A stretch of 64,000 bases of DNA from Tubulanus polymorphus (lineage: Eukaryota > Animalia > Nemertea). Positions 1 through 64,000 of the stretch are shown here, one piece after another. The position numbers and the translations under genes were made by a program. The notes beneath the pieces are model-generated. The model had not been told where the DNA came from. It saw only the letters and a program-made list of their open reading frames with translations, and searched no databases. Location: contig NC_134028.1 of the NCBI RefSeq assembly GCF_964204645.1, positions 13,647,653 through 13,711,652 of the forward strand, read 5' to 3'. Every line of letters starts with the position of its first letter. Positions within the stretch are counted from its first letter, which is position 1.

Positions 1-225
1 GTAAATTGCTACAAATATTATAAACTGTTCCACCTAAAATCTAAATTATTTCATATTTCTTTTGTTCATTACTTGGGGTATAATAATCTGATAATTAAGG
101 TTTATATACGATTATTATAAAAAACCTAAATTACCAGAAGATATGGAAAATATAAAAGAAACATTCACAAAAATATTAAGATATTATGTGGATAATAAAA
201 TAATAGATTCAATTAATTATCAGGT
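1..225. mobile_element. Scrambled Polinton fragments
   Basis: 1-95 resembles the reverse complement of about 40210-40315. 100-225 resembles the KPKLTEEDMENIK gene at about 37400-37520. Confidence 0.65.
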
Positions 226-269
226 ATAAAACATCCCTTTTCAAAGAATACCCATCACAAATTGCAACA

Positions 270-726
270 ATAAATGGCAAACCAGTGGGGAGCTACAGGA
301 CTCAGAATTCGGGCCAAAATTGACATTTTTGGGCATAAAAAGGTCATAGGACGGTCATCTTGAGTCCGATTGACCCAATTTTTGTTATGCTGATGGGCCC
401 TGAGGGGATTCTCATACATCCGAAAGATCAAGGTAATTGATCAAAGCGTCTTCAAAATTTCCCTCAAAAAGTTCAAAAATGTGTAAAAAGTGCTGATTTT
501 GGCGAACAACAATGGCTGCCAGTCGGCCATCTTGAATCTGACAGGGCCAGTTTTTGGGCTGAAGATGTGTCTAGGGTAGATACATGTGTAACCCAAATAT
601 CAAGACATTACATTGAAGCGTCATCAAAACTTCTCAAAATAACTGGATTCCGTCGGACGGACGGACGATGGACGAAAAGTGAACGCAATAGCCCGCTGGG
701 ACTGAAGTCCCAAGTGGGCTAAAAAC
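270..726 (+). mobile_element. Helentron-like non-autonomous element (HINE/pearl type)
   Basis: Internal GGCCATCTTG-type subrepeats, (GGAC)n microsatellite at about 654-673, 3' hairpin gccc..tgggact-gaagtccca..gggc followed by an A run. Confidence 0.55.
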
Positions 727-769
727 GAATAAATCACGTGAATATCCATAGGAGAAACAGAAAACCCTA

Positions 770-1120
770 ATTAATTCGTGAAATTAAAACCAAATCTTTA
801 TATGAAATATTTTAATCAGAATTTATAGCTGGAGTATTATATTCAATTGATTTATTATATTGAAAAGCTTTTTGAATATTATCTGTCATTTGAATAATAA
901 AAAATTGATAATTATTTAATTCTTTTAAAAATTCATCGTGTTCTTCAGTTGTAATATTCCCATTTAAGATAATTATGTAATCTAATTTCATTTTGAATTC
1001 ATTAATTTCTTTAATATTAGACTTATTCTCTTATTTATTACTTTAATTTTGAACTTATTCCAGTTAAAACACTTGAACTTAAACCTAAAACACCAATTGA
1101 TATAGCTTATGGTTTAACTC
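770..1120 (-). mobile_element. Polinton fragment (2-TM gene and start of the 462-aa gene)
   Basis: Diverged reverse-complement match to about 40560-40900. Confidence 0.7.
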
Positions 1121-1579
1121 AATGCTTTTATTCTGGTCCCACTCAATTCAAGTTGAGCGGAGTCTACTGTTATTATAATATTTTCTGTCCCTTGAATATT
1201 TGTATTTTGTAGAAACGTATGTGTATTTGTCCCATGTTTGTTAAGTCTTAATTATCGAGTTTTGCATGGAAAATTTAACGGAATAGATGAAAAATCTTGA
1301 CTTGGTTTATCGTTCGTAACAAGTATGATAAAATCATATCAGATAAAATTGCGTGCAGCTAGTGGGATTCGAAGCTAACTCAGTACACCACTTGGTCCGG
1401 CGGCATATCCGACTCCAGTTATTCCCGCGAGAAATCCGGTTACTATCTATAGTGAAAGTGGAAGTGAATGAATTCCGTGTTTTGGAAAATTCCGCGATTC
1501 CGTGACTCCGCGATATGGCGACACCAGTTATAAGATTGTGTTAGTTGTATAAGAATCACTAAGATAATGTTTATCTCAC

Positions 1580-1861
1580 CAGAAGGTAGTAGTTCATGGT
1601 TGATGATATCAAGAGTAACGTGTTTGCGTCCGATACTGACAAAACTGTCTGCCAGAAAAAGTAACCCGGGCATACCAAGGTAAATCAGGAATCCGGGGTC
1701 CTGGCTAAGACGTCCCACACCGTGAAGTGTAGTCAATATAAACATAGCGAACCATAACTTATGAGTTGTCCAGAATGCGTCAAATATGTATTTTCGTGCT
1801 GTATTTGTCGAGAAAATATATAACACATTCACCATGATACACAATAAAACTCCGGTAAACC
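1580..1861 (-). CDS. Duox: Duox/NOX exon: transmembrane helices with the second heme His pair, leading into the FAD-binding domain
   Basis: Translates GFTGVLL...FWTTHKLW...TLHG...HELLPSG. Acceptor ttttcag at 1862, donor G|gtgag at 1579. Phase matches the exon at 16509-16558. Confidence 0.85.
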
Positions 1862-2040
1862 CTGAAAATACAGACATTAAAAAAAGAAAATTACAATGAA
1901 TATGTGAAGGAAAATGTAGCTGCTAACCATAGATGACTTTTTTACTAGCATCACTGTTGGTATGTAAACTGTCGCAGGAAATTATTGAAATGAAGAATTT
2001 TTTCATCGTCGGGGATTCGAACCTAATACGATATTAAACG

Positions 2041-2509
2041 AGTAATTGGAAAAAGTTGGTTTTCAGATCAAAGGTCGAGAGGTCGGCACATCACTCATTA
2101 CCACTCGTTATCTTTTCCCCTAATAAATGGGACAGTGAACACCAAATAGAAAAAAATGATGTTAATAAAAATTAACATTATTGTCCATATCGTAAAAAAT
2201 ACATCGATAAATCACAAAAATCTCGACATGAAAAAACTGCAAATCATTTAAAAAAATGTTATAGATTTTGAGACACCAGAAAATTCCAATGAAAGAAAAG
2301 TACAATTAGAAAATACGAAAAAAGATGAAATTAAATGTGATGTTTGTAACGAATTTATAAGTAAAAGGAATTATAAAAGACACCTTGAATCACAAAAACA
2401 CCAACAAAATTTAAGTACAAATATTTTAGGAACAGAATATTTTGAAGATAAATTCCAAGTAAAAAAATCTAAAAGCAGATTCAAAACTGAAATATATTTC
2501 AAACAAACC
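2041..2509 (+). mobile_element. Polinton left end of a related subfamily (TIR plus start of pPolB zinc-finger region)
   Basis: Starts AGTAATTGGAAAA, then cctaataaATG and sequence matching RHEKTANH...FETPENSNERK at about 32176-32560. Confidence 0.85.
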
Positions 2510-3652
2510 AGTAATTGGAAAATGACGTTTTCAGGTCAGAGGTCGAGAGGTCGGCACTCATCGCCACTTAATTTTTCCCCTAATTAATGGGAGACAGAAA
2601 AGTATTCTTAGCCTCAATAAATAACAAAATAAAACCGGCAAAACACATGAAATAAGAAAATTAGTTGATCTTACACAAGAAATTGAACATGAAATATTAA
2701 AATTAGAAAGGATAAAAACTAAATATGGAGAAAAAATATCAGCAAATTTGATTAATTGTAATGTAAGTACAACACGAGAATTTAAAGCATTTTACCTCAT
2801 AAATGGGTTTCATTGAATGAAGAGGAATTCAAAGATTTAGAAGGAGTTAAGATAATGATAATGTATCATGGGAAAAATGAAGACGGTCATCATGATTAAG
2901 AAATTGAATAAAAAATAAGAAATAAAAATAATAAAATAATATAGAAATTCATCAAATATCAAGAATCCGATATGACTTAGCTGGACAATTGAAATGCTCC
3001 GCATAGATAGACAAAAGTAGTGAGATATTTAATTAATTAAACATAGAAAAATTAAAAAATTAAATAATTTTTTTTGTTTTTTCTAAAATATTAATCCATT
3101 TTCTTTATAGTGAATTTTGAAATTTGAGTAGTTTTTTTTTGGTTAGCAAGTAGAAGTTTCAGAATTATTAACAACATAAATTTTATTCGATTTTTATACC
3201 AAATACATCCAATCATAATGAATACAATTACAAGACCAGTTGAATAATAAAAATATTCATTAAATAATTTAGGAGTAGAAATAACATTACTATCATCTTT
3301 CTTATCAACATTTTCGTAATCTTTTTTTCTTTTTTAGCTTTTTTCAATTCTTTTGATTTAATTCCCAATTGCCGAGAACATTCAATTTGTTTCTGTGTTC
3401 TTGGTTTTTTCTTCACGGTTAATTCTTTCACTTCGCTCATTTATTATAGAAAAAATTTTTACTTTCAATATTTAAAAATGTTAGAACTCCAGTTGGTAAT
3501 AATGTCATAAATCCGCCTAATTGAAATGATAGATATCCAATCCATATAATTAATTCAGTCATAACTAAACAATCATTTTTTGAATCGGAATATAATTTAT
3601 TTTCATCTTCATTCGGGAGTTTGTAATTACATAACTTACCATAACCTTTTAA
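2510..3652 (-). mobile_element. Polinton right end in inverted orientation
   Basis: Second AGTAATTGGAAAA terminus at 2510, followed by homologs of 48389-47950 (MGDRK gene) and 47888-47310 (MSEVKE...KKKPR gene). Confidence 0.85.
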
Positions 3653-3654
3653 AA

Positions 3655-4350
3655 TAAGTAAGGAGACGAGTAGTACTGTATAGGTGAACTATTTGTTTGA
3701 CGCACGAGCTTTCGCTTCTAATGAATAGAAATTTCATCAGGTGAATGTGTATAGTCAATGGAAAAACAACAGTATACATAGGTAGACTGACACTAATTAC
3801 AGAGAACTGAGTGAGAAGAGTAATTACAAATAAATGATGAGTGAGTGATAATTAATTAATTAAGGAATAACAAACGAAAACTAATCAAAGAGAAATAAAT
3901 CAAAATGAAACTATATCAAAGTAAAATAAACAGATGGTATCTAAGAGCAAGGAATAACAAGAAATGGTAGTCTGAGATAAGTCCAGATACAACGAATAAC
4001 AAACGAAATTACGTTCTGTAGTGGGACATGAATCCTATATCGCAATTGAGGCCAAGATTAACAGTATCACCGCGTTGAATAAGTTTTTGTTCCATGATTT
4101 CGCGCGAATGCTTATAAGAAGTGTTCATTTTATGTAACGCGGTCACTTTAAGGTTACTGATGGTGTGGTTCGGAAGATTGAAATGTTCGCCGATAGGTTT
4201 ATCCATTTTCTTGTGTCTGATATCAAATTTGTGACCGTTCAAGCGTTGACGTAATGTTTGTCCAGTTTCTCCGATGTAGATGGTTCCAGGGCAGATATCG
4301 CATGTGATGGCATAAACAACGATGAAGTCGCATGTGTAGGGTCCAGTGAC
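3655..4350 (-). mobile_element. Penelope-like retroelement 3' fragment (GIY-YIG endonuclease plus UTR)
   Basis: YIGETGQTLRQRLNGHKFDIR...PIGEHFNLPNH...GLN, the typical PLE GIY-YIG C-terminus. A hammerhead motif lies downstream. Confidence 0.85.
3703..3743 (-). ncRNA. Minimal type I hammerhead ribozyme (Penelope-associated)
   Basis: Minus strand reads CAC-CTGATGA-aatttcta-ttcat-tagaagc-GAAA-GC-TC-GTG. The base of stem II is mismatched. Confidence 0.7.
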
Positions 4351-4354
4351 TTTG

Positions 4355-5370
4355 AGTTGTTGATAATTTAATATTATAATTAATATTTAATTGCGCATCA
4401 GAAAGAATATAAATATGCATTTTATAATTGAGGCCTCCTTTTTTCATGAATTATTGTATTCCATCTTCTGTATTTTGTAATTTTTTACCAGAACCATGTA
4501 ACGAGTTATCTTCAGTTGTTCTAAAATCGAACCATAATACAAATTTATTACCAGTATAATAATCAATTTGATTAATATTACAATCGTCAGATGATTCTAT
4601 ATTTTCATTCATAAAATGTTTTTAATTTCTATGCATTGATCTATCATTCTCATTCCTTGGCTAAATATTTCATTTGCTATGCCTTCAATTGTAATTACTA
4701 CTTTTGATATTTCAGGATTATAATATTTGTCAATTTTAATTAAACTATTAGAATATATTGTGGTAACAATATTAATATACCTTTAATAGATCTTCTAGGA
4801 AATTGATATTTTCATTAATTATTTCATCAGCTGCATTAATAGTTACATTTTTAAATTTATCAATATAATCATATAATAATGAAAATCCTTGATTGTATCG
4901 AGTTTGAATTGTACCCGCAATATTTTCATCAGTTACTGTATCATATTCTAAACATATATTTGATGATTTCTAATCTACATCTGTAATTACACTCGATAAT
5001 ACTATTTCATTTACAGGCGCGAAAGTTATTTCAAATATTAAATTTTCTTGAATTGCGTATTTATATTAAGGAGCATTACTATTTAATTATTCAAAATCTA
5101 TTGGAATTTTATTTTTACTACCGTAAATCGTTTTCTGATTAAATTGTCTGCGTCATTAGTTTTTATAGCGCTTTTAGCTCGTGATCTCAATAAATTTTGG
5201 TTTTCTGATTAGATGCCTTGAAATATGACATTATTTCTATTTTCTTTAGTTAATAAATCTTTTCAATTCGCAGAAAAACTATAAATCATCTAATGCAAAA
5301 TCAGTTTCCAGTCCAATCTTTATTGTTAATTTTTGTATCAAATATCTACCAACATTATCTAAAACATTAT
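4355..5370 (-). pseudogene. Decayed Polinton major capsid gene fragment
   Basis: Reverse-complement homolog of about 43890-44900 (LHGSGK, MHIYILSDAQLNI) with frameshifts. Confidence 0.8.
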
Positions 5371-5548
5371 CGAGTACATAAGGGAAAACCCATACTTAAT
5401 TCCCGTATGACGGCACTTAGTCAGTTGCTAGATTTATTTACGGACCCGAAGTAATCGCGAATAGTTTAGTAATTTTAGTAACCGTTAATACGTACTGTTC
5501 GTTGAAAATTGATAAATTATTTCTAATGATTAAATAATTCTTTTAATA

Positions 5549-6885
5549 ATAAGGGTTTCTGCTGCCTCGGCAGAAACCCTATTGGATTCCTGCTGATTAT
5601 TATTTTAACATATTTTACAAAGAGTTTCGTCACAAAAAAATCATCTTCTATTAGATTTGACTACTAAAAACTTTGAAACGAAATGTTAAACTCTGATAAT
5701 AATATAACAGTCTCTTGCTGCGCGTAGTTTCTATGGATGTACTGTGCTTCCTATTTCAAACTTGAAGTTACTTAAAGATAACACCGGTGGAAATAGCAAT
5801 CATCAATCATGGCGCGCATACTGGCGCGAATCTGAAAGTTTGTGACGTCATTTCATTAATAAATAAAGAAGGAAGGCTCCGAGAATATCCAAATCACAGA
5901 TTACTGTGAATAACTGGGGTTCGACCATTCATAAATTAAAAATGTACTTCTTTGTGAAGTAAGTTTATTCATACTGTAATTAAAAGCAGTTCATTTCAAA
6001 CATTCTATAGTAGTATAGTTTTGTTCGTGGATATCAATACTTCGAAAAATCAACAGCGGTTTATTTATTTATTGTACCGGTACGCGTTTTCTTAATTGAA
6101 TTGGTCCGGTCCAAAAGGCAGGTCATACTAGTTAGCTTCAAAAATGTCAGCGTCGGTGATACCTTGTTATCGTAGATATTAAACGGTCTAAAGTCAGTTA
6201 ATACATCACATACATTTCAAATTGGAGGTCCCTTGTACATGTGCATCACATCGTGACGCAGCAGCGATGGTAATGTTATAGAAGAACAAAGTGAGTTGAA
6301 AATACCTACCCACTGCACCGATAAAGAATGATTGCTAGCCAGAGACCAGTGACAGTCAGTTATGGGGAGTGATGGTACCGTTCGTGATTATGTTTTTATA
6401 ATGGTTATTGGACGTCAATTTCATATGTGAATTGTAGTCCCCATCTGATCGCTTGACTTGTCAGACTGACTTGTCACTCCTCTACTAATAGTAACACGCC
6501 TTCCCTCCTGCATAGTTTACCCTATAGGCCAAATTTGTGCTTTGGGCCAAATTCGGTTTTCTTATCTAGTCAACTTTTTTCGGAACTAATAATAACCGAA
6601 TATGCGCTAAAACTGTCACTAGGGAATGGTAAAAACACAATAGCTTCGTTCTTCTCGATCTTATTTCCCCCAAAACCCGGCATATTAGTACTTTGCGCGT
6701 AATAGCACATGCTCGTAGTAGCACATGTGGGTCAACATATCCAAGTTGTGAGTTGACCCCTAGTGGCACTCTTCCAAAAAAACAGAATGTAACGAACTGA
6801 TTTCGGGTGAAATCTTTGCTCGCATCCCTGAACGATATTCTATCCAGAAAGGCAGAAACCCGTTATCGCTGCTCGCAGCTATATT
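5549..6885 (-). mobile_element. Non-autonomous Helentron-like repeat, family A copy 1
   Basis: Near-identical to 54207-55607 and 22392-23487. 5' aatatagctgc..gcagcgataacgggtttctgc; 3' hairpin agggtttctgc-cgaggca-gcagaaaccct. Confidence 0.7.
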
Positions 6886-7236
6886 TTATCTTGTTCTTCA
6901 ATTGTAATATTTCCATTTAAATTAATTATATAACCTAATGTATTTTCTAATTTCTTTTATATCAGATTTATTATTATCTTTATTACTTTTTATATTTGAA
7001 TTTGAGCTTATGCCAGTTTATACACTTGAACTTAAACCTAAAACCCAATTGATATAGCTTAATAGTGTTAATGGACTTAATATTGCTAGAAATGTTATTA
7101 CAGAACTTATTTTAACTGATCCATTTATAAATAATTTTCTATTTATATATTTTCTCTTTTTAACTTTTAAATCATTTTCAAATTCGAATATTAGAAATTT
7201 ATAAACAACAAATAACACAACACCTAAAATCCAAAT
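6886..7236 (-). mobile_element. Polinton fragment (small membrane-protein genes)
   Basis: IWILGV..VYKF and GSVKISSVITFLAILSPLT match about 40260-40750. Confidence 0.75.
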
Positions 7237-8340
7237 TATTAGGGTTTTCTGTTTCTTCACAGAAAACCCTATTGAGATTCGCGTGATTATTAATATTTTT
7301 AAATCCCTCTTCCACACAGTTTTTGTTAAAAGTGCAAAGGCTTCCTTACCTTACCGCTGTTGCCGATACTATCCGTGTGACATCCTTCAGCACACTTCAA
7401 TCTCCATATACTACATGGGAATTTTGATAAATCCACGTTATAGTGGCACTGTCGAGCCGTAAACATCGGAAATTTGGCCCCGTTCAATTAGTAGCCAGGT
7501 TGTGCTTTCTTTCCGACATTTCTCTCTTCTTTTTGAAGAAGAGCTATTGAATTATTCCCTCTCTTCTCCACAATCAATTTCAAAGTCAATTTTATGAATT
7601 TATTGCTCAGCGGGTCCGAGTCAAAGAGTTTACGAGTCCGACAGGTTTACGGGCATTTGTTCGTGACACCTTATATTATTGATTTCTTGTTATTCCAGTT
7701 ATTTCATTTAAGTATATTGCTGATCTGTTCATGTAACCAAAAGCGTCAATAGATAAATTTTGAATTGATCAAGTTTAAATCTAGGTCGTTGAGTCGCGGG
7801 TGGCTACTAGAATTACGTTCGACTCAGAGAGAAACCAAACGACAGATAAGTATCAGGTGATTACGATAGCCTACTACGGAACACACAGTTGACAAACAGT
7901 GTTAGGCCTGCACCGGTTGGTGCATATTGGGACTAAAATGTACTGGTAGGTCAGTTGGTTCGGTTATGAATTTTGGTGGAATCTAAAAAGCCTACCGGTA
8001 TCTATTTGTCTGACTATAGGCCTATTATATAGTAGCCATACCATTTCAAGTACGAAGTTGTTATCCGTACGTGACTGTACGGTAATCTCCACAGATTAAC
8101 CATACGTGAGTTCCCTACAAACGCCATACGTGAGTTCCTATAATGTACATACGCGCATACGTGAAAGAATAGGGTTAGGTGAGGCTATTTGTAAATCAAC
8201 TTTCATCCACTCTGCAGTTACGTTCTGGGGCTCAGTGGGTAAATCACTGGACTACTGCTGGAATTTCTTTTTTCGTTTGGTTGTGAATCCTAATATTGCA
8301 AGTCAGAGCGTCAATGTACTCATATACGGCCTGTGGAACA
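7237..8340 (-). mobile_element. Non-autonomous repeat, family B copy 1
   Basis: Reverse-complement match to 19760-20600 plus 21785-22392. Terminal hairpin agggttttctg..cagaaaaccct. Confidence 0.65.
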
Positions 8341-8672
8341 ACAAGGATATCCTTTTCGTTTACTGCCAAATCAATCAAAATTGGTCTCGCTCAAGGCCTC
8401 TTTCTCCGTGCACTACGGATCTGCGATGAAACCTTCCTTTCGGCTGAATTTGACCATATATCCAACTCTCTTAGAAAATTAAACGAACTTACCTGTAAGT
8501 GAAGTTTGGTTGAGATTCTATCGAATCAGTAATGGGGAACGAAGGAATCACATGAGATAGCACATGTGGTATCGCCAGTCAGTCTTTAAATAGCTTTGAG
8601 TGGTCAAGAAATATTGGGCCGGGAAACACATAAAACTGTACAGTAATTGTCAAATTTTTCGTAAGCAGTGGG

Positions 8673-8800
8673 CATGTGATTCCTTCGTTTCCCATTACTG
8701 ATTCGATAGAATCTCAATCAAACTTCACTTACAGGTAAGTTCGTTTAATTTCCTAATTCTATCTCACCAGTAATTAGGTCACTACAGAATCCCATGAGAT
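8673..8800 (+). repeat. DIRS internal complementary region (ICR)
   Basis: First part is complementary to 8481-8554 and second part to 13155-13198, reproducing the circular junction. Confidence 0.9.
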
Positions 8801-8869
8801 TTCAAAGCCTTGATCACGAGAAGCCAGATATGAGACTTTGTGTCACAAAGAAGACAACCACCTTAATTT

Positions 8870-8978
<109 letters not shown>

Positions 8979-9009
8979 ATATGCAGCAGATATATTTAGC
9001 CTATAATAA

Positions 9010-10118
9010 CTACATAATTAACAGTAGGGAATCACTTAATACAAATTTGCTCTCAACGTCTTTATCATAGAATCTAGCGAAAGTTTTTTCATTCTGCCAG
9101 CCAATACTATTAAGTATGCTATCAACGGGAATTCCCGCCAATTTAAGACCAGAGCCAACCGCAGCTCTAGTCGAGTGCGCGCCAAAAACCGACACATCAA
9201 TATTTGCATCCTCGAGAACACGCCTGACCCATCTGGAAACGGTTTGAGTAGTAACAGATCCATGCGGTTTTATGAAGCTAATCAACAGCTGTACAGAGCA
9301 ATCCCGGAAGTCTCTGGTCAGATTTATGTATCGTCTTAAATGAGAACAAAAACACAAATTCTTATCAGCGTACGTATTGAATGTAAGATGCGATTTATGA
9401 CGTCCTGGTTTTGACGTCTTTTGTAGTGAACTTATAAAAAACACATATAAAAAACACATCTGTTTTCGCAAAAAGTTAAGTCTTTGATCTTCAAAGATTG
9501 AATAGTACTAACTCTCTGCCTTGATAAAATCGCCAACAAAAATGTTAGTTTCAAAGTAAGTGGCTCCAGAGTCAGTGAGTCTAAATCCAGTGATTTTAAA
9601 TATACCAAAACGGGTCTAATGTCCCACGTAGTTACATATCTCGGCAACGAAGGTCGCAAATTAAATACACCCTTCAGAAACCGAGAAACGAGAGGATGAT
9701 TACCGATTGTACAGTGCCCTTCTAGAATTATAATTGACGAGAGTGCACTCCTCGCAGTATTAATAGCACTATAACCAATGTTACTTTCATATAACTCAGT
9801 CAAAAATTCTAATACATCACTGATATTGGGTTGAAACGTATCGACACTCCGTCTAGCACAATATTTCTCCCACTTCCGAAAATAGGTCTCGTATTGTTTC
9901 TTTGTACCTGCCCGCCATAAATGCAGTATAATTTCAGCTGATTTTCTAGAAATGTTTTTCGCTTGCAATGCATTCCTGACACAATGCATACCAGATGGCT
10001 CAATTTTGTTGCTAGAGGACGGACCATTTCCGAATCTTGCGGCATTATTAATAGTCTCATGTTGGCCCGAAGAATCACCGGTTCCGCACATAACAGTCTC
10101 AACAGAGTAGGGTACCAA
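9010..10118 (-). pseudogene. DIRS tyrosine recombinase (frameshift near 9450)
   Basis: YSAINTARSALS...HPLVSRFLKG...PRY..TWD; catalytic AHSTRAA and TFARFY motifs. Confidence 0.9.
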
Positions 10119-10360
10119 GCCTGCGTCGGCCAGTCCGGTACAATTAACATCGAGGTTGCTTGATCCTCTGAAACTTTCTGTAGTACTCTGGGGATTAGGC
10201 TGAAAGGAGGGAAAATATACGAATATTTATACAGTGACCAGTCCAGCATAAAAGCATCAATAGCCACTGCCTCCGGGTCAGGCTTCCAGGCAACGTAGCT
10301 GGGCAATTTACGATTCAGTCTCGTTGCAAATAAATCAATATCTAATTTAATTTCTGACAG
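9809..10360 (-). CDS. DIRS DNA adenine-methyltransferase-like domain
   Basis: IDLFATRLN...YVAWKPDP...DAFMLDW...YIFPPFSLI...VPDWPTQAWY. Overlaps the YR ORF, as is typical for DIRS. Confidence 0.85.
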   Translation of the reverse strand: MSEIKLDIDLFATRLNRKLPSYVAWKPDPEAVAIDAFMLDWSLYKYSYIFPPFSLIPRVLQKVSEDQATSMLIVPDWPTQAWYPTLLRLLCAEPVILRANMRLLIMPQDSEMVRPLATKLSHLVCIVSGMHCKRKTFLENQLKLYCIYGGQVQRNNTRPIFGSGRNIVLDGVSIRFNPISVMY

Positions 10361-10366
10361 TTTCTC

Positions 10367-11880
10367 TCATATCTGTTCAAGCACTTTGGGGTTAAGAGCC
10401 CGTTCTATCTCTAATTTAAACACCCTGAATTCTCTGTCAGCACATATATTTTCAATTCCAGGTACATGTGATGCACTCAACCATACATTATTAGCTATGG
10501 CCCTTGACCATATTCTCTTAGCTACTTCATTACATTTTAAAGAATGTGAGCCACCCATCTCTCTAATATAGGACACAGCAGTGGTATTGTCGACCATAAG
10601 CCTAATGTGCTTGCCTTTTTTATTTCGACACAGGGCCATTAACGCCAATTCAGCAGCTTTCATCTCTAAAGCGTTAATATGCAGCAGCTGCTCTGCTGAT
10701 TTCCAGATACCACCGCCCGACAGATTCAGGTCAGGTGATGAGTAACCGAACCCTGTATTCGAGGCATCAGAATAAACAGTCAGATCAGGTTTTCCGTGTG
10801 AAATCAGTTTTCTACTCTGACCAACAAAAGCCACCCACCAGTGTAGGTCAGCCATCGAATCTTCAGATAGTTGCATAGTGCAATCAAAATCACCACAGTG
10901 CCGTTTCAGGGCAATGGTTTTATCATGTTCAATACTTCGATAATGTAAAGGGCCGTATTCTACCCCAGGAAATGACGAGACCATCAAGCCTATAACCTCT
11001 GCCACATGTCTTATTTTAGGGTTTTTTGTGTCAATTAGTTGTTGGCAAGATAATTTAACCCTATCTGCTTTCTTCACTGTCAGTGAAACTGACATATAGA
11101 CAGAATCAAGCATGAATCCAATAAATTCACGCTGCCGGGCTGGCAGCAGTGCAGATTTTTCAGGGTCTGGATGTATTACAAATCCCAGGTCCGTCATTAG
11201 CGGTGCTGATGTTTTAACATTACTAGCGCAATCAGGAAGATTATTTCCCTGCATATATATATATCATCTAAATATGCAACAGATTGCTTCCCCTCCGCCC
11301 TCAACAAAGAGAGAGCAGGCTTCAAGCATTTTGTAAATGCCCTAGGGCACGGACTTAACCCATTAGGGAAGCAGGTATACTTGTAAAGTTGACCATTAAA
11401 ATAAAATTTCAAAAATTTTTGGTGCTCCACGGCTATAGGGATGCTATAATAAGCATCTTTTAAATCCATCGTTGCCATGTAACACCCTGGAGTCATCATT
11501 TCAGTAACAGTTTTAAGTGTATCCATCTTGAAGTGATGGTACCGAATATACGTATTAAGTTTTGAGAGGTTCAAAATAACTCTATATGACCCATCCTTCT
11601 TAGGCCTCACAAAAATTGACGATATAAATTCGCCCTCTTCATTAGTACATTTCGAAATGACCTGTTTCTTTGTTAATTTCAAAATTTCAGCTTCAATAGC
11701 TAAATTTTCTGCTGTGGAAAACTTTATTTTTGGGAACAAAATTCTGAACAGGCTTTTCTATAAAATCAATTCTGTAGCCTCATCGTTCCCAGTATTTCCT
11801 GATCACTGGTTATTTGCTCCCATCTTTCAGATTTGAATCGGACTTGTCCTGCAATAAAATGTTCCACCTGCCATATGGCT
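10367..11880 (-). pseudogene. DIRS reverse transcriptase-RNase H (frameshifted)
   Basis: IFVRPKKDGSYRVILNL, DLKDAYY, PNGLS, YLDD; RNase H SDASNTGFG, HINALE, VDNTTA. Confidence 0.92.
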
Positions 11881-12024
11881 GAATCAATTGTACTTTTAAT
11901 AAATCGGGTATATTCCCCAAAATCAAAGCTAAAATAGTCATTATTTTTAACTATCATAAGCAAGTTATCAGCAGAACAACTTACCTGTGGTAAGCTGTCT
12001 GATGGTTCTATTTTCCTGATTTCT

Positions 12025-12950
12025 TTATGAATTTTTTCTTGTTTGGATTGAATCCGTTCCGCTGGTAGCTGAAGTTGCGGTTCCGTTTCCAGCCGTTTTT
12101 GGCTGGCGTTTGTACTTTTTTCTATCATTAAAGGCCTGATAGCCTACGTCATCGGTTTGTTTAGCTTCTCGCATTGCTTTTGATACGTCGTCACCAAACA
12201 GCCATTTAGAAACCGGGACATTGTCTTTGCAGAGACCCCAATATTTGGGTTTTAATCCTGGCTTGATCGATTCCCGCCGGCGCATTGACAACTCATGTGA
12301 TGCATGGCCCAGTAATGCAAGAGCATTAATTGATGTTCTCAACATTACATCGACTTCGTCTCTCGAGAATATCCCGCCATTTCGTTTGGCCGTGGCCCCT
12401 TTCATTACTGCAGACTGGGTATTGGCGAGTTTTAAGTCATGCGTTTTAGCAGCGGCCCCTATTTTGGGCCAAATTTCCGTATTAACCCGAGGCGTGGTTA
12501 ATGCCTCGCAATTTTTGGGTACCGGGTAGGTCTTTTCCTTGGCCCTCATCATTTCAATGTTCAGGGCTTTAGAGAACCTTTTCTCTATAATTTCTGTTAA
12601 CCCTTTGTCCATTTCTGGCCCAGGGGTTTCATCGTTTAACTCCATATCGAGGAGTTTAAGTTTAGACTCTGAGTCCGAGGGGTTTTCCTCTCCGTCCCCT
12701 CCATTTTCATCTTTTTGAGATGACAATAATAAGTCGACATCGTCGTCCCCGTTATCGGACGACATTTCAACCTCGGCCTCACTCTCATCATGGTAAGAAT
12801 CTGACATGCCATGGCATGTCTTTTGCCTTTTCTTTGGGGTTTGATTGACAGCCTTGGTCATCTGTTGCCAAGTGTCCCCCATCTTTGTCATTGCTGTCGC
12901 GAGGGCCCAAAAGGGCATTCTCGTCATCAGATAATAGCCTTTTTTCAGCC
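12025..12950 (-). CDS. DIRS gag-like ORF1
   Basis: YPVPKNC...PRVNTEIW...D.KL...Q...LLGHA..ELSMRRR...WLFGDD, located upstream of RT. Confidence 0.8.
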
Positions 12951-13836
12951 ATTATTCGTAGATCAGTAAATATATATCCAAGTACAACAGTTAATAACAG
13001 TAATCCAACAACAGTCGAAGAACTTAAATCCAATAGCTATTAAAAATCCAGTAACACACAAACACACAAGAACAGTTCCAGCAAACTGTGAGAAGAAACG
13101 ACTGATCTCCAGCGAAGCCAAATGCACACTGACTGGCGATACCACATGTGCTATCTCATGGGATTCTGTAGTGACCTAATTACTGGTGAGATAGAATTGG
13201 CTTACCCTGATCACATTTTGAAAATCGCTATTTCTAAGGCTAAACGTACTTTCTTCAATTCTAAACCTCCAGAAAATGAAAAACACATTTCAGAGTTCAT
13301 TGTAGTTCCGTATGTACCTGTTTTGGAAAAGTTTCGTCACTCTCTCCCTTTATTGGATAAACAAATCATTTTCACGTATGAAAACAAAATTAGTAAGACT
13401 TTGGTTAATCTAAACCTTTGGACTGCGGAGTTTACAAAATTCCTTGTTTTGGCTGTGATAAAATTTACTTTGGAGAAACTGGTCGTGATTTAAAAACTCG
13501 AATTTCGGAACACAAAAAGGATATAATAAATCAAAAACCGGTTAGTGGCGTAGCCAATCACGTTTGGAACACTGGTCATCGTTTTAATTTTGATAAAGCC
13601 GAAATTATTTATACTTCCAGCAATTACACTAAACGCCACATAGTTGAGTCTGCCCTAATTACTCGTCACTCAGATATTAGTACCAATTTAAATAATGGCT
13701 TTTCCCTGCAAAATTCCCTTCTTTCTAAGTATATTACTTCATGCCTTGCCAAACACTAATTATTTACTCACTCACCAATTTACTCAATTAACCTGTCCTC
13801 CTCTGAATATATACCCCTGTTTTTAGTCTATTTCTC

Positions 13837-13878
13837 ACACCTAACGATGATCTCTAGGGCGAGATCGATACGTCGTGT
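13837..13878 (+). ncRNA. Degenerate hammerhead ribozyme in the Penelope 3' region
   Basis: CAC-CTAACGA-tgatctc..gagatc-GATAC-GTC-GTG. Both core boxes are mutated relative to the copy at 60639-60680. Confidence 0.6.
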
Positions 13879-13999
13879 CTTTCATGTATTTTAGATCTAA
13901 TAAATAAATTCTGGTTTTTAAATTCTTTTAATCTGTAAATAGTGGGATTTTATCTTATTATCCGTTCACCACGTTTGAGTGTGGTCATCGTTCTACCAA

Positions 14000-15655
14000 C
14001 ATATAAATTTAATATGTTACCTCAAACATCTGAGAATTATATATCTTTCCAATTTGGGTGTCTAAGATTTAAAGATTCATATAGATTTTCAAGCAGTTCA
14101 TTAGATAATTTATCAAAATCATTAGTTGATGATGAATTAAAAATATTACAACAACATTATCCAAATAATGATGATTTTCAATTAATGAGATATAAGGGAG
14201 CAATTCCATATTCATTTTATAAATCGCATAATGATTTTAATAAAACCGAATTATTAAAAGAACAATTCTATGATGAATTAAGATCCGAATATGTTGAAGA
14301 GGAAGTTTATAATAGAACATTGAATATTTGGAATCATTTCAAAATAATAATCATGGACAATTAGTAGATTTATATTTAAAATCAGATGTATTATTATTAA
14401 CTGATATATTTGAAAGGTTTAGAGATGTAAATCTAAAATATTTTAATATTGATCCATGTCATTGTTATTCAAGCCCAGGATTAACTTGGGATAGTGGTTT
14501 AAAATTTACAGATATGGATTTATTAACAAATATAGACCAGTTATTATTATTTGAAAAATCTATAAGAGGGGGAGTTTCAGGTGTATTAGGTGATAGATAT
14601 TTCAATGTAAATGATAATCCTGGATATAAGTTATTATAGATGCAAATAATCTATATGGTTGGGCAATGATGGAACCACTACCTTATGGAGTATTTCAAAT
14701 AACTGAAATTTTACAACATGAAAATGATGATAAATTTGATTGGAAGAAAAGAATTCTAGATATTGCAGGTGATTCAAATACTGGTTACTTTTTTGTTGTA
14801 GACTTGGAAAATTTAACTCTAGAAATCTAGCATACTGTCCAGAACATAAAACTGTTACACATGCAGAATTATCAAATTATCAAAAAAGAATTAATCCTGA
14901 AAACCATATTCATACAAAAAAGTTAATGGTAACTCAGGAAGATGAATATAATTATATAGTACATTATAGAATTTCAAAAATCTAGTTGAAACATGGAATG
15001 ATTCTAAAAAAATACATATACATAGATATATTTCATTTAGTCAATCTAAATGGTTAGAAAAATATATAGATTTTAACACCAAACAGAGAACTAAAGCTAA
15101 TGCTGATTTTGAGAAAGATTTTTTCAAACTAATGAATAATGCATTCTATGGTAAGACTTGTGAAAATATTAGAAATAGAAATGATATTGAGTTAGTTAGT
15201 TATGGTAAAAGAATTAGACATTTTCAAACATATCCTAAGTTCATAGGCTACAGAATATTTGATGAAATTTTAGCTGCAGTCAACATGAGGAGAACTTCTA
15301 TGAAAGTTATTAAACCAATTTATGTTGGAGCATCAGTTTTAGATATATCAAAAACATTAATGTATGGATTTTACTATTACATATTACAACCTCATTTTGG
15401 AGAAAAGCATGTAGAAATCTAATATTTTGATACAGATTCTAACATATTAAAGGTAAAAACTAATAGTATAACAGATGATTTAAAAACATTAAAACATCAC
15501 TTCGACTTTAGTAATTATCCTTAAAATCATGAATTGTTTAACAATGATAATAAAAAAGTTCCTGAGAAGTTTAAGGATGAATTATGTGGTGAAGAAATGA
15601 TAGAGTTCATTGGAATTCGATCTAAAATGTATAGTTACAAAACTAGAAAAAATAT
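14000..15655 (+). pseudogene. Polinton pPolB fragment, intein-less allele
   Basis: FKDSYRF, YLKSDV, IRGG, DANNLYGWAM, KLMNNAFYGKT and contiguous YFDTDS at 15423-15440; contains stops and frameshifts. Confidence 0.92.
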
Positions 15656-16020
15656 TTAAATCAATTGAATATCCAATATAATTTCTTATTTATAACTTAA
15701 AATTATTAATTGGTGGAATAAAGGTTAAAAATCACATTCAGTTAAATTATAATTTTTTTGTGTACCGAATTGTTTAACATTTTTTAATGGTAAAATACTC
15801 AATATACTAGAATAACAAGTTGTACTTTTATTTGCTTCAAATGTTTTTTGTAGGATCAATGAATTTTCAATAAATATAAAATGTGTAAAAGGTATTAAAT
15901 TTGCTAAACTATCAACATTTGAATAATGTTTATCTGGGTTAATTTCTAACAGTTTATTTAGCTAAAGGTTTTTTATCTAAAAATTGATGTTATTATTATT
16001 AGCATGTAAAAACTATGTAC
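15655..16020 (-). pseudogene. Polinton penton gene fragment
   Basis: Reverse-complement homolog of about 38970-39300 (LIPFTHFIFI...SILSILPLKNVKQFGTQ). Confidence 0.7.
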
Positions 16021-16508
16021 GCTCCTCAATTGCGCAATAATCTTGAATGACATACCGATGAAAAATAAGTTACATATTATGTATTATTGATATTAATTAG
16101 GGTGAATATCATTATTATTATCACAGATATTAAATTAATAAATTACTGGTGCTGTCGGTAATAGAATGGGATGGCCATAAAACGGATGAATAGATGAAAC
16201 GTCTGGATAAGAGAGACTGTTATGTTTCCGTCAGAATTTAGCATTTCGTTCAAAATCTTGCAGTTGTCGAATCTGATGGAAGATGACTTCTATGAACGGA
16301 ATGAAAGTGAACATTTATAATGATGTAAATTATCAACAAGATAACCTAAGGGTTTTCTTGCAAATTAGCAGAAAACCTTAATAATAATAATAATAATCTT
16401 GATTATAGGTTTTTCGGCAAATGATATTAAAAAGTATCCATATAACCATGAATACTGCAGAAAAAGGATGCACATGCATATTTAATAACTAATATATATT
16501 GAGTTTAC

Positions 16509-16558
16509 CTGCAATATTTCCGTAAAACCACATGTCCAACTTTGGTGGAATATATCCT
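16509..16558 (-). CDS. Duox: Duox/NOX small exon (GYIPPKLDMWFYGNIA)
   Basis: tttttag acceptor and CAG|gtaaac donor. Resembles the Duox P..Y.WFF.T.PG segment and joins in frame to GFTGVLL across a 14.6-kb intron. Confidence 0.8.
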
Positions 16559-16748
16559 CTAAAAATTAAGGGTTAAATGTACATTTATAACAGTTTCTAA
16601 TTATAGATTTAGAATGAGCACTCGACTGATCAACGAAAACAACGTAGACGATTCAAAGCGCTCACGAACGTTCGTCGGGTGAATCATGGTGAACCTTTGA
16701 TTTTAATACGGTCTCACGTTATGTTGATAACTTATATTGTCTACTTGC

Positions 16749-16839
16749 CGTAAATATAATTCATGTACTCCGCAAAACGCTGAAACTGGTTGCGTGCCGA
16801 TGTGGTACAAATTGAATCCATAACCAATGACGTGAATGC
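16749..16839 (-). CDS. Duox: Duox/NOX exon (GIHVIGYGFNLYHIGTQPVSAFCGVHELYLR)
   Basis: atttcag acceptor. Contains the second heme His, 14 residues after FHK. The best in-phase donor is CG|gcaagt (GC type). Confidence 0.75.
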
Positions 16840-16955
16840 CTGAAATAAATATTGTGATTGGAGGACCAATGGAGTATAAGGGAAGGGACAATATGGATGC
16901 ATTGCCTGGTTTGTAGGATTGTAGTGAAGGAAACCATACATATGTGTCAACATAC

Positions 16956-17186
16956 CAGTAAACATGAAGGCAATATATGCGATTATTTTGTGAAACGATA
17001 CACTCGCGTCAAATGGTATGAAAATATTTAAGAAAGTTTGACGTAAATAGGTTATCATATTGCGACACATCGTTAGAAGAATAAACGCATAACAATAGTT
17101 GATGCCCTCTGCTGCCGCTCTGGTAACTGCAAGTCCATATCCAGTAACCCTTCGCATTCCAGACTGTTCGCCTTCAACTGCAAAAC
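16956..17186 (-). CDS. Duox: Duox/NOX ferric reductase exon
   Basis: Translates GLAVTRAAA...ILLTMCRNMITYLRQTFLNIFIPFDASVSFHKIIA, the Duox LLTMCRN...PFD...FH signature. gtag acceptor, G|gtatg donor. Confidence 0.9.
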
Positions 17187-17408
17187 CTACGTACAGCAAA
17201 TTAATCACTTGCGAAGTGAATATTCAATTAAGTACGAATCGAATCTAGAAAACGTTTTTTTTATAGAAAGAAGTAACTACATGTATTTACAAGTTTCCAG
17301 TGCCATTCTGCCGTGATACCTAACAAAAAAGGCTTTTTGTATCAGATTTGCCTGTAGTAATTTAATATTAATCGAGAAATCCCGATTACAACCTAATTCA
17401 TGACTTAC

Positions 17409-17563
17409 GGTAAAACTTCTCTGTAACTGCTGCCAAACTAATCCCAATGAACAAAATAATGTAGAATATGTGTTGGCTATAATTCTCAAGATAATGAATC
17501 GCTGCGTGTAGCCGAGAATTTAGCGGACTGTAAACCACGTTTCGCCGCGTTAAACTTTGTTTC
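17409..17563 (-). CDS. Duox: Duox/NOX exon with the first ferric-reductase TM helix
   Basis: Translates ...HYLENYSQHIFYIILFIGISLAAVTEKFY, matching the Duox ENY..HI motif. ttcag acceptor, C|gtaagt donor, in phase with the next exon. Confidence 0.8.
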
Positions 17564-17636
17564 CTGAATCAAAAGAATATTTTTCTGTGAATGCAGCCGC
17601 TTGATGATATCTATTCCAAATTTGTTTATGGCTTAC

Positions 17637-17670
17637 TTAGCTGTCTTCTGCTCAAATTCAGGCCGTTGAC
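17637..17670 (-). CDS. Probable 34-bp Duox linker exon (GQRPEFEQKTAK)
   Basis: Strong ttttttcag acceptor and AA|gtaagc donor. Phase fits the downstream exon across a 73-bp intron. Confidence 0.6.
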
Positions 17671-17697
17671 CTGAAAAAAAAATCATTATTAAACAAA

Positions 17698-17841
17698 AAT
17701 AGGGAATATGGGGTTCACACCAAAGGTCGAAGGGTCAAGCTCATAGAAAATAAAAAATAAATTCTCGCACGCTCGAATTTATTTTTTATTTTTTACTCAC
17801 TCACCCCTTCAACCTTTGATATGAACCCCATATTCCCTATT
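17698..17841. repeat. Palindromic MITE-like element
   Basis: aatagggaatatggggttca...tgaaccccatattccctatt arms with an inner aaaataaaaaataaattc/gaatttattttttatttt stem. Confidence 0.75.
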
Positions 17842-18415
17842 ACTCTAATAATTCCATGTATATGAATATCATATAAATGAATAACATATAAAAATGAATA
17901 TTTTATAAACCAGTATTAATAACTTCTAAAATGAATTTCAATGAAAAATTTGATATTAAAATGGAAGCAAATAAGAAGTACTACTATCCGTCAGAACGAC
18001 CACAAACCATCGATATTACACAATATAGCTGCCAAGCAGCGATGACGGGTTTTCTGCAAAGCCATTCAGAATGATGGGAATTGTAGTAAATTTAAATACC
18101 GATATATAGAATAAAATGCATTGACAGATTCGAACCTAATATGCAACCACTGTGTAAACGTCAAATATGATTCAGCTTTGAAACCGAAGATACGCGAACG
18201 TACAACCAACAAATATGAATTTATTTGACCAGGCATTTATTTTGGCATTTAAACATCATGATACTGTATTATCACCATGCTTAAAAATGGATCTGTCCTA
18301 TTAAGAACTCATCTTAAGCACCGGCTGAGTCGATAGATTGAGTGAATTTACAGATAAGAACGTATTATGATTTAGAATAGATTTAAGCAGTTAATGTTTT
18401 TATTGAAATATTAGA

Positions 18416-18419
<4 letters not shown>

Positions 18420-18484
<65 letters not shown>
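18420..18484. repeat. (TA)n microsatellite
   Basis: Read directly. Confidence 0.95.
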
Positions 18485-18487
<3 letters not shown>

Positions 18488-18975
18488 TAGTGTTGATTCA
18501 ATCAATAAATTATGAATTGATTTGGTCTGGGTTTCCGGCTGATTTTGATTTTGGCTTTTATGGATTACAAATTCTATAGTGATAAACAATTGATACCTGC
18601 AACATGTGTGTAAATCAAACCTATTCCACTAGTTGCGTGTGTTTCCTAATAAACGGGAGAGTCACTCTTGATCTGAGTTATTAGAAAAATAATGTTCATT
18701 TAGTTATAGATATTCATTGCCTTTTTGAAAATTCTGTAATAATATTTGTTCTGTCCTAATTTTTATTACTGTATGAACCAATGATATGCTTTGTAAATAT
18801 GATGTAATAAAATAAATTTGAATTTGAATTTAATTTGAACATGAGAATCAAGCATAACTTGTGTTTTTTTCAACTTGTCTTTTGTTAACAGTTCCAGAGT
18901 TTCAATTACAATCAAATCCAAATTAACTAAAAAGAACATAGGACTTAATGAAATGAACCGTTAGTTACTGCAAAC

Positions 18976-19140
18976 CTATTCCAGTGTTATGTCGATCGTG
19001 TTGAATCACTTTGCTTGAGTTGAAAGAATCAGATATTCTATGGTGCAACATCGGTCGAAGAGAGATATCTTGGTGTTGACTGTCCTTGACCATATAACTT
19101 CATGCGTTTGACATTGGAATCAGCATCTTACCCGTGTGAA
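18976..19140 (-). CDS. Possible upstream Duox linker exon containing an in-frame TGA
   Basis: ttttgcag acceptor and AG|gtttg donor give a phase 1-1, 165-bp exon, but TGA lies at 19100-19102 and no motif is recognisable. Confidence 0.3.
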
Positions 19141-19759
19141 CTGCAAAATATTTATACAACATGAAAATCTACAGTATATGTATACAGTAATCATACTTTC
19201 ACCGATGTTGGATATTTGAATGAACTTTAGGCTTATTTCAGTATTCTAAAGCAGGAAATAATAAGCCCAATCAACAGGCCCTATTCCCATTGGAACAATT
19301 ATATAATGCGTACAGCTGTACCGTACACCTATCAGTCAAGAATGGAGAAATTGGTATACCAAACCTACGAACAGCAAAATGTACAGGCCTACAATGATTT
19401 CTGGTATATAAGCCGTGACCACATAAACGTTTTGGATCTAGGTTTGACCATTAATGTCAGCAGGTCAGAGAAGGCCAGGTCAAATTTAATCACATGGCTC
19501 AAATCAATTCTTCCTTTCTGCGTGAGATTACTTATTGTATTGTTTTAAAAATGGGCCTATCGAGTGAATTAGTACATAGACTGAACTAGACTTTAGGCTA
19601 GTCCTGACCAAATCCTATCCATGTTATATTGGTACCAGTTATAGTGACATCACTGTAGGGCCGACGAGAGGGAAAAAGTTGTGTTTGTAGTACATAGGCA
19701 TGGTAGGCTTGTCGTACTCACTTAGTACTTTAAACGCTGTTGTTACCTGTACGTGACTG

Positions 19760-22392
19760 TACGGTGATTTCTACAGGTTAGCCGTATGTTAGTACATTGA
19801 AGCTCAGACTTGCAATATTGGGATTCGAAACCAAACGAAAAAGAAATCCAGTAGTAGTCCAGTGATTTACCCACTTTGCCACAGAACGTAACTGCAGGGT
19901 GGATGGAATTTGATTTACAAATAGCCTAGCTTCACCTAACCCAAACTCTATTCTTTCACGCATGCGCGTTTGCAGATTATAGGAACTCACGTACGGCGTT
20001 TTTAGGGAACTCACGTACGGTTAACCTGTGAAGATCACCGTACAGTCACGTACGGGTAACAACTTCGTACTTAAAATGGTATTGGGTACTAGGAACTCAC
20101 GTACGTCATTAGTAGGGAACTCACGTACGGTTAACCTGTGGAGATCACCGTACAGTTACGTACGGATAACAACTTCGTACTTAAAATGGTATTGGCTACT
20201 AGGAACTTACGTACGGCGTTGGTAAGGAACTCACGTACGGTTAACCTGTGGAAATCACCGTACAGTCAAATACGGGTAACAACTTCGTACTTGGGTATTG
20301 GCTACTAGGAACTCACGTACGGCGTTAGTAGGGAACTCACGTACGGTTAACCTAGATCACCGTACAGTCACGTACGGGTAACAACTACGTACTTAAAATG
20401 GTATTGGCTACTATATAAGGCCTAAAGACAAATAAATACCGGTAGGCTTTCTTTTAGCTTCCACACGTCACAACCGAACCAACTGACCAACCAGTATATT
20501 TAGTCCCAGTACGCACCAACCGGCACAGGCCTAACACTGTTTGTCAACTGTGTGTACCGTAGTAGGCTTTCGATAATCACCTGATACTTTTCTGTCGTTT
20601 TTTTGACGCCTTATAAAACTTTACCATTATGAAACCTAAACAATGTTAACCATTCAGCGTCATTTTACAAACGACAGCCGTAAAGCGATGTGCAAAACGT
20701 CACAGGTTTATGTGTACACAAACAAGCTATCTGGCAAAATATTATTGACGTAGATGTAGAATGGCTTCCTGTGATTATATAATGACCTATATTTGAACGT
20801 CGAAATGTTATATTGCATTAAATATCATTAGAAGACGTATTGTAATAGTAAAGGATGTATGATTATATCAGAAGCGGCAGGCATAAAAAGAAATGATAAG
20901 TAAATCGGATTATTCGGTTAAATGGCGGATGTATACACGATGCGGAAGTCTGATATAAAAGTCAGACCCTGACGTGGGCATGCCGGTGGAATGACGAAGC
21001 TATCTACGATGTGTGTAGGGCCGGCGTGAATTTCATCAGCGGCTACAAGCGGTCAATATGAAAATGTGTAAACATATAATTTCAATATTCAAACGTTTTA
21101 GAAAATATGTTTGATAATAGGAGTATGCAAGTTTCGTGAGATTAGCAATTTATAATAGCATAGCTGTCATATACGGCTCCAGTCCTCTGATGGCATGTGT
21201 ATAAGGTGACAATTCAATTCAATTCTTTATTGATCCTTATTACATTGATATTCCGGGATAAAATTCCCAAATTCAATAAATACAAATTTTAAAATAAATT
21301 AATACAACATACATGAGACACGGGTAATTCATACAGAACAACATAAGCATGTTTTTTTAAATGACAATGTCTACTTCAACCCACCCAGACTCAAGACTCT
21401 AGGATATCGAGTGACAGCCAAACCCGTGGCCGGGGACCGGGCCGGCTGGCTAGGCCACACGATATGCTCGAAGTCATGATGAAGCAGACATCAGAAGAGC
21501 TCTTTCTTCATCCACGGAGGCAATGAAGTTGCAGACCAGCTTAGAGGCATAAGTAAATGAAGTCGGTCGCAAGTTCGCGATCAATTATTGAGAATTTTCA
21601 ATAAAAAAATTTAAACCACTACTAGAGTCGAAGACCTGTATCATCTACCCAATCACCAAATCTCATCATTTCCCAAATTTCTTAAAACTTCGATTTCAAA
21701 TTTGCAATTCCACATTAGCTTAGCTCAGAAATATACATTTTTTTCCCAGGCGTCAAATAATTTTCTAAAATTAATTTTCTTGTTCTCTCTCTATGACGAA
21801 CGTTTTTCTAGTAGCCATCCGCGACTCAACGACCTTGATTTAAACTTGATCAATTCAAAATCTGTTTATTGACGCTTTTGGTTACATGATTTGATCAGCA
21901 ATATACTCAAATGAAATAATCGGAATAACAAGAAATCAAAAATATTAAAGAAGTAACAAACAAATGCCCGTAACCCTGTCAGACACGCGAACGCCGTACT
22001 CGTAACCTCTTGGACTCGGACCCGCTGAGCAATAAATTCATAAAATTGACTTTGAAATTGATTGTGGAGAAGAGAGGGAATGATTCGATAGCTCTTCCTC
22101 AAAAAGAAGAGAGAAATGTCGGAAAGAAAACACAACATGGCTACTAATTGAACGGAGCCAAATTTCCGATGTTTACGGCTCGACAGTGGCTTTATAAGGT
22201 GGATTTATCAAAATTCCCATACAGTATCTGGAGATTGAAGTGAGCTGAAGGATATCATACGGATTGTATCGGCGACAGCGGTAAGGTAAGGAAGCCTTTA
22301 CACTTTTAACAAAAACTATGTGGAAAATGGGAAAAAAATAATAATCACGCGAATTTCGATAGGGTTTTTTTGTGAAGAAACAGAAAACCCTA
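19760..22392 (+). mobile_element. Non-autonomous repeat, family B copy 2, with an internal tandem array and a roughly 1.2-kb insertion (20600-21783)
   Basis: Colinear with the reverse complement of 7237-8340 except for the array and the insertion. Confidence 0.65.
19981..20412 (+). repeat. 110-bp tandem repeat, about 4 copies
   Basis: Unit aggaactcacgtacgg... starts at 19981, 20091, 20201 and 20307. Confidence 0.9.
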
Positions 22393-23487
22393 AATATAGC
22401 AGCGATAACGGGTTTCTGCTTTCTGGGTAGAATGTCGTTCAGGGATGCGAGCAAAGATTTCACCCGAAATCAGTTCGTTACATTCCGTTTTTTGAAAGAG
22501 CGCCACCTAGGGGTCAACTCACAACATGGATATGTCGACCCACATGTGCTACTACGCGCATGTGCTACTATATGCGCAAAGTACTAATGTGCCGGGTTTT
22601 GGGGGAAATAAATTCGAGAAGAACGAAGCTATGGTGTTTTACCATTCCCTAGTGACAGTTTAAGCGCATATTCGGTAATTATTAGTTCCGAAAAAAAGTC
22701 GACTAGATAAGAAAACCGAATTTGGCCCAAAGCACAAATTTGGCCTATAGGGTAAACTATGCAGGAGGGAAGGCGTGTTACTATTAGTAGAGGAGTGACA
22801 AGTCAGTCTGACAAGTCAAGCGATCAGATGGGGACTACAATTCACATATGAAATTGACGTCCAATAACCATTATAAAAACATAATCACGAACGGTACCAC
22901 CACTCCGCATTACCGACTGTCACTGGTCTCTGGCTAGCAATTCAATTAAGAAAACGCGTACCGGTACAATAAATAAATAAACCGTTGTTGATTTTTCGAA
23001 GTATTGATATCCACGAACAAAACTATAGGCTACTATTATAGAATGTTTAAAGGGAACTGCTTTTAATAACAGTATGAATGAACTTACTTCACAAACAAGG
23101 AAGTACATTTTTAACTTGGGAATGGTCGAACCCCAGTTTTTCACAGTAACCTGTGATTTGGATATTCTCGGAGCCTTCCTTCTTTATTTATTTATGAAAT
23201 GACGTCACAAACTTTCAGATTCGCGCCATGATTGATGATCGCTATTTCCACCGGTGTTATCTTTAAGTAACTTCAAGTTTAAAATAGGAAGCACAGTACA
23301 TCCATAGAAACTACGCGCAGAAAAAGACTGTTATATTATTATCAGAGTTTAACATTTCGTTTCAAAGTTGTTAGTAGTAAAATCTAATAGAAGATGATTT
23401 TTATGTGACGAAACTCAGTGGAAAATATGTTAAAATAATCATCAGCAGGAATCCAATTTTGTTTCTGCCGAGGCAGCAGAAACCCTA
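22392..23487 (+). mobile_element. Family A Helentron-like repeat, copy 2 (internal deletion)
   Basis: Same sequence as 54207-55607 but lacking the segment around 54825-55045. Confidence 0.7.
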
Positions 23488-24157
23488 AATATAGCTGCAA
23501 AGCAGCGATAATGGGTTTTCTGAGCAGGCGTGCTATTCATAATTTGAAAAGTGGATAATAGAAATGTATCAATGCGGGATACGCATTTGATGTGTCAAGT
23601 CACACCAATACGGTTTAACATACCATAATTTATAGTTATAGTCAAATTGGGGGTTACTCGGGTCATTTAGTTGTCCGTGGAGTCGAGTAGATTGGTTACC
23701 CGTCTGTAACATTGGTTACGGAAACGACTCGTCAGCTTGATGAGTTGTATGTATTATGATTGTGCGCCACCTGCATTTTCCGAAATAATGTTCATAGAAT
23801 TATTTGAAGGGACGATTGAAATCAATTATCAACTTGCATCTCAATATGTAATAGTGCTTGGCAACTCTCCGTTGCAGAGGTTAAAATATAAATTTTATTT
23901 GTGAAAAATAAACTATTATGGTCAGTACAAATTGAAAATGCATAGTGTATTTTTAAGAACAAGCTTACATAGCTTACAGAATACATCACGTACATTTGAA
24001 TTTTATAAGTGATGGGTAAAAATCAACGTGTGACAGGAAAAATGTAGTTAATCATTTAACAATATCGAAGTATGTGCTCTCTTTTTAAACTACTGGAGTG
24101 ATACGCAATTAATCACATGTCCTGTATTAAAAGATAGAACATGTTCGATATCAACAA

Positions 24158-25249
24158 TAGTCCAGGAGCTAGCCCACATTTAATCAAAAGTTTTAGTCAA
24201 GAAGGTTTGAGGTGTGGAATGTCAAGGTTGGCCCATATCTACTTAGGAAAGGAACATCTTAAGTTTCAAAGCCGTGCCTGCGGGGGGGGGGGTAGGTGGG
24301 CCCCAAAAATTCCAAAAAAATTGTTTTAATCAACAGTTTTTGTCCAGCATTAATTTCAACATAAGTCAGTACGGCATGGGCCAACAAAAATAAAATCATA
24401 ACTTATGACGACATTTTCTGTGTCTAGGGTCCCTTAAAACCCCCTTTTTGGGACCTAGGGCACTTTTAATCAAAGTTTTTGTCCAGGTCTGATTCTACCT
24501 CAGAATCATAGTATTTCGTGTGCTGATTCAGAAAATGTAACTTAAGACGAGATTTTCCGTGCTAAGCCCCACTTAAGACACCCTTTAAACCCCCTAATAC
24601 CCCCGTTTGTCAAAAAACTGGCTTTAATCAACAGTTTTGGTCCAGCATTAATTTCAACATACATCAGTAGAGCATGGGCCAACTGAAATAACATCATAAC
24701 TTAAGACGAAATTTTCTGTGCCGAGGGTCCCTTAAGACCCCCTTTTTCGGGGGCCTAGGGCACTATTAATCAACAGTTTTTGTCCAGGTCTGATTCTACC
24801 TCAGAATCATAGTATTTTATGTGCTGATTCAGAAAATGTACTTTAAGACGAGATTTTCCGCGCCTAGTCCCACTTCAGACACCCTTAAAACCCCCTAATG
24901 CCCCCTTTTGTAAAAAAAAACTGGCTTTAATCAACATTTTTTGTCCAGCATTAATTTTAACATAAATCAGTAGGGCATGGGCCAACTGAAATTAAATCAT
25001 AACTTAAGACGAAATTTTCTGTGCCTAGGTCCCCTAAGACCCCCTTTTTCGGGGGCCTAGGGCACTTTTAATCAACAGTTTTTTTCCAGGTCTGAGTCTA
25101 CCTCAGAATCATAGTATTTTATGCTGGACAAAAACTGTTGATTTAAACGATTATTTGGGAATTTTTGGGGGCCCACCTATTTTGACATTCCACACCTCAA
25201 ACCTTCTTGACTAAAACTGTTGATTATATGTGGGCTAGCTCCTGGACTA
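24158..25249. mobile_element. Foldback/MITE-like element with an internal ~300-bp tandem repeat
   Basis: TIR tagtccaggagctagcccacat...atgtgggctagctcctggacta. Internal units start near 24324, 24622 and 24926. Confidence 0.75.
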
Positions 25250-27857
25250 TAAGTCGAAACATGTGAACAGAAAATAAAACTTTGATGTCAGGACCAGTAT
25301 GGAATTACACAACGACAATTGGCTTTAAACTCAACAAACATTATTAAAGAATGTTTCAAACAGAATGCTTTATATAACAACATGAATAAACTTGTTATAC
25401 AAAACAAGAAAGTACATCTTGAACTTTTGAATGGTCGAATCCCATTTATTCACAGTAACCTGTAATTTTGCGATTCTCGGAGCCATCTTTCTTGATGACG
25501 TCACTAACAAGTGGTCACGGCCGTACGCGTGCACTCATTTCTTTGACAATCTAGCAAGCGGGTAGACTGGTCGCCTGTCCAATTCTGCACCACCTGCATT
25601 CGCAGTCAGAATAGTGTCAGTCTAACTGAAGGTAGAGGACGGCAACCAGTCTAGCGAGCGTGCACCGGTGCCCGCACGCTAATACGCGGAGCGGGACCAC
25701 GTGACGCTGCGCCCCGCCCCCTTCGCGCTGAGAACTCGTGTTTACGGGCCTTAAACACTAGCAATGACTGTCGCTTATTCTCAGACCTTATAGAAATATC
25801 TAATTCCCAGTCACGAGAGACAGGTTCTAAAGATCATAGAGTGCATCGCTGGAGGGTTTCCGATCCATATAATTGAATTTGAATTGGCGCGGTGGCGCTC
25901 TCAATGCGGAAGCTTTTGTCATTCCGAATTTTCCAGTCGGCGACGGACGCTTATCGCTGTAAGAAATGTAATATGTGAAATAAATTGCCCATGGGCAAAG
26001 TGTGGTATACCTTGAAAGCTAGAGCTAAAAACAAATTGTTCACCTTTGGGCTTTTTTACGTGGAAACAATATCGCAAAAAAATCATCTACGTCGTGCACG
26101 GGAAATTTGTCAGCGTAGATTTCAAGAATTATTCTAAAATTATAACTTCGTCCAGAGCGTGATCTCTGTGTTAAAATTGAAACAGTACATTGAATATGTG
26201 CGCGCTTTTAAATTACCAGCTTTAATACAGTCACTATTAGAATGAATGGCAGCTTATTGGACCACTGCCAGTTTCTTGGAAACTTAAACTAGGCCACATG
26301 TCAAGGCATGTTTTCACACGATGCACACTAGAATTCAAACGAACGTAACTCATAGTCGGTCGGCCGTTTTTATCAAAAATAAAATTTATTTCAATGAATC
26401 CCAGAAAAAAGTTTTCACTCGGTACCTCTGAAGTCTGGTTGGTCGGGTTACGACAAACAGACCATTATTTTGGGGTTGGCCTAAAATTCACATGATGTCA
26501 CATATCACAGGGTGGCTGAATATTGGGTCTTGGAAACCTCTTCCAATGTTGGCCACGGAAGCTAAAATACCGGTACAGAAGAAATCGACTATTAGATCGT
26601 TTTAAATCCAGGAATTTACCACTACAATATTCAGACCTCGACAGACCTCATAGTTTGCTGCTTAGTATTTTCAGGTCACAAGAAATAACAATTTATTACA
26701 AATTCTATCGAACAGAAAACACAGCGCTCATCTTCTGCTACGATTATTCAGCCTATTTTCAAGTAAAACGTCACGGGTTGCAGCATCACCGTAGTGTACT
26801 GTACGAGCTTGTGTGTGCGTGGTGTAGCACTCCGCGTGCATGTGGAGGCCTTGTGTAAGTGAATATTCGCTTACACCTCAATGTCAATCAAAACAATCAC
26901 CGGGTATTAAAATGAAACAATACCTATGGCAGATGAGTTAAATAATTACATCCTCACCTGCACTGAGCATTTGAAATCGGCACGTATACGGCACCTAGTC
27001 CAATGAAACGTACGCCATTCTATAGCTTTCCCGTAATAATTTTAGTAGCGCCGGAATTCCCCGTATATCCCAAAAACAGCGAATCCCATTCGCTCGTAGA
27101 GACGACGCCCCCCAATCGAGGTCATTGCAATTTTATACGCGAGAGCTAAGAATTCTCCCGCCAAAAACAGTTTTTCGTAGAATTTTAACTCAATTGACCA
27201 TGTCATCGACGAAGGTTCGCCATGTCTTCAATCGCATCGATTATACGTCGTTTAAGCCGAGAACCAATGAAACAAATGCTCACAAAACGTACCGCGAAAA
27301 CGTAAAAAACGTACCGCGATTTTACATGAATTGGCTCAATGCCAACATCATATAGCTGACAAAGGTAAAACAAAAAATACAGGGAAACCTATCTCAATTT
27401 GTTTTTAGCGATGCAGCCGAACTAATAAGAAACATTTTGATATATAACATGACCATAGTACACTATCCCTGATGGAATAATGAGCTCCACTCGACAAACT
27501 CGTTCCCGTGCATTTTATCTCTGTTTCAGCACACTACCATCAATGCCCAATCTGTTCGACCAATTTTGGGCGTTTTCCTTTGAAATATAAGCCTCATCGT
27601 AAAAGATAGCATTAATCTAAGTTCATGCTGCATCTTTATCATGAAACCTAAGAAAGATTATTATATTATTTAGGCCTATTCAAATTTTCTGTCCACTACC
27701 ACGTGGAAAAAAGACCCAGTGAAAATTGTGCATCCACTTTGACGAAGCAATTGATTCTAGGCTATAAATTTTACGACTCAAACGAATCTTTTTCTGAAAA
27801 AAGCCGCTTTTAGTTTGATGCAAAATGTCATTTGCTTTTAAAAATGTGTAACTAGGC

Positions 27858-28084
27858 CTAAGGCTAAAAAAAATTGATACCTTGTTTCTCCGCTCTGCTG
27901 AGCTTAAATGTTGACCCGGCCGGCCGCCTATCTACCCTATACATTACTTTTTTTAAAATCATGATCAATTTTACCATAACAGACCCGGCCGCTATAGAAG
28001 TGATCTGTTTACAAATTTTATCATATTTTACAAAAATGACCCGGCCGCTGCGGAGAAACAAGGTATCATTTTTGTTTAGCCTAA
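27858..28084. mobile_element. MITE
   Basis: TIR aggctaaa...gataccttgtttctccgc / gcggagaaacaaggtatc...tttagcct; internal gacccggccg repeats. Confidence 0.65.
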
Positions 28085-29712
28085 TCAAAAGGATATTTCA
28101 AAGCAAACTTTGCCGGGCCAAGAACCATATTGAATTCAATTTTTTCTGAACCACCATGCCCCTTTCATCATAACATAATTTATCGTATTTCAAGATCTTA
28201 GGCCTACCAGTAGAGAGAGGGCCTACGTTGGGTTCAAATCAGAATTTTAAGATTTATTTCATTTAATTCCAGGTTTTCACTGTAGATTATTAAAGACATG
28301 TGGCGTTGTGAGAGTTCATAGTTGTTTGATAATCCATCGTTTGTAAGTGTAAGGCTATTTGAGGGATTCGAAATGGACATTTTGTAGCTTTATTACGTTT
28401 AATTCTAGAAATTCATGACATGGTTCATTTTGGGGGTTTGTCATATGTATTGTGAATTTTTTAGTTGTATTTTGTTTGATTCTAGGTGTTTATCATGAAT
28501 AGGACATGATTCATTTTGGGAGTTTGTCTGCGAGTTTGTATACTGTCAAATGAAGTTTCTTCGTCGTAAGTATCAATCTATAGGTTATATATTAGGGGTT
28601 CGATACAGAAATTTTGTGAATTCCTCAGATTTATTTTAATTCATTCCAGGTTGTTATCAGAAAAATATGTACTTTATTTCATAGGTTGGTCTTTGATTGA
28701 AAACTAAAAATGGATGATAGTTCTTAATTTGATGTTGATTCACATGACTCTAGTAAGTATGGCTCACTCGTCTTTTAGAATTAGAGACCTATTGAATTAA
28801 TCCTTCAATTCAAGTTGCTATACAACCTTTTATACAGATATACCTTATGAATATAAACATGTATTTGCCATTAGCCATAAAATTCAGTAAAACTTTTCCC
28901 GTCCAGATTTTGAAACATCATTTGACTCAATTTTTCCTCCTAGAAAATTGCTTTAGCTCATTCCAATGTTCGCAGTCAATGTGAATTGTAGCATGTATGA
29001 TTCCCATCCATCAATTTTGTCTTGTTTGGTATTTTTAGCGAGATCATCTCGAAAAAGTCTGACGTCGAGGCAGGTGGTGGCCAGAAAAAGAAATATTCTT
29101 GGGAAATATTTAAAGACGCATGGCAAACACACTTATTGTACACTTTTTTCCTATCCTTATTTTTAAATTGAAGTATTGTTATAAACTATTGATTTATTTT
29201 TGTTGATCAACGCAACTAGTTTTGTTGTTTTCTTTCTTAATTTACATTTGATTTGGATGGTCATCTTGCGTAGGAGTCAGTTTGTCATTGAAGCAGTCTA
29301 ACTTGTTGACGTCTCAGATGCAGCGGGGCAGGGCGGTCATTATATTGTGGACTTATCCAAATTACACTTACACAGCCCAACGTGTATTTCCGTCGAGTAC
29401 TGTACCCTTTCCTATGGTTTTTGCCAATATTTTCTAAATTTGGATTGATCGCCAATGGTTTTTCTTTACGACCCGGCCCTGCGGTATTGCATTTAGCCAC
29501 CGGAGAAATCCGCCATCTTTTTTCTTGACGTTCTAGCTTTCAGAACGCGTTGGATTTTTTCGCCATAAAAATCTAGTAATAAGGAATATAAGGGAGTTAT
29601 CACTCTCATAACGGTGAGTCCGTTCGGTTTGAGGGTTATCCCTGGTTTCTATTTTTCCGTAATAATTTTATTTACAAATATAATTGAATCGAATTGAATT
29701 GAATTTATTATT

Positions 29713-31860
29713 GTGACAGAAATAATTATGCCACCCCCTCCTAAGGGTCAACATCGTGGCGGTGAGGGATGTGGGCATTTGTGTCGGTGCCTGGGACAAT
29801 CAAGATTCGAGTGCGTCGTGCAGGCGCAAATCTGTGCAAGGAGTAATCCTTGCAAGATTTGCGCGGTGTGGTCCGAGGACCTTTGGCTTCGGGCCGATAA
29901 GGCTCTGAAGCCAAGAGATCGTCGTCGAGTTAATAGAAGGGATTCGTCGGTTTCGGCCGACGTGCCAACCGACGTCTCTAATTCTATTTCTGATAGTATA
30001 GCGGAGCGGTAGCCGATCGTTCTGGTACGATCGGCTTCCCAATTCCGTTCACCGGGGAGGAACGCCGGTTAACCGGCACCGGTCTCCGGTCATTCACCGG
30101 TCGTTGGTCGTTCACCGATTCGGTAGTCGGGATCGGCCGGCATCGGTTCGGTCGGTACCGGTCCGGTCCGGTTCGGGCACCGGTCCGGTCCACACGTCAT
30201 CCGGTTCAAAACTTCCGGTTCGTACATCGTCTGATTCTGATCGTCGCTCCGGGGATAGAGCTCGCTCTCCCACTAGATCCAAACGCCGTGAGCGTAATAA
30301 ACGCGCAAGGTCTCCTTCTCGCAGATCAAGGTTTGATCGCGAGAGGGATTACGATCGTTATTGCAGGAAGTTCCGCCTTCGGTCTTCTCATCGTTAGTCG
30401 ACGTCGGTTAGCGATGAAGGCGATTCTTCTAGTAGGTCTCGATCCCGTTCGAGGGACCGTCACCGAAGTCGGCATGATCGTCGGGATACGGGAAAAGTCC
30501 TGACTCAGAAGGATTTCCATGTATTTGAAGAGAAAATTTTTAACTTGTTACCATCGTCACAGCAAGTCACTGCAACCTCTACAACAGGTAAGCCTATTCC
30601 TGATTGTCCAGTTAGAAGTTCGCGAGCCCATTCAGTTGTTCGGAATTCTGACACTGAATTCCTGGATGCTGGGGTAGGGTCTGATTTCAATGAGGATCCG
30701 GTCCCAGAAGCGGCAATTTCTTCTGGTGTCGTTCTTGTCGCGAGCAATTTTGGGTTGCCCAATAGGACGGGGACTTCCCTGGCTCGCAATGTATCTCCGT
30801 CCCGTTTAGTTTTATCCGAACCAGCGGGGGACATGCCATTTAGAGCGATGATTAGTGAGTTTTTTGTCAAACACGGGGCAACTCGCGCTTAGCCCACAGC
30901 AGCTCCTCTGGTCGGTGAGTCAATGGAAGCTTATCGCCCTCCGGATTCCGATCTTAACGTTTTACGGGAATCGTCAGCGGTTTCAAGAGAATGGGCTCGA
31001 TTGGATACGCAATTATGGGGTGAATGTCGCCCTGGAACGTTTTCGTTTCCCCCTCCAGAACGGGGTATAAAATCTGGGAAATATTTTGGTTCAACCGATC
31101 CACCTATAGGCGCATTTCGCTCGGCGTATTTACGCAACTCCAGGTGTTGTGGATCACAGTCATAGCTGCCGGGATGCTGATAATACTTTGATCAGCCCGG
31201 ATACTGTTTCAGCACAGTCGGGTATTCGTTTGCCTAAGTCCGGTTTGGTGGCCATGACGTCAATCCTGGACAATCTTACCAGGGTTGGTTCGTTTCAGGA
31301 TATGGCACTTAAGGTGTTGACGGGTGAGCTTCGCGAGACTCACGCCGCCGCAGTTCCTAAAACTGGAGGGAATGGACCGGATTATCCAATTTTTGGCTCG
31401 GTCTGTTTCACATGTAATTCCGTTGTCGGTTCGGGGTCAGGCGTATTTTGTGTTAGCCTCCCGTCAGTCAGTTATGGACTCCATTTCCAAAGCTCGTCTA
31501 CCGGATATGGTGTCCAATGCTTTGCTGAGAACTCTATTGGGGACGTCTTCACGTCTCTTCTCCGATTGGTGCGCTCCTGTTTCCGCCGAGCTGAGGAAGA
31601 TTCGGTAGGTCCAGACCATGTCCACCGTCCGAACTCCGTGGAAAAAGCGTTCTGGTCCGACGCCGGCGGCGCAAGGTTCGGCACGGACGCAAACAGGACC
31701 AACTCAAACTTCAGCGTTTTCTCAGGCGGCAACGGATGCCGGTTGGAGAACTAGCGCTCAACTTCAACAATCGTGTCAAGCCTCGTCCAGTCGTAACAGT
31801 TCCAGTTCGTATCGAGGCAAGGGGAAGGCTCTAAAAAGGGGCTATTCCTTTCGGAAAAAC
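29713..31860 (+). pseudogene. DIRS gag-like ORF1 (frameshifted)
   Basis: N-terminal Cys cluster (CARSNPCKICAVWSEDLW) and Arg/Ser-rich low-complexity region, located before RT. Confidence 0.65.
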
Positions 31861-32090
31861 TCGAATGAATTCTCGGGACCAGTGGGAGGTTGTCTGCAGC
31901 AGGCAGCAACCCGCTGGTCCGACCTTTTCGGAGACGGTTGGCCCTCCCGGGTCGTCTCTCGTGGCTACCGTCTCCGTTTCCTAAGGCGACTGCGCCTGAC
32001 GAGGTCACCTCCCGACATGCGGCCAAAACAAGGTCAGGAGGCCTTAATCACTCCGGCTCTCAAGGAATTGGCCGAGAAGGGAGCGATAGA
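31860..32090 (+). pseudogene. DIRS RT 5' part, cut by the Polinton
   Basis: PVGGCLQ...W...VVSRGYRLRF...ELAEKGAIE, continuing at 49089 as PVCNETSPGWFSRIFMVPK. Confidence 0.9.
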
Positions 32091-32175
32091 AGTAATTGGA
32101 AAAGTAGGCTTTCATACCAGAGGACGAGAGGACGAGACACCACTCATCACCACAAGTAATTTTTTTTCCTAATAA

Positions 32176-35100
32176 ATGGGAGAGAATGAACACCAGCCAG
32201 AAAATAATAATGTTAATAAAAATCAATATTATTGCCAATATTGTAAAAAATACGTCGATACATCTAATAAAACACGACATGAAAAAACTGCAAATCATAT
32301 AAAAAATGTAATAGATTTTGAAACTCCAGAAAATTCCAATGAAAGAAAAGAAAGATTAGAAAATATGAATGCGGATGAAATAAAATGTGAAGTTTGTAAT
32401 GAATTTTTAGTAAAAAGGAATTATAATAGACATCTCGAATCACAAAAACATTATAAAAATTTAAATAAAAATGTTTTAGGATCAGAATATTTTGATGATA
32501 AACCTCAACAAGTAAAAAAATCAACTTCAAAAACTAAATCCATTTCAAATAAACCTTACATGGAAAATGTTAGAAATTATATCGATACAATATCGATAAA
32601 ATTGAAATTTTAGAAACATTACATAGAAAAATTGGTCCTGCAGCCATTATATTTAGATTTTTTAAAGGTACAACAATAGAAGATTATAGTACATTTAATG
32701 AAATAATAGAAAAAAAATACTAGATTTGATAACAGATGTTGAATATCCAAAAGTTAGTATCTCTGGGAAAGTAAGTTTTATAAAGTCAGAAGAAAAAATG
32801 AATTATAATATTCAAACACACTCTGAAGAAATAATTTCAAAAACACAAATAAAAGAGAAGTTAGAAAAAATATTTAATGAATTTAAACGTCATATTGAAG
32901 AAAGATATTTTGAGGGTTCTGGCTTAACATTGAATGAAATTATATATTTAGATTTAAATGTTTATAATACAAAAAGAAATAAAACATCAAAAAGTGATAA
33001 AATGTTTAAAAATGATTTGCAACAAAAGCAGTAATAAATGTTCAAAATGAAGATAATAAATGTTTTCTATGGTCAATCATTAGTTGTTTACACCCAACAG
33101 AAGATATGACGCATAGTTTAAGAATAACAAATTACCGGAAATATGAAACATTATATAAAATTGATCAATATCCAGTAACTATAAAAATGATTCCTAAAAT
33201 AGAAAAAGTTAATAATTTAAAAATAAATGTATTCGAATTAATGCAATTACCAAAGACAAAAGGTGAAAATATTAAAGATTATACATTGGAAGCTTTATAT
33301 TTAACAGAATATTATGATGATGAAAATGCTATAGATTTGTTATATTACAAAAAAGATGAAAATGAACATTATATGTGGTTAAAACCAATTGATTTATTCT
33401 TTAGAACAGAAAGTGATCACCATAATAAAATTTATCTATGTAGAAAATGTTTATCTAAATTTATGACTGAGAATACATTATTAAAACATAAAGAATTATG
33501 TGATAATAAAGATTTTTGTAAATTAATAATGCCAACAAAAAAAGATTGTAAGTTGAAATTTACTAATCATAAATTTAAGAATATTGTTCCATTTGTAATT
33601 TATGGGGATTTTGAATCGTTGAATAAAGAATTAACTGATCAAGATAGAAAAGAAATATATAACAAAAAGCAATTATTAAAATCAATGGATAAAGGAAATG
33701 AATTAAATGAAGATATAATTCAAGACCCACCAATTATAAATACAATTAAAAAAGTTCATCAAAGAGCTGCTGCTTATGGAATTTACATAAAATCAAATTA
33801 TCCTGAATTATATGAAAGTCAATATATTTCTTTTAGAGGTGAAAATGTAGTTAATGATTTTTGTGACAAAATGATTGAATTAAAAAGTGATTTTGCAAAA
33901 TTATTAAACAAAAATAAAAGAATAGTTATGACAAAAGAAGATGAAATTGATTTTAATTATGCAACTCATTGTTGTTATTGTGAAAAACGTTTTTATTCAT
34001 TTGATAAAAAAGTTACAGATCATGATCATTTAAATTCAAAATATCGTGGAGCTGCTCATGAAGATTGCAATTTACAAGCTAAAAAAGTAAATTTCGTTCC
34101 AATATTATTTCATAATTTATCCGGCTATGATACCCATCTATTTATAAAACAATTATCAAAGAAATTGGGTACAATTAATCAAGAAATAGAAGAATATAAT
34201 GCTATGAATGAAGCAAATGTAAGAAAATATGATTTTAAACTATTAGCTAAAACATCTGAAAATTATATTTCATTTCAATTTGGTTGCATTAGATTTTTAG
34301 ATTCTTATAGATTTCTAGCAAGTTCATTAGATAATTTATCAAAAAGTTTAGTTGATAATGATTTTGTTATAACTCGATATTATTATCCAAATGACCAAGA
34401 TTTTAAATTATTGAGATATTAAGGCACAATTCCTTATTCATTTTATAAAACACACAATGATCTAATGTAACAGAATTATTAAAAGATCAATTTTATGATC
34501 AATTAAAAGAGGAGTATGTGAAAGACGAAGTGTTTAATAGAACATTAAATATTGGAACCATTTTAAGATGAAAAATCATGGTGAATTAGTTGATTTATAT
34601 TTAAAATCAGATGTTATGATATTAGCTGACATATTTGAAAAATTTAGAGAAGTTAATTTGAATCATTTTAATGTTGATCCTTGTTATTGCTACTCTAGTC
34701 CTGGTTTAACCTGGCAATGTGGTTTAAAATATACAAATGTAGAATTAGATTTATTAAAAGAAACAGATATTGTTTTATTATTTGAAAAATCAATTAGAGG
34801 TGGAATTAGTGGTGTTATGGGAGATATTTTAAAGCAAATGATGAATATAAACTATTATATATTGACGCCAATAATTTATATGGTTGGCCAATGATGCAAC
34901 CTCAACCATATAAAAATTTTATATTAACAGAAGTTGAAAATGATGATAAAACTAATTGGAAAAGCGCAGTAATGAGTTTAGAAGATGAAGCACCAATTGG
35001 TTATTTCTTTGTAGTTGATTAAGAATATCCTGAAAATATAAAGTTTAAAACAAGAAACTTACCTTATTGCCCAGAACATTTAACTGTAGATGATAGTTAT

Positions 35101-37179
35101 TTAAGTGAATACCAGAAGAAAATAAAACCGAAAGATCATGTTTTTACAGAAAAATTAATACTTACTCAAAATAATAAATACAATTATATTGTTCATTATA
35201 GAATGTTAAAATTTTATCTAAAACAAGGAATGAAATTAAAGAAAGTACATAGATATATTGAATTTAATCAATCGAAGTGGTTAGAAAAATATATAGATTT
35301 TAATACTCAACAGAGAACCATATCAAAAACAGATTTTGAAAAAGATTTCTTCAAATTAATGAATAATAGTTTTTATGGTAAAACATGTGAAAATATTAGA
35401 AATAGAAATGATATTGAATTAGTAAATAATTCTGAAAGATTAAGACATTTACAATCAAGTCCTAGACATTTAGGAAATAAAAGATTTGAAGATTATTTAA
35501 CAGCAGTTAAATTAAAAAGAACTTCAATGAAATTTAATAAACCAATATTTATAGGTTCAACTGTTTTAGAAATATCAAAATTATTAGTGTATGATTTTTA
35601 TTATAATGTTTTACAACCACTTTTTGGGGAAAAGCATATTGAAATATTATATTTTGATTCTGTAACAGCTGACACCCCAATATTATTAAAATGTAATAAT
35701 AAAATATTGGTAAGAAGATTTTCAGAAATAATTCCACAACAAAATGAATGTTATATTTCATATGGTGAAAAAGAATTAATACAAATAAATGGATTAATGG
35801 ATGTTTGGACAAGAAATGGATGGAAAAAATTAAAGAATATTATTAGGCATAAAACAAATAAGAAAATCTATAGAGTTAGAACTAAATTAGGATTTGTAGA
35901 TGTTACAGAAGATCATAGTTTAATAAAACAAAATGGTGATGAAATAAAACCAACTGATATAAAAATTGGAGATGAATTATTACATAAAAGATTTTTCCAA
36001 AGAATGAATCAAATGTCATTTGATGAAATTATTGATAATATTTATAATATAGAACCCAAAACATTAGAAGAAAAAGAATATTTTATCAAAGGATTTTTCA
36101 TGGGCGATGGTTCAGCAGGTGTGTATAATTATGTTTGGTGTAATAAATATTGTTGGTATTTATGCAATCAAGACTTAAAATTATTAGAAAGAATAAAGAA
36201 ATTCTGTGAAGAAGTTTATCCAAATAAAACATTTAAAATCATGGATGTTATGAAATCATCAGCAGTTTATAGAATACTTGTGAATAATCCTAAAGATTTT
36301 GCTATAAAATATAATGATGAATTCTATATTCATGCAATAGTAAAAAGTAATACTTCAACTAAAGAAAAGATAGTACCAGATTATGTATTAAATGCAAAAA
36401 ATAATTTAAGAAAATGGTTCTTCATTGGATTCTATGCCGCAGATGACACTACAAAATTTACAAAGGATAAAAAGATAACCTTTGCACAGAAAGGAAAAGT
36501 TGCTATATCAGGATTGAATATATTATGTAATTCATTAGGCTTCAATATGAATATTCGGTTGATTAAATCTAAACCAAATTGTTTTAATTTAAGGCATGTA
36601 GAAAAAGAATTAACAGAAGAAGTTAAAGATTTATTTGAAATATATAACCCAACTGACTATGTTTATGATTTATCAACAGATGATGGAACATTCAATTCTG
36701 GGTTCCCATTAATCCAAAAAAATACCGACAGTTACATACTAAAAATCAAGACAAATGACATAACAAAAGACTTAAAAACATTAAAACATCATTTTGATTT
36801 TAGCAATTATCCCAAAGATCATGAACTATTTAGCAATGATAATAAAAAGATTCCTGGTAAATTTAAAGATGAATTAGGGGGTGATGAAATGATTGAATTT
36901 GTTGGGATAAGAAGTAAAATGTATAGTTACAGAACAAAAGATCATGAAGCTAAAAAGTTAAAAGGAATAACAAAACATGTGGTTGATAAACATATAGAAT
37001 TTCAAGATTATATAAAGCGTTTATATAAATCAATTGTAATGAAACACAAAATGAATTGTTTAAGATCAGAAGATCATGAGATGTACATTAATGAAGTTGA
37101 AAAAACTAGTTTAAATCCATTTGATGATAAAAGGCATATTTTAGATGATGGTATAAAAACATTACCTTATGGTTATTAA
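32176..37179 (+). pseudogene. Protein-primed DNA polymerase B with N-terminal zinc fingers, OTU-like and endonuclease VII-like domains, and an intein; several stops and frameshifts
   Basis: C2H2-like fingers; DNKCFLWS at about 33050; YGDFES; DHDH...RGAAHEDCN; FHNLSGYD; FLDSYRF; DANNLYG; KLMNNSFYGKT; YFD/TDS; GKFKDE; KMYSY; FDDKR...TLPYGY. Confidence 0.95.
35659..36723 (+). mobile_element. Intein with LAGLIDADG homing endonuclease (355 aa) in pPolB motif C
   Basis: YFD|SVTADTPIL; block B VTEDHSL; FIKGFFMGDG and FIGFYAADD; block F VYDLSTDDGTF; end IQKN|TDS. Confidence 0.93.
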
Positions 37180-38492
37180 AACATAAAATCAATATCATCA
37201 TAATCGAAATCACTATTGGCTTCTTCATTTTCATTTAATTGTTCAGGTTCTTCTTCCATTCCATTTTTCTCATTTAAATAAAGTTCTATCTTGTTCCACA
37301 TTTCATCTCGCTCTCTTTGTTTCTTTTTGTTTGTTAATTCATCAAATGGAATTATAATATCTATGTTTAAATAACTTACAATCTTATTTAAAAAGAATTC
37401 ATAATTAATTGAATCTGTTATTCTATTTTCCAAATGATACAATAATATTTGTTTAAATATTTTTTTAATATTTTCCATATCTTCTTCTGTTAATTTAGGT
37501 TTTTCATAATAATCGTTAAATAATAAATATAAATACATTTTCTTTTCTTTTGTGTTAAATGTTGACGGAATAATTGTTTTTATAATATCTTTTTAAGTTA
37601 TTTCACCATTTTTATTTTCTATTATTTTCATTTTTTCAAGCCATTGCATATATTCTGGTGTATGATCTTCTATAGAAAATATTTTAAAAATTTCATCTAG
37701 ATAATTTAATTTTGGATCTATGAGAAAATTCCTAGTTTTTTCTTCACTCCATAAATTCTTTTGCCATCCACATTCATTACAAAATAACACAGTACCTTCT
37801 TGCCTTAAGGTCGCGTAACTACATTGGGGACATTTTCGTTTATAATTTATTGGTAATAGATCTTCATTAAGCTCTTGGTATTTTCTTACGTTTTCTTTAT
37901 GTTTTATTGTTCTATTATGTAGATTTGAATTACTTGTTGTAATAATCAATTTACAATATTTACAATAATATGTTTTTCTTGTTAATATATTATATTGTTT
38001 TTCTAACTTTTCAACTGTTTCTTTATTATCTGGTAACGTTTTCTCATATTTTATTTTTTCTAATAAATTATCTTTTCTTTCATTGAATTCAGTTTCAAAT
38101 TTATTAGAAATTTTATCTATATGTGCTTTACGAAATTGATGATTCTCCCAATCTTCTATATTTTCAGGGCTATATTTTATTCGACAAGGCTCACAGAAAT
38201 GATCTTTTATATTATCCTTGTCATAGAATAAGAAAGGTCTTTTCCAAATAACTTCAGGTTCAACTTCAACAGAATTACTATTACTTTCATTACTATCAAC
38301 ATTAGCCGTCGTGCCATTAATTTTACACTTCTCTGAATGTTTTTTAACATAATTTCTTGAGAATAATTTATCACATTTTGGGCAGTTTATTTTAGGGGGT
38401 TTATAATTTTCATCATGTTTTTTCGTATGTCGAGCCATATTACTTTTTCTTAGAAGTTCACCACAAATTTCACATGCTATCTTCTCATCCAT
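37176..38492 (-). CDS. Polinton multi-zinc-finger protein (ORFs 37593-38492 and 37176-37538 are probably one frameshifted gene)
   Basis: Repeated CxxC...H motifs (CEIC..RH..H, CPKC, CEPC, CKYC, CPQC..CNEC). Only the upstream ORF has the TAAATG start motif. Confidence 0.6.
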
Positions 38493-38560
38493 TTATTTAG
38501 GAAAAATTTTATTAAAATTAATTTTTAGTGATGAGCGGTAATTTTTTTATGTTATAAATA

Positions 38561-39349
38561 ATGGTAGAATTAAAAGAATACAGAATATTTGTTGATTCAA
38601 GAAGACTTACGAATTATAAATCACATGATTTATTAGTTCAATTAGATAGAGAATTTAAGAATTGTGTAGATTTAAAATTAGTTAATATAAGTTTATGTAA
38701 CTCTTTTTACAATATATCAGATAAAACTGATGAACATTGAAGCCTTTTTATTTTTGATAAGGATAAAAGAAAAAATTTTCAACTTATGCTTACACCAGGA
38801 TTATATAATTTAGAAACATTAGAGCAAGAAATTAATAGAAAAGCTCGCATTAGATAAGGTAGTGATTCTAAATTTAATATTAAATTCATAAAAAGTGAGA
38901 GCTCTAATAAAATTAAAATAAAGTTTGATAATGATTATTATAAACTTTATCAACATACAATAGAAAGATATCTTTACATGGTAAAAAAACCTATAGCTAA
39001 ACTGTTAGGAATTCCTCCAGATAAAGATATTAGAGAAAACATATACGGTAGATCGAACTTAATACCTTTTACACATTTTTATATTTATTGCAATTTAATT
39101 GACCCAACAAAAACATTTGAAGCAACTAAAGATATAACTTGTAATTCTAGTATATTAAATATTTTACCATTAAAAAATGTTAAACAATTTGGAACGCAAA
39201 TAAATTATAATTTAACAGAATGTGATTTTAAACCTTGCATTCCTAAATTTAATAATTTTAAATTAGAAATAAGAAATCATAATGGATACTTAATTGATTT
39301 GAATAACTTTCCTGTGATATATGAATTAATTATAAGATGTAAAGAGTAA
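38561..39349 (+). pseudogene. Probable minor capsid (penton) protein, frameshift near 38950
   Basis: IFVDSR...NSFYNI...PGLYN...FYIYCNLI...ILNILPL...LEIRNHNG.LIDL...V.YEL.IR, a Polinton penton-like pattern recognised by eye. Confidence 0.7.
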
Positions 39350-39365
39350 TTTTTTCATTATATAA

Positions 39366-39725
39366 ATGAATATAACTGTTGGACCGAGTATATGTTTTGG
39401 GTTTGATTTTAAACGTGAGAAAGAAATTAAATTTAACATTAATGATGTAATTACACATATCAAAAATATTGCATTTTCTAATGAAACAACATTTGAGTAT
39501 GAAACAACAATAGATAAAGAAACTTTTAATGTAGAAAAGATTACTAATTTAATTAGAGAATCTTTAAGATTTTATGAATTAGATGAAGATTTTATCATCG
39601 ATGATATAAAAAAAATAATAATTGAAATATATACAAATGAAACTAGTAATGAAATAAATGTTGAATTAATCATCACTAAGATAACTAAATATTTTGAAGA
39701 TAGTAATTTTTTGATTAATAAATGA
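39366..39725 (+). CDS. Polinton hypothetical protein (119 aa)
   Basis: Open ORF with the shared T-run/TAAATG start. Confidence 0.6.
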   Translation: MNITVGPSICFGFDFKREKEIKFNINDVITHIKNIAFSNETTFEYETTIDKETFNVEKITNLIRESLRFYELDEDFIIDDIKKIIIEIYTNETSNEINVELIITKITKYFEDSNFLINK

Positions 39726-39943
39726 GTGATAATAAGTGGATAATAACTGGATTATATAATGGAGCATTACTATCAGTTGGAACTGTTGGTTATTCAATGG
39801 TATTAAAAAAAGTATTCAAAATGGGAAGTGTTAATGTTGATAGATTTGATATCAATGATATTTTAAAATTAACATTAGCAGTTACTTTATCTAATTTAAC
39901 AATTGATTATTTGGAAAAACAAAAATATATTCCTCCCATATAA
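39722..39943 (+). CDS. Polinton small hydrophobic protein (73 aa)
   Basis: Two hydrophobic segments; TAAATG start overlapping the previous stop codon. Confidence 0.65.
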   Translation: MSDNKWIITGLYNGALLSVGTVGYSMVLKKVFKMGSVNVDRFDINDILKLTLAVTLSNLTIDYLEKQKYIPPI

Positions 39944-39967
39944 ATGCATAATTTTTTTGCTAAATAA

Positions 39968-40323
39968 ATGGCTTCTGCAATTATAACTATTATAGGATCG
40001 GCAATTGTTAACGCTTTTGCATTTGCTGGTGGTGGTTATTTATTTAAACATATTGATAAAAATGGATCATTAACAGAACAAAAAAGACATAACTTAGCAT
40101 TAGAGAAATATGATAACGCTGCAGAAGAATATAGAGAAAAGAGACAAAACTATAAACTAACAGTTTATATAACGCGGTAACCAATAAAGAAAAATTACAT
40201 CTATACAAACCTAAATTATCAGATTATTATACCCCAAGTAAAGAACAACAGAAATATGAAATAATATGGATTTTAGGCGGAACTGTTATTGTTATATTTG
40301 TTGCTTATAAATTTACTAATTAG
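39968..40323 (+). pseudogene. Polinton small membrane protein (disrupted)
   Basis: N-terminal hydrophobic MASAIITIIGSAIVNAFAFAGGGYLF; C-terminal TM IIWILGGTVIVIFVAYKF in another frame. Confidence 0.6.
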
Positions 40324-40342
40324 TAATTTTTTTTCTAAATAA

Positions 40343-40777
40343 ATGGAAGATAAAGTTGATAATAATGATATTATTCCTCATGATATAAATAAAACTAAAT
40401 TAAAAACATATTTAGAAAAACAAATATTAGAATTTGAAAGTGACTTTAAGAAAAAAAAGAAAAAATATTTAAAAAGTAAAATTATATATTATTTGATTAT
40501 AAGTGGTTCGGTTACAATTAGTTCTGTAATAACATTTTTAGCAATATTCAGCTCATTAACACCTTTAGCTATATCAATTGGCGTATTAGGATTAAGTTCA
40601 AGTGTTTTAACTGGTATAAGTTCAAAATTAAATATAAAAAGTAATAAAGAAAAAATTAAAACTAATATAAAAGAAATTAATAAATAAAAGAACACACTAG
40701 ATTATATAATAAGTTTAAATGGTCATATAACAGTTGAAGAACAAGATAAATTATTAAAAGAATTAATAAATTATTAA
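40343..40777 (+). pseudogene. Polinton 2-TM protein (in-frame stop at 40685)
   Basis: Two hydrophobic helices. The frame continues KNTLDYIISLNG after the stop, as in the homologous fragments. Confidence 0.65.
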
Positions 40778-40793
40778 TTTTTTAATTATATAA

Positions 40794-42182
40794 ATGGTAG
40801 ATAGTTTTCCAAAAGCTTTCCAATATAATAAATCAATTAAATATAATATTCCAGCAATAGATTTTAATAAAGATATTACATATAGAAATGAAGTTTTAGA
40901 TTCATTAACTAATTTAGAAATTTATGTTACTGAAACTAATAATTTTAATGCAAAGATGGAAAATATATTTCATGTATATTTAATTGATTTTAAAAAATTG
41001 AAAGATGAAAAACAATGGTTATTAAAATCTAATATGAAGTATTGGCAGAACCAATTAAATTTAGCTGTTTATTGTGCAACAACAGGTTGTGGAATTAGTT
41101 GGAATGATCATTTGAATAATTCTAAATATAAATTAATTCAAAGTTTATTTAGATTTCATACATACTTTCAAATAAGATTAATATTAAATGAATTAGAGTG
41201 TCCTTTACCAGGATCTAGGTATTTTAATAAATTAGATAATAATATTAATTTGTCAAAGTTTTATAAAATTTGTAATGAATTTAATATAGATATAAATAAT
41301 TCTGATTTTAGAACGAAAATTGGAACAATAAGATCACTTCCTTGCCCTAAAAAGATTGCAGAATATTGTGCACTTCCCATACCATCTAATAGTTTTTATA
41401 ATATCTATAATAATAATTTAAGTTATGGTAAAATAGAAACTAAGGATTTAGAAACATTAAATTTCAATAAATTACCGACATTTTATGATAATTTAAAACA
41501 AGAAAACAATAATGGTTGGGTTTATTTCATTTTAGAAAATAGTGAAGGTTTTACTAAATCAGGTATAGAAAGAATAAATCAATCTATTAGAACTTATTTG
41601 ATATGTATTTTAGGTGCGCAAGTTGAAACGAGATCCCCAATAATTGGAAATTTAAATACATCATTTGATACACAGAAACAATTCAAAGTATTATTTGAAG
41701 ATTCAATTCATAATGATAAAAATAGATCGATTCCGGAAAACATTGTAAGATATCAAAATTATTTAGATAAATCTCATGTAAGACTAAATTATTGCATAGG
41801 CCCTAATCTATTAACTATTTCTAATGATTTAGTATTAAAGATGGGAAACATAATTGGTTATAATAATCTAATTAAAACTGCAACAATAAATAATTCATTT
41901 GGATTGAATGATATAAATAATAAGATAATTTCTGCTCCAAAATTAATGGAAGGTGAAAAAAATAAAAAACATATTCAATCAACAGAAACTAAAACTAATA
42001 ATATTAAATTAAATAATGATTCTAAAATAAAAGATTACAATACATCAGAAAATATTAGAACTGATAAAATTCAACATGAAATAATTAAACTAAATGATGA
42101 TAATAAATCCCATGAAAATACTAAATTAGCTTTAACTTGTATAGGAATTGTAATCGGAGGAAAATTATATTTTAAATTTTAA
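40794..42182 (+). CDS. Polinton hypothetical protein (462 aa) with a C-terminal hydrophobic anchor
   Basis: Intact long ORF; WQNQLNLAVYCATTGCGISW block; function not recognised. Confidence 0.75.
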   Translation: MVDSFPKAFQYNKSIKYNIPAIDFNKDITYRNEVLDSLTNLEIYVTETNNFNAKMENIFHVYLIDFKKLKDEKQWLLKSNMKYWQNQLNLAVYCATTGCGISWNDHLNNSKYKLIQSLFRFHTYFQIRLILNELECPLPGSRYFNKLDNNINLSKFYKICNEFNIDINNSDFRTKIGTIRSLPCPKKIAEYCALPIPSNSFYNIYNNNLSYGKIETKDLETLNFNKLPTFYDNLKQENNNGWVYFILENSEGFTKSGIERINQSIRTYLICILGAQVETRSPIIGNLNTSFDTQKQFKVLFEDSIHNDKNRSIPENIVRYQNYLDKSHVRLNYCIGPNLLTISNDLVLKMGNIIGYNNLIKTATINNSFGLNDINNKIISAPKLMEGEKNKKHIQSTETKTNNIKLNNDSKIKDYNTSENIRTDKIQHEIIKLNDDNKSHENTKLALTCIGIVIGGKLYFKF

Positions 42183-42198
42183 TTTTTTTATTATATAA

Positions 42199-43632
42199 AT
42201 GGATGTAGAAGGTGGAGAAGATATTAGAATGGATCCTTTTGATGAACCTGGTATAAGTGATGAACAACCACCTGATTTTGATGAAACAAGTTTTAATGAT
42301 GGTAATGAGCACGGATATAATAATAATTTAAATATGCCTGATTATATTAAAAATGCAGAATCACAATTAAATCCTGAAAATTTAGACCCAGGTTTAGTAA
42401 AAGAAGATTTAGATAATTTAAACAAAATACCTAAATTAGAAGATTTAATTGAAAAATCTAAACTTAACATAAATGATGAAGACGTTGGACTTTTAGCATA
42501 TCAATTAAAATTTTTAGATAATGGTAAATGTTATTATCGTTTGAAAGGTGATTATTATATTGATATCACTTCCAAAAATAATAAAAAAATATTAGCGGAA
42601 TCAACTTTGAAAAGTTTAAAACCAGATAAAATTAAAAGAATAAGTAATAGTTATGAAATAACTGATGTTACACAAAAAGAAATAGATGATAATATAGACG
42701 TATTTAAACAAAGAATTAATGAATTATTTGAAATAATCAAATAGAAATCAGAAACAGAAACAACTTCTGAACAGAATATAACTTCCAAAACTAGTAAACT
42801 TAAATCAAATAAAGTTTCAATTGAAAAACTTTTACCGAATGGATTAATTGATGCAACAGATCAACAATTAGAAGATTTAAATATATTTTCTGATGAAGCA
42901 ATTAGAGAAATTATTAGTATAAGAAATGAAGCTGATAAAATTGCACATAATAAAAGTATAAGAGATCAAAAAATTATGTATTTGGAAAAAGAATTAACTA
43001 ATGCAAATAAAGAAATAGAACAACTAAAGTCTGATTTAGATCATCAAGTAATTGATGAAATAGAATATAGGCAAAAAGAATTACGTTTAGAAAAAGAAAT
43101 TAATAATTTAAAAGATAATTTAGAAGTACAAGAAGAAGAAATTAAATTATTATTAAAATCATATGATTATAATATTAATAGATTAAAAGTTATTTTTAAA
43201 GATTTGTTGATTAAACCAAATTCTGAAATATCATTAAAAGATAGAATAAAGTTATTATTTAAATTAGAAGGAATAACAATTCTTTCAATTCTAACAGCTG
43301 TAACTATGTTATTTACAACAATTGGTTTAGCAATATCAAATGCTTTAAAATCTACTCCTACTCCCAATAAACCAGATAAACCCCCAGATAATAATTCTAT
43401 ACAAGATAAAGTTAAGGATGGTTTAAAGAAATTAGCAAAATATTTATGGGAACTATCTAAAAAATCTGCTGCAGCATTGCCAGGAGTTATTGCATCAATT
43501 GTTGGTTTTATATTGAAATCTGCAGGAAACATTATTAACTTTGCTGCTGAACATATTATTTTATTTTTAATTACAGTTGTAAGTGCTATTATTTTTGGTT
43601 TAGTAAATATGATATCAAAAAATATCAAGTAA
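42199..43632 (+). pseudogene. Polinton coiled-coil, multi-TM protein (one in-frame stop at 42742)
   Basis: ORFs 42199 and 42976 share a frame with no further stop between them. Acidic N-terminus, coiled coil, 2-3 hydrophobic helices. Confidence 0.7.
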
Positions 43633-43672
43633 ACATGATCAAAAATAAATAATTAATTTTTTTGTTATATAA

Positions 43673-44919
43673 ATGAGTGGGAGTTATATCAATCCTTCTA
43701 GGAATCATAGAATATCTAATGCTATTAAAGCAGAAAGATCACATCATATAATTACTCATAACCCTTCAAATATTAATCCCGATGAAACTTTATATGTTAG
43801 AATTCCTAGATTAACACAAAATACTTTTTATGTTCCAAATAGTATTTATTTATCAGCCGATATAAAAGTAACGGGCCATGATAACAATTATGTTGTTGAT
43901 AATGTTGGGAGATATTTGATTAAAAAATTAACTATAAAGATTGGTCCAGAAACAGTTTTCTCATTAGATGATTATAATTTATTTATGCATTATAAAGATT
44001 TATGGTTAACTAAAGAAAATAGAAATAATATGATATTTCAAGGAATCCAATCAGAAAACCATAATAAATTAAGATCAGGAGCTAATGACGCAATAGTAAC
44101 TCGTGCCACAGATAATTTGATTAAAAAGATTTATGGAAGCAAATGTAAAATTCCATTAGACTTTGAATTGATAAATAATAATGCACCTTTATATAAATAC
44201 GCAATTCAAGAAGATATTATATTTGAGATAACATTTGCTCCTGTAAATGAAATTGTATTATCTAGCGTTGTTAAAGATATGGGTTATAAATTATCGAATA
44301 TATGTTTAGAATATAACACAGTAACTAATGAAAATATTGCTAGCACAATTCAAACTCAATGCAATCAAGGATTTTCATTATTATATGATTATATTGATAA
44401 ATTTAAAACTGTAACTATTAATGCAAATGATGAAATAATTAATGAGAATATTAACTTCCCAAGAAGATCTATTAAAGGTATATTAATATTTTTTACCATT
44501 GCAACATATACTAATGGTGCAATAAATGTTGATAATTATTATAATCCTGAAATAACAAAAGTAGAAATAACTATCGAAGGAATAGCAAATAAAATATTTT
44601 GTCAAGGAATGAGAATGATAGATCAATGGCCAGAAATTAGAAAACATTTTATGAATGAAAAAGTAAAATCATCTGAAAATTGTAATACTAATCAAATTGA
44701 TTATTATACCGGTAATAAATATGCATTATGGTTAGATTTTAGAACAACAGAGGATAATTCATTACATGGTTCTGGGAAAAATTACAAAACACTAAAGATG
44801 GAATACAATTATTCATGAAAAAGAAAAAAGGAAGCCTAAATTTCAAAATGCACATTTATATTATATCTGACGCGCAATTAAATATTGTAAATTCACAGTT
44901 AGATAGTATTCAATATTAG
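43673..44919 (+). pseudogene. Probable major capsid protein (frameshift near 44780)
   Basis: About 415 codons, beta-rich pattern, located just before integrase and ATPase; second copy at 4355-5370. Fold assignment is inference. Confidence 0.65.
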
Positions 44920-44949
44920 AAATATAAAGTTAAAATTAACGATATATAA

Positions 44950-46077
44950 ATGGGAGGTAAAAAAACTCTTAATACTAAAGAACAATATATAAGAAATTTA
45001 TATTACAACCCTGAGAGTTCGGTTGCTTATTCTTCTACCAAAAATATATGGCGTCAAGTAAAACAAGATAAATTAGATAAGATAATCCCACAAAATTTAG
45101 TTAAAAATAAAGATATAAATGAATTTATGTTAGAACAACCAACATACACAACACATAAAAAAATTGTTAGAAAATATAAAACTCGTAAAACTATGGTAAG
45201 TTATGTAGATCAACAGTGGCAAGGAGATTTAATTGATATGAAAAATGTTAAGAAAGGCAATGATGATTATTGGTGGTTATTGAATATAATTGATATTTTT
45301 AGTCATTATGTATGGAGCTTCCCACTTTATAGAAAAGATGCTGTACAAACATCAAATGTTTTAAGAAAATTTCTTTCGGATGATAAACTAAAACCAGAAA
45401 AAATACAATTTGATGATGGAAAAGAATTTGATAATTCACTTGTTCATGAACTCTTAGATAATCATAATATTAAATATTTTTCAACAAAATCGGATAAAAA
45501 AGCAGCAGTTGTTGAACGATTTAATAGAACATTAAGAACAAGAATGTGGAAATATTTTACAGCCAATAATACTTTTAAATGGATTGATGTTTTGCCAAAA
45601 TTGATAGAAGGATATAATAATTCTTATCATTCTTCTATTGGAATGAAACCTATTGATGCTAGAAAACCTGAAAATGCTGAAATTGTTTGGAATAATTTAT
45701 ATGGAGCATTTCTTGTAGATGATTTTGGTGAACCTAAATTTAAAGTTGGTCAAAATGTTAGAATTTCTAAGTATAAAAAGATATTTGATAAAGGATACGA
45801 TCGAAATTTTACCAGAGAAATATATAAAATAAAAAAAGTAATAACAACAAAACCATATGTCTATAAATTAGAAGATTTAGATGGTGAAGAAGTTGATGGC
45901 TACTTTTACGAAGAAGAATTAAGTTTAACTACTGAAAATCTAGAACAAGAGTATAAGATTGAAAAAGTATTAAAAACAAAAACTACTAAAAGAAAAAAAT
46001 ATTCTTTAGTAAAATGGGTTGGATGGCCAGATAAATTCAATGAATGGATATTATCAAGTAAAATTAAAAATATATAA
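44950..46077 (+). CDS. Retroviral-like integrase with a C-terminal chromodomain
   Basis: QWQGDLIDM, IDIFS, IQFDDGKEF, VERFNRTL, YN...HSSIGMKP; chromodomain YKIEKVL...LVKWVGW...NEWI. ORF intact. Confidence 0.95.
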   Translation: MGGKKTLNTKEQYIRNLYYNPESSVAYSSTKNIWRQVKQDKLDKIIPQNLVKNKDINEFMLEQPTYTTHKKIVRKYKTRKTMVSYVDQQWQGDLIDMKNVKKGNDDYWWLLNIIDIFSHYVWSFPLYRKDAVQTSNVLRKFLSDDKLKPEKIQFDDGKEFDNSLVHELLDNHNIKYFSTKSDKKAAVVERFNRTLRTRMWKYFTANNTFKWIDVLPKLIEGYNNSYHSSIGMKPIDARKPENAEIVWNNLYGAFLVDDFGEPKFKVGQNVRISKYKKIFDKGYDRNFTREIYKIKKVITTKPYVYKLEDLDGEEVDGYFYEEELSLTTENLEQEYKIEKVLKTKTTKRKKYSLVKWVGWPDKFNEWILSSKIKNI

Positions 46078-46677
46078 ATGAATAAGGAATTATTTATATT
46101 TGAGCCTCATAATATGTTAATTTCTGGCGTAACAAATTGTGGAAAAACTTATTTTATATTAAATTTATTAGAAACTGTTTATGAAAACTATTTTGATAAT
46201 ATAGTATTATTTTGCCCAACCTATGAATTTAATCAAACTTATAATAGAAATATTACTAGAAATAATAAATTTATTATATTAGATCCTAAAACAGTAAAAG
46301 ATAATTGTATAAAAATAGCAATTGATATTTATAAGGGATCAAATACATTATTCATTATAGATGATTGTGCTAATCTACATGATTCAAAAGTTAGAGAAAG
46401 TGAGTTATGTTATTTAGCTTTTTCTGGCAGACATTTTGGGATAACAACTTGGGTTTTAAATCAAAAATATAATTCAATTGTTAAAGATTTTAGGGAGAAT
46501 ATAAGATTTCTAGTTTTATTCTACAATAAAGATAGAAAATCGATGAAAAATGCACTTGAGAAAAATGATATTATTCCACATGATTTACATAATGAATATA
46601 TGGATAAGTTGAAAAATATTAAAAGATCAAAATTACTATTTAGATTACAACACCCATTTACATATGAATTTATTTAA
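46078..46677 (+). CDS. A32/FtsK-like DNA packaging ATPase
   Basis: Walker A GVTNCGKT, Walker B FIIDD, GRH motif, Q...REN. Confidence 0.92.
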   Translation: MNKELFIFEPHNMLISGVTNCGKTYFILNLLETVYENYFDNIVLFCPTYEFNQTYNRNITRNNKFIILDPKTVKDNCIKIAIDIYKGSNTLFIIDDCANLHDSKVRESELCYLAFSGRHFGITTWVLNQKYNSIVKDFRENIRFLVLFYNKDRKSMKNALEKNDIIPHDLHNEYMDKLKNIKRSKLLFRLQHPFTYEFI

Positions 46678-46680
46678 ATT

Positions 46681-46950
46681 CAACTGGCTTATTAATCTAG
46701 TTGAATTCTAGTTACGTTCTAGTTGAATTCTAGTTATTGGTAGTTGGAACAAAAATCAACTAGATTTAACAATATTTTAACTAGCTTGTTAATCTAGTTT
46801 AATTCTAGTTACATTCTAGTTGAATTCTAGTTGTTAGTAGTTGGAACAAAAATCAACTAGATTTAACAAGAAATAAACAAAAACAACAGTATTTCAACTA
46901 GCTTGTTAATCTAGTTGAATTCTAGTTACATTCTAGTTGAATTCTAGTTG
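46681..46950 (+). repeat. CTAG-rich tandem repeat inside the Polinton
   Basis: Three copies of aactagcttgttaatctagttgaattctagttacattctagttgaattctagtt. Confidence 0.9.
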
Positions 46951-46981
46951 CAACAACACAATTAATTTTTTTGTTATATAA

Positions 46982-47569
46982 ATGGGAGGTGAAAAGAAAA
47001 TAAAATCTAAAAATGGTGATGTTCCAATTGAAAAAACTTTAGATGATTTAGGAATAACAGAAAACAAATTAATTCCAGATGATGGTGCTTTAAATAATGT
47101 TACAACAAATAATAATTATGAATATTATCTTTATTGTAAACATCAATTAGAAATATTAATAGCATCTGGAAAATGTAAAAATTTTGTCGGTAAAAATTTA
47201 ACTTATAATGAATTAGATACAATGAAATCAGATGAAATTATTAGATTATTTAAGATTTATGAAGCCGCGAGAACAGCTAGAATTAATGACGCGATATCAG
47301 AAAATGTAGTAAAAGGTTATAGTAAATTATGTAATTATATACGTCCAATTGAAGATGAAAATAGATTATATTCCGATTTAAAAAATGACTATTTAGTTAT
47401 GACTGAATTAAATAAATGGATTGGATATTTATCATTTCAATTAGGCGGATTTATGACATTATTATCAACTGGGGTTATAACATTTTCAAATATTGAAAGT
47501 AAAAATATTTCTATAATAAATGAGCGAGGTGAAAGAAGTGAAGGAATTTACTGTGAAGAAAAAACCTAG
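46982..47569 (+). CDS. Polinton hypothetical protein (195 aa)
   Basis: Intact ORF with TAAATG start; homolog fragment at 3440-3650. Confidence 0.7.
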   Translation: MGGEKKIKSKNGDVPIEKTLDDLGITENKLIPDDGALNNVTTNNNYEYYLYCKHQLEILIASGKCKNFVGKNLTYNELDTMKSDEIIRLFKIYEAARTARINDAISENVVKGYSKLCNYIRPIEDENRLYSDLKNDYLVMTELNKWIGYLSFQLGGFMTLLSTGVITFSNIESKNISIINERGERSEGIYCEEKT

Positions 47570-47888
47570 ATCACAGAAACAAATTGAATGGTCTCGGCAA
47601 TTAGGAATTAAATCACAAGAATATAAAAAAGCTGTAAAAGAAAAAATAAGTAATAAAAATGTTAATAAAAATAGTGAAAATATTGTTATTTCTACTCCTT
47701 CTGATAATAGAATATTTGATAAATATTTATATTTTACAGTTGGATTTGTAATTGTATTCATTTTGATTGGGTGTAATTGGTATAAGAAATCAAATAAAAT
47801 TCATGATATTAATAATTCTGAAACAACTGCTATTAAAAATGAAAATAGTTCTGAAATTCCAAAATTGATAATAAAAAAAATGGATTAA
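47520..47888 (+). CDS. Polinton basic single-TM protein (122 aa)
   Basis: KKKPRSQKQIEW N-terminus and TM YLYFTVGFVIVFILIGC; homolog at 3095-3440. Confidence 0.7.
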   Translation: MSEVKEVKEFTVKKKPRSQKQIEWSRQLGIKSQEYKKAVKEKISNKNVNKNSENIVISTPSDNRIFDKYLYFTVGFVIVFILIGCNWYKKSNKIHDINNSETTAIKNENSSEIPKLIIKKMD

Positions 47889-48062
47889 TATTTTAGAAAA
47901 AAGCAAAAAAAATAATTTTTTTTTAATTAATTGAATATCTCACTACTTTTGTCTATCACTGTGTGGGTGCTGTTTATGGCACCATCTATGCGGAGCAATT
48001 AAATTGTCCAGATAAGTCATTTCGGATTCTAGATATTCATTATTTTTATTATTTTATTTTTT

Positions 48063-48389
48063 TAAATTTTATCAACAATTTCTAAATCATGATGTCCATC
48101 TTCATTTTTTCCATGATATATTATTTTAAATCCTTCTAAATCTTTTAATTCCTCTGTACTCAATGAAACCCATTTATCAGGTAAAAATACTTTAAAATCT
48201 CGCGATGTACTAACATTACAGTAGCTTTAAATAGCTGATACTTTCTGTCCATATTTAGTTTTTATCTTTTCTAATTTCAATATTTTATGTTCAATTTCTT
48301 TTCATCAACTAACTTTTTTATTTCAAATTGTTTTTTGCTGGTTTTATTCTGTTATTTATTGTTGCTAAGAATGCTTTTCTATCTCCCAT
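48063..48389 (-). pseudogene. Polinton small protein (MGDRKAFLA...), disrupted
   Basis: TAAATG start; homolog at 2588-2910 with the same KIKTKYG...VF/AFLP.KWVSL...MY/IYHGKNEDGHHD sequence. Confidence 0.6.
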
Positions 48390-48524
48390 TTATTAGGAAA
48401 AGAAATTACTTGTGGTGAAGAGTGGGGATTACTTCCCCTTGTATATAACAAACACGCTATTAACCGTTCTCACCCAAGCTTCACAGCATCTATTAGGAGC
48501 AGTAATTATAACTGTCCAGATAAG

Positions 48525-48746
48525 TCATTTCGGTTCCTTGATATCAAATTCCTCAACGTATTGTTCATTATTTGGATCATTTTGGATCATCCATAATTCA
48601 ATAAATTTCTTTGCCTTTGTTAACTGTTCTAAATATAACTGTAAATCTAGTTTATTAGATTTGATTTGATTTTCTTTCTTTTCTAAAGGCCGTAAATTTT
48701 TCCAACCCCACATAAGTTTTTTATTGTATTCATCATTCCTTTCCAT
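48525..48746 (-). pseudogene. C-terminal fragment of an HNH-type endonuclease
   Basis: WKNLRPLEKKEN..KS.K; homologous to the longer copy at 55690-56287. Confidence 0.6.
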
Positions 48747-49088
48747 TTATAAGGAAAACAAATTACTTGTGGTGATGAGTGGGGATTACTTCCCCTGTAT
48801 ATAACAAACACGCTATTAACCATTCTCACCCAAGCCTCACAGCATCTATTTATCCGGGTACAGTTGACACGCAATCACTGTACTACAGTAATAGCACACG
48901 CGTTAATAACCGTTCTCAGTAGAGACTCACTGTATCAATCTATCCACGCGCAGCTGTTGTTACGCGGACTCACTGTATATGTGTGTCACAGAGCAATCGT
49001 CCGTTCTCACTAGAGCCTTGCTGTGATGAGTGGTGTCTCGTCCTCTCGTCCTCTGGTATGAAAGCCTACTTTTCCAATTACTGATAGA

Positions 49089-50620
49089 ACCAGTTTGCAA
49101 CGAAACTTCTCCCGGCTGGTTTTCTCGAATATTCATGGTACCAAAGGCCACGGGGGTCAACGGACGGTGTTAGATCTGTCATCCCTCGATCAGCACCTAG
49201 ACATTCCATGGTTCTGGATGACCAAACCCAAGGACGTTATTCAAGGGCTCCGTCCGGTTCAATGGGCGGCTTTGTTGGACCTGAAAGATGCTTACTTTCA
49301 GGTTCCAATGCAACTAAAATCTCGGCGATTTCTCAAGATAAAGTGGAAACCGCCAGTTCCAATTTAGGTCTCTTCCATTTGGCCTCAGTACGGCCCCGTG
49401 GGTTTTCACCAAGTTGGTCAAGTCAGTTCAGAAGGTTCTTCAGTCAAGGGGTGTTCGACTGTTCGTTTACCTCGACGACTGGTTAATAGTCGCGAACTCG
49501 GCTCAAGAATGTCGGGAGGCAATGACCTCAGTCTTGGACTTAGTCCATCAGCTAGGGTTCCGCAGAAACAGGGAAAAATCTCAACAGTTCTTTTATCTCA
49601 GCATGGACTTCGATCTACGAATCGGCAAAGTCTTTCCGTCTATGGCTCGAGTAGCCAAACTTCAAGAAGCTGTAGCGGGAGTGTCCACAACCCCGAGAAC
49701 AGCTCGTTACTGGTCACGGCTTCTAGGTTTTATCAGCTCCATGGGTCTGGTGGTGCCCTTAGGCCGCCTCAGAAGCAGACGCTTGCAACAATATTGGAAG
49801 GTCTTCTGGTCTCGGTCGAAGGGCAACTGGGAGACCTTGATTCCCGTACCTCCAACCGATCTAAGTTCGGATCTTCATTGATGGGCGGCAACTACGAATC
49901 TTCGGCGCGGGGTGTCACTAGCCCCGTTAGAGGCTCCAGTTCGTGTATTCACGGATGCCAGTCACCAAGGATGGGGGCACATCTGGGGAACCGAGTCAAT
50001 GCCGGAAGATGGTCTCGCTACGAGGCCACCAACCACATAATCTTGGAAATGCTGGCCGTGTGGAAGGCCCTGAAGTTTTTTTCACAGGAGAGTGGATGGC
50101 CACCACATTTGGTTAGCCAGAGACAATTCAACAGTGAGTGCTTACCTTCAGAACCAAGGGGGCACTCACTCAGAAATCCTCACTGATCTGTCGGCCAAAA
50201 TTCTTCTTTGGTGCCAGACAAAGGGCGTGTCCCTGACTGTGGCACATTTAGCAGGGAAAAAGAACGTGATGGCCGATGCTCTCTCGTCGAGGTCAGGCTA
50301 TTGCGACAAAATGGGTTCTCCACCAAGAAGTAGCCGATCGGGTTGGAGGCATGTTTGGCAATGCGCTGCTGGATCTGTTTGCCACCCGGTTCAATCGGAG
50401 GTGTCCTCTGTTTGTTTCCCCGTTTCCAGACGCGGAAGCGTGGGGGGTCGATGCCTTCTCTCTGGACTGGTCGGGGATGCATGCGTCAATTGCAACATAG
50501 TTCTGGTAGCACAATGTTGGCCGGCACAGAAATGGTTCCTACCACTTATCATCCTACTGTGCGACAACCCCAGGATTCTTCCGAATTTCCCATCGCTTCT
50601 GTCTCAGGGGAACTTTCGGC
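49089..50620 (+). pseudogene. DIRS RT 3' part, RNase H and methyltransferase-like domain (degenerate)
   Basis: LDLKDAYFQVP, LPFGL, YLDDWL; FTDASHQGWG; DNSTV; LDLFATRFN...DAFSLDW. Confidence 0.9.
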
Positions 50621-50677
50621 ATCATCCAAACAGCCAGTGGTTAACAGTCTGCTCGCCTTGCCATTGTCCAGCGATCC

Positions 50678-51735
50678 TTGCTAGCTTCAGGCTTTTCAGA
50701 ACAGGCTGCCTCCTTTATCGCAGGATCAAAGCGGCCATCAACAAGTACCATTTACGATGCCAAATGGGGTCATTTTGCGGATTGGTGTGCTGCAGGGGAA
50801 ATTGATCAATGCTCACCCTCTGTAGCTCAATTGGCAGATTTCTTACTGCACCTATTTGTAGTAAAAGGTTTGCAGGTTATGACTATGAAAGGTTACCGCT
50901 CCGCGATTTCTCATACATTGCATGCTTCTGGATGGCCAAATGTAACAGGGGATCATCGGATATCCCAGCTTGTTGCAGGATTTTCATTTCCCGGCCTCGG
51001 GTACCAAGGATAGTTCCACCATTGGATCTGTCTGTAATTTTGAAGAAGTTAATGGAGGCTCCATTTGAACTTCTTTCGGCAGCGTGAATTGCGAATATGT
51101 CAAAAAAGACTGTATTTTTGCTGTTCTTGGCTTGCTCGGCCCGTCGCTCTGCGATTCATGCGCTTTCAGTCCGACAAGGTCATATTGTCTTCGGGCCAGC
51201 GCAGGAATTTGTTTCGCTGCGGCCTGCTTTGGAGTTTTTGGCAAAGAACCAACGACCAGGCTCTGTTGGGCGTCAATGGCGAATTGAAGCCCTAAAACAT
51301 CGAGTGGAACCGGGTCTTCCGGACAGGACAATATGTCCTGTGCGGGCGTTGTGTTTCTATTTAGATCGTTGTGCTCCACGGAGGGGTTCGTGGGAGCGGT
51401 TATTTATTTCGCTGCTGGATCACCTGAAGGGTGATATTTCTCGGGACACAGTGGCCCGATGGGTCTCTTCACTAATCAAGGACATTGTATTGAAGGAGAA
51501 TCTTTCCTCGGAGGGAGTGGTTTCTCATCAAGTGAGGTCTATGGCTACTTCCTGCGCAGCCTTTTCAGGTGCTCCGTTGGAGGAAGTCTGTCGGGCCGCC
51601 TTTTGGAATTCTCCATCGACATTCACGTCATTTTATTTACGGGATGTTTCAGGCCAGTTAGGCTCATTAGCTTCACTCGGTCCTGTTGTTATGGCTCAAG
51701 TTGCCCGTTCTTTCCGATCGGACCCTTTAGCGTAG
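50678..51735 (+). pseudogene. DIRS tyrosine recombinase (frameshifted)
   Basis: YDAKWGHFADWC, KGYRSAIS, SARRS, ICPVRAL, HQVRS, W.S..TFTSFYL. Confidence 0.9.
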
Positions 51736-53837
51736 AATATTTATGTTGCATTATCAGGATCACAGGGGGTGTATCCATGTACATAGTTTGGGCTCATATC
51801 CACAACTATTAATTTCGCAAAATTCGGGGGGGGGGCTGAGCTGGACGGACTCACTGTGGCCAACCAGTCTTCCCTGTGCTACAGTGTTCCTTTCCGTGCT
51901 TGGGTAAGTGCTCTCTTTTTCCCTCTTACCTTGCGTTTGAGCGGTGGTTTTTCTACCTTTCCCACCATCCTTGTGCTAGGCTAGTCTAGCAAAAACCATA
52001 GGTAAGGGTACAGTACTCGACGGAAATATGACAATTTTTGGAACTAAAATTTGTATTTCCGAGTAGTACTTATCCTTTCCTATGGTGGGAATCCCGCCCA
52101 CCGGCCCAGCATAGCTGCATTTTTTGGGTCTGCTATGACGTAAAAAGATGGCTGATTTCGCCGGTGGCTAAATGCAATACCGCAGGGCTGGGTCGTATAG
52201 AAAAACCATTGGCGATCAATCCAAATTTAGAAAATATTGGCAAAAACCATAGGAAAGGGTAGGTACTACTCGGAAATACAAATTTTAGTTCAAAAAATTG
52301 TAATTTCAGTGTGTAAACTCTGTCGTAATGGGCATTATAAGACAGTGAGGAATTGAGTTTTAGCCACCTGAGCCCTCGGCTTGATTCGAGCAAAAAGATC
52401 CTTAACTGACTTCACAGAATTTGATTATGAGTCAAGGATTTTCTAAATTTCTGAATGCTTCCTCTGGTTTTAAGATCAATTCAAATTCAATCTTCAATAC
52501 ATAAAAATTAGTCAAAATTTTTTTTATTTTATTGAAAGAAATTCTACGGAAGACAGATTTTGAAATGAAGGATATATCCAGGCATATAATTACAGCAAAA
52601 TCAACTGATGATCATCAAGGTGAAGTTTTCATTCATCTTCGGCTAATTTGTCTACCCCTGATGATTGAAGCATTTTGGTTACTCGCGCCAATTAGTCAGC
52701 CACAGTCGATTTTCATGCCATCTGACCTCTTTCCATCTGTAATTAAGCAATCAAAAGTAAGAATTACTTAGTTGAGGAGCGAAATGAAATATAGATATCT
52801 CAGGAGACTAATTTAAATCATGACTTTGTTGTGGAAATCTATTACTACAGTCTCGAGGAGCATAGACACCAAGCCACGTGGCATTGGTATTTTAAGGGCT
52901 ATTCAGTTTACTCCAAAACAAGTCTATGATTAACATTAAAGAAAGCTTCATATCAAGGGTATGTCACAGGACTCATGACGCCCATGAATTATCATCCCAT
53001 AATAACAATGAATCCAATCCTGCATGTACGTTAGCACGACTGATTACTAATCCAAATATTGTATTACAAAAAAACAATTACGCAAAACGTCAAGTACTTA
53101 CAGCATCTGAGACAGTTGCACTTCAGTTAGAGTGTTAAGTTACGCCTTTGACTGTCAATGTCGAAAAAGCCTAATTTGAAACATGCATTTGCGCACTGTG
53201 GTTTAATATTCCTGCAAGAATCCGCAAAGGAATTGAAGACCGTAGTGACCAGTGACCAGACCAGTTCAATCCACGAATAATAGCTGGAAAGAAAGTAATC
53301 AAAATAAATTGCCGTGCACATTCAGTGTAAACCAGGCCATAACTAGCTGCTGTTAAGGCATTCCACTGACTGGCTCTAACCACTATATTAAGGGCCTAAA
53401 TCTATTCTAGGTGCATCCCCTAAAAAAGCTAATTTAGGCATTAAGTAAGTAGCCAACAACGATCATTGCTTCACCGAGTACTCATTTGCTAACATACTCA
53501 TATTATTAAAGAAATCATTTAATACATTCCCTGGTTAAAGGATTCTCACCTTAAAATACATAAACTCCGCTGTCGTTGTCATCGATCCGAGTCGTGAACT
53601 GAACGCGGAAGTAAAATTCCGTGTGAAAGTTCCTACAATTTCTGACCATATCACGTTGATTTGAGCCCGAAATCTTCAGATAATGTAGCCAACGTAAATT
53701 TATTTACGAATAGAATTAATCAATTGACTCATTTAAGAAATCATGGTTACGTGAAATTCATTTAGGTCCTAAAACTCGCGATAAATTTAAGCCGAAAATG
53801 ATTTCAACCATCCACGCGCCGGCACTGTACTGATATG

Positions 53838-53898
53838 CTGGGATTCGAACCGTCAACCTCTCAGTTGTGAGTCAAACACCTTATTCACCCTGCCACAG
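53838..53898 (-). other. tRNA-derived (SINE-head-like) sequence
   Basis: gtggcagggtgaataagg...ggttcgaatcccag gives A-box-like and B-box motifs; no convincing acceptor stem. Confidence 0.45.
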
Positions 53899-54206
53899 GA
53901 CAGGACGCGTCTTTTACCGTTAGTGGGAGTACGCGCCACGGCGAGAAATTGCTACTATCATCCGGTGTTATCTTACAGTAAGTAATTTTAAGTTTAAAAT
54001 AGGATGGAGAATGCGACAGAATCTACGCGGAGAGAAAGTCTGTTATATTTCTATCTGAATTCAAAATTCCGTTTAGTAGCTGTTAGTTGTCGAATCCGAG
54101 AGAAGATGAATTTTATGTAATGAAAAAAAGTGGAAAATATGTGAAAAATAATAATAACAATCAACAGAATTACAAGAGGGTTTTCGACGAAAGTCAGAAA
54201 ACCCTA

Positions 54207-55607
54207 AATATAGCTGCAAGCAGCGATAACGGGTTTCTGCCTTTCTGGATAGAATGTCGTTCAGGGATGCGAGCAAAGATTTCACCCGAAATCAGTTCGT
54301 TACATTCCGTTTTTTTGAAAGAGTGCCACCTAGGGGTCAAGTCACAACATGGATATGTTGACCCACATGTGCTACTACGCGCAAAGTACTAATCTACCAG
54401 GTTTTGGGGGAAATAACATCGAGAAGAACGAAGCTACGGTGTTTTAACCATTCCCTAGTGACAGCGCATATTCGGTTATTATTAGTTCCGACTAGATAAG
54501 AAAACCAATATTCCTTTGCGCACACCCGACAACTGAAATATTCATTAACAAGTTGATGCTGACAGTAAACGGAAGAAGAAGAAGAAACCGAATTTGGCTC
54601 AAAGCACAAATTTGGCCTGTTAGGGTAAACTATGCAGGAGGGAGGGCCTTGTAGTGTTACTATAAGTAGAGGAGTGACAAGTCAGTCGGACAAATCAAGC
54701 GATCAGATGGGGACTACAATTCACATATGAAATTGACGTCCAATAACCATTATAAATACATAATCACGAACGGTACCATCACTCCCCATTATTACTGACC
54801 GTCACTGGTCTCTGGCTAGCAATCATTCTTTATCGGTGCACTGCAATGGGTAGGTATTTTCAACTCACCTTGTTGTTCTATGACATTACCATCGCCGCCG
54901 CGTCACGATGTGATGTACATGTACAAGGGACCTCCAATTTGTAATGTATGTGATGTATAAACTGACTTTAGACCGTTTAATATCGACGATAACAAGGTAT
55001 CACGGACGTTGACATTTTCTGACGCTAACTAGTACGACCCTGACCAATTCAATTCAATTAAGAAAACGCATACCGGTACAATAAATAAATAAACCGCTGT
55101 TGATTTTTTGAAGTATGGATATCCGCGAAAAAAGCTATACCATTATAGGATGTTTAAAAGGAACTGCTTTTAATAACAGTATGAATAAACTTACACAAAC
55201 AAGGAAGTACATTTTTAACTTGAGGATGGTCGAACCCCAGTTATTCACAATAATCAGTGATTTGGATATTCTCGGGGCATTCCTTCTTTATTTATCTATG
55301 AAATGACGTCACAAACTTTCAGATTCGCGCCAGTATGCGCGCCATGATTGATGATTGCTATTTCCACCGGTGTAATCTTTAAGTAACTTCAAGTTAAAAA
55401 TAGGAAGCACAGTACATCCATAGAAACTACGCGCAGAAAGAGACTGTTATATTATTATCAGAGTTTAACATTTCGTTTCAAAGTTGTTAGTAGTAAAATC
55501 TAATAGAAGATGATTTTTATGTGACGAAACTCAGTGGAAAATATGTTAAAATAATAATCAGCAGGAATCCAATAGGGTTTCTGCCGAGGCAGCAGAAACC
55601 CTAATAA
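54207..55607 (+). mobile_element. Family A Helentron-like repeat, copy 3
   Basis: Matches 5549-6885 (inverted) and 22392-23487; same 5' motif and 3' hairpin. Confidence 0.7.
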
Positions 55608-55689
55608 TAATCACGCGAATTTCAATAGGGTTTTCTGTCAAGAAACAGGAAAATGTAATAATACTGGGGTTATAAATATATACCAGAAG

Positions 55690-56287
55690 AAATGTTCAAA
55701 GTGTGAATTAAGTCAACAATCTTCAGAATATTATAACGATAAGACTAAGAAAGATGGTAAGCAAAGTTATTGAAAAAGTTGTAAACAAGTATATATGAGA
55801 GATTGGAAAAAAAGATAATAGAGAACATGTTAAACCGTATCAAAATAATTATCATAAAGAAAAATATCAAACAGATCTTACTTTTAAATTGAAACAATGT
55901 TTAAGATCTAGATTAACGTAATTATTCAATAGAGAAACGCATTCAGTTACACTATCTAATTTGTTGGGTTGTTCAGATGAATTCTTAAAATCATGGATAA
56001 TATATCAGTTTGATGATAAAATGAATCTAAATAATTACGGAGATTATTTCCCCATTGATCATGTTTTACCAATATCGAAATTTAACATGAATTATGATTA
56101 CAATAAAAAGCTAATTTGGAATCAGAAGAATTTAAGACCTCTTGAAAAGAAAGAAAACATGAGTAAATCTGACAAACTAGATTTACAATTATATATAGAT
56201 CAGCTGGTTAAAGTAAAGACATTTATTGAATTATGGAATAGTTCACCACAGAATGAATCGTACACTGAGACTTTAATCAGCTGTTAG
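55690..56287 (+). pseudogene. Decayed HNH-type endonuclease resembling those of large DNA viruses
   Basis: KKCSKC...KDG.QSY..SC; LRSRL; LGCS..FLK.WI..QF...MNLNNYG...IDHVLPIS.F...NLRPL...EN.SK. Confidence 0.7.
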
Positions 56288-56473
56288 AATAAGAGCCCGA
56301 TAACGCCCGATCTATATAAAACACATTATCATTCGAAAATGGAATTATTAAATTCGTGGAATCAGTTGTAAAGCTGAAAAACGAAATACGGTTATGATTG
56401 GGCCAGGATAAAAACAAAGCAATAAGCAACCTGGCAGACTAGGTTGAGGCAAATGTATGATTCATCAGTGGGA

Positions 56474-56572
56474 CACTGACCGAGGCTACAATATTGTAAC
56501 CTAGGTCGGTTGACTTGCGCGGATTTATTTGCATACACTGACCGAGGCTACAATATTGTAACCTCGGTCGGT
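56474..56572. repeat. Two tandem copies of a ~38-bp palindrome
   Basis: actgaccgaggctacaat-attgtaacctcggtcggt repeated twice. Confidence 0.8.
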
Positions 56573-59500
56573 TTACTGCATTATATTTGCAGTATTCACT
56601 ACTAATCCAAGATTAAGATCAGTCAGTTAACTTGATCAGTTTTTGAAGTTATTGCTGGTCCGATATCAGTCGGTTGATTTGTAGGTTTGACTAACGAGGA
56701 ATCCAAAAGTGTTTCAGTCAAACGTCTCCTATCATTGAGAAATGACTTGAATAGTTAGGAATGTACATCGTACACATTCCAAATTAAGGGTTTAAAAGAA
56801 GTTTAAGTGAGAGCCTTATAATTATATTGCGCAATTGCCATGATTGATACGAAAACGTTTCTAGAATCGGATGAAAATTTATATAGAATTGGAGACAGAT
56901 GTGCATTGTTTTGGGAGTGTTCGAACTTCGCTGAATCACTGAATCGTTGATTATTATATTAATTTCGCTGATTTGAATTTACGCTCAATCCATGCATATT
57001 TTACATATTCTAGAGAAAATGTTTCATTTGACCGATTCATTGATAAATGTCGTTACATATATTCTATAAAAATTCAGTTGGATTACGGTAACGAATCTAT
57101 TTTGCGGAGAGCGGTAACGGCTTTCGGCTTACGTCATCGGTACTTCGATGTAGTCTTACAGCTTTAATAGTGATTCGCCCTGGGGACCTGAGTTTCAGAT
57201 ATGACAGAAAAATATACAAAAAATCGTGACGATTGTAAGTTGAGCAACGATTGAAATGAAATCATTTGACTGCTGGATGTAATCACAAATAACAAATAAA
57301 CTGACGCCGAAATAGTCTACCTTTCAATTCAGTTGGTTTTCCATAGTAGCTGTTTGAAAGAGTCTACTGCTGAAAAGTGACTGTTCTAAAACATATGATG
57401 TGCTAGTGTGAAGCATTTTGATAGTGCACACTGGCAGTAGATGTGACTGTAACCAACCGATTGTAAACAGCGACTTAGTGATAGTAACTCCTACCACAAT
57501 AGTTACTCTCAAAACACATCGTTTCTAAAAGTCAACTAGTGAAAAATGACCATTTTGAGATGGCACAGTAATTTCCTGTTCAAAATAGCCACATCTGTTT
57601 AAGATTTGCACTGATATGTGACAGGGTCAAAGGTACTGTTAAACCCCATATGCTTTGTATACAGAACTCAGTATGCTTTGAATACAGTTCTGTCAATAGA
57701 AATCCTAGTTTCTGAGTTGCTAAGAACCCCCTAAATTATATCACGCTCAACAAAATGGGAATAACCAATAGGAAAACTATTGATTTATATAACATCATTA
57801 TGGATTAAATCCTTTAAAACAAGTATTGTGCCAGATCTAATTTAGAATTTTATGATTTTTGTTTTATATTTGCGATTATAAAACATGCTGGTGCATTCAT
57901 ACTGTCATAAATCTTTGATTCTGTGGAAATGAATTCGTCTTCAAGGATATATGAGAGACGAAAATACAAATAAAATCACATGTTCATGAAATGGATTATG
58001 TCTTTAGATCTCTTTACTTGGATGAAAGACTACAAAAATTTTCCCCAAAAATGTATCTAAAATACTTAGAATTAATCTACAATTGTTGTTTATTTCGATA
58101 ATCAATTTCAAAGTAATAATCAAAGTAATCCATAATCAAAGTAATCCATCACTTTGTCACGCTGTTCTCTGCTTGTTCGTTTATGATTATTGAACCCTTT
58201 TATCGCTTGTTAGAATTGATACCTTAACCGAAATTTTTTGAATAGTTTTGAAATCAGTTATTCCAATTTGATAAAAAAACCTCTTCTGGTCTAAGTAAAA
58301 GAATGCAAGGCTGAAATTTCAGTTTCACATGCTTTCCTACTTTGTTGAGTAAATTGTTTGTATAGGTTATCAAAAACCCAGCAGCAGCTATCAGTCAACA
58401 GGTGAATTACACTGGCTAACTAGACAGTGATTGATGAACGAATAAACAAACTGCACTGACCACCAAAAATAATGACCTCTTAATAGTAATAAACTTAGCA
58501 CCTCAAAACTCTATTTGAAGATGCCAATGAAATAAAATGCCAATGAATCGCTGAATTTTAAGGTACTTTATCAGTTTTTTCCCCAATATAACTCATTTTC
58601 TCAAATTATCGTAAAATAAAAACTACTTTTATATCAGTGGCACCATATTCTACGACAGAAGTGCATTCAGAGTAAGAATAACGTTACCAATACGTTAAAT
58701 TGGAAGTGAATGCAGGCTAGGACCAACAAAGGTGCCGATTTAAGATGCCGATATACATGGAATCTAAATGAATCTAAACGACTAAACGACCCGAAGTAGT
58801 CGAATAGAACACTAATCCGATAAATGAAGAAATTCCGCAATAAAATTTCATACGATGACATTTAATTATCAAAGTTAAACCACAAGAACGTTCGGATTTT
58901 CAGTGATTGCCATCTGACTTAAAGCTCAAATCACTGGAATGTCTACATTCCACCTGATAATGGCTGTCAAAACGTTGCGGTTTCATCTCAACACATGTTA
59001 TCATATTAAGAGTTCTATTACGGTATTTCTTCATTCATGACCCCACGGTGAAGATCACCAGAGGCCGTTACCGTAATCCAAATGAAATCTTGAATACTAT
59101 ACGAAATTTCTTATTTCTATTAAATTCGGCCTCAGATCGGAAGATTTCTTTAGAATGCATTAGATCCACATAAATCCATTATAGATACCGCATTTACTTT
59201 AAATCAACGATTCAGCGATATTAATATAAAATCATGGGAGGTTCGAACACTCCAAAATGCACATCTTAATTTTATGATGCAAAGACATCCAGACCCCCTT
59301 TGAAAATAAACCACCATTTCAATAATGAGAGGTTAGCCTGAATTTATGATTACGCTTCTAATTTAAGAAATTAAATCAAAATATGAATGCAGACATACTT
59401 GAAAATAGCTGCATTTGTTAAAATCGAATTTTTCATTAAACTAATATCGCCATAAAAAGAAGGAAATTTCGATTCATCGTAAAATCCAAAACCAATGACA

Positions 59501-60559
59501 ATTTGTAAACTAATTTACTCCAATCTCGATTTTTATTTGTTAGACTATCTTTAGAGCTTAACTGAGTCACTCAAAATACAACTATACCCCAAACTATAGC
59601 GTGAGAATAGAATTTTCCACTAGTTTCTCAGTGTGTCCATGTTGTCACGTATCACCGCAAATCTTAAGTGGCTACTAAGTAAAAGTAGACGTTTAGGCTC
59701 AAATGTGCGATAGACATGTTCTTGGATTCAGGGAACAATACATAGACATGGGGCCAGGCCCTCGTCCACTTTTCTGACGCTTGAACATAATTTTTTTCAT
59801 CGCCTGCTGTTAAAGGATACCAGTGTAAAACCGTTATTGTCGTATTTCTGCATAGCGTTACATTCTGAAATTCTTCAACAGTTCGTGGGCTTAAGATTTT
59901 AACCTTCATTTTATACATTAGATATTCTTAGCCTCCTTGAATCTATTGTAATCGTTATTATCCTTTTTACATAAAACATGCCTGAAATTGTGAGCATATA
60001 CCATTCCTAATTTCAACTAAGAAAGTGCTCAGAAAGCACCTAAACGCATCTAATTCTTCAAAGACCACACCCCTTTTGTGCCTTATTCACCTGTGGCCCT
60101 TCTCCAAAAGCTAGATTCTCGAACATTTATCTAAATTACTCAATGGCATTTATTTCAAGTCTGCCCCCCGCGATCATGCCACTCTCCAAAAGCATCTACT
60201 TTTCAGTTTGGATTCGCTTGCTAGATTCCCTGTTATACATAGCGACATGTGCTTCAGATTTGCAGTGATACGTGACAATATAAACAGCGTATAAACAGTA
60301 GTGCAAAATGTATGCATACGCTGTAGTTTTCAGGGCAGTTAAAATCTAAAGATTCTGAATATGCTCCTTCAATACTTCAATATTCTGATTTTGAAAAGCT
60401 TAAATCGTTTCAAAAATTTCAAATTTCCCGTGTTGTTTTTCCCAATATTCATCTTGAATAATCTGTGACTTTTACTAAGCTGCGTACATATAAGATGACA
60501 TAATTCGTGACTTTTAGCAAGCAACATATGCATAAAAAATGATGATATTATCGGACGTA

Positions 60560-62105
60560 AGATATAAAACCCACTATTAAAAAATTAAAAGAAATCTAAA
60601 ATCGAGAATCATTTATTGAAACAATCTAAAATATAAAAACACGACGTTTCGATCTCACACTAGAGATCATCGTCAGGTGTGAGATATTGACTAAAAACAG
60701 GGGTATATATAAACAGCAGAACAGGTTAATTGAGTAAATTGGTGAGTGAGTAACTAATTAGTGTTTGGCAAGGCATTGAGTAATGGAATTGTTGGGAGGA
60801 AAGCCATTATTTTAATTGGTACTAATAATAAGATAAAACTAATATCGTGGTACTAATATCTGAGTGACGAGTAATTAGGGCAGACTCAACTATGTTGCGT
60901 TTAGTGTAATTGCTGGAAGTATAAATAATTTCGGCTTTATCAAAATTATAACGATGACCAGTGTTCCAAACGTGATTGGCTACACCACTAGCCGGTTTTT
61001 GATTAATTATATCCTTTTTGTGTTTCGAAATTCGAGTTTTTAAATCACGACCAGTTTCTCCAAAGTACATTTTATCACAGCCAAAACAAAGAATTTTGTA
61101 AACTCCGCAGTCCAATGGTTTAGATTGATTGTTTTTTACCAAAGTCTTGCTAATTTTGTTTTCATACGTGAAAATGATTTGTTTATGCAATAATGGAGAG
61201 AGTGACGAAACTTTTCCAAAACAGGTACATACGGAACTACAATGAATTCTGAAATGTGTTTTTTTATTTTCTGGAGGTTTAGAGTTAAAGAAAGTACGTT
61301 TAGCCTTAGAAGTAGCGATTTTCAAAATGTGATCAGGGTCAGCCAATTTTTTAAGAGAGTTGGATATGTGGTCAAATTCAGCCGAAAGGAAGGTTTCATC
61401 GTAGATCCGCAGTGCACGGAGAAAGAGGCCTTGAGCGAGACCAATTCTGATTGATTTAGCAGTAAACGAAAAGAAATGGAGATATGCCTCAGCGTTGATC
61501 GGTTTACGGTAGACTGAAAAAACAAATTAGTGTATTTATTGTGGATTAGAACATCTAAAAACGGAATTTGGTCATTTTGTTCCCATTCAAATGTGAATTT
61601 CAAAGATGGATATTGAGAGTTGATGAAGTCAATAAAAGAGGTAAGATCAAAATCATCAGAAACTAAGCACAGAATGTCATCAACTTATCTAATCCCACAG
61701 TTAGGTTTAGAGCCAGCGTAATTGGGAAGAATTTCGGATTCAAAATGTTCAAGGAAAAGATTAGCCAAAATGGGGGATAATGGGTTACCCATAGCGAAAC
61801 CGAAAATTTGTTCATAGAATTTGTCTTGGAATTGGGAGTATAGATTGGTTGTACAGAGCTCCAAAAGTTCATGTTAGCAATCTACAGGAATCGGGAAATT
61901 AAGATTGGAGTCCGGGAGTTTTCTTCTTAATAAATTGAGAGTTGGTTCCAATGGCATATTTGTAAACAAGGATATAGCGTCGAAAGATATAAATTTTCGG
62001 CCATCAGGTTTGAGATTTTTGAGTTTGTCTAAAAGGTCCATATTGTGCCGAATGTGAGAATCAGAAAAAGTACCCAGTGCCGGGGAGTACTTTAGCCAGA
62101 TATTT
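60560..62105 (-). mobile_element. Penelope element, 5'-truncated and degenerate (RT plus GIY-YIG)
   Basis: FISFDAISLFTN, GFAMGNPLSPILAN, decayed RYVDD, KFTFEWEQNDQIPFLDV, GVYKI.C.GC...YFGETGR. Confidence 0.92.
60639..60680 (-). ncRNA. Minimal type I hammerhead ribozyme (Penelope-associated), intact core
   Basis: Minus strand reads CAC-CTGACGA-T-GATCTC-tagtgt-GAGATC-GAAA-CG-TC-GTG. Confidence 0.8.
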
Positions 62106-64000
62106 GGACGTAGTTTTTATTCTGAAGAAATCTTGTTTAAAAGTATTAAGCGTTAAATATTTATGTACCCTGTGTTAAAAGTTTCAGATGGAGAGGCCCG
62201 TGTACTTCTTCACAAAAATAGCATTTTGACCTTTCAAGGACATCGGTGTGCAGCAAAGATATACGCGTTACGCTATGAGATTTTCAGGCAGGTGGGGAAT
62301 TCGGGTCACCCGGGTCTATAGTCATGAACACTGTACTATAACGTCCAGACATCCATCTAAACGAGTCCATGCTCGTAGGTACCAGGTTTTTAGTATCCAG
62401 GCTGCAGGCGAATCATTTGGGTCACCTGCAATGTACTATAACCATAGAAATTTAGCACTGCTATGCTTTAACCAACCAACAGCTGATAGAGTTCATCAGA
62501 GCATCCAAACTTTAAATCTCCAGAAAACTATCTACTGTTTCATAAGCAGTGGATGCCATGTATCGCCTTCAGCAACGCAAACATTAAAAAAATGTGACGA
62601 TTTTAACAGCTAAATCTGCCAGCGATCACTCGATACCGTTACTTTTCATAGTTGATATCTTAAAAGTGAGATTGAAACAAATCCTTCCTGGATAAAAGGA
62701 ACACCTTAAACAGTCACCTAAAACATATTCATAGTCATACAGTCTTGGATAATTACATGCCACATAATTATTTTAGTTCAGAAATCGAAATATTTGAAGC
62801 TCGGCTTAAAATAAAAATCCTCCGATATTTAACAAGTGTTTTAAAGAACAATGATATGTTTGATAACAGGGTCGAATGGCTTATTTTGAACATTTCATTC
62901 AATTCCAAATTGGCTACATATTTCAGCCTAGATTTCTCACTTGAGACAGGATGATTTGATATTGTTTTAACAATCAAGAGAAATCCCTCCAGAAAATCAA
63001 GACGCGGGGAATATATTTAAGGCAACGTTTCGCCTAAAAAATTGAAAAGTCATTTTGTATTTCTAATATAAAACATGTGCATCATCAGGCCTCATGACAG
63101 ATAGGCTACTACTCAACGGTGAAAGCCCTTAAATTCTGCTGACCTGTATTAATTTGTATTGGACAACAAACGTAAGTGACCTAACGCGGACAGCGATTTT
63201 ATTGTCTGTATCAATAAAATACATAATTAAGCATATATAGCCTTGGTATTTTTCTGCGCAGAAGTGTGTTTGTTGTTTGAGCTAAATGGATGAATGCCAT
63301 CTGTATAACTGAGCAATAATGTTTTAATGCGATAGAGCTACCCCTCCCTCTCCGTAACTTTCAATCAATCTACGGTCCTAAAACGGTTTCGTATCAATAG
63401 ATACATTAGATGTAGATGTTGATTTAATTTCCGATAACAGAAACAATTAGTAGTCGTACTTTTCGGAAATTCAACTTAAGCCAGACTTTTCTAAGTCTGA
63501 GGATTTTTCTTAGTTCCAAACGATTCGACTTGTCACCGAATAACCAAGACCTCAATTCTTGTTATATCTTCGTGTTCATTAGTTAAATCTTATGTACATA
63601 TCCAAGCACGAATCAAGGACTTCGGTAAGAAACAGATTTTGACAAAACTGATTCTGATATATGTCATCTGTGAGGGAAACGAGACATCAAGCTTAATTGC
63701 TGTTCTTGGTTCGACTCTGTTTTCATAGCCATTTAAAACATAGTAGTGCGGACCCGGTAAATCGAACTTCCGTCTTACCGAGTCAACAGGTCATTTTTTT
63801 CAAACTCAAAATAAAATGTTGTTCGCCGCATTGCTCTTCCGGATCGATATTTGAATATTTATTCAAACAAAATGTTTGTTCTGGATATATTTAACATAAA
63901 ACCAGACAGGAGAAAGTTAGACACAATTGTGTATATATGTTGATATTTCCTCTGTTCACAAGTTTACAACTGCTTACATCTGTTTTTATAAATAATTTAA

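Follow-up and report, generated by a model that had tools for sequence, protein, structure and literature searches.

The window analysed here is a stretch of 64,000 nucleotides from the nemertean Tubulanus polymorphus (contig NC_134028.1), and at 32091..49082 it holds a broken integrated copy from a multi-copy Polinton family. The 17-kb Polinton proposed by a previous, sequence-only reading of the window is real. The element measures 16,992 bp, begins with AG and ends with CT, and is bounded by 66-bp terminal inverted repeats that are 97% complementary and by a 6-bp target-site duplication, GATAGA, found on either flank. It is inserted in a retrotransposon, its base composition is 24% GC, its read depth is 105-800 in 1,934 Mb, and its insertion sites are numerous. 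The curated gene set comprises 16 starts, while the Pfam scan covered 21 ORFs. The features are as follows.

32085-32090 (+): left target-site duplication GATAGA, identical to the 6-mer at 49083-49088
32091-32156 (+): left terminal inverted repeat, 66 nt, 97% complementary to 49017-49082; 492 reads with mixed flanks stop here
32140-32189 (+): sub-terminal block carrying a T-run/TAAATG start, with inverse copies at 48382-48425 and 48733-48782
32176-37179 (+): protein-primed DNA polymerase B with N-terminal zinc finger and endonuclease-VII-like insert; several stops and frame changes; start at 32176 inferred
35659-36723 (+): intein, 355 aa, with LAGLIDADG-type domain, in polymerase motif C (YFD/TDS), from profile matches
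37176-38492 (-): poxvirus-type VLTF3/A2-like gene, 438 codons, one in-frame stop, T5..TAAATG start; PF04947 E 1.3e-6, above cut-off
38561-39349 (+): conserved Polinton core gene, probably minor capsid protein; 2 stops; start T7..TAAATAATG
39366-39725 (+): 119-aa ORF, TAAATG start; N-terminus common to locus L038
39722-39943 (+): 73-aa hydrophobic ORF; its T-run/TAAATG sits within the 3′ end of the upstream gene
39968-40320 (+): small conserved Polinton core gene with a disrupting frame change; TAAATG start
40343-40777 (+): two-helix membrane protein gene; weak SLATT-like match (E 0.006, below cut-off); one stop; TAAATG start
40794-42182 (+): conserved Polinton core gene, 462 aa, open; TAAATG start
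42199-43632 (+): conserved Polinton core gene whose product has a hydrophobic C-terminus; interrupted by one stop; TAAATG start
43673-44919 (+): jelly-roll major capsid protein (MCP) gene; frame change near the C-terminus; TAAATG start
44950-46077 (+): retroviral-type integrase with chromodomain, open; rve E 4e-10 (above cut-off), Chromo E 5e-5
46078-46677 (+): A32-like packaging ATPase, open; Pox_A32 E 3e-11
46679-46989 (+): three copies of a 97-bp repeat, from repeat analysis
46982-47569 (+): conserved Polinton core gene, from ortholog comparison; TAAATG start
47520-47888 (+): 122-aa gene found only in the clade described below; TAAATG start
48062-48389 (-): broken gene found only in the clade (homologue L038:125-469); TAAATG start
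48525-48746 (-): fragment (C-terminal third) of an HNH-type endonuclease gene, preceded by a copy of the TAAATG block
49017-49082 (-): right terminal inverted repeat, complementary to the left one
49083-49088 (+): right target-site duplication GATAGA, matching the left 6-mer

The hallmarks of Polintons/Mavericks are present, namely polymerase B, rve integrase, A32-like ATPase, terminal repeats and target duplication, and core genes are common to 65 other loci. The polymerase matches PF03175 weakly; against the intact relatives P0056 and L096 (1,211 and 1,476 aa), it shows 29-58% identity in three frame blocks. The MCP model (pLDDT 77.5, its second roll being poorly modelled because the ORF is cut short) has double jelly-roll capsid proteins as its top fold matches, with E-values down to 3e-10. 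Its gene relatives are Polinton-like elements, a virophage capsid coming only at rank 45 in the fold search, and the nearest named protein is a hypothetical protein of a bivalve (41%). We do not place the element in Virophaviricetes, the virophages in the taxonomic sense. The candidate for a single jelly-roll minor capsid protein is conserved in 22 loci, its best PDB profile match reaching only E 0.75. No protease, such as the adenovirus-type maturation protease that most group 1 members have, was found by Pfam in the 21 element ORFs, nor in 25 further proteins of the clade and of related elements; several of the core ORFs carry no assignment. Most genes of this copy are broken, including those for polymerase, capsid and VLTF3, and it thus cannot act alone as an antiviral element. 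Both this decay and the VLTF3-like gene at 37176-38492 (-) had been overlooked in the sequence-only reading.

That reading had drawn on several features as signs of a large DNA virus partner. The intein does lie at the polymerase motif-C site, between YFD and TDS, which is the site of giant-virus polymerase inteins. Its matches to Intein_splicing (E 8e-6) and LAGLIDADG_3 (E 1e-3) are both under Pfam cut-offs, that to TIGR01445 exceeds the cut-off, and its first and last residues are Ser and Asn, with Thr at +1. An empty allele is represented by an intein-less polymerase fragment at about 14000-15640 of the window and by a contig joint that skips the intein. In the tree, the intein nests among giant-virus polymerase inteins; by this placement it appears to derive from aquatic giant viruses through one old entry into Polintons, common to several lineages. 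As a clue to a helper it is weak, and it points to aquatic giant viruses, not to poxviruses. The HNH gene is indeed a fragment, with 55% identity to a full-length gene in locus L039, but its supposed tie to large DNA viruses is weak, the family occurring in 2 of 10 records of giant viruses and also in 12 from phages. Finally, no RNA polymerase or capping enzyme was matched by Pfam among the 21 ORFs, as had been reported; to our knowledge these genes are absent as a rule in Polintons, so that their absence is uninformative here.

The remaining signal was a T-run plus TAAATG at nearly all gene starts. TAAATG is found at 15/16 curated starts, the sixteenth being TAAATAATG, against a background of 6.9% of ATGs. 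A run of at least five T precedes 11/16 starts, and the integrase, ATPase and 47520 genes have TAAATG with no clear T-run. In the ATPase gene, the TAA is also the stop codon of the integrase gene. The starts at 32176, 48389 and 48746 are not independent, since all lie within copies of one 44-50-bp sub-terminal repeat. The full pattern (at least five T, 3-9 nt, TAAATG) occurs 12 times in the element versus a mean of 1.67 and a maximum of 6 in 300 dinucleotide shuffles.

The motif is restricted to one capsid-defined clade, plus two unplaced relatives. In the MCP tree, the window and 14 loci form a single clade (SH-aLRT 99), in which 14 of the 15 rows are motif-positive. Orthologous core-gene starts carry TAAATG in 33/42 cases within this clade, versus 1/276 in Polintons outside it, the AT-rich ones having 0/46. 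Likewise, it is found at 55/65 ORF starts in 16 clade loci, which contain near-duplicates and amount to about four sub-lineages rather than 16 independent cases, versus 4/353 in 65 Polinton loci outside the clade, of which the 11 AT-rich ones have 1/40. The frequency of T is maximal at -14 to -11 relative to the ATG, which matches the layout of the vaccinia late promoter, described in the available part of PMC5294985 as T residues, a 5-7-bp spacer and a TAAAT(G/A) overlapping the start site. By comparison, TAAATG is found at 13/35 starts in two entomopoxvirus stretches and at 54/422 starts at giant-virus polymerase loci.

The VLTF3-like protein, as predicted from its gene, has poxvirus affinity. 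It consists of a zinc-finger array, a zinc ribbon and a cyclin-like helical domain. PF04947 matches the C-terminal ORF at 28.7 bits (cut-off 25) and a 224-aa read-through at 25.0 bits, no match being listed for the full 438-aa read-through. The four cysteines of the N-terminal ribbon are invariant in the alignment with the A2-type protein P0200, and the Pfam A2L ribbon model gives no match to the Polinton protein. A profile built from Polinton sequences only scored all 38 poxvirus A2 proteins, a set selected by a poxvirus-shaped motif, at 34.8-55.1 bits, and 70 giant-virus VLTF3 at 20.5 bits at most. In a phmmer search of 1.84 billion proteins, the only non-Polinton VLTF3 matched was the entomopoxvirus-type A2 P0200 (E 1.9e-4). 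The resemblance is low, with 22-27% identity across the domain and about 37% in a stretch of 74 residues. When folds of viral proteins were searched, poxvirus VLTF3 proteins took ranks 1, 2 and 5, and African swine fever virus B385R rank 30.

In an unrooted tree with long branches, comprising no asfarvirus, egovirus, iridovirus, mriyavirus or other Polinton/PLV rows, Polinton and poxvirus VLTF3 stand on one side of a 99/95 branch, and two alternatives that break this branch were rejected (p 0.03). The best trees, the second under a model that favours long-branch joins, place the Polinton factor beside rather than within Poxviridae (84/59 and 94/92); its grouping with either poxvirus subfamily was not rejected (p about 0.2). 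No VLTF3 above 10 bits was found in 351 kb from 65 out-of-clade loci, nine of them of at least 10 kb; in the clade, the gene is documented in only four distinct sequences and not in every member.

Altogether, these observations make it fairly probable that the Polinton lineage lives as a satellite and relies for its transcription on the late machinery of a poxvirus-like helper. The earlier proposal of poxvirus-type transcription is thereby strengthened, mainly by the clade-specific motif and the poxvirus-type VLTF3 gene; of the signals it had listed, the motif alone is weighty. In a cell infected by the helper, transcription by the viral RNA polymerase would start within TAAAT; like the late mRNAs of vaccinia, the resulting mRNA would lack a templated leader and acquire one of poly(A). 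This would explain why the motif places T at -3, where 202/276 out-group starts have a purine. The zinc-finger-extended VLTF3 would draw the helper polymerase to element promoters or compete with the helper's A2. Particles would be assembled using the element's own polymerase, ATPase and capsid proteins, and those reaching germ cells would integrate via the integrase, leaving many decaying copies. The Polinton VLTF3 is placed basal to the known poxvirus sequences or outside them, so that the helper would probably belong to a poxvirus-like lineage not yet sampled. Several points run against the satellite reading, besides the low VLTF3 resemblance: the intein points to another virus group; poxviruses operate in the cytoplasm, but an integrated copy would have to be woken in the nucleus; and the read depth and many insertion sites are also expected of an autonomous nuclear transposon.

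Indeed, the lineage could instead be an autonomous nuclear virus that captured a poxvirus-type factor and promoter, its own TFIIB-like VLTF3 steering host RNA polymerase II to TAAAT with no helper. The ordered transcription of coral Polintons, reported in the available part of PMC11131425, would fit, as would the high copy number and the many insertion sites. The best solved-structure match of the predicted VLTF3 domain is TFIIB, at a Z of only 7.3, and the added zinc-finger array could bind element DNA. Nonetheless, vaccinia late transcription requires the viral polymerase and two further viral factors, and these were not found in the element. Moreover, a polymerase II start in TAAAT would leave no leader ahead of the AUG, and the VLTF3 gene itself starts at TAAATG, implying that another activator would be needed first. 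We consider this scenario unlikely. Less likely again is a helper among other large DNA viruses (asfarvirus-like, egovirus-like or of giant-virus type) with a TAAAT-like initiator, the poxvirus look being due to convergence or old gene exchange. The placement of the intein, the HNH relatives in giant-virus bins and a VLTF3 outside both poxvirus subfamilies in the best trees speak for it, and asfarvirus late promoters are likewise bipartite with an AT-rich initiator (PMC5294985, available part). Against it stand the low share of TAAATG at giant-virus starts, the giant-virus VLTF3 scores far below those of poxvirus A2, the low rank of B385R, and the presence of the intein in Polinton lineages with no demonstrated motif.

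The motif could also be a translation or 3′-end signal (an in-frame stop upstream, AATAAA, a TATA box or a T-run terminating the preceding gene), and some instances do contain AATAAA or TATAAA, with T-runs often following the upstream stop codon. T-runs of at least six are depleted in clade coding regions (5 observed vs 25.8 expected); A-runs show a parallel depletion. However, the motif also precedes genes whose strand has no upstream gene, such as the gene next to the terminal repeat and both members of six head-to-head gene pairs separated by 19-30 nt. Such short gaps are found outside the clade too. Furthermore, with a TATA box transcripts would begin beyond the conserved ATG, translation is poorly served by a T at -3, and inspection by eye showed no regular occurrence of T-runs after convergent gene ends. 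Clade and out-group could not be told apart by AATAAA avoidance. This explanation seems very improbable to us. Chance or AT bias, to which the 24% GC of the element might lend itself, is hardly credible: it is contradicted by the shuffles, by the AT-rich relatives, by clade members that carry the motif at 36-44% GC, and by the lack of TAAATG enrichment inside coding regions.

Going further, we can tentatively propose, with more doubt than confidence, that a whole animal Polinton clade consists of integrating poxvirus satellites with every gene under poxvirus late transcription, which their captured, zinc-finger-extended A2 hijacks or jams, that it is the footprint of an unsampled deep-branching poxvirus of non-insect invertebrates, and that intact copies may form an inducible antiviral defence, comparable to that provided by mavirus in protists. 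The autonomy or helper dependence of animal Polintons is presented as a question awaiting experiments in the available part of PMC5499653. Here, a 20-bp motif and one factor predict a helper class, with 5′ poly(A) leaders as a specific mark expected on the RNA. If true, the virophage lifestyle would extend, as regards gene regulation, to animals and poxviruses, the existence of undiscovered poxvirus-like viruses would be indicated, and a natural inhibitor of poxvirus late transcription might be at hand.

The lineage resembles described Polintons/Mavericks (Polintoviricetes, 'adintoviruses'; PMC8502044, 10.64898/2026.06.19.733378) in its core genes, repeats, 6-bp duplication and 17-kb size, but differs by its clade-wide TAAATG starts, poxvirus-type VLTF3 and splicing-type motif-C intein, and in that a protease was not found. 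With mavirus and Sputnik it shares, by sequence match, a helper-type late promoter ahead of all or most genes, virophages bearing the late promoter of their helper (PMC6723459), and with mavirus also a protein-primed polymerase, an rve integrase and integration. These virophages differ in their protist hosts, Mimiviridae helpers, motif (TCTA for CroV) and virophage-class capsid; their helper dependence is experimental, whereas we infer that of the Polinton lineage. AHEV_PLV1/2 and CBEV_PLV1, compared here by description, are likewise small viruses related to Polintons, and have been proposed to be hyperparasites of poxviruses and to exchange genes with them; they co-occur with entomopoxviruses, come from occlusion bodies, and encode a protease but no rve integrase (PMC11296320). 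In the present lineage, by contrast, the link is regulatory, with an rve integrase and many genomic copies; promoter, TAAAT, VLTF3 and intein do not occur in the main text of PMC11296320. The likeness to vaccinia and its A2/VLTF-3 extends from the promoter (T residues, short spacer, TAAAT(G/A)) to the protein (zinc ribbon, helical domain and the motif [NS]-Y-x-F-[FY]-L-x-K-I), but the Polinton factor carries about 210 additional N-terminal residues that form a zinc-finger array and, unlike in poxviruses, comes without the other late factors or polymerase. Finally, VLTF3 has been reported in a subset of Polintons and read as exchange with large DNA viruses; in the available parts of PMC11131425 and PMC8502044 it is called giant-virus or mimivirus-like and is not tied to a promoter, whereas here it is of poxvirus type and is accompanied by a matching motif.

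By gene content the element is a Polinton. It carries a protein-primed polymerase, an rve integrase, an A32 ATPase, a jelly-roll capsid protein and several conserved Polinton core genes, and also a gene of the poxvirus late transcription factor family (VLTF3/A2) that is absent from the sequence-only reading:

32091-49082: Polinton element, 16,992 bp, AT-rich
Ends of the element: 66-bp inverted repeats, with a GATAGA target duplication
38492-37176, (-) strand: VLTF3-like gene, 438 codons, one stop

Since stops or frame changes break the polymerase, the capsid, VLTF3, the minor-capsid candidate and several further genes, this copy is dead. It is one among many diverged copies. In 1,934 Mb of genomic reads under the same species label, which were mapped over the element up to about the last 1.1 kb at its right-hand end, depth is 105-800 fold; the reads are mostly 90-99% alike, and at the left end 492 of them run out into mixed flanks. 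Matches in one possible RNA run were two 20-nt pieces only. The element interrupts a GC-rich retrotransposon, which we read as DIRS-like because of a reverse-transcriptase match (RVT_1, E 6e-13) and a tyrosine-recombinase-like ORF recognised by eye.

The surroundings are rich in repeats. Two retrotransposons of the window, at 9010-12951 (-) and 29700-52000, have reverse-transcriptase, RNase H and recombinase-like ORFs and look DIRS-like by eye; the latter, into which the Polinton is inserted, is itself a high-copy repeat. Related Polintons have left older fragments, with 74-87% identity, at about 1-1120, 2040-3650, 4380-5370, 6880-7190 and 14000-15975; among them are a polymerase with no intein and, at 3440 (-), a TAAATG start. 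Two exon-like ORFs outside the element, at 1443-1922 (-) and 16741-17223 (-), are similar to dual oxidase (E 3e-18 for the second), in keeping with an animal host, and introns of a dual oxidase-like gene may hold the repeats of this region. Within the element, the stretch 46679-46989, which separates the ATPase from the gene that follows, holds three 97-bp repeats with palindromes (CTAG, GAATTC) inside them.

The sequence-only reading had reported a T-run followed by TAAATG at nearly all gene starts, and this is borne out. TAAATG is present at 15 of the 16 starts, three of which are copies of one sub-terminal block, the remaining one being TAAATAATG; a T-run of at least 5 is found at 11 of the 16, and the strict combined pattern occurs 12 times in the element vs 1.67 in shuffles. 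For comparison we used the best 80 of 159 confirmed metagenome loci by capsid alignment, together with 3 from genome contigs. In the 16 loci with a capsid identity of at least 50%, which include near-duplicates and represent about four sub-lineages, TAAATG stands at 55/65 ORF starts, irrespective of strand and over a GC range of 20-44%, vs 4/353 in 65 other loci (1/40 in the AT-rich ones). When only orthologous core genes are counted, the figures are 33/42 for the clade vs 1/276 for the out-group and 0/46 for AT-rich relatives. Position -3 is a purine in 202/276 out-group starts and T in the clade. In a quick tree of the major capsid protein (60 rows, each with at least 280 aligned residues), the element groups with 14 loci (SH-aLRT 99); the one motif-negative row of this clade, L069, has TAAATG 4 nt ahead of its in-frame start. 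Two distant loci with 33-39% capsid identity, L117 (an unplaced long branch in the capsid tree) and L115 (outside the tree), have TAAATG at 6/6 starts with no T-run; the trait may have arisen twice or go back to a deeper root. As a sequence pattern, the start motif of the clade is well supported. Its shape, T-rich at -14 to -11 and then TAAATG, agrees with the account of the vaccinia late promoter in PMC5294985.

Besides a zinc-finger array and a ribbon with four cysteines, the product of the VLTF3-like gene has a Pox_VLTF3 domain that scores above the Pfam cut-off. A phmmer search of 1.84 billion proteins returned five matches. Three are homologues (P0196-P0198) and one is an unrelated repeat protein with zinc ribbons; the fifth, P0200, is 226 aa long, contains the two Pfam domains of poxvirus A2 and is 62% identical to entomopoxvirus VLTF-3. 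The start of P0196 is near-identical to that of an ORF in clade locus L038, and from their architecture we infer that P0197 and P0198 derive from such Polinton elements. A profile built from four Polinton sequences alone scored 38/38 poxvirus A2 proteins at 34.8-55.1 bits and further entomopoxvirus-type A2 proteins at 22.7-41.9 bits, while 70 giant-virus VLTF3s scored 20.5 bits or less. Polinton proteins also stand beside Poxviridae in two trees, both unrooted, long-branched and with several virus groups absent, of 35 rows (near-duplicates removed) and of 20 rows (long-branch P0198 left out). The 20-row tree gives 99/95 support for the Polinton and poxvirus side and rejects two alternatives (p about 0.03); it does not reject a nesting of the Polinton proteins with one or the other poxvirus subfamily. 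The domain at 37179-37850 (-) is predicted to form a zinc ribbon and cyclin-like helices, and in a fold search with the predicted model (pLDDT 72.6), ranks 1, 2 and 5 went to one cowpox VLTF3 and two from entomopoxviruses. No VLTF3 was detected in the 65 out-of-clade loci, which are mostly fragments. PDB sequence searches gave no VLTF3 match, nor a poxvirus polymerase subunit for three ORFs with no assigned function; protein atlas searches gave no match, and neither the VLTF3 alignment, the capsid gene nor the HNH gene had a relative among the viral contigs.

The other signals that had been taken to indicate a large DNA virus partner fared differently. The intein is real and shares the motif-C site with giant-virus polymerase inteins. 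Other Polinton-type polymerases carry its nearest relatives (40-75%). In a tree of 38 rows, after 11 candidates with ends not cuttable by pattern were dropped, the 13 Polinton rows group together (99) within the viral rows, with three giant-virus bins as sister (89). This topology points to a single ancient exchange of genes with an aquatic giant virus rather than to a poxvirus partner, and we therefore set the intein aside as poxvirus evidence. Judging by read depth (154-233 over the intein vs about 250 in the flanks), most copies seem to contain the intein; there is also an intein-empty allele. The HNH piece of the element is without its N-terminal two thirds; since the family is present in 2/10 giant-virus records and in 12 phage records, we regard it as a general mobile gene and reject it as a poxvirus signal. 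A second, nearly full-length copy of this gene type, with one stop, lies outside the element at 55862-56242 (+). RNA polymerase and capping genes are normally missing from Polintons, so their absence does not argue for a helper. The comparison of HNH, kinase and intein genes with poxviruses covered 41 kb of entomopoxvirus DNA and the A2 loci.

Further observations concern the related loci. In clade member L038, TAAATG also marks the start of a deoxynucleoside kinase gene at 10340-10981 (-) (Pfam dNK, E 2e-31). A clade-only family of 280-430 aa adjoins the capsid gene (L039:2461-3687, L040:1748-3043, L041:2287-3120) and has no Pfam match, nor an NCBIfam, PHROGs or PDB match for the members tried. 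Polinton capsid genes inside bacterial and archaeal genome bins (L118, L119, L120) are probably contamination from eukaryotic DNA.

The motif, its restriction to the clade, the factor and the affinity of this factor are direct results. The vaccinia polymerase initiates within TAAAT and places a poly(A) leader on the transcript. By analogy, a poxvirus-type polymerase of a helper would start in the TAAAT of the element and add such a leader, which would account for the unusual T at -3. Proteins for replication, packaging and the capsid would come from the element itself. Its extended VLTF3 would bias the late machinery of the helper or block it, and particles would integrate in germ cells. Taken as one reading, we consider this moderately probable. 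The main rival is that the element's factor redirects host polymerase II, which we hold to be rather unlikely; the best solved structure for the VLTF3 model is TFIIB, with a middling Z of 7.3, and poxvirus A2 itself may, on this model, be TFIIB-like. That the helper is a non-pox large DNA virus seems to us improbable; TAAATG is found at 54/422 starts in giant-virus polymerase loci and at 13/35 in the entomopoxvirus DNA. Readings of the motif as something other than a promoter are very improbable, and a TATA box or a poly(A) signal was rejected as its main explanation.

Several sequence tests did not discriminate between clade and out-group: avoidance of AATAAA and of splice donors, head-to-head gaps (19-30 nt in six clade pairs, often 30-66 nt in the out-group) and T5NT depletion, which proved to be general homopolymer avoidance. 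In the coding regions of L038-L050 and the element, T-runs of at least 6 number 5 vs 25.8 expected and A-runs of at least 7 number 18 vs 47.3 expected. This avoidance is stronger than in AT-rich relatives or entomopoxvirus DNA and may reflect a slippage-prone polymerase. In out-of-clade loci among L051-L120 a different word, TTTGAAC(A), recurs about 40 nt upstream of the starts of core genes (TTGAAC at 40/276 vs 6 expected, a count inflated by near-duplicates), and each Polinton lineage may have a private promoter.

VLTF3 was already known in some Polintons, and the accounts of it in the accessible parts of PMC11131425 and PMC8502044 do not tie a poxvirus-type VLTF3 to a promoter. Among open-access titles and abstract openings, none dealt with TAAAT promoters, poxvirus-type VLTF3 or motif-C inteins in animal Polintons. 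Further papers, compared through their accessible parts, were PMC11071308, 10.1101/2023.08.22.554363, 10.64898/2026.06.19.733378, 10.64898/2026.10.13.758929, 10.1101/2024.03.23.586382, PMC5499653, PMC6960288, PMC8363768, PMC7163114 and PMC12917281. Polinton-like viruses associated with poxviruses have already been published (PMC11296320); the main text of that work, as far as accessible, has no promoter or VLTF3 analysis, and its supplement may bear on the point. The element is not filed among the taxonomic virophages. It resembles mavirus, as portrayed in PMC6723459, in its putative helper-type late promoter.

Follow-up and report, generated by a model that had tools for sequence, protein, structure and literature searches.

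A TAAATG motif resembling poxvirus late promoters at the gene starts of a Polinton in Tubulanus polymorphus

Late promoters of vaccinia virus are described in PMC11980589 as TAAAT followed by G, overlapping the start codon and preceded at a distance of 10 nt by a conserved T; the intermediate promoters are described there as AT-rich 15-19 nt upstream. PMC11980589, PMC4542343 and PMC3061580 extend the TAAAT-then-G arrangement to late/intermediate promoters of mpox virus, salmon gill poxvirus and an entomopoxvirus. The virophages Sputnik and Mavirus share late promoters with their helpers and, like the PLV Gezel-14T, are small integrating dsDNA viruses that lack an RNA polymerase and carry a large virus's promoter (PMC6428243 and 10.1101/2022.07.28.501842). 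Mavirus also has an integrase and is silent when integrated. The helpers of all three infect protists, belong to the mimivirus type and have motifs that differ from the one described here. PLVs also occur in entomopoxvirus occlusion bodies (Barth et al., PMC11296320) and have likewise been proposed, on the basis of this co-occurrence, to be Polinton-like hyperparasites of poxviruses. They are highly diverged lineages, set beside our element by description only, and the words "promoter" and "transcription" do not appear in the main text of that paper. The yeast cytoplasmic virus-like elements pGKL1/2 (PMC6211774) are linear and AT-rich, with a TAAAN initiator at which slippage produces 5′ poly(A) leaders; unlike our element they bring a polymerase and a capping enzyme of their own, rely on an upstream element of early type and are not integrants that code for a capsid. 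Mavericks, Polintons and adintoviruses (PMC8502044; PMC11131425; 10.64898/2026.06.19.733378) combine TIRs, a 6-bp TSD, pPolB, integrase, capsid and A32 ATPase, and VLTF3 has been reported in some polintoviruses by the same group of papers. These three papers describe no promoter motif ("promoter" occurs 0 times), and our literature search found no paper on a TAAATG promoter motif in Polintons.

The locus lies in a 64,000-nucleotide stretch of the Tubulanus polymorphus genome (NC_134028.1, positions 13,647,653 to 13,711,652), referred to here as the window, and shares the anatomy of that last group. Its main features are:

32085..32090, + strand: left 6-bp TSD, GATAGA
32091..49082, unstranded: decayed Polinton/Maverick element of 16,992 bp with stops and frame breaks, GC content about 24%, recognized by TIRs, TSD and Pfam
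32091..32150, + strand: left TIR, 60 bp, perfect
32176..37179, + strand: protein-primed DNA polymerase (pPolB) gene in several broken frames, Pfam DNA_pol_B_2 weak
37176..38492, − strand: zinc-finger and Pox_VLTF3-like gene with a break near 37593 (passes the Pfam cut-off for PF04947, E 1.3e-6)
43673..44818, + strand: major capsid protein ORF, 381 aa
44950..46077, + strand: retroviral-type integrase with chromodomain (rve, E 4e-10)
46078..46677, + strand: A32-like packaging ATPase (Pox_A32, E 3e-11)
49023..49082, − strand: right TIR
49083..49088, + strand: right 6-bp TSD, GATAGA

Pfam thus recovered pPolB fragments, rve (above cut-off) and Pox_A32, with Capsid_N weak. DNA_pol_B_2 was weak on a fragment, and the window pPolB fragments match proteins of related loci that do pass Pfam; the capsid and ATPase assignments are accompanied by 570 homologues. 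The last pPolB frame contains an intein with a LAGLIDADG-like domain (Intein_splicing E 8e-6, LAGLIDADG_3 E 0.001). Close homologues of the major capsid protein are 414-420 aa long, indicating that the window ORF is truncated by a late break. Both pieces of the broken VLTF3-like gene are matched by a single homologue (P0122). In Foldseek searches the best rows for the VLTF3-like piece were VLTF3 proteins, poxviruses ranking first and other giant-virus VLTF3s close behind (E about 0.01), while sequence and fold searches of this piece against the PDB returned nothing useful. A PHROGs search of 12 ORFs was equally uninformative, and the structure predicted for the ORF of 119 aa at 39366 was too uncertain to use (pLDDT 35). 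The gene starting at 38561 is possibly a minor capsid. The capsid is Polinton-type and no protease match was found among the element's ORFs, which sets the element apart from the virophages above; together with the presence of VLTF3, the missing protease match points towards a probable place among the group 2 Maverick-Polintons.

A sequence-only reading had reported TAAATG at 15 gene starts of this element and a variant, TAAATAATG, at 38561. All of these were confirmed, giving 15/16 starts with TAAATG and a 16th in which TAAAT lies 3 nt before the ATG. The sites, and one in a related fragment at the left end of the window, are:

2105..2129, + strand: motif of the related left-end fragment (fragment 2041-2524, 81% identity)
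32157..32178, + strand: T-rich form where the likely pPolB gene begins with a zinc finger, no element gene upstream
38490..38511, − strand: motif at the divergent start of the zinc-finger/VLTF3-like gene
38539..38563, + strand: variant TAAATAATG, divergent
39347..39368, + strand: motif whose first TAA doubles as the stop of the upstream ORF
39704..39724, + strand: motif within the previous ORF, upstream part shifted by 1 nt
39949..39970, + strand: motif
40324..40345, + strand: motif at a SLATT-like membrane gene (Pfam below cut-off)
40775..40796, + strand: motif at a conserved 462-aa gene
42180..42201, + strand: motif whose first TAA doubles as the stop of the upstream ORF
43654..43675, + strand: motif at the major capsid gene
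44931..44952, + strand: A-rich form at the integrase gene
46059..46080, + strand: A-rich form at the packaging ATPase, within the integrase CDS, the TAA of TAAATG being the integrase stop
46963..46984, + strand: motif at a conserved 195-aa gene
47500..47522, + strand: A-rich form within the previous ORF
48387..48408, − strand: motif in a subterminal repeat copy, ahead of a broken ORF
48744..48765, − strand: motif in a subterminal repeat copy, ahead of a 73-aa ORF

The signal has a constant layout, A-rich from −19 to −15 and T-rich from −16 to −10, with TAAATG on the start codon; the distance from the T-rich element to TAAAT is fixed, at 7-13 nt. Position −14 is T and position −4 is A in 16/16 window starts, −13 is T in 13/16 and +4 is G in 11/16. 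The reading had also placed a T-run before most starts. A run of at least 5 T within −20 to −8 is indeed present at 11/16, compared with 3/31 non-start TAAATG (Fisher p 6e-5), whereas the upstream part is A-rich at 44950, 46078 and 47520. A division into two promoter classes, T-rich late and A-rich intermediate, was considered and rejected as confounded, as two of the A-rich sites, 46078 and 47520, are themselves part of a coding sequence. The left-end fragment, said to keep the motif, retains TAAATG (ATG at 2127) with an eroded T-run; among aligned start copies in window fragments TAAATG is kept in 2/5 and lost in 3/5.

Enrichment over background was assessed within the same element, where TAA precedes 31/651 other ATGs and 31/452 (6.9%) of the other first ATGs after a stop, i.e. 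5-7% against 15/16 at gene starts. Internal in-frame ATGs, which had been proposed as a control, were rejected, as a TAA directly before them would end the reading frame. The binomial probability is 6e-17 for 15/16, and 1e-14 for 13/14 when the related terminal sites 32176, 48389 and 48746 are collapsed. The pattern TAAWWT-N10-TAAATG, derived post hoc from these same sites, matches the element 13 times, each time at a gene start, and the rest of the window 0 times; 200 null simulations gave a mean of 0.43 and a maximum of 3.

Comparison with other Polintons covered 15 loci, each with four or more homology-checked starts, and the outcome was all-or-none: TAAATG occurs at 80-100% of checked starts at 6 loci and at none at the other 9. 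The motif is lineage-specific among Polintons, many relatives differing from the window element in lacking it, and it is common to elements whose capsid proteins are only about 35% identical. Motif-free loci have a GC content of 26-29%, and motif-bearing loci reach 44%. At motif-bearing starts T occupies −13 in 44/51 and −3 in 48/51, and G occupies +4 in 33/51, while −3 is A in 33/47 motif-free starts. In 17 cases the motif lies within the coding sequence of another gene.

What, then, does the motif do? A chance product of the 76% AT composition, or of how starts were selected, might be suspected in so AT-rich an element with several near-identical sites, yet composition-matched controls reach only 5-7%, AT-rich relatives such as L019 lack the motif (0/4 starts) and the starts used agree with homologue N-termini. 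With the relatives' distribution and the fixed-spacing simulations added, a chance origin is already refuted, its residual probability being negligible. If the motif had no part in promotion and were instead a translation-start context of the host or lineage, or a form of stop-start coupling, this would fit the enrichment of G at +4, and an upstream stop is abutted at one window gene and in 5/82 cases in relatives. However, TAA is so rarely a real stop, and conservation at fixed spacing extends to −19, beyond any ribosome context, and across the divergent capsid lineages, that we regard this explanation as very improbable. The sequence-only reading had instead combined promoter and terminator, the T-run serving as TTTTTNT or a poly-T stop for the upstream gene. 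Tandem genes are indeed tightly packed, at two window sites the upstream ORF ends on the first TAA of the motif, and there is a T-run beyond the final gene on the + strand. In motif-bearing relatives TTTTTNT is also rarer on coding strands than expected (27 against 54.1; observed/expected 0.50), but this depletion is shared by motif-free relatives (31 against 43.8; 0.71) and does not reach significance in the window (9 against 12.4; 0.72). Exact TTTTTNT is found at only 7/16 window sites, at 5/24 divergent and 11/47 tandem starts of relatives, and within 100 nt of only 4/28 of their convergent gene ends. In the relatives the T element is no less common at divergent starts, where there is no upstream gene to stop, than at tandem ones (T at −14 in 21/24 and 31/47). 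In PMC3061580 TTTTTNT is described as an early signal, whereas these promoters are late-type. A terminator role for the T-run is accordingly improbable.

The remaining alternative is an element-specific core promoter read in the nucleus by RNA polymerase II of the host, possibly with aid from the zinc-finger/VLTF3-like protein, and giving very short leaders. It accords with integration into chromosomes, with a family of high copy number (14,974 contigs in run X1) and with a factor encoded by the element itself. However, VLTF3-like genes are also present in the motif-free loci L032 and L035 (below the Pfam cut-off), so the gene was rejected as the cause of the motif, and the VLTF3-like gene itself starts behind the motif. 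By the Kozak rule U at −3, if carried in the mRNA, would be a poor translation start context; motif-free relatives have A there. Nor is AATAAA avoided, with 72 occurrences in 14 kb of coding sequence; the same holds in AT-rich motif-free loci, and in a joint test of AATAAA and splice-donor avoidance, elements with and without the motif could not be told apart. On balance we consider the host polymerase explanation unlikely.

The reading to which we incline is that a helper of poxvirus type, co-infecting the cell, supplies the RNA polymerase that transcribes the genes, in a lifestyle like that of the virophage Mavirus. As the sequence-only reading had proposed for late promoters, motif and spacing agree with the vaccinia late/intermediate consensus, judged against its text description in PMC11980589 rather than against poxvirus DNA: TAAAT(G) stands at the start codon in 15/16 cases plus one TAAATAATG, with a conserved T about 10 nt further upstream in a T-rich stretch, or with an AT/A-rich variant beyond it. 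TAAATG is short and A/T-rich, and convergence is possible. By analogy with vaccinia, transcription would initiate within the AAA of TAAAT and slippage would add a poly(A) head replacing the upstream U, so that mRNAs would carry almost no templated leader; the T-run would act as an upstream promoter element and not as a terminator. Unlike a poxvirus, this is a 17-kb integrating element in which one signal, known here from sequence, serves every gene including polymerase and integrase. Since pPolB, integrase and the VLTF3-like factor all stand behind that signal, the element would have no early class and would be unable to start its own cascade. Its anatomy further suggests that an integrated copy may remain silent, as for Mavirus, until a helper infects the cell. 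Such a helper would be cytoplasmic and the integrated copy nuclear, which makes the waking of that copy a point against the reading.

Consistent with dependence on another polymerase, Pfam gave no match to RNA polymerase, TBP or TFIIB in 25 window ORFs, several of which have no assignment. On the other side, neither the window ORFs nor 72 ORFs scanned in relatives contained a poxvirus polymerase subunit, and no candidate helper emerged when viral contigs were scanned for the motif: there were 77 single matches, mostly without TAAATG-rich neighbours, and 13 ORFs from 4 scanned loci among these had no match to poxvirus families. Capsid and ATPase queries found no relatives in viral contigs. For the deoxynucleoside kinase of one relative (L001) there were 38 homologues, and no viral name was among them.

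Virions of Polintons are not known, and the motif bears on how these elements are transcribed and on whether they are autonomous or helper-dependent. A poxvirus-type promoter offers a sequence tag that sorts likely helper-dependent Polintons from those likely transcribed by the host. We hold it an even proposition that at least two Polinton lineages are virophages of poxvirus-type viruses, their host-type promoters replaced wholesale by poxvirus late ones, lying silent in host chromosomes and each marking an undiscovered poxvirus-like virus of its carrier host. If so, endogenous virophages would extend from protists to the hosts of Polintons, mostly animals, and unknown poxvirus-like viruses would be indicated in those hosts.

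The motif sites lie in a decayed Polinton copy at 32091-49082, bounded by perfect 60 bp TIRs and a 6 bp TSD (GATAGA). Its gene content was taken from a Pfam search on 25 ORFs, none of which matched an RNA polymerase, TBP, TFIIB or protease.

Genes of the Polinton with Pfam signals
43673, capsid (weak signal)
44950, integrase
46078, A32 ATPase
37179-37538, minus strand, Pox_VLTF3 (E 1.3e-6)
pPolB (weak signals)

The zinc-finger ORF at 38492 and the VLTF3 piece each align to a single homologous protein, P0122, and therefore constitute one gene broken near 37593. pPolB carries an intein with a LAGLIDADG-like domain (35203-37179, below the Pfam cut-off), which apparently divides the polymerase catalytic motif, the position of the latter being judged by eye. 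A subterminal duplication at 48386-48850, with a spacing of 356 bp, bears two motif copies akin to TIR-adjacent sequence. The Polinton is inserted into an element of higher GC content, whose inverted ends lie at 29403-29522 and 52142-52261. From its motifs, we take this element (29403-52261) to be a putative DIRS-like retrotransposon; no Pfam match among its ORFs fits that reading. A second such element, at ~9000-12900 on the minus strand, matches RVT_1 and Phage_integrase. Many fragments of a related Polinton (74-87% identity) lie at 8-5370, 6881-7192, 13998-15974 and 56089-56237. The family is high-copy, as diverged contigs number in the thousands in runs X1-X3, and its known range suggests an animal host.

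TAAATG, overlapping the start codon, was found at 15/16 gene starts, the remaining start being TAAATAATG; the coordinates listed in the sequence-only reading were all correct. Elsewhere in the element TAA precedes 31/651 other ATGs and 31/452 other first ATGs after a stop, and the proposed enrichment above background was borne out (p 6e-17; 1e-14 with three related terminal sites collapsed). The starts are consistent with homologue N-termini in L001, a related Polinton locus. Counted relative to the ATG, the matrix of 16 starts has T-19 (14/16), A-18 (14/16), A-17 (15/16), a T-rich block (-16 to -10) in which T-14 is invariant, an invariant A-4, and G+4 (11/16), the sites being partly non-independent, as the upstream sequences of 43673 and 46982 are near-identical. 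A fixed-spacing pattern defined post hoc gave 13 matches, every one at a start (null mean 0.43), and zero outside the element.

Of 81 related loci collected with a capsid alignment, 68 yielded one or more homology-checked starts. The 15 loci with at least 4 checked starts split cleanly: nine had no TAAATG and six had it at 80-100% of starts (10/10, 4/5, 4/4, 7/7, 4/4 and 6/6). GC content was 26-29% in motif-free L018, L019 and L043, and up to 44% in motif-bearing L005. Pooled sets of 21 motif-bearing and 21 motif-free loci (42/81; near-duplicates and short or decayed loci dropped) carried the motif at 48/51 vs 0/47 starts, which describes the split and is no test, as the sets were picked by motif; L014 counts as motif-bearing via its clade, its own first-ATG count being 0/2. 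Position -3 is T in 48/51 motif-bearing and A in 33/47 motif-free starts; U at -3 makes a poor start context. In a capsid phylogeny (39 rows, each protein at least 300 aa long, 9 near-duplicates removed), the motif occupies two well-supported groups (12 and 5 rows) and the long branch L050, and a single origin is not rejected (p-AU 0.07). The motif is real, strong and lineage-specific.

Several features of individual relatives were recorded. TATA-like words often lie within ~15 nt of the ATG in motif-free L032, L035 and L043; a crude count (19/47 motif-free, 21/51 motif-bearing) gave no enrichment in motif-free starts. Two motif-bearing relatives encode deoxynucleoside kinases (L001:10343-10981, L006:2898-3377), and a Bcl-2 family gene (L035:2448-2858, E 2e-18) adjoins the capsid gene in a motif-free Polinton. 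L081, a Polinton fragment within an archaeal MAG record, is probably a binning contaminant. Divergent genes overlap at their 5′ ends in L051 (4272-4299), L056 (1303-1324) and L029, where the TAAATG promoter of each sits within the coding sequence of its partner. In four related elements the stop codon of the ATPase gene is followed by a palindromic repeat spacer whose location, unlike its sequence, is conserved; it is possibly a terminator hairpin or a replication/packaging site, and the window copy has a folding z of -5.6.

Palindromic spacers
window 46678-46962
L001:9096-9351
L007:3717-3837
L002:3163-3275

The T-run had also been read as TTTTTNT, the poxvirus early termination signal, serving the upstream gene. 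TTTTTNT is matched at 7/16 window sites, two of which (32176, 38561) have no nearby upstream same-strand element gene. In motif-bearing loci TTTTTNT is depleted on coding strands (ratio 0.50), which speaks for such a signal, but the shortage extends to motif-free coding strands (0.71), and the window ratio of 0.72 is not significant. In relatives, moreover, the T element is equally frequent at divergent and tandem starts (T-14, 21/24 vs 31/47; TTTTTNT, 5/24 and 11/47), and TTTTTNT falls within 100 nt of convergent ends in 4/28 motif-bearing vs 6/28 motif-free cases. The terminator function is not supported. Stop-start coupling accounts for 5/82 sites; in 17 cases the motif is retained within another gene's coding sequence. 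Judged from sequence, the motif is promoter-like rather than a terminator-promoter: motif and spacing uphold the first half of the proposed unit, while divergent starts and convergent ends tell against the second.

According to the review PMC11980589, TAAAT followed by G overlaps the start codon in vaccinia late promoters, and 10 nt further upstream one T, flanked by others, is conserved; intermediate promoters are AT-rich 15-19 nt upstream. The putative Polinton promoter matches these in sequence and spacing, as compared with the published description rather than poxvirus DNA; T at -13 occurs in 13/16 window starts, 44/51 starts of motif-bearing relatives and 22/47 of motif-free loci. Polymerase slippage at TAAAT adds a poly(A) head, according to PMC6211774 and PMC4542343. 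In the Polinton, by inference, such a head would eliminate the U at -3. ASFV differs, its initiator being TATA instead of TAAAT (PMC7163114).

Since pPolB, the integrase and the VLTF3-like gene share one signal, the element could not initiate its own cascade; VLTF3-like genes are present also in motif-free L032 and L035. Transcription by the RNA polymerase of a helper would be the simplest reading, and we lean towards a poxvirus-type helper as the most likely reader of the motif. Sputnik and Mavirus (PMC6428243) and Gezel-14T offer precedents. Against a helper, a motif scan of viral contigs pointed to no such virus (77 single hits, with no poxvirus family match among 13 ORFs from the four loci scanned), no poxvirus polymerase subunit occurs in the window ORFs or 72 scanned ORFs of relatives, an AATAAA-avoidance test was null, and the predicted VLTF3 fold match is too weak for naming a donor.

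Among the matches listed, our literature search on Polintons, in the text available, found no published account of this motif in Polintons. 'Promoter' occurs 0 times in the available text of PMC8502044, PMC11131425, 10.1101/2023.10.16.562556, PMC11296320, 10.64898/2026.06.19.733378, 10.1101/2024.03.23.586382 and 10.64898/2026.10.13.758929. VLTF3 in polintoviruses is already published, as are PLVs in entomopoxvirus occlusion bodies (PMC11296320). On the helper reading, the Polinton case would be a form of virophage promoter mimicry.

Follow-up and report, generated by a model that had tools for sequence, protein, structure and literature searches.

A class 1 intein at the motif-C site of a Polinton DNA polymerase in what is very likely an animal genome

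Does an animal chromosome carry a genuine intein, and if so, how did it come to be there? Eukaryotic inteins numbered 257 in one survey, where those of viruses belonged to four NCLDV families, Iridoviridae among them (PMC5784728), and nuclear inteins have been assigned almost only to fungi, algae and protists (PMC5784728, PMC10710043). A sequence-only reading of the window (the whole stretch of 64,000 nucleotides analysed here) had proposed a full-length LAGLIDADG intein inside a Polinton polymerase in an animal genome. Our analysis confirms a class 1 intein of the pol-c allele in a decayed Polinton, very likely of an animal, and makes it probable that this intein originated in a giant virus, would be spliced in sister copies and spreads by homing.

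The insert and both of its ends are certain. Translation of 35659-36723 yields 355 codons without a stop, from SVTADTP to FPLIQKN, which interrupt a 718-aa frame exactly between the D and T of YFD/TDS, as had been claimed. An intein-free polymerase relic elsewhere in the window, with YFDTDS in one piece, proves the boundaries: from one side of the site to the other, the alignment offset of the two polymerase sequences changes by exactly 1065 nt. Likewise, 31 aligned empty polymerase homologues have no residue at the insertion site. The relevant features are:

35659..36723, plus strand: class 1 intein, 355 aa; Hint domain formed by residues 1-110 and 320-355 (approximate), which flank a LAGLIDADG endonuclease domain with two motifs
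35905..35916, plus strand: block B, TEDH (residues 83-86; Thr83, His86); T, D and H in 102 of 102 aligned relatives
36085..36111, plus strand: LAGLIDADG motif 1, IKGFFMGDG (143-151); Asp150 retained, D in 96 of 102 relatives
36421..36447, plus strand: LAGLIDADG motif 2, FIGFYAADD (255-263); Asp262 retained, position 263 deviates
36658..36726, plus strand: block F, YVYDL (334-338; Asp337), block G, Lys354-Asn355, and C-extein Thr+1
13960..15650, plus strand: second polymerase relic, degraded, with an empty site (15431/15432, YFD/TDS); 74-80% DNA identity to both exteins

The sequence-only reading had noticed neither this empty allele nor the wider clade of Polinton inteins with signs of homing.

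The class 1 residue set is complete (S1, T83, H86, D337, N355, T+1), and every hallmark named beforehand was found: Ser start, Lys-Asn end, Thr+1, a TxxH block B, block F and two LAGLIDADG-like motifs. For comparison, 102 relatives were extracted by their junction motifs, 18 of 120 first-search matches being excluded for lack of a clean junction. All 102 begin with Ser and end with Asn, and Ser1, Thr83, His86, Asp337 and Asn355 are retained in every one of them once aligned. The penultimate His, which is usual but not obligatory in class 1, is replaced by Lys354, and no His precedes the Phe of block F; both absences are common to the intein and its giant-virus sister group. Inteins that splice without the penultimate His are on record (PMC4031507). 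The penultimate Lys had been said to recall the mimivirus PolB intein; a special link of this kind did not hold, since Lys is the commonest state at that position (49 of 103 inteins, versus 37 with His).

An HMM search, as had been proposed, recovered the Hint domain: the NCBIfam model TIGR01445 (intein_Nterm) scored 28.5 bits against a cut-off of 24.5, while Pfam Intein_splicing (E 1.8e-6) and LAGLIDADG_3 (E 2e-4) both fell below their own cut-offs. A phmmer search with the intein led to PI-PkoII. An AlphaFold2 model built from 33 sequences (pLDDT 90.7, pTM 0.91) matched the intein-endonuclease structures 7qst (E 4e-17), 7qsu, 2cw7, 1dq3 and 1vde in Foldseek; its intein and homing-endonuclease matches include PI-PkoII, PI-PfuI and PI-SceI as well as I-DmoI, and its top viral matches are PolB of phycodnavirus, pandoravirus, marseillevirus and megavirus. 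Motif 2, suspected of being degenerate, does depart from the family: the residue common to 95 of 102 relatives is replaced at position 263, and that common to 83 of 102 at position 265; the endonuclease of this copy may therefore be inactive. Collectively, the residue and fold comparisons confirm 35659-36723 as a class 1 intein of the PolB motif-C (pol-c) allele with a LAGLIDADG domain, predicted to splice.

The host gene and its surroundings comprise the following:

32091..49082, no strand: Polinton/Maverick, complete over 16,992 bp; GC content about 23%, termini AG...CT, inverted repeats of 66 bp (97% alike) at its ends
32085..32090 (left) and 49083-49088 (right), plus strand: 6-bp target-site duplication GATAGA, perfect
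32176..37179, plus strand: gene for the protein-primed family B polymerase that carries the intein; six frame changes and two in-frame stops before 35023
37176..37592, minus strand: gene resembling VLTF3 (poxvirus late transcription factor 3); Pfam PF04947 match at E 2.8e-6, above cut-off
43673..44818, plus strand: probable major capsid protein, judged from a weak Pfam Capsid_N match (E 0.0096), position and size
44950..46077, plus strand: retrovirus-type integrase with chromodomain; rve E 4e-10, Chromo E 5e-5
46078..46677, plus strand: A32-type packaging ATPase; Pox_A32 E 3e-11
29700..51800 (approximate), plus strand: DIRS-type retroelement, split by the Polinton within its reverse-transcriptase frame; RVT_1 E 1e-12

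Judged by its inverted ends, 6-bp duplication, protein-primed polymerase (pPolB), integrase and ATPase, the element at 32091-49082 is a Polinton, in agreement with the earlier assignment. A Pfam scan recognised neither an adenain-type maturation protease nor a minor capsid protein in it. The reverse-transcriptase frame of the surrounding DIRS element resumes across the target duplication. Observed CpG amounts to 0.55 of the expected in the Polinton and to 0.19 within the intein, where sites are few, compared with 0.9-1.0 in the flanks.

Lesions of the polymerase were counted against intact relatives. The sequence-only reading had stressed that the intein frame is intact although the upstream polymerase is damaged. 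The frame is indeed open, the polymerase reading without a break from 35023 to its stop; the significance attached to this did not stand, as with 8 breaks in 3,477 nt the chance of 1,065 unbroken nt is P = 0.086. The intact frame was accordingly rejected as evidence of separate selection on the intein. Because of the eight upstream breaks this copy cannot make the polymerase precursor, and any activity must therefore belong to sister copies; the window copy is a dead relic.

X5 is a single-organism WGS run from a different study (1,934 Mb read; threshold 88%). In it, read depth was 137-243 in four bins of the intein versus 275-325 in the adjoining extein bins, and 1,105 of 24,879 aligned reads were 99% alike. 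From the left end of the element, 649 reads exit into many different flanks, and 977 reads carry the DIRS form without interruption. The depths and the variety of flanks indicate a multicopy element family, a large share of which bears the intein. No X5 read skipping the intein was seen among the 15 of 97 joints listed; one X2 contig does skip it.

Whether the host is an animal was judged from the only cellular gene found in the window:

16956..17186, minus strand: DUOX (dual oxidase) exon, AG/GT bounded; mouse and human DUOX1, E 3e-18 and 1e-17
1580..1861, minus strand: DUOX exon, AG/GT bounded; DUOX1, E 3e-18
17409-17563, minus strand: third DUOX-like exon, in phase, separated by a 222-nt intron from the exon at 16956-17186

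These exons form a colinear gene with spliceosomal introns. Beside its splice phase, the third exon shows what we take to be a resemblance to DUOX; it had no match in the PDB. About 15 kb of repeats lie between the first two, and no further DUOX exon or other cellular gene emerged when sets of 77 and 135 short frames were scanned with Pfam. To our knowledge, DUOX is essentially an animal gene, and the spliced exons thus make an animal host very likely, as the sequence-only reading had held; we are highly confident that it is an invertebrate. Species-named relatives of the polymerase are Argopecten and Oculina (two named among the 120 matches listed), and Littorina is a named match of the DIRS recombinase (2 of 15 matches named); as a group, these named organisms are molluscs and a coral. 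The contig could in principle stem from a protist, a contaminant or a chimeric assembly, which would turn the find into one more intein in the virus of a unicellular eukaryote, and protists are rich in Polinton-like viruses. This is very improbable given three DUOX-like exons with canonical splice sites, an intron of 15 kb filled with transposons, DUOX1 outscoring NOX2 and NOX5 by 11 orders of magnitude, a perfect target duplication within a host retroelement, and the presence of element, flank and intein in a single-organism run.

Several minor features accompany this gene. The DUOX sequence at 1580-17563 (minus strand) is divergent; neither one exon expected between 1861 and 16956 nor any exon upstream could be located. 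The intron region holds, at 1-7200 and 13960-15974, rearranged and scattered Polinton fragments (capsid, terminal region, polymerase) that are 74-87% identical to the main element, one of them interrupted by a Penelope-like GIY-YIG piece at 4012-4386. Another DIRS element at 9013-12951 (minus strand) has frames for reverse transcriptase, a Dam-like methyltransferase and tyrosine recombinase.

Where did the intein come from? Homologues number 286 among longer proteins and 2,035 among cluster representatives. Ninety-four of the 102 extracted relatives follow the motif-C Asp of a polymerase (YGD in 85), and seven lie in topoisomerase II. The nearest inteins, 42-62% identical, occupy the same site in seven protein-primed polymerases (P0002-P0006, P0009 and P0010), and all seven have canonical LAGLIDADG motifs. 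A scan of viral contigs (37 loci) and of metagenome contigs (the 80 best of 270) gave no intein closer than 41% over its full length. Phylogenies comprised a quick 103-row tree and careful 32-row and 40-row trees (LG+G4), all unrooted. The eight Polinton inteins are one clade, with support of 100 in the 103-row tree and 100/100 in the 32-row tree, although an AU test did not reject P0005 lying outside the other seven (p 0.149). The tree against NCLDV inteins that had been called for sets this clade beside inteins of RNA-primed, PF00136-type PolB, one of which, P0017, matches a giant-virus MAG locus at 99.8% identity. Giant-virus PolB inteins are hence the nearest relatives outside Polintons, consistent with the statement that giant viruses use this motif-C site. 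The intein likely came once from a giant-virus polymerase; we favour this donor because diversity is far greater on that side and the pol-c allele is known from archaea and viruses.

Homologous inteins also occur at D/TDG in the type II topoisomerases P0007, P0085, P0114, P0116, P0118, P0120 and P0121. The D/TDG site mimics the polymerase D/TDS, and these inteins form one clade within those of PolB (a non-allelic jump).

After acquisition, did the intein descend with its polymerase or continue to move? In the 40-row polymerase tree, from which intein columns were removed, the eight carriers are not a clade (four changes; AU p 6e-90). Seven fall in one 12-row clade together with five empty rows, including the nearest relatives of the window polymerase (71-80%). 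The eighth, P0005, belongs to a different polymerase class (probably Alpha versus Beta in the sense of PMC8502044); its extein is 19-23% identical to those of the other carriers, its intein 45-49%. Inteins and exteins of the main clade show matching levels of identity (62/61, 66/69 and 77/82%) and the two trees largely agree, which points to an old acquisition followed by long co-descent; vertical descent with losses would account for this as well as homing. A recent arrival in this element was rejected on composition and on the parity of intein and extein trees.

Closely related occupied and empty polymerases were compared at the protein level in the families of P0003 and P0006, two 90% clusters whose sizes are 136 and 121, with 15 members of each listed. 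In the P0006 cluster, the occupied P0139 and the empty P0142 are identical at 743 of 746 extein residues (99.6%). The P0003 cluster, with contigs of up to 1 Mb, has seven occupied members, six empty ones and two that end before the site; both endonuclease motifs are canonical in all seven occupied members. Far from the site its empties share 95-99% of their residues with P0003, against 76-85% within -40/+44, an interval chosen after seeing the data, and all 10 unshared columns fall in -7..+44. The empties of this family (P0130-P0135, P0128) read motif C as DTDA or DCDS, not DTDS. Atlas leads for P0003 were arthropod and mollusc clusters, all sub-0.9, and are not counted as support. Occupied/empty pairs, site-centred divergence and altered motif C are signs of co-conversion and target-site escape, the pattern that both would be expected to leave.

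A rival account accepts a real splicing intein of old acquisition and has it inherited vertically ever since, with an endonuclease that no longer homes, the empties arising through an occasional exact loss or from recombination with relatives that lack the intein. It would accommodate the near-congruent trees and parallel identities of the 12-row clade, an intein GC content of 25% like that of the element, the deviant motif 2 of the window copy and the empty state of its closest polymerases. It is hard to reconcile with the 99.6%-identical occupied/empty pair, the divergence centred on the site, the changed motif C of the empties, the intein in the distant P0005 polymerase and the canonical endonuclease motifs of all seven other Polinton inteins, and we regard it as unlikely.

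The reading we prefer, with homing, would proceed as follows. The donor and a Polinton likely came into contact during co-infection of a cell with a large DNA virus. An intact element would make its polymerase as a precursor carrying the intein; Ser1, aided by Thr83 and His86, together with Thr+1 and Asn355 would then excise the intein and rejoin D with TDS by class 1 chemistry (PMC4031507). As the intein splits the catalytic motif C, occupied elements would depend on splicing for replication. The freed endonuclease would cut the empty YxD/TDS site of a co-resident element, and repair would copy the intein in with some flanking sequence, so that persisting empty copies of the same family would be those with a changed site. 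Splicing, cleavage, direction of transfer and helper virus are all things that we infer.

The insert might instead not splice at all, as a tolerated or cleavage-only Hint domain, or as a passenger of passive elements replicated by the polymerase of empty helpers. His is indeed missing at both positions that usually assist the last step (Asn cyclisation), and empty elements coexist in this genome and in related families. Yet the insert splits the catalytic D/TDS, the five splicing residues from Ser1 to Asn355 are found in every aligned relative, and full-length occupied polymerases of 1,537 aa, 99% alike, exist in many copies; there is little chance that this account is correct.

How does this intein compare with known ones? 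The pol-c site and its Ser/Asn/Thr residues were defined in the mimivirus APMV Pol (PMC549080), and 67 viral polymerase inteins and 14 iridovirid inteins have been counted (PMC5784728). The pol-c inteins of giant-virus PolB (mimivirus, phycodnavirus) share with ours the position III site YxD/TDS, Ser1/Asn/Thr+1 and LAGLIDADG motifs, and a size of 351 aa was given for one (PMC549080) versus 355 aa here; identity to giant-virus MAG inteins is 33-43%. Their host is an RNA-primed, Pol-delta-like PolB, whereas ours is a protein-primed Polinton polymerase, and ours rides a 17-kb integrating element with many chromosomal copies. By site and residues it is a genuine member of the pol-c allele in a new class of host protein, and the animal nuclear genome is very likely a new compartment for such inteins.

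Iridovirus inteins, such as that in the ribonucleotide reductase of Chilo iridescent virus (PMC549080, PMC4031507), likewise reside in viruses of animals and so provide a precedent for splicing in animal cells; iridoviruses, however, are exogenous, large and not inherited through the germline, and the CIV intein ends in Gln. Inteins of endogenous viral-like DNA polymerases in Klebsormidium, Tetrabaena and a labyrinthulid also lie on nuclear scaffolds, and the Pol delta intein of Chloropicon (P0090) is a homologue of ours at the same site (PMC10710043). Unlike the animal Polinton intein, these belong to algae and protists, in giant-virus relics or cellular genes; the main text of that study, as available, makes no mention of animal, metazoa or polinton.

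HNH/VSR nuclease inserts in Polinton pPolB (PMC10748475) are likewise endonuclease domains inside Polinton polymerases, and it has been suggested that they stem from intein invasions (PMC11161782). Neither a Hint domain nor splice junctions have been reported for them, and they leave the catalytic motif unsplit, whereas the window insert is a complete intein; the word intein is absent from the available text of PMC10748475. The window polymerase also contains an Endonuclease VII/HNH-like domain. Adintoviruses (PMC8502044) and coral polintoviruses with VLTF3 (PMC11131425) share with the window element inverted ends, a 6-bp duplication, pPolB, integrase, ATPase, VLTF3 and a probable capsid protein; the window element differs in that no adenain-type protease was recognised. 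The available texts of both studies lack the word intein. More broadly, the possibility had been raised that inteins are already well documented in animal Polintons; no intein from a Polinton or an animal nuclear genome is reported in the openly accessible literature found, which includes the available text of PMC12220804, PMC3671162, PMC13768754, PMC7765530 and PMC11296320.

An intein that is multicopy and inherited through the germline of an animal reveals a route of entry, by way of a virus-like transposon. With it, the range of the pol-c allele comes to include protein-primed polymerases, and genes are seen to have passed between giant viruses and Polintons. Why animal genes stay free of inteins becomes testable, as the endonuclease is present in cells whose own Pol alpha/delta genes carry the homologous motif. 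The occupied and empty copies offer material for following homing and target escape, and the family is a source of mesophilic inteins with cysteine-free (Ser/Thr) junctions that presumably work in animal cells. More tentatively, animal Polintons may sustain a full intein life cycle: viral capture, splicing, spread through chromosomal and replicating copies, jumps between the two polymerase classes and motif-C escape, the elements being dependent on the poxvirus-like transcription of the co-infecting virus. We consider this broader scheme possible but doubtful; if true, animal genomes would have yielded their first natural intein gene drive.

With respect to transcription, 11 of the 14 ATG-started frames of at least 90 aa (32176-47520) open at TAAATG, mostly after a run of T, versus a background of 46 among 667 ATGs overall (7%). 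We take such starts behind a T run to be like the late initiator/promoter of poxviruses. Together with the VLTF3-like gene, by analogy, they suggest growth alongside a large cytoplasmic DNA virus. Rfam and ARAGORN searches found nothing. Finally, three tandem repeats of 97-117 nt separate the ATPase gene from the one after it, at 46679-46989, and internal partial repeats of the left subterminal region lie near the right end, at 48382-48850.
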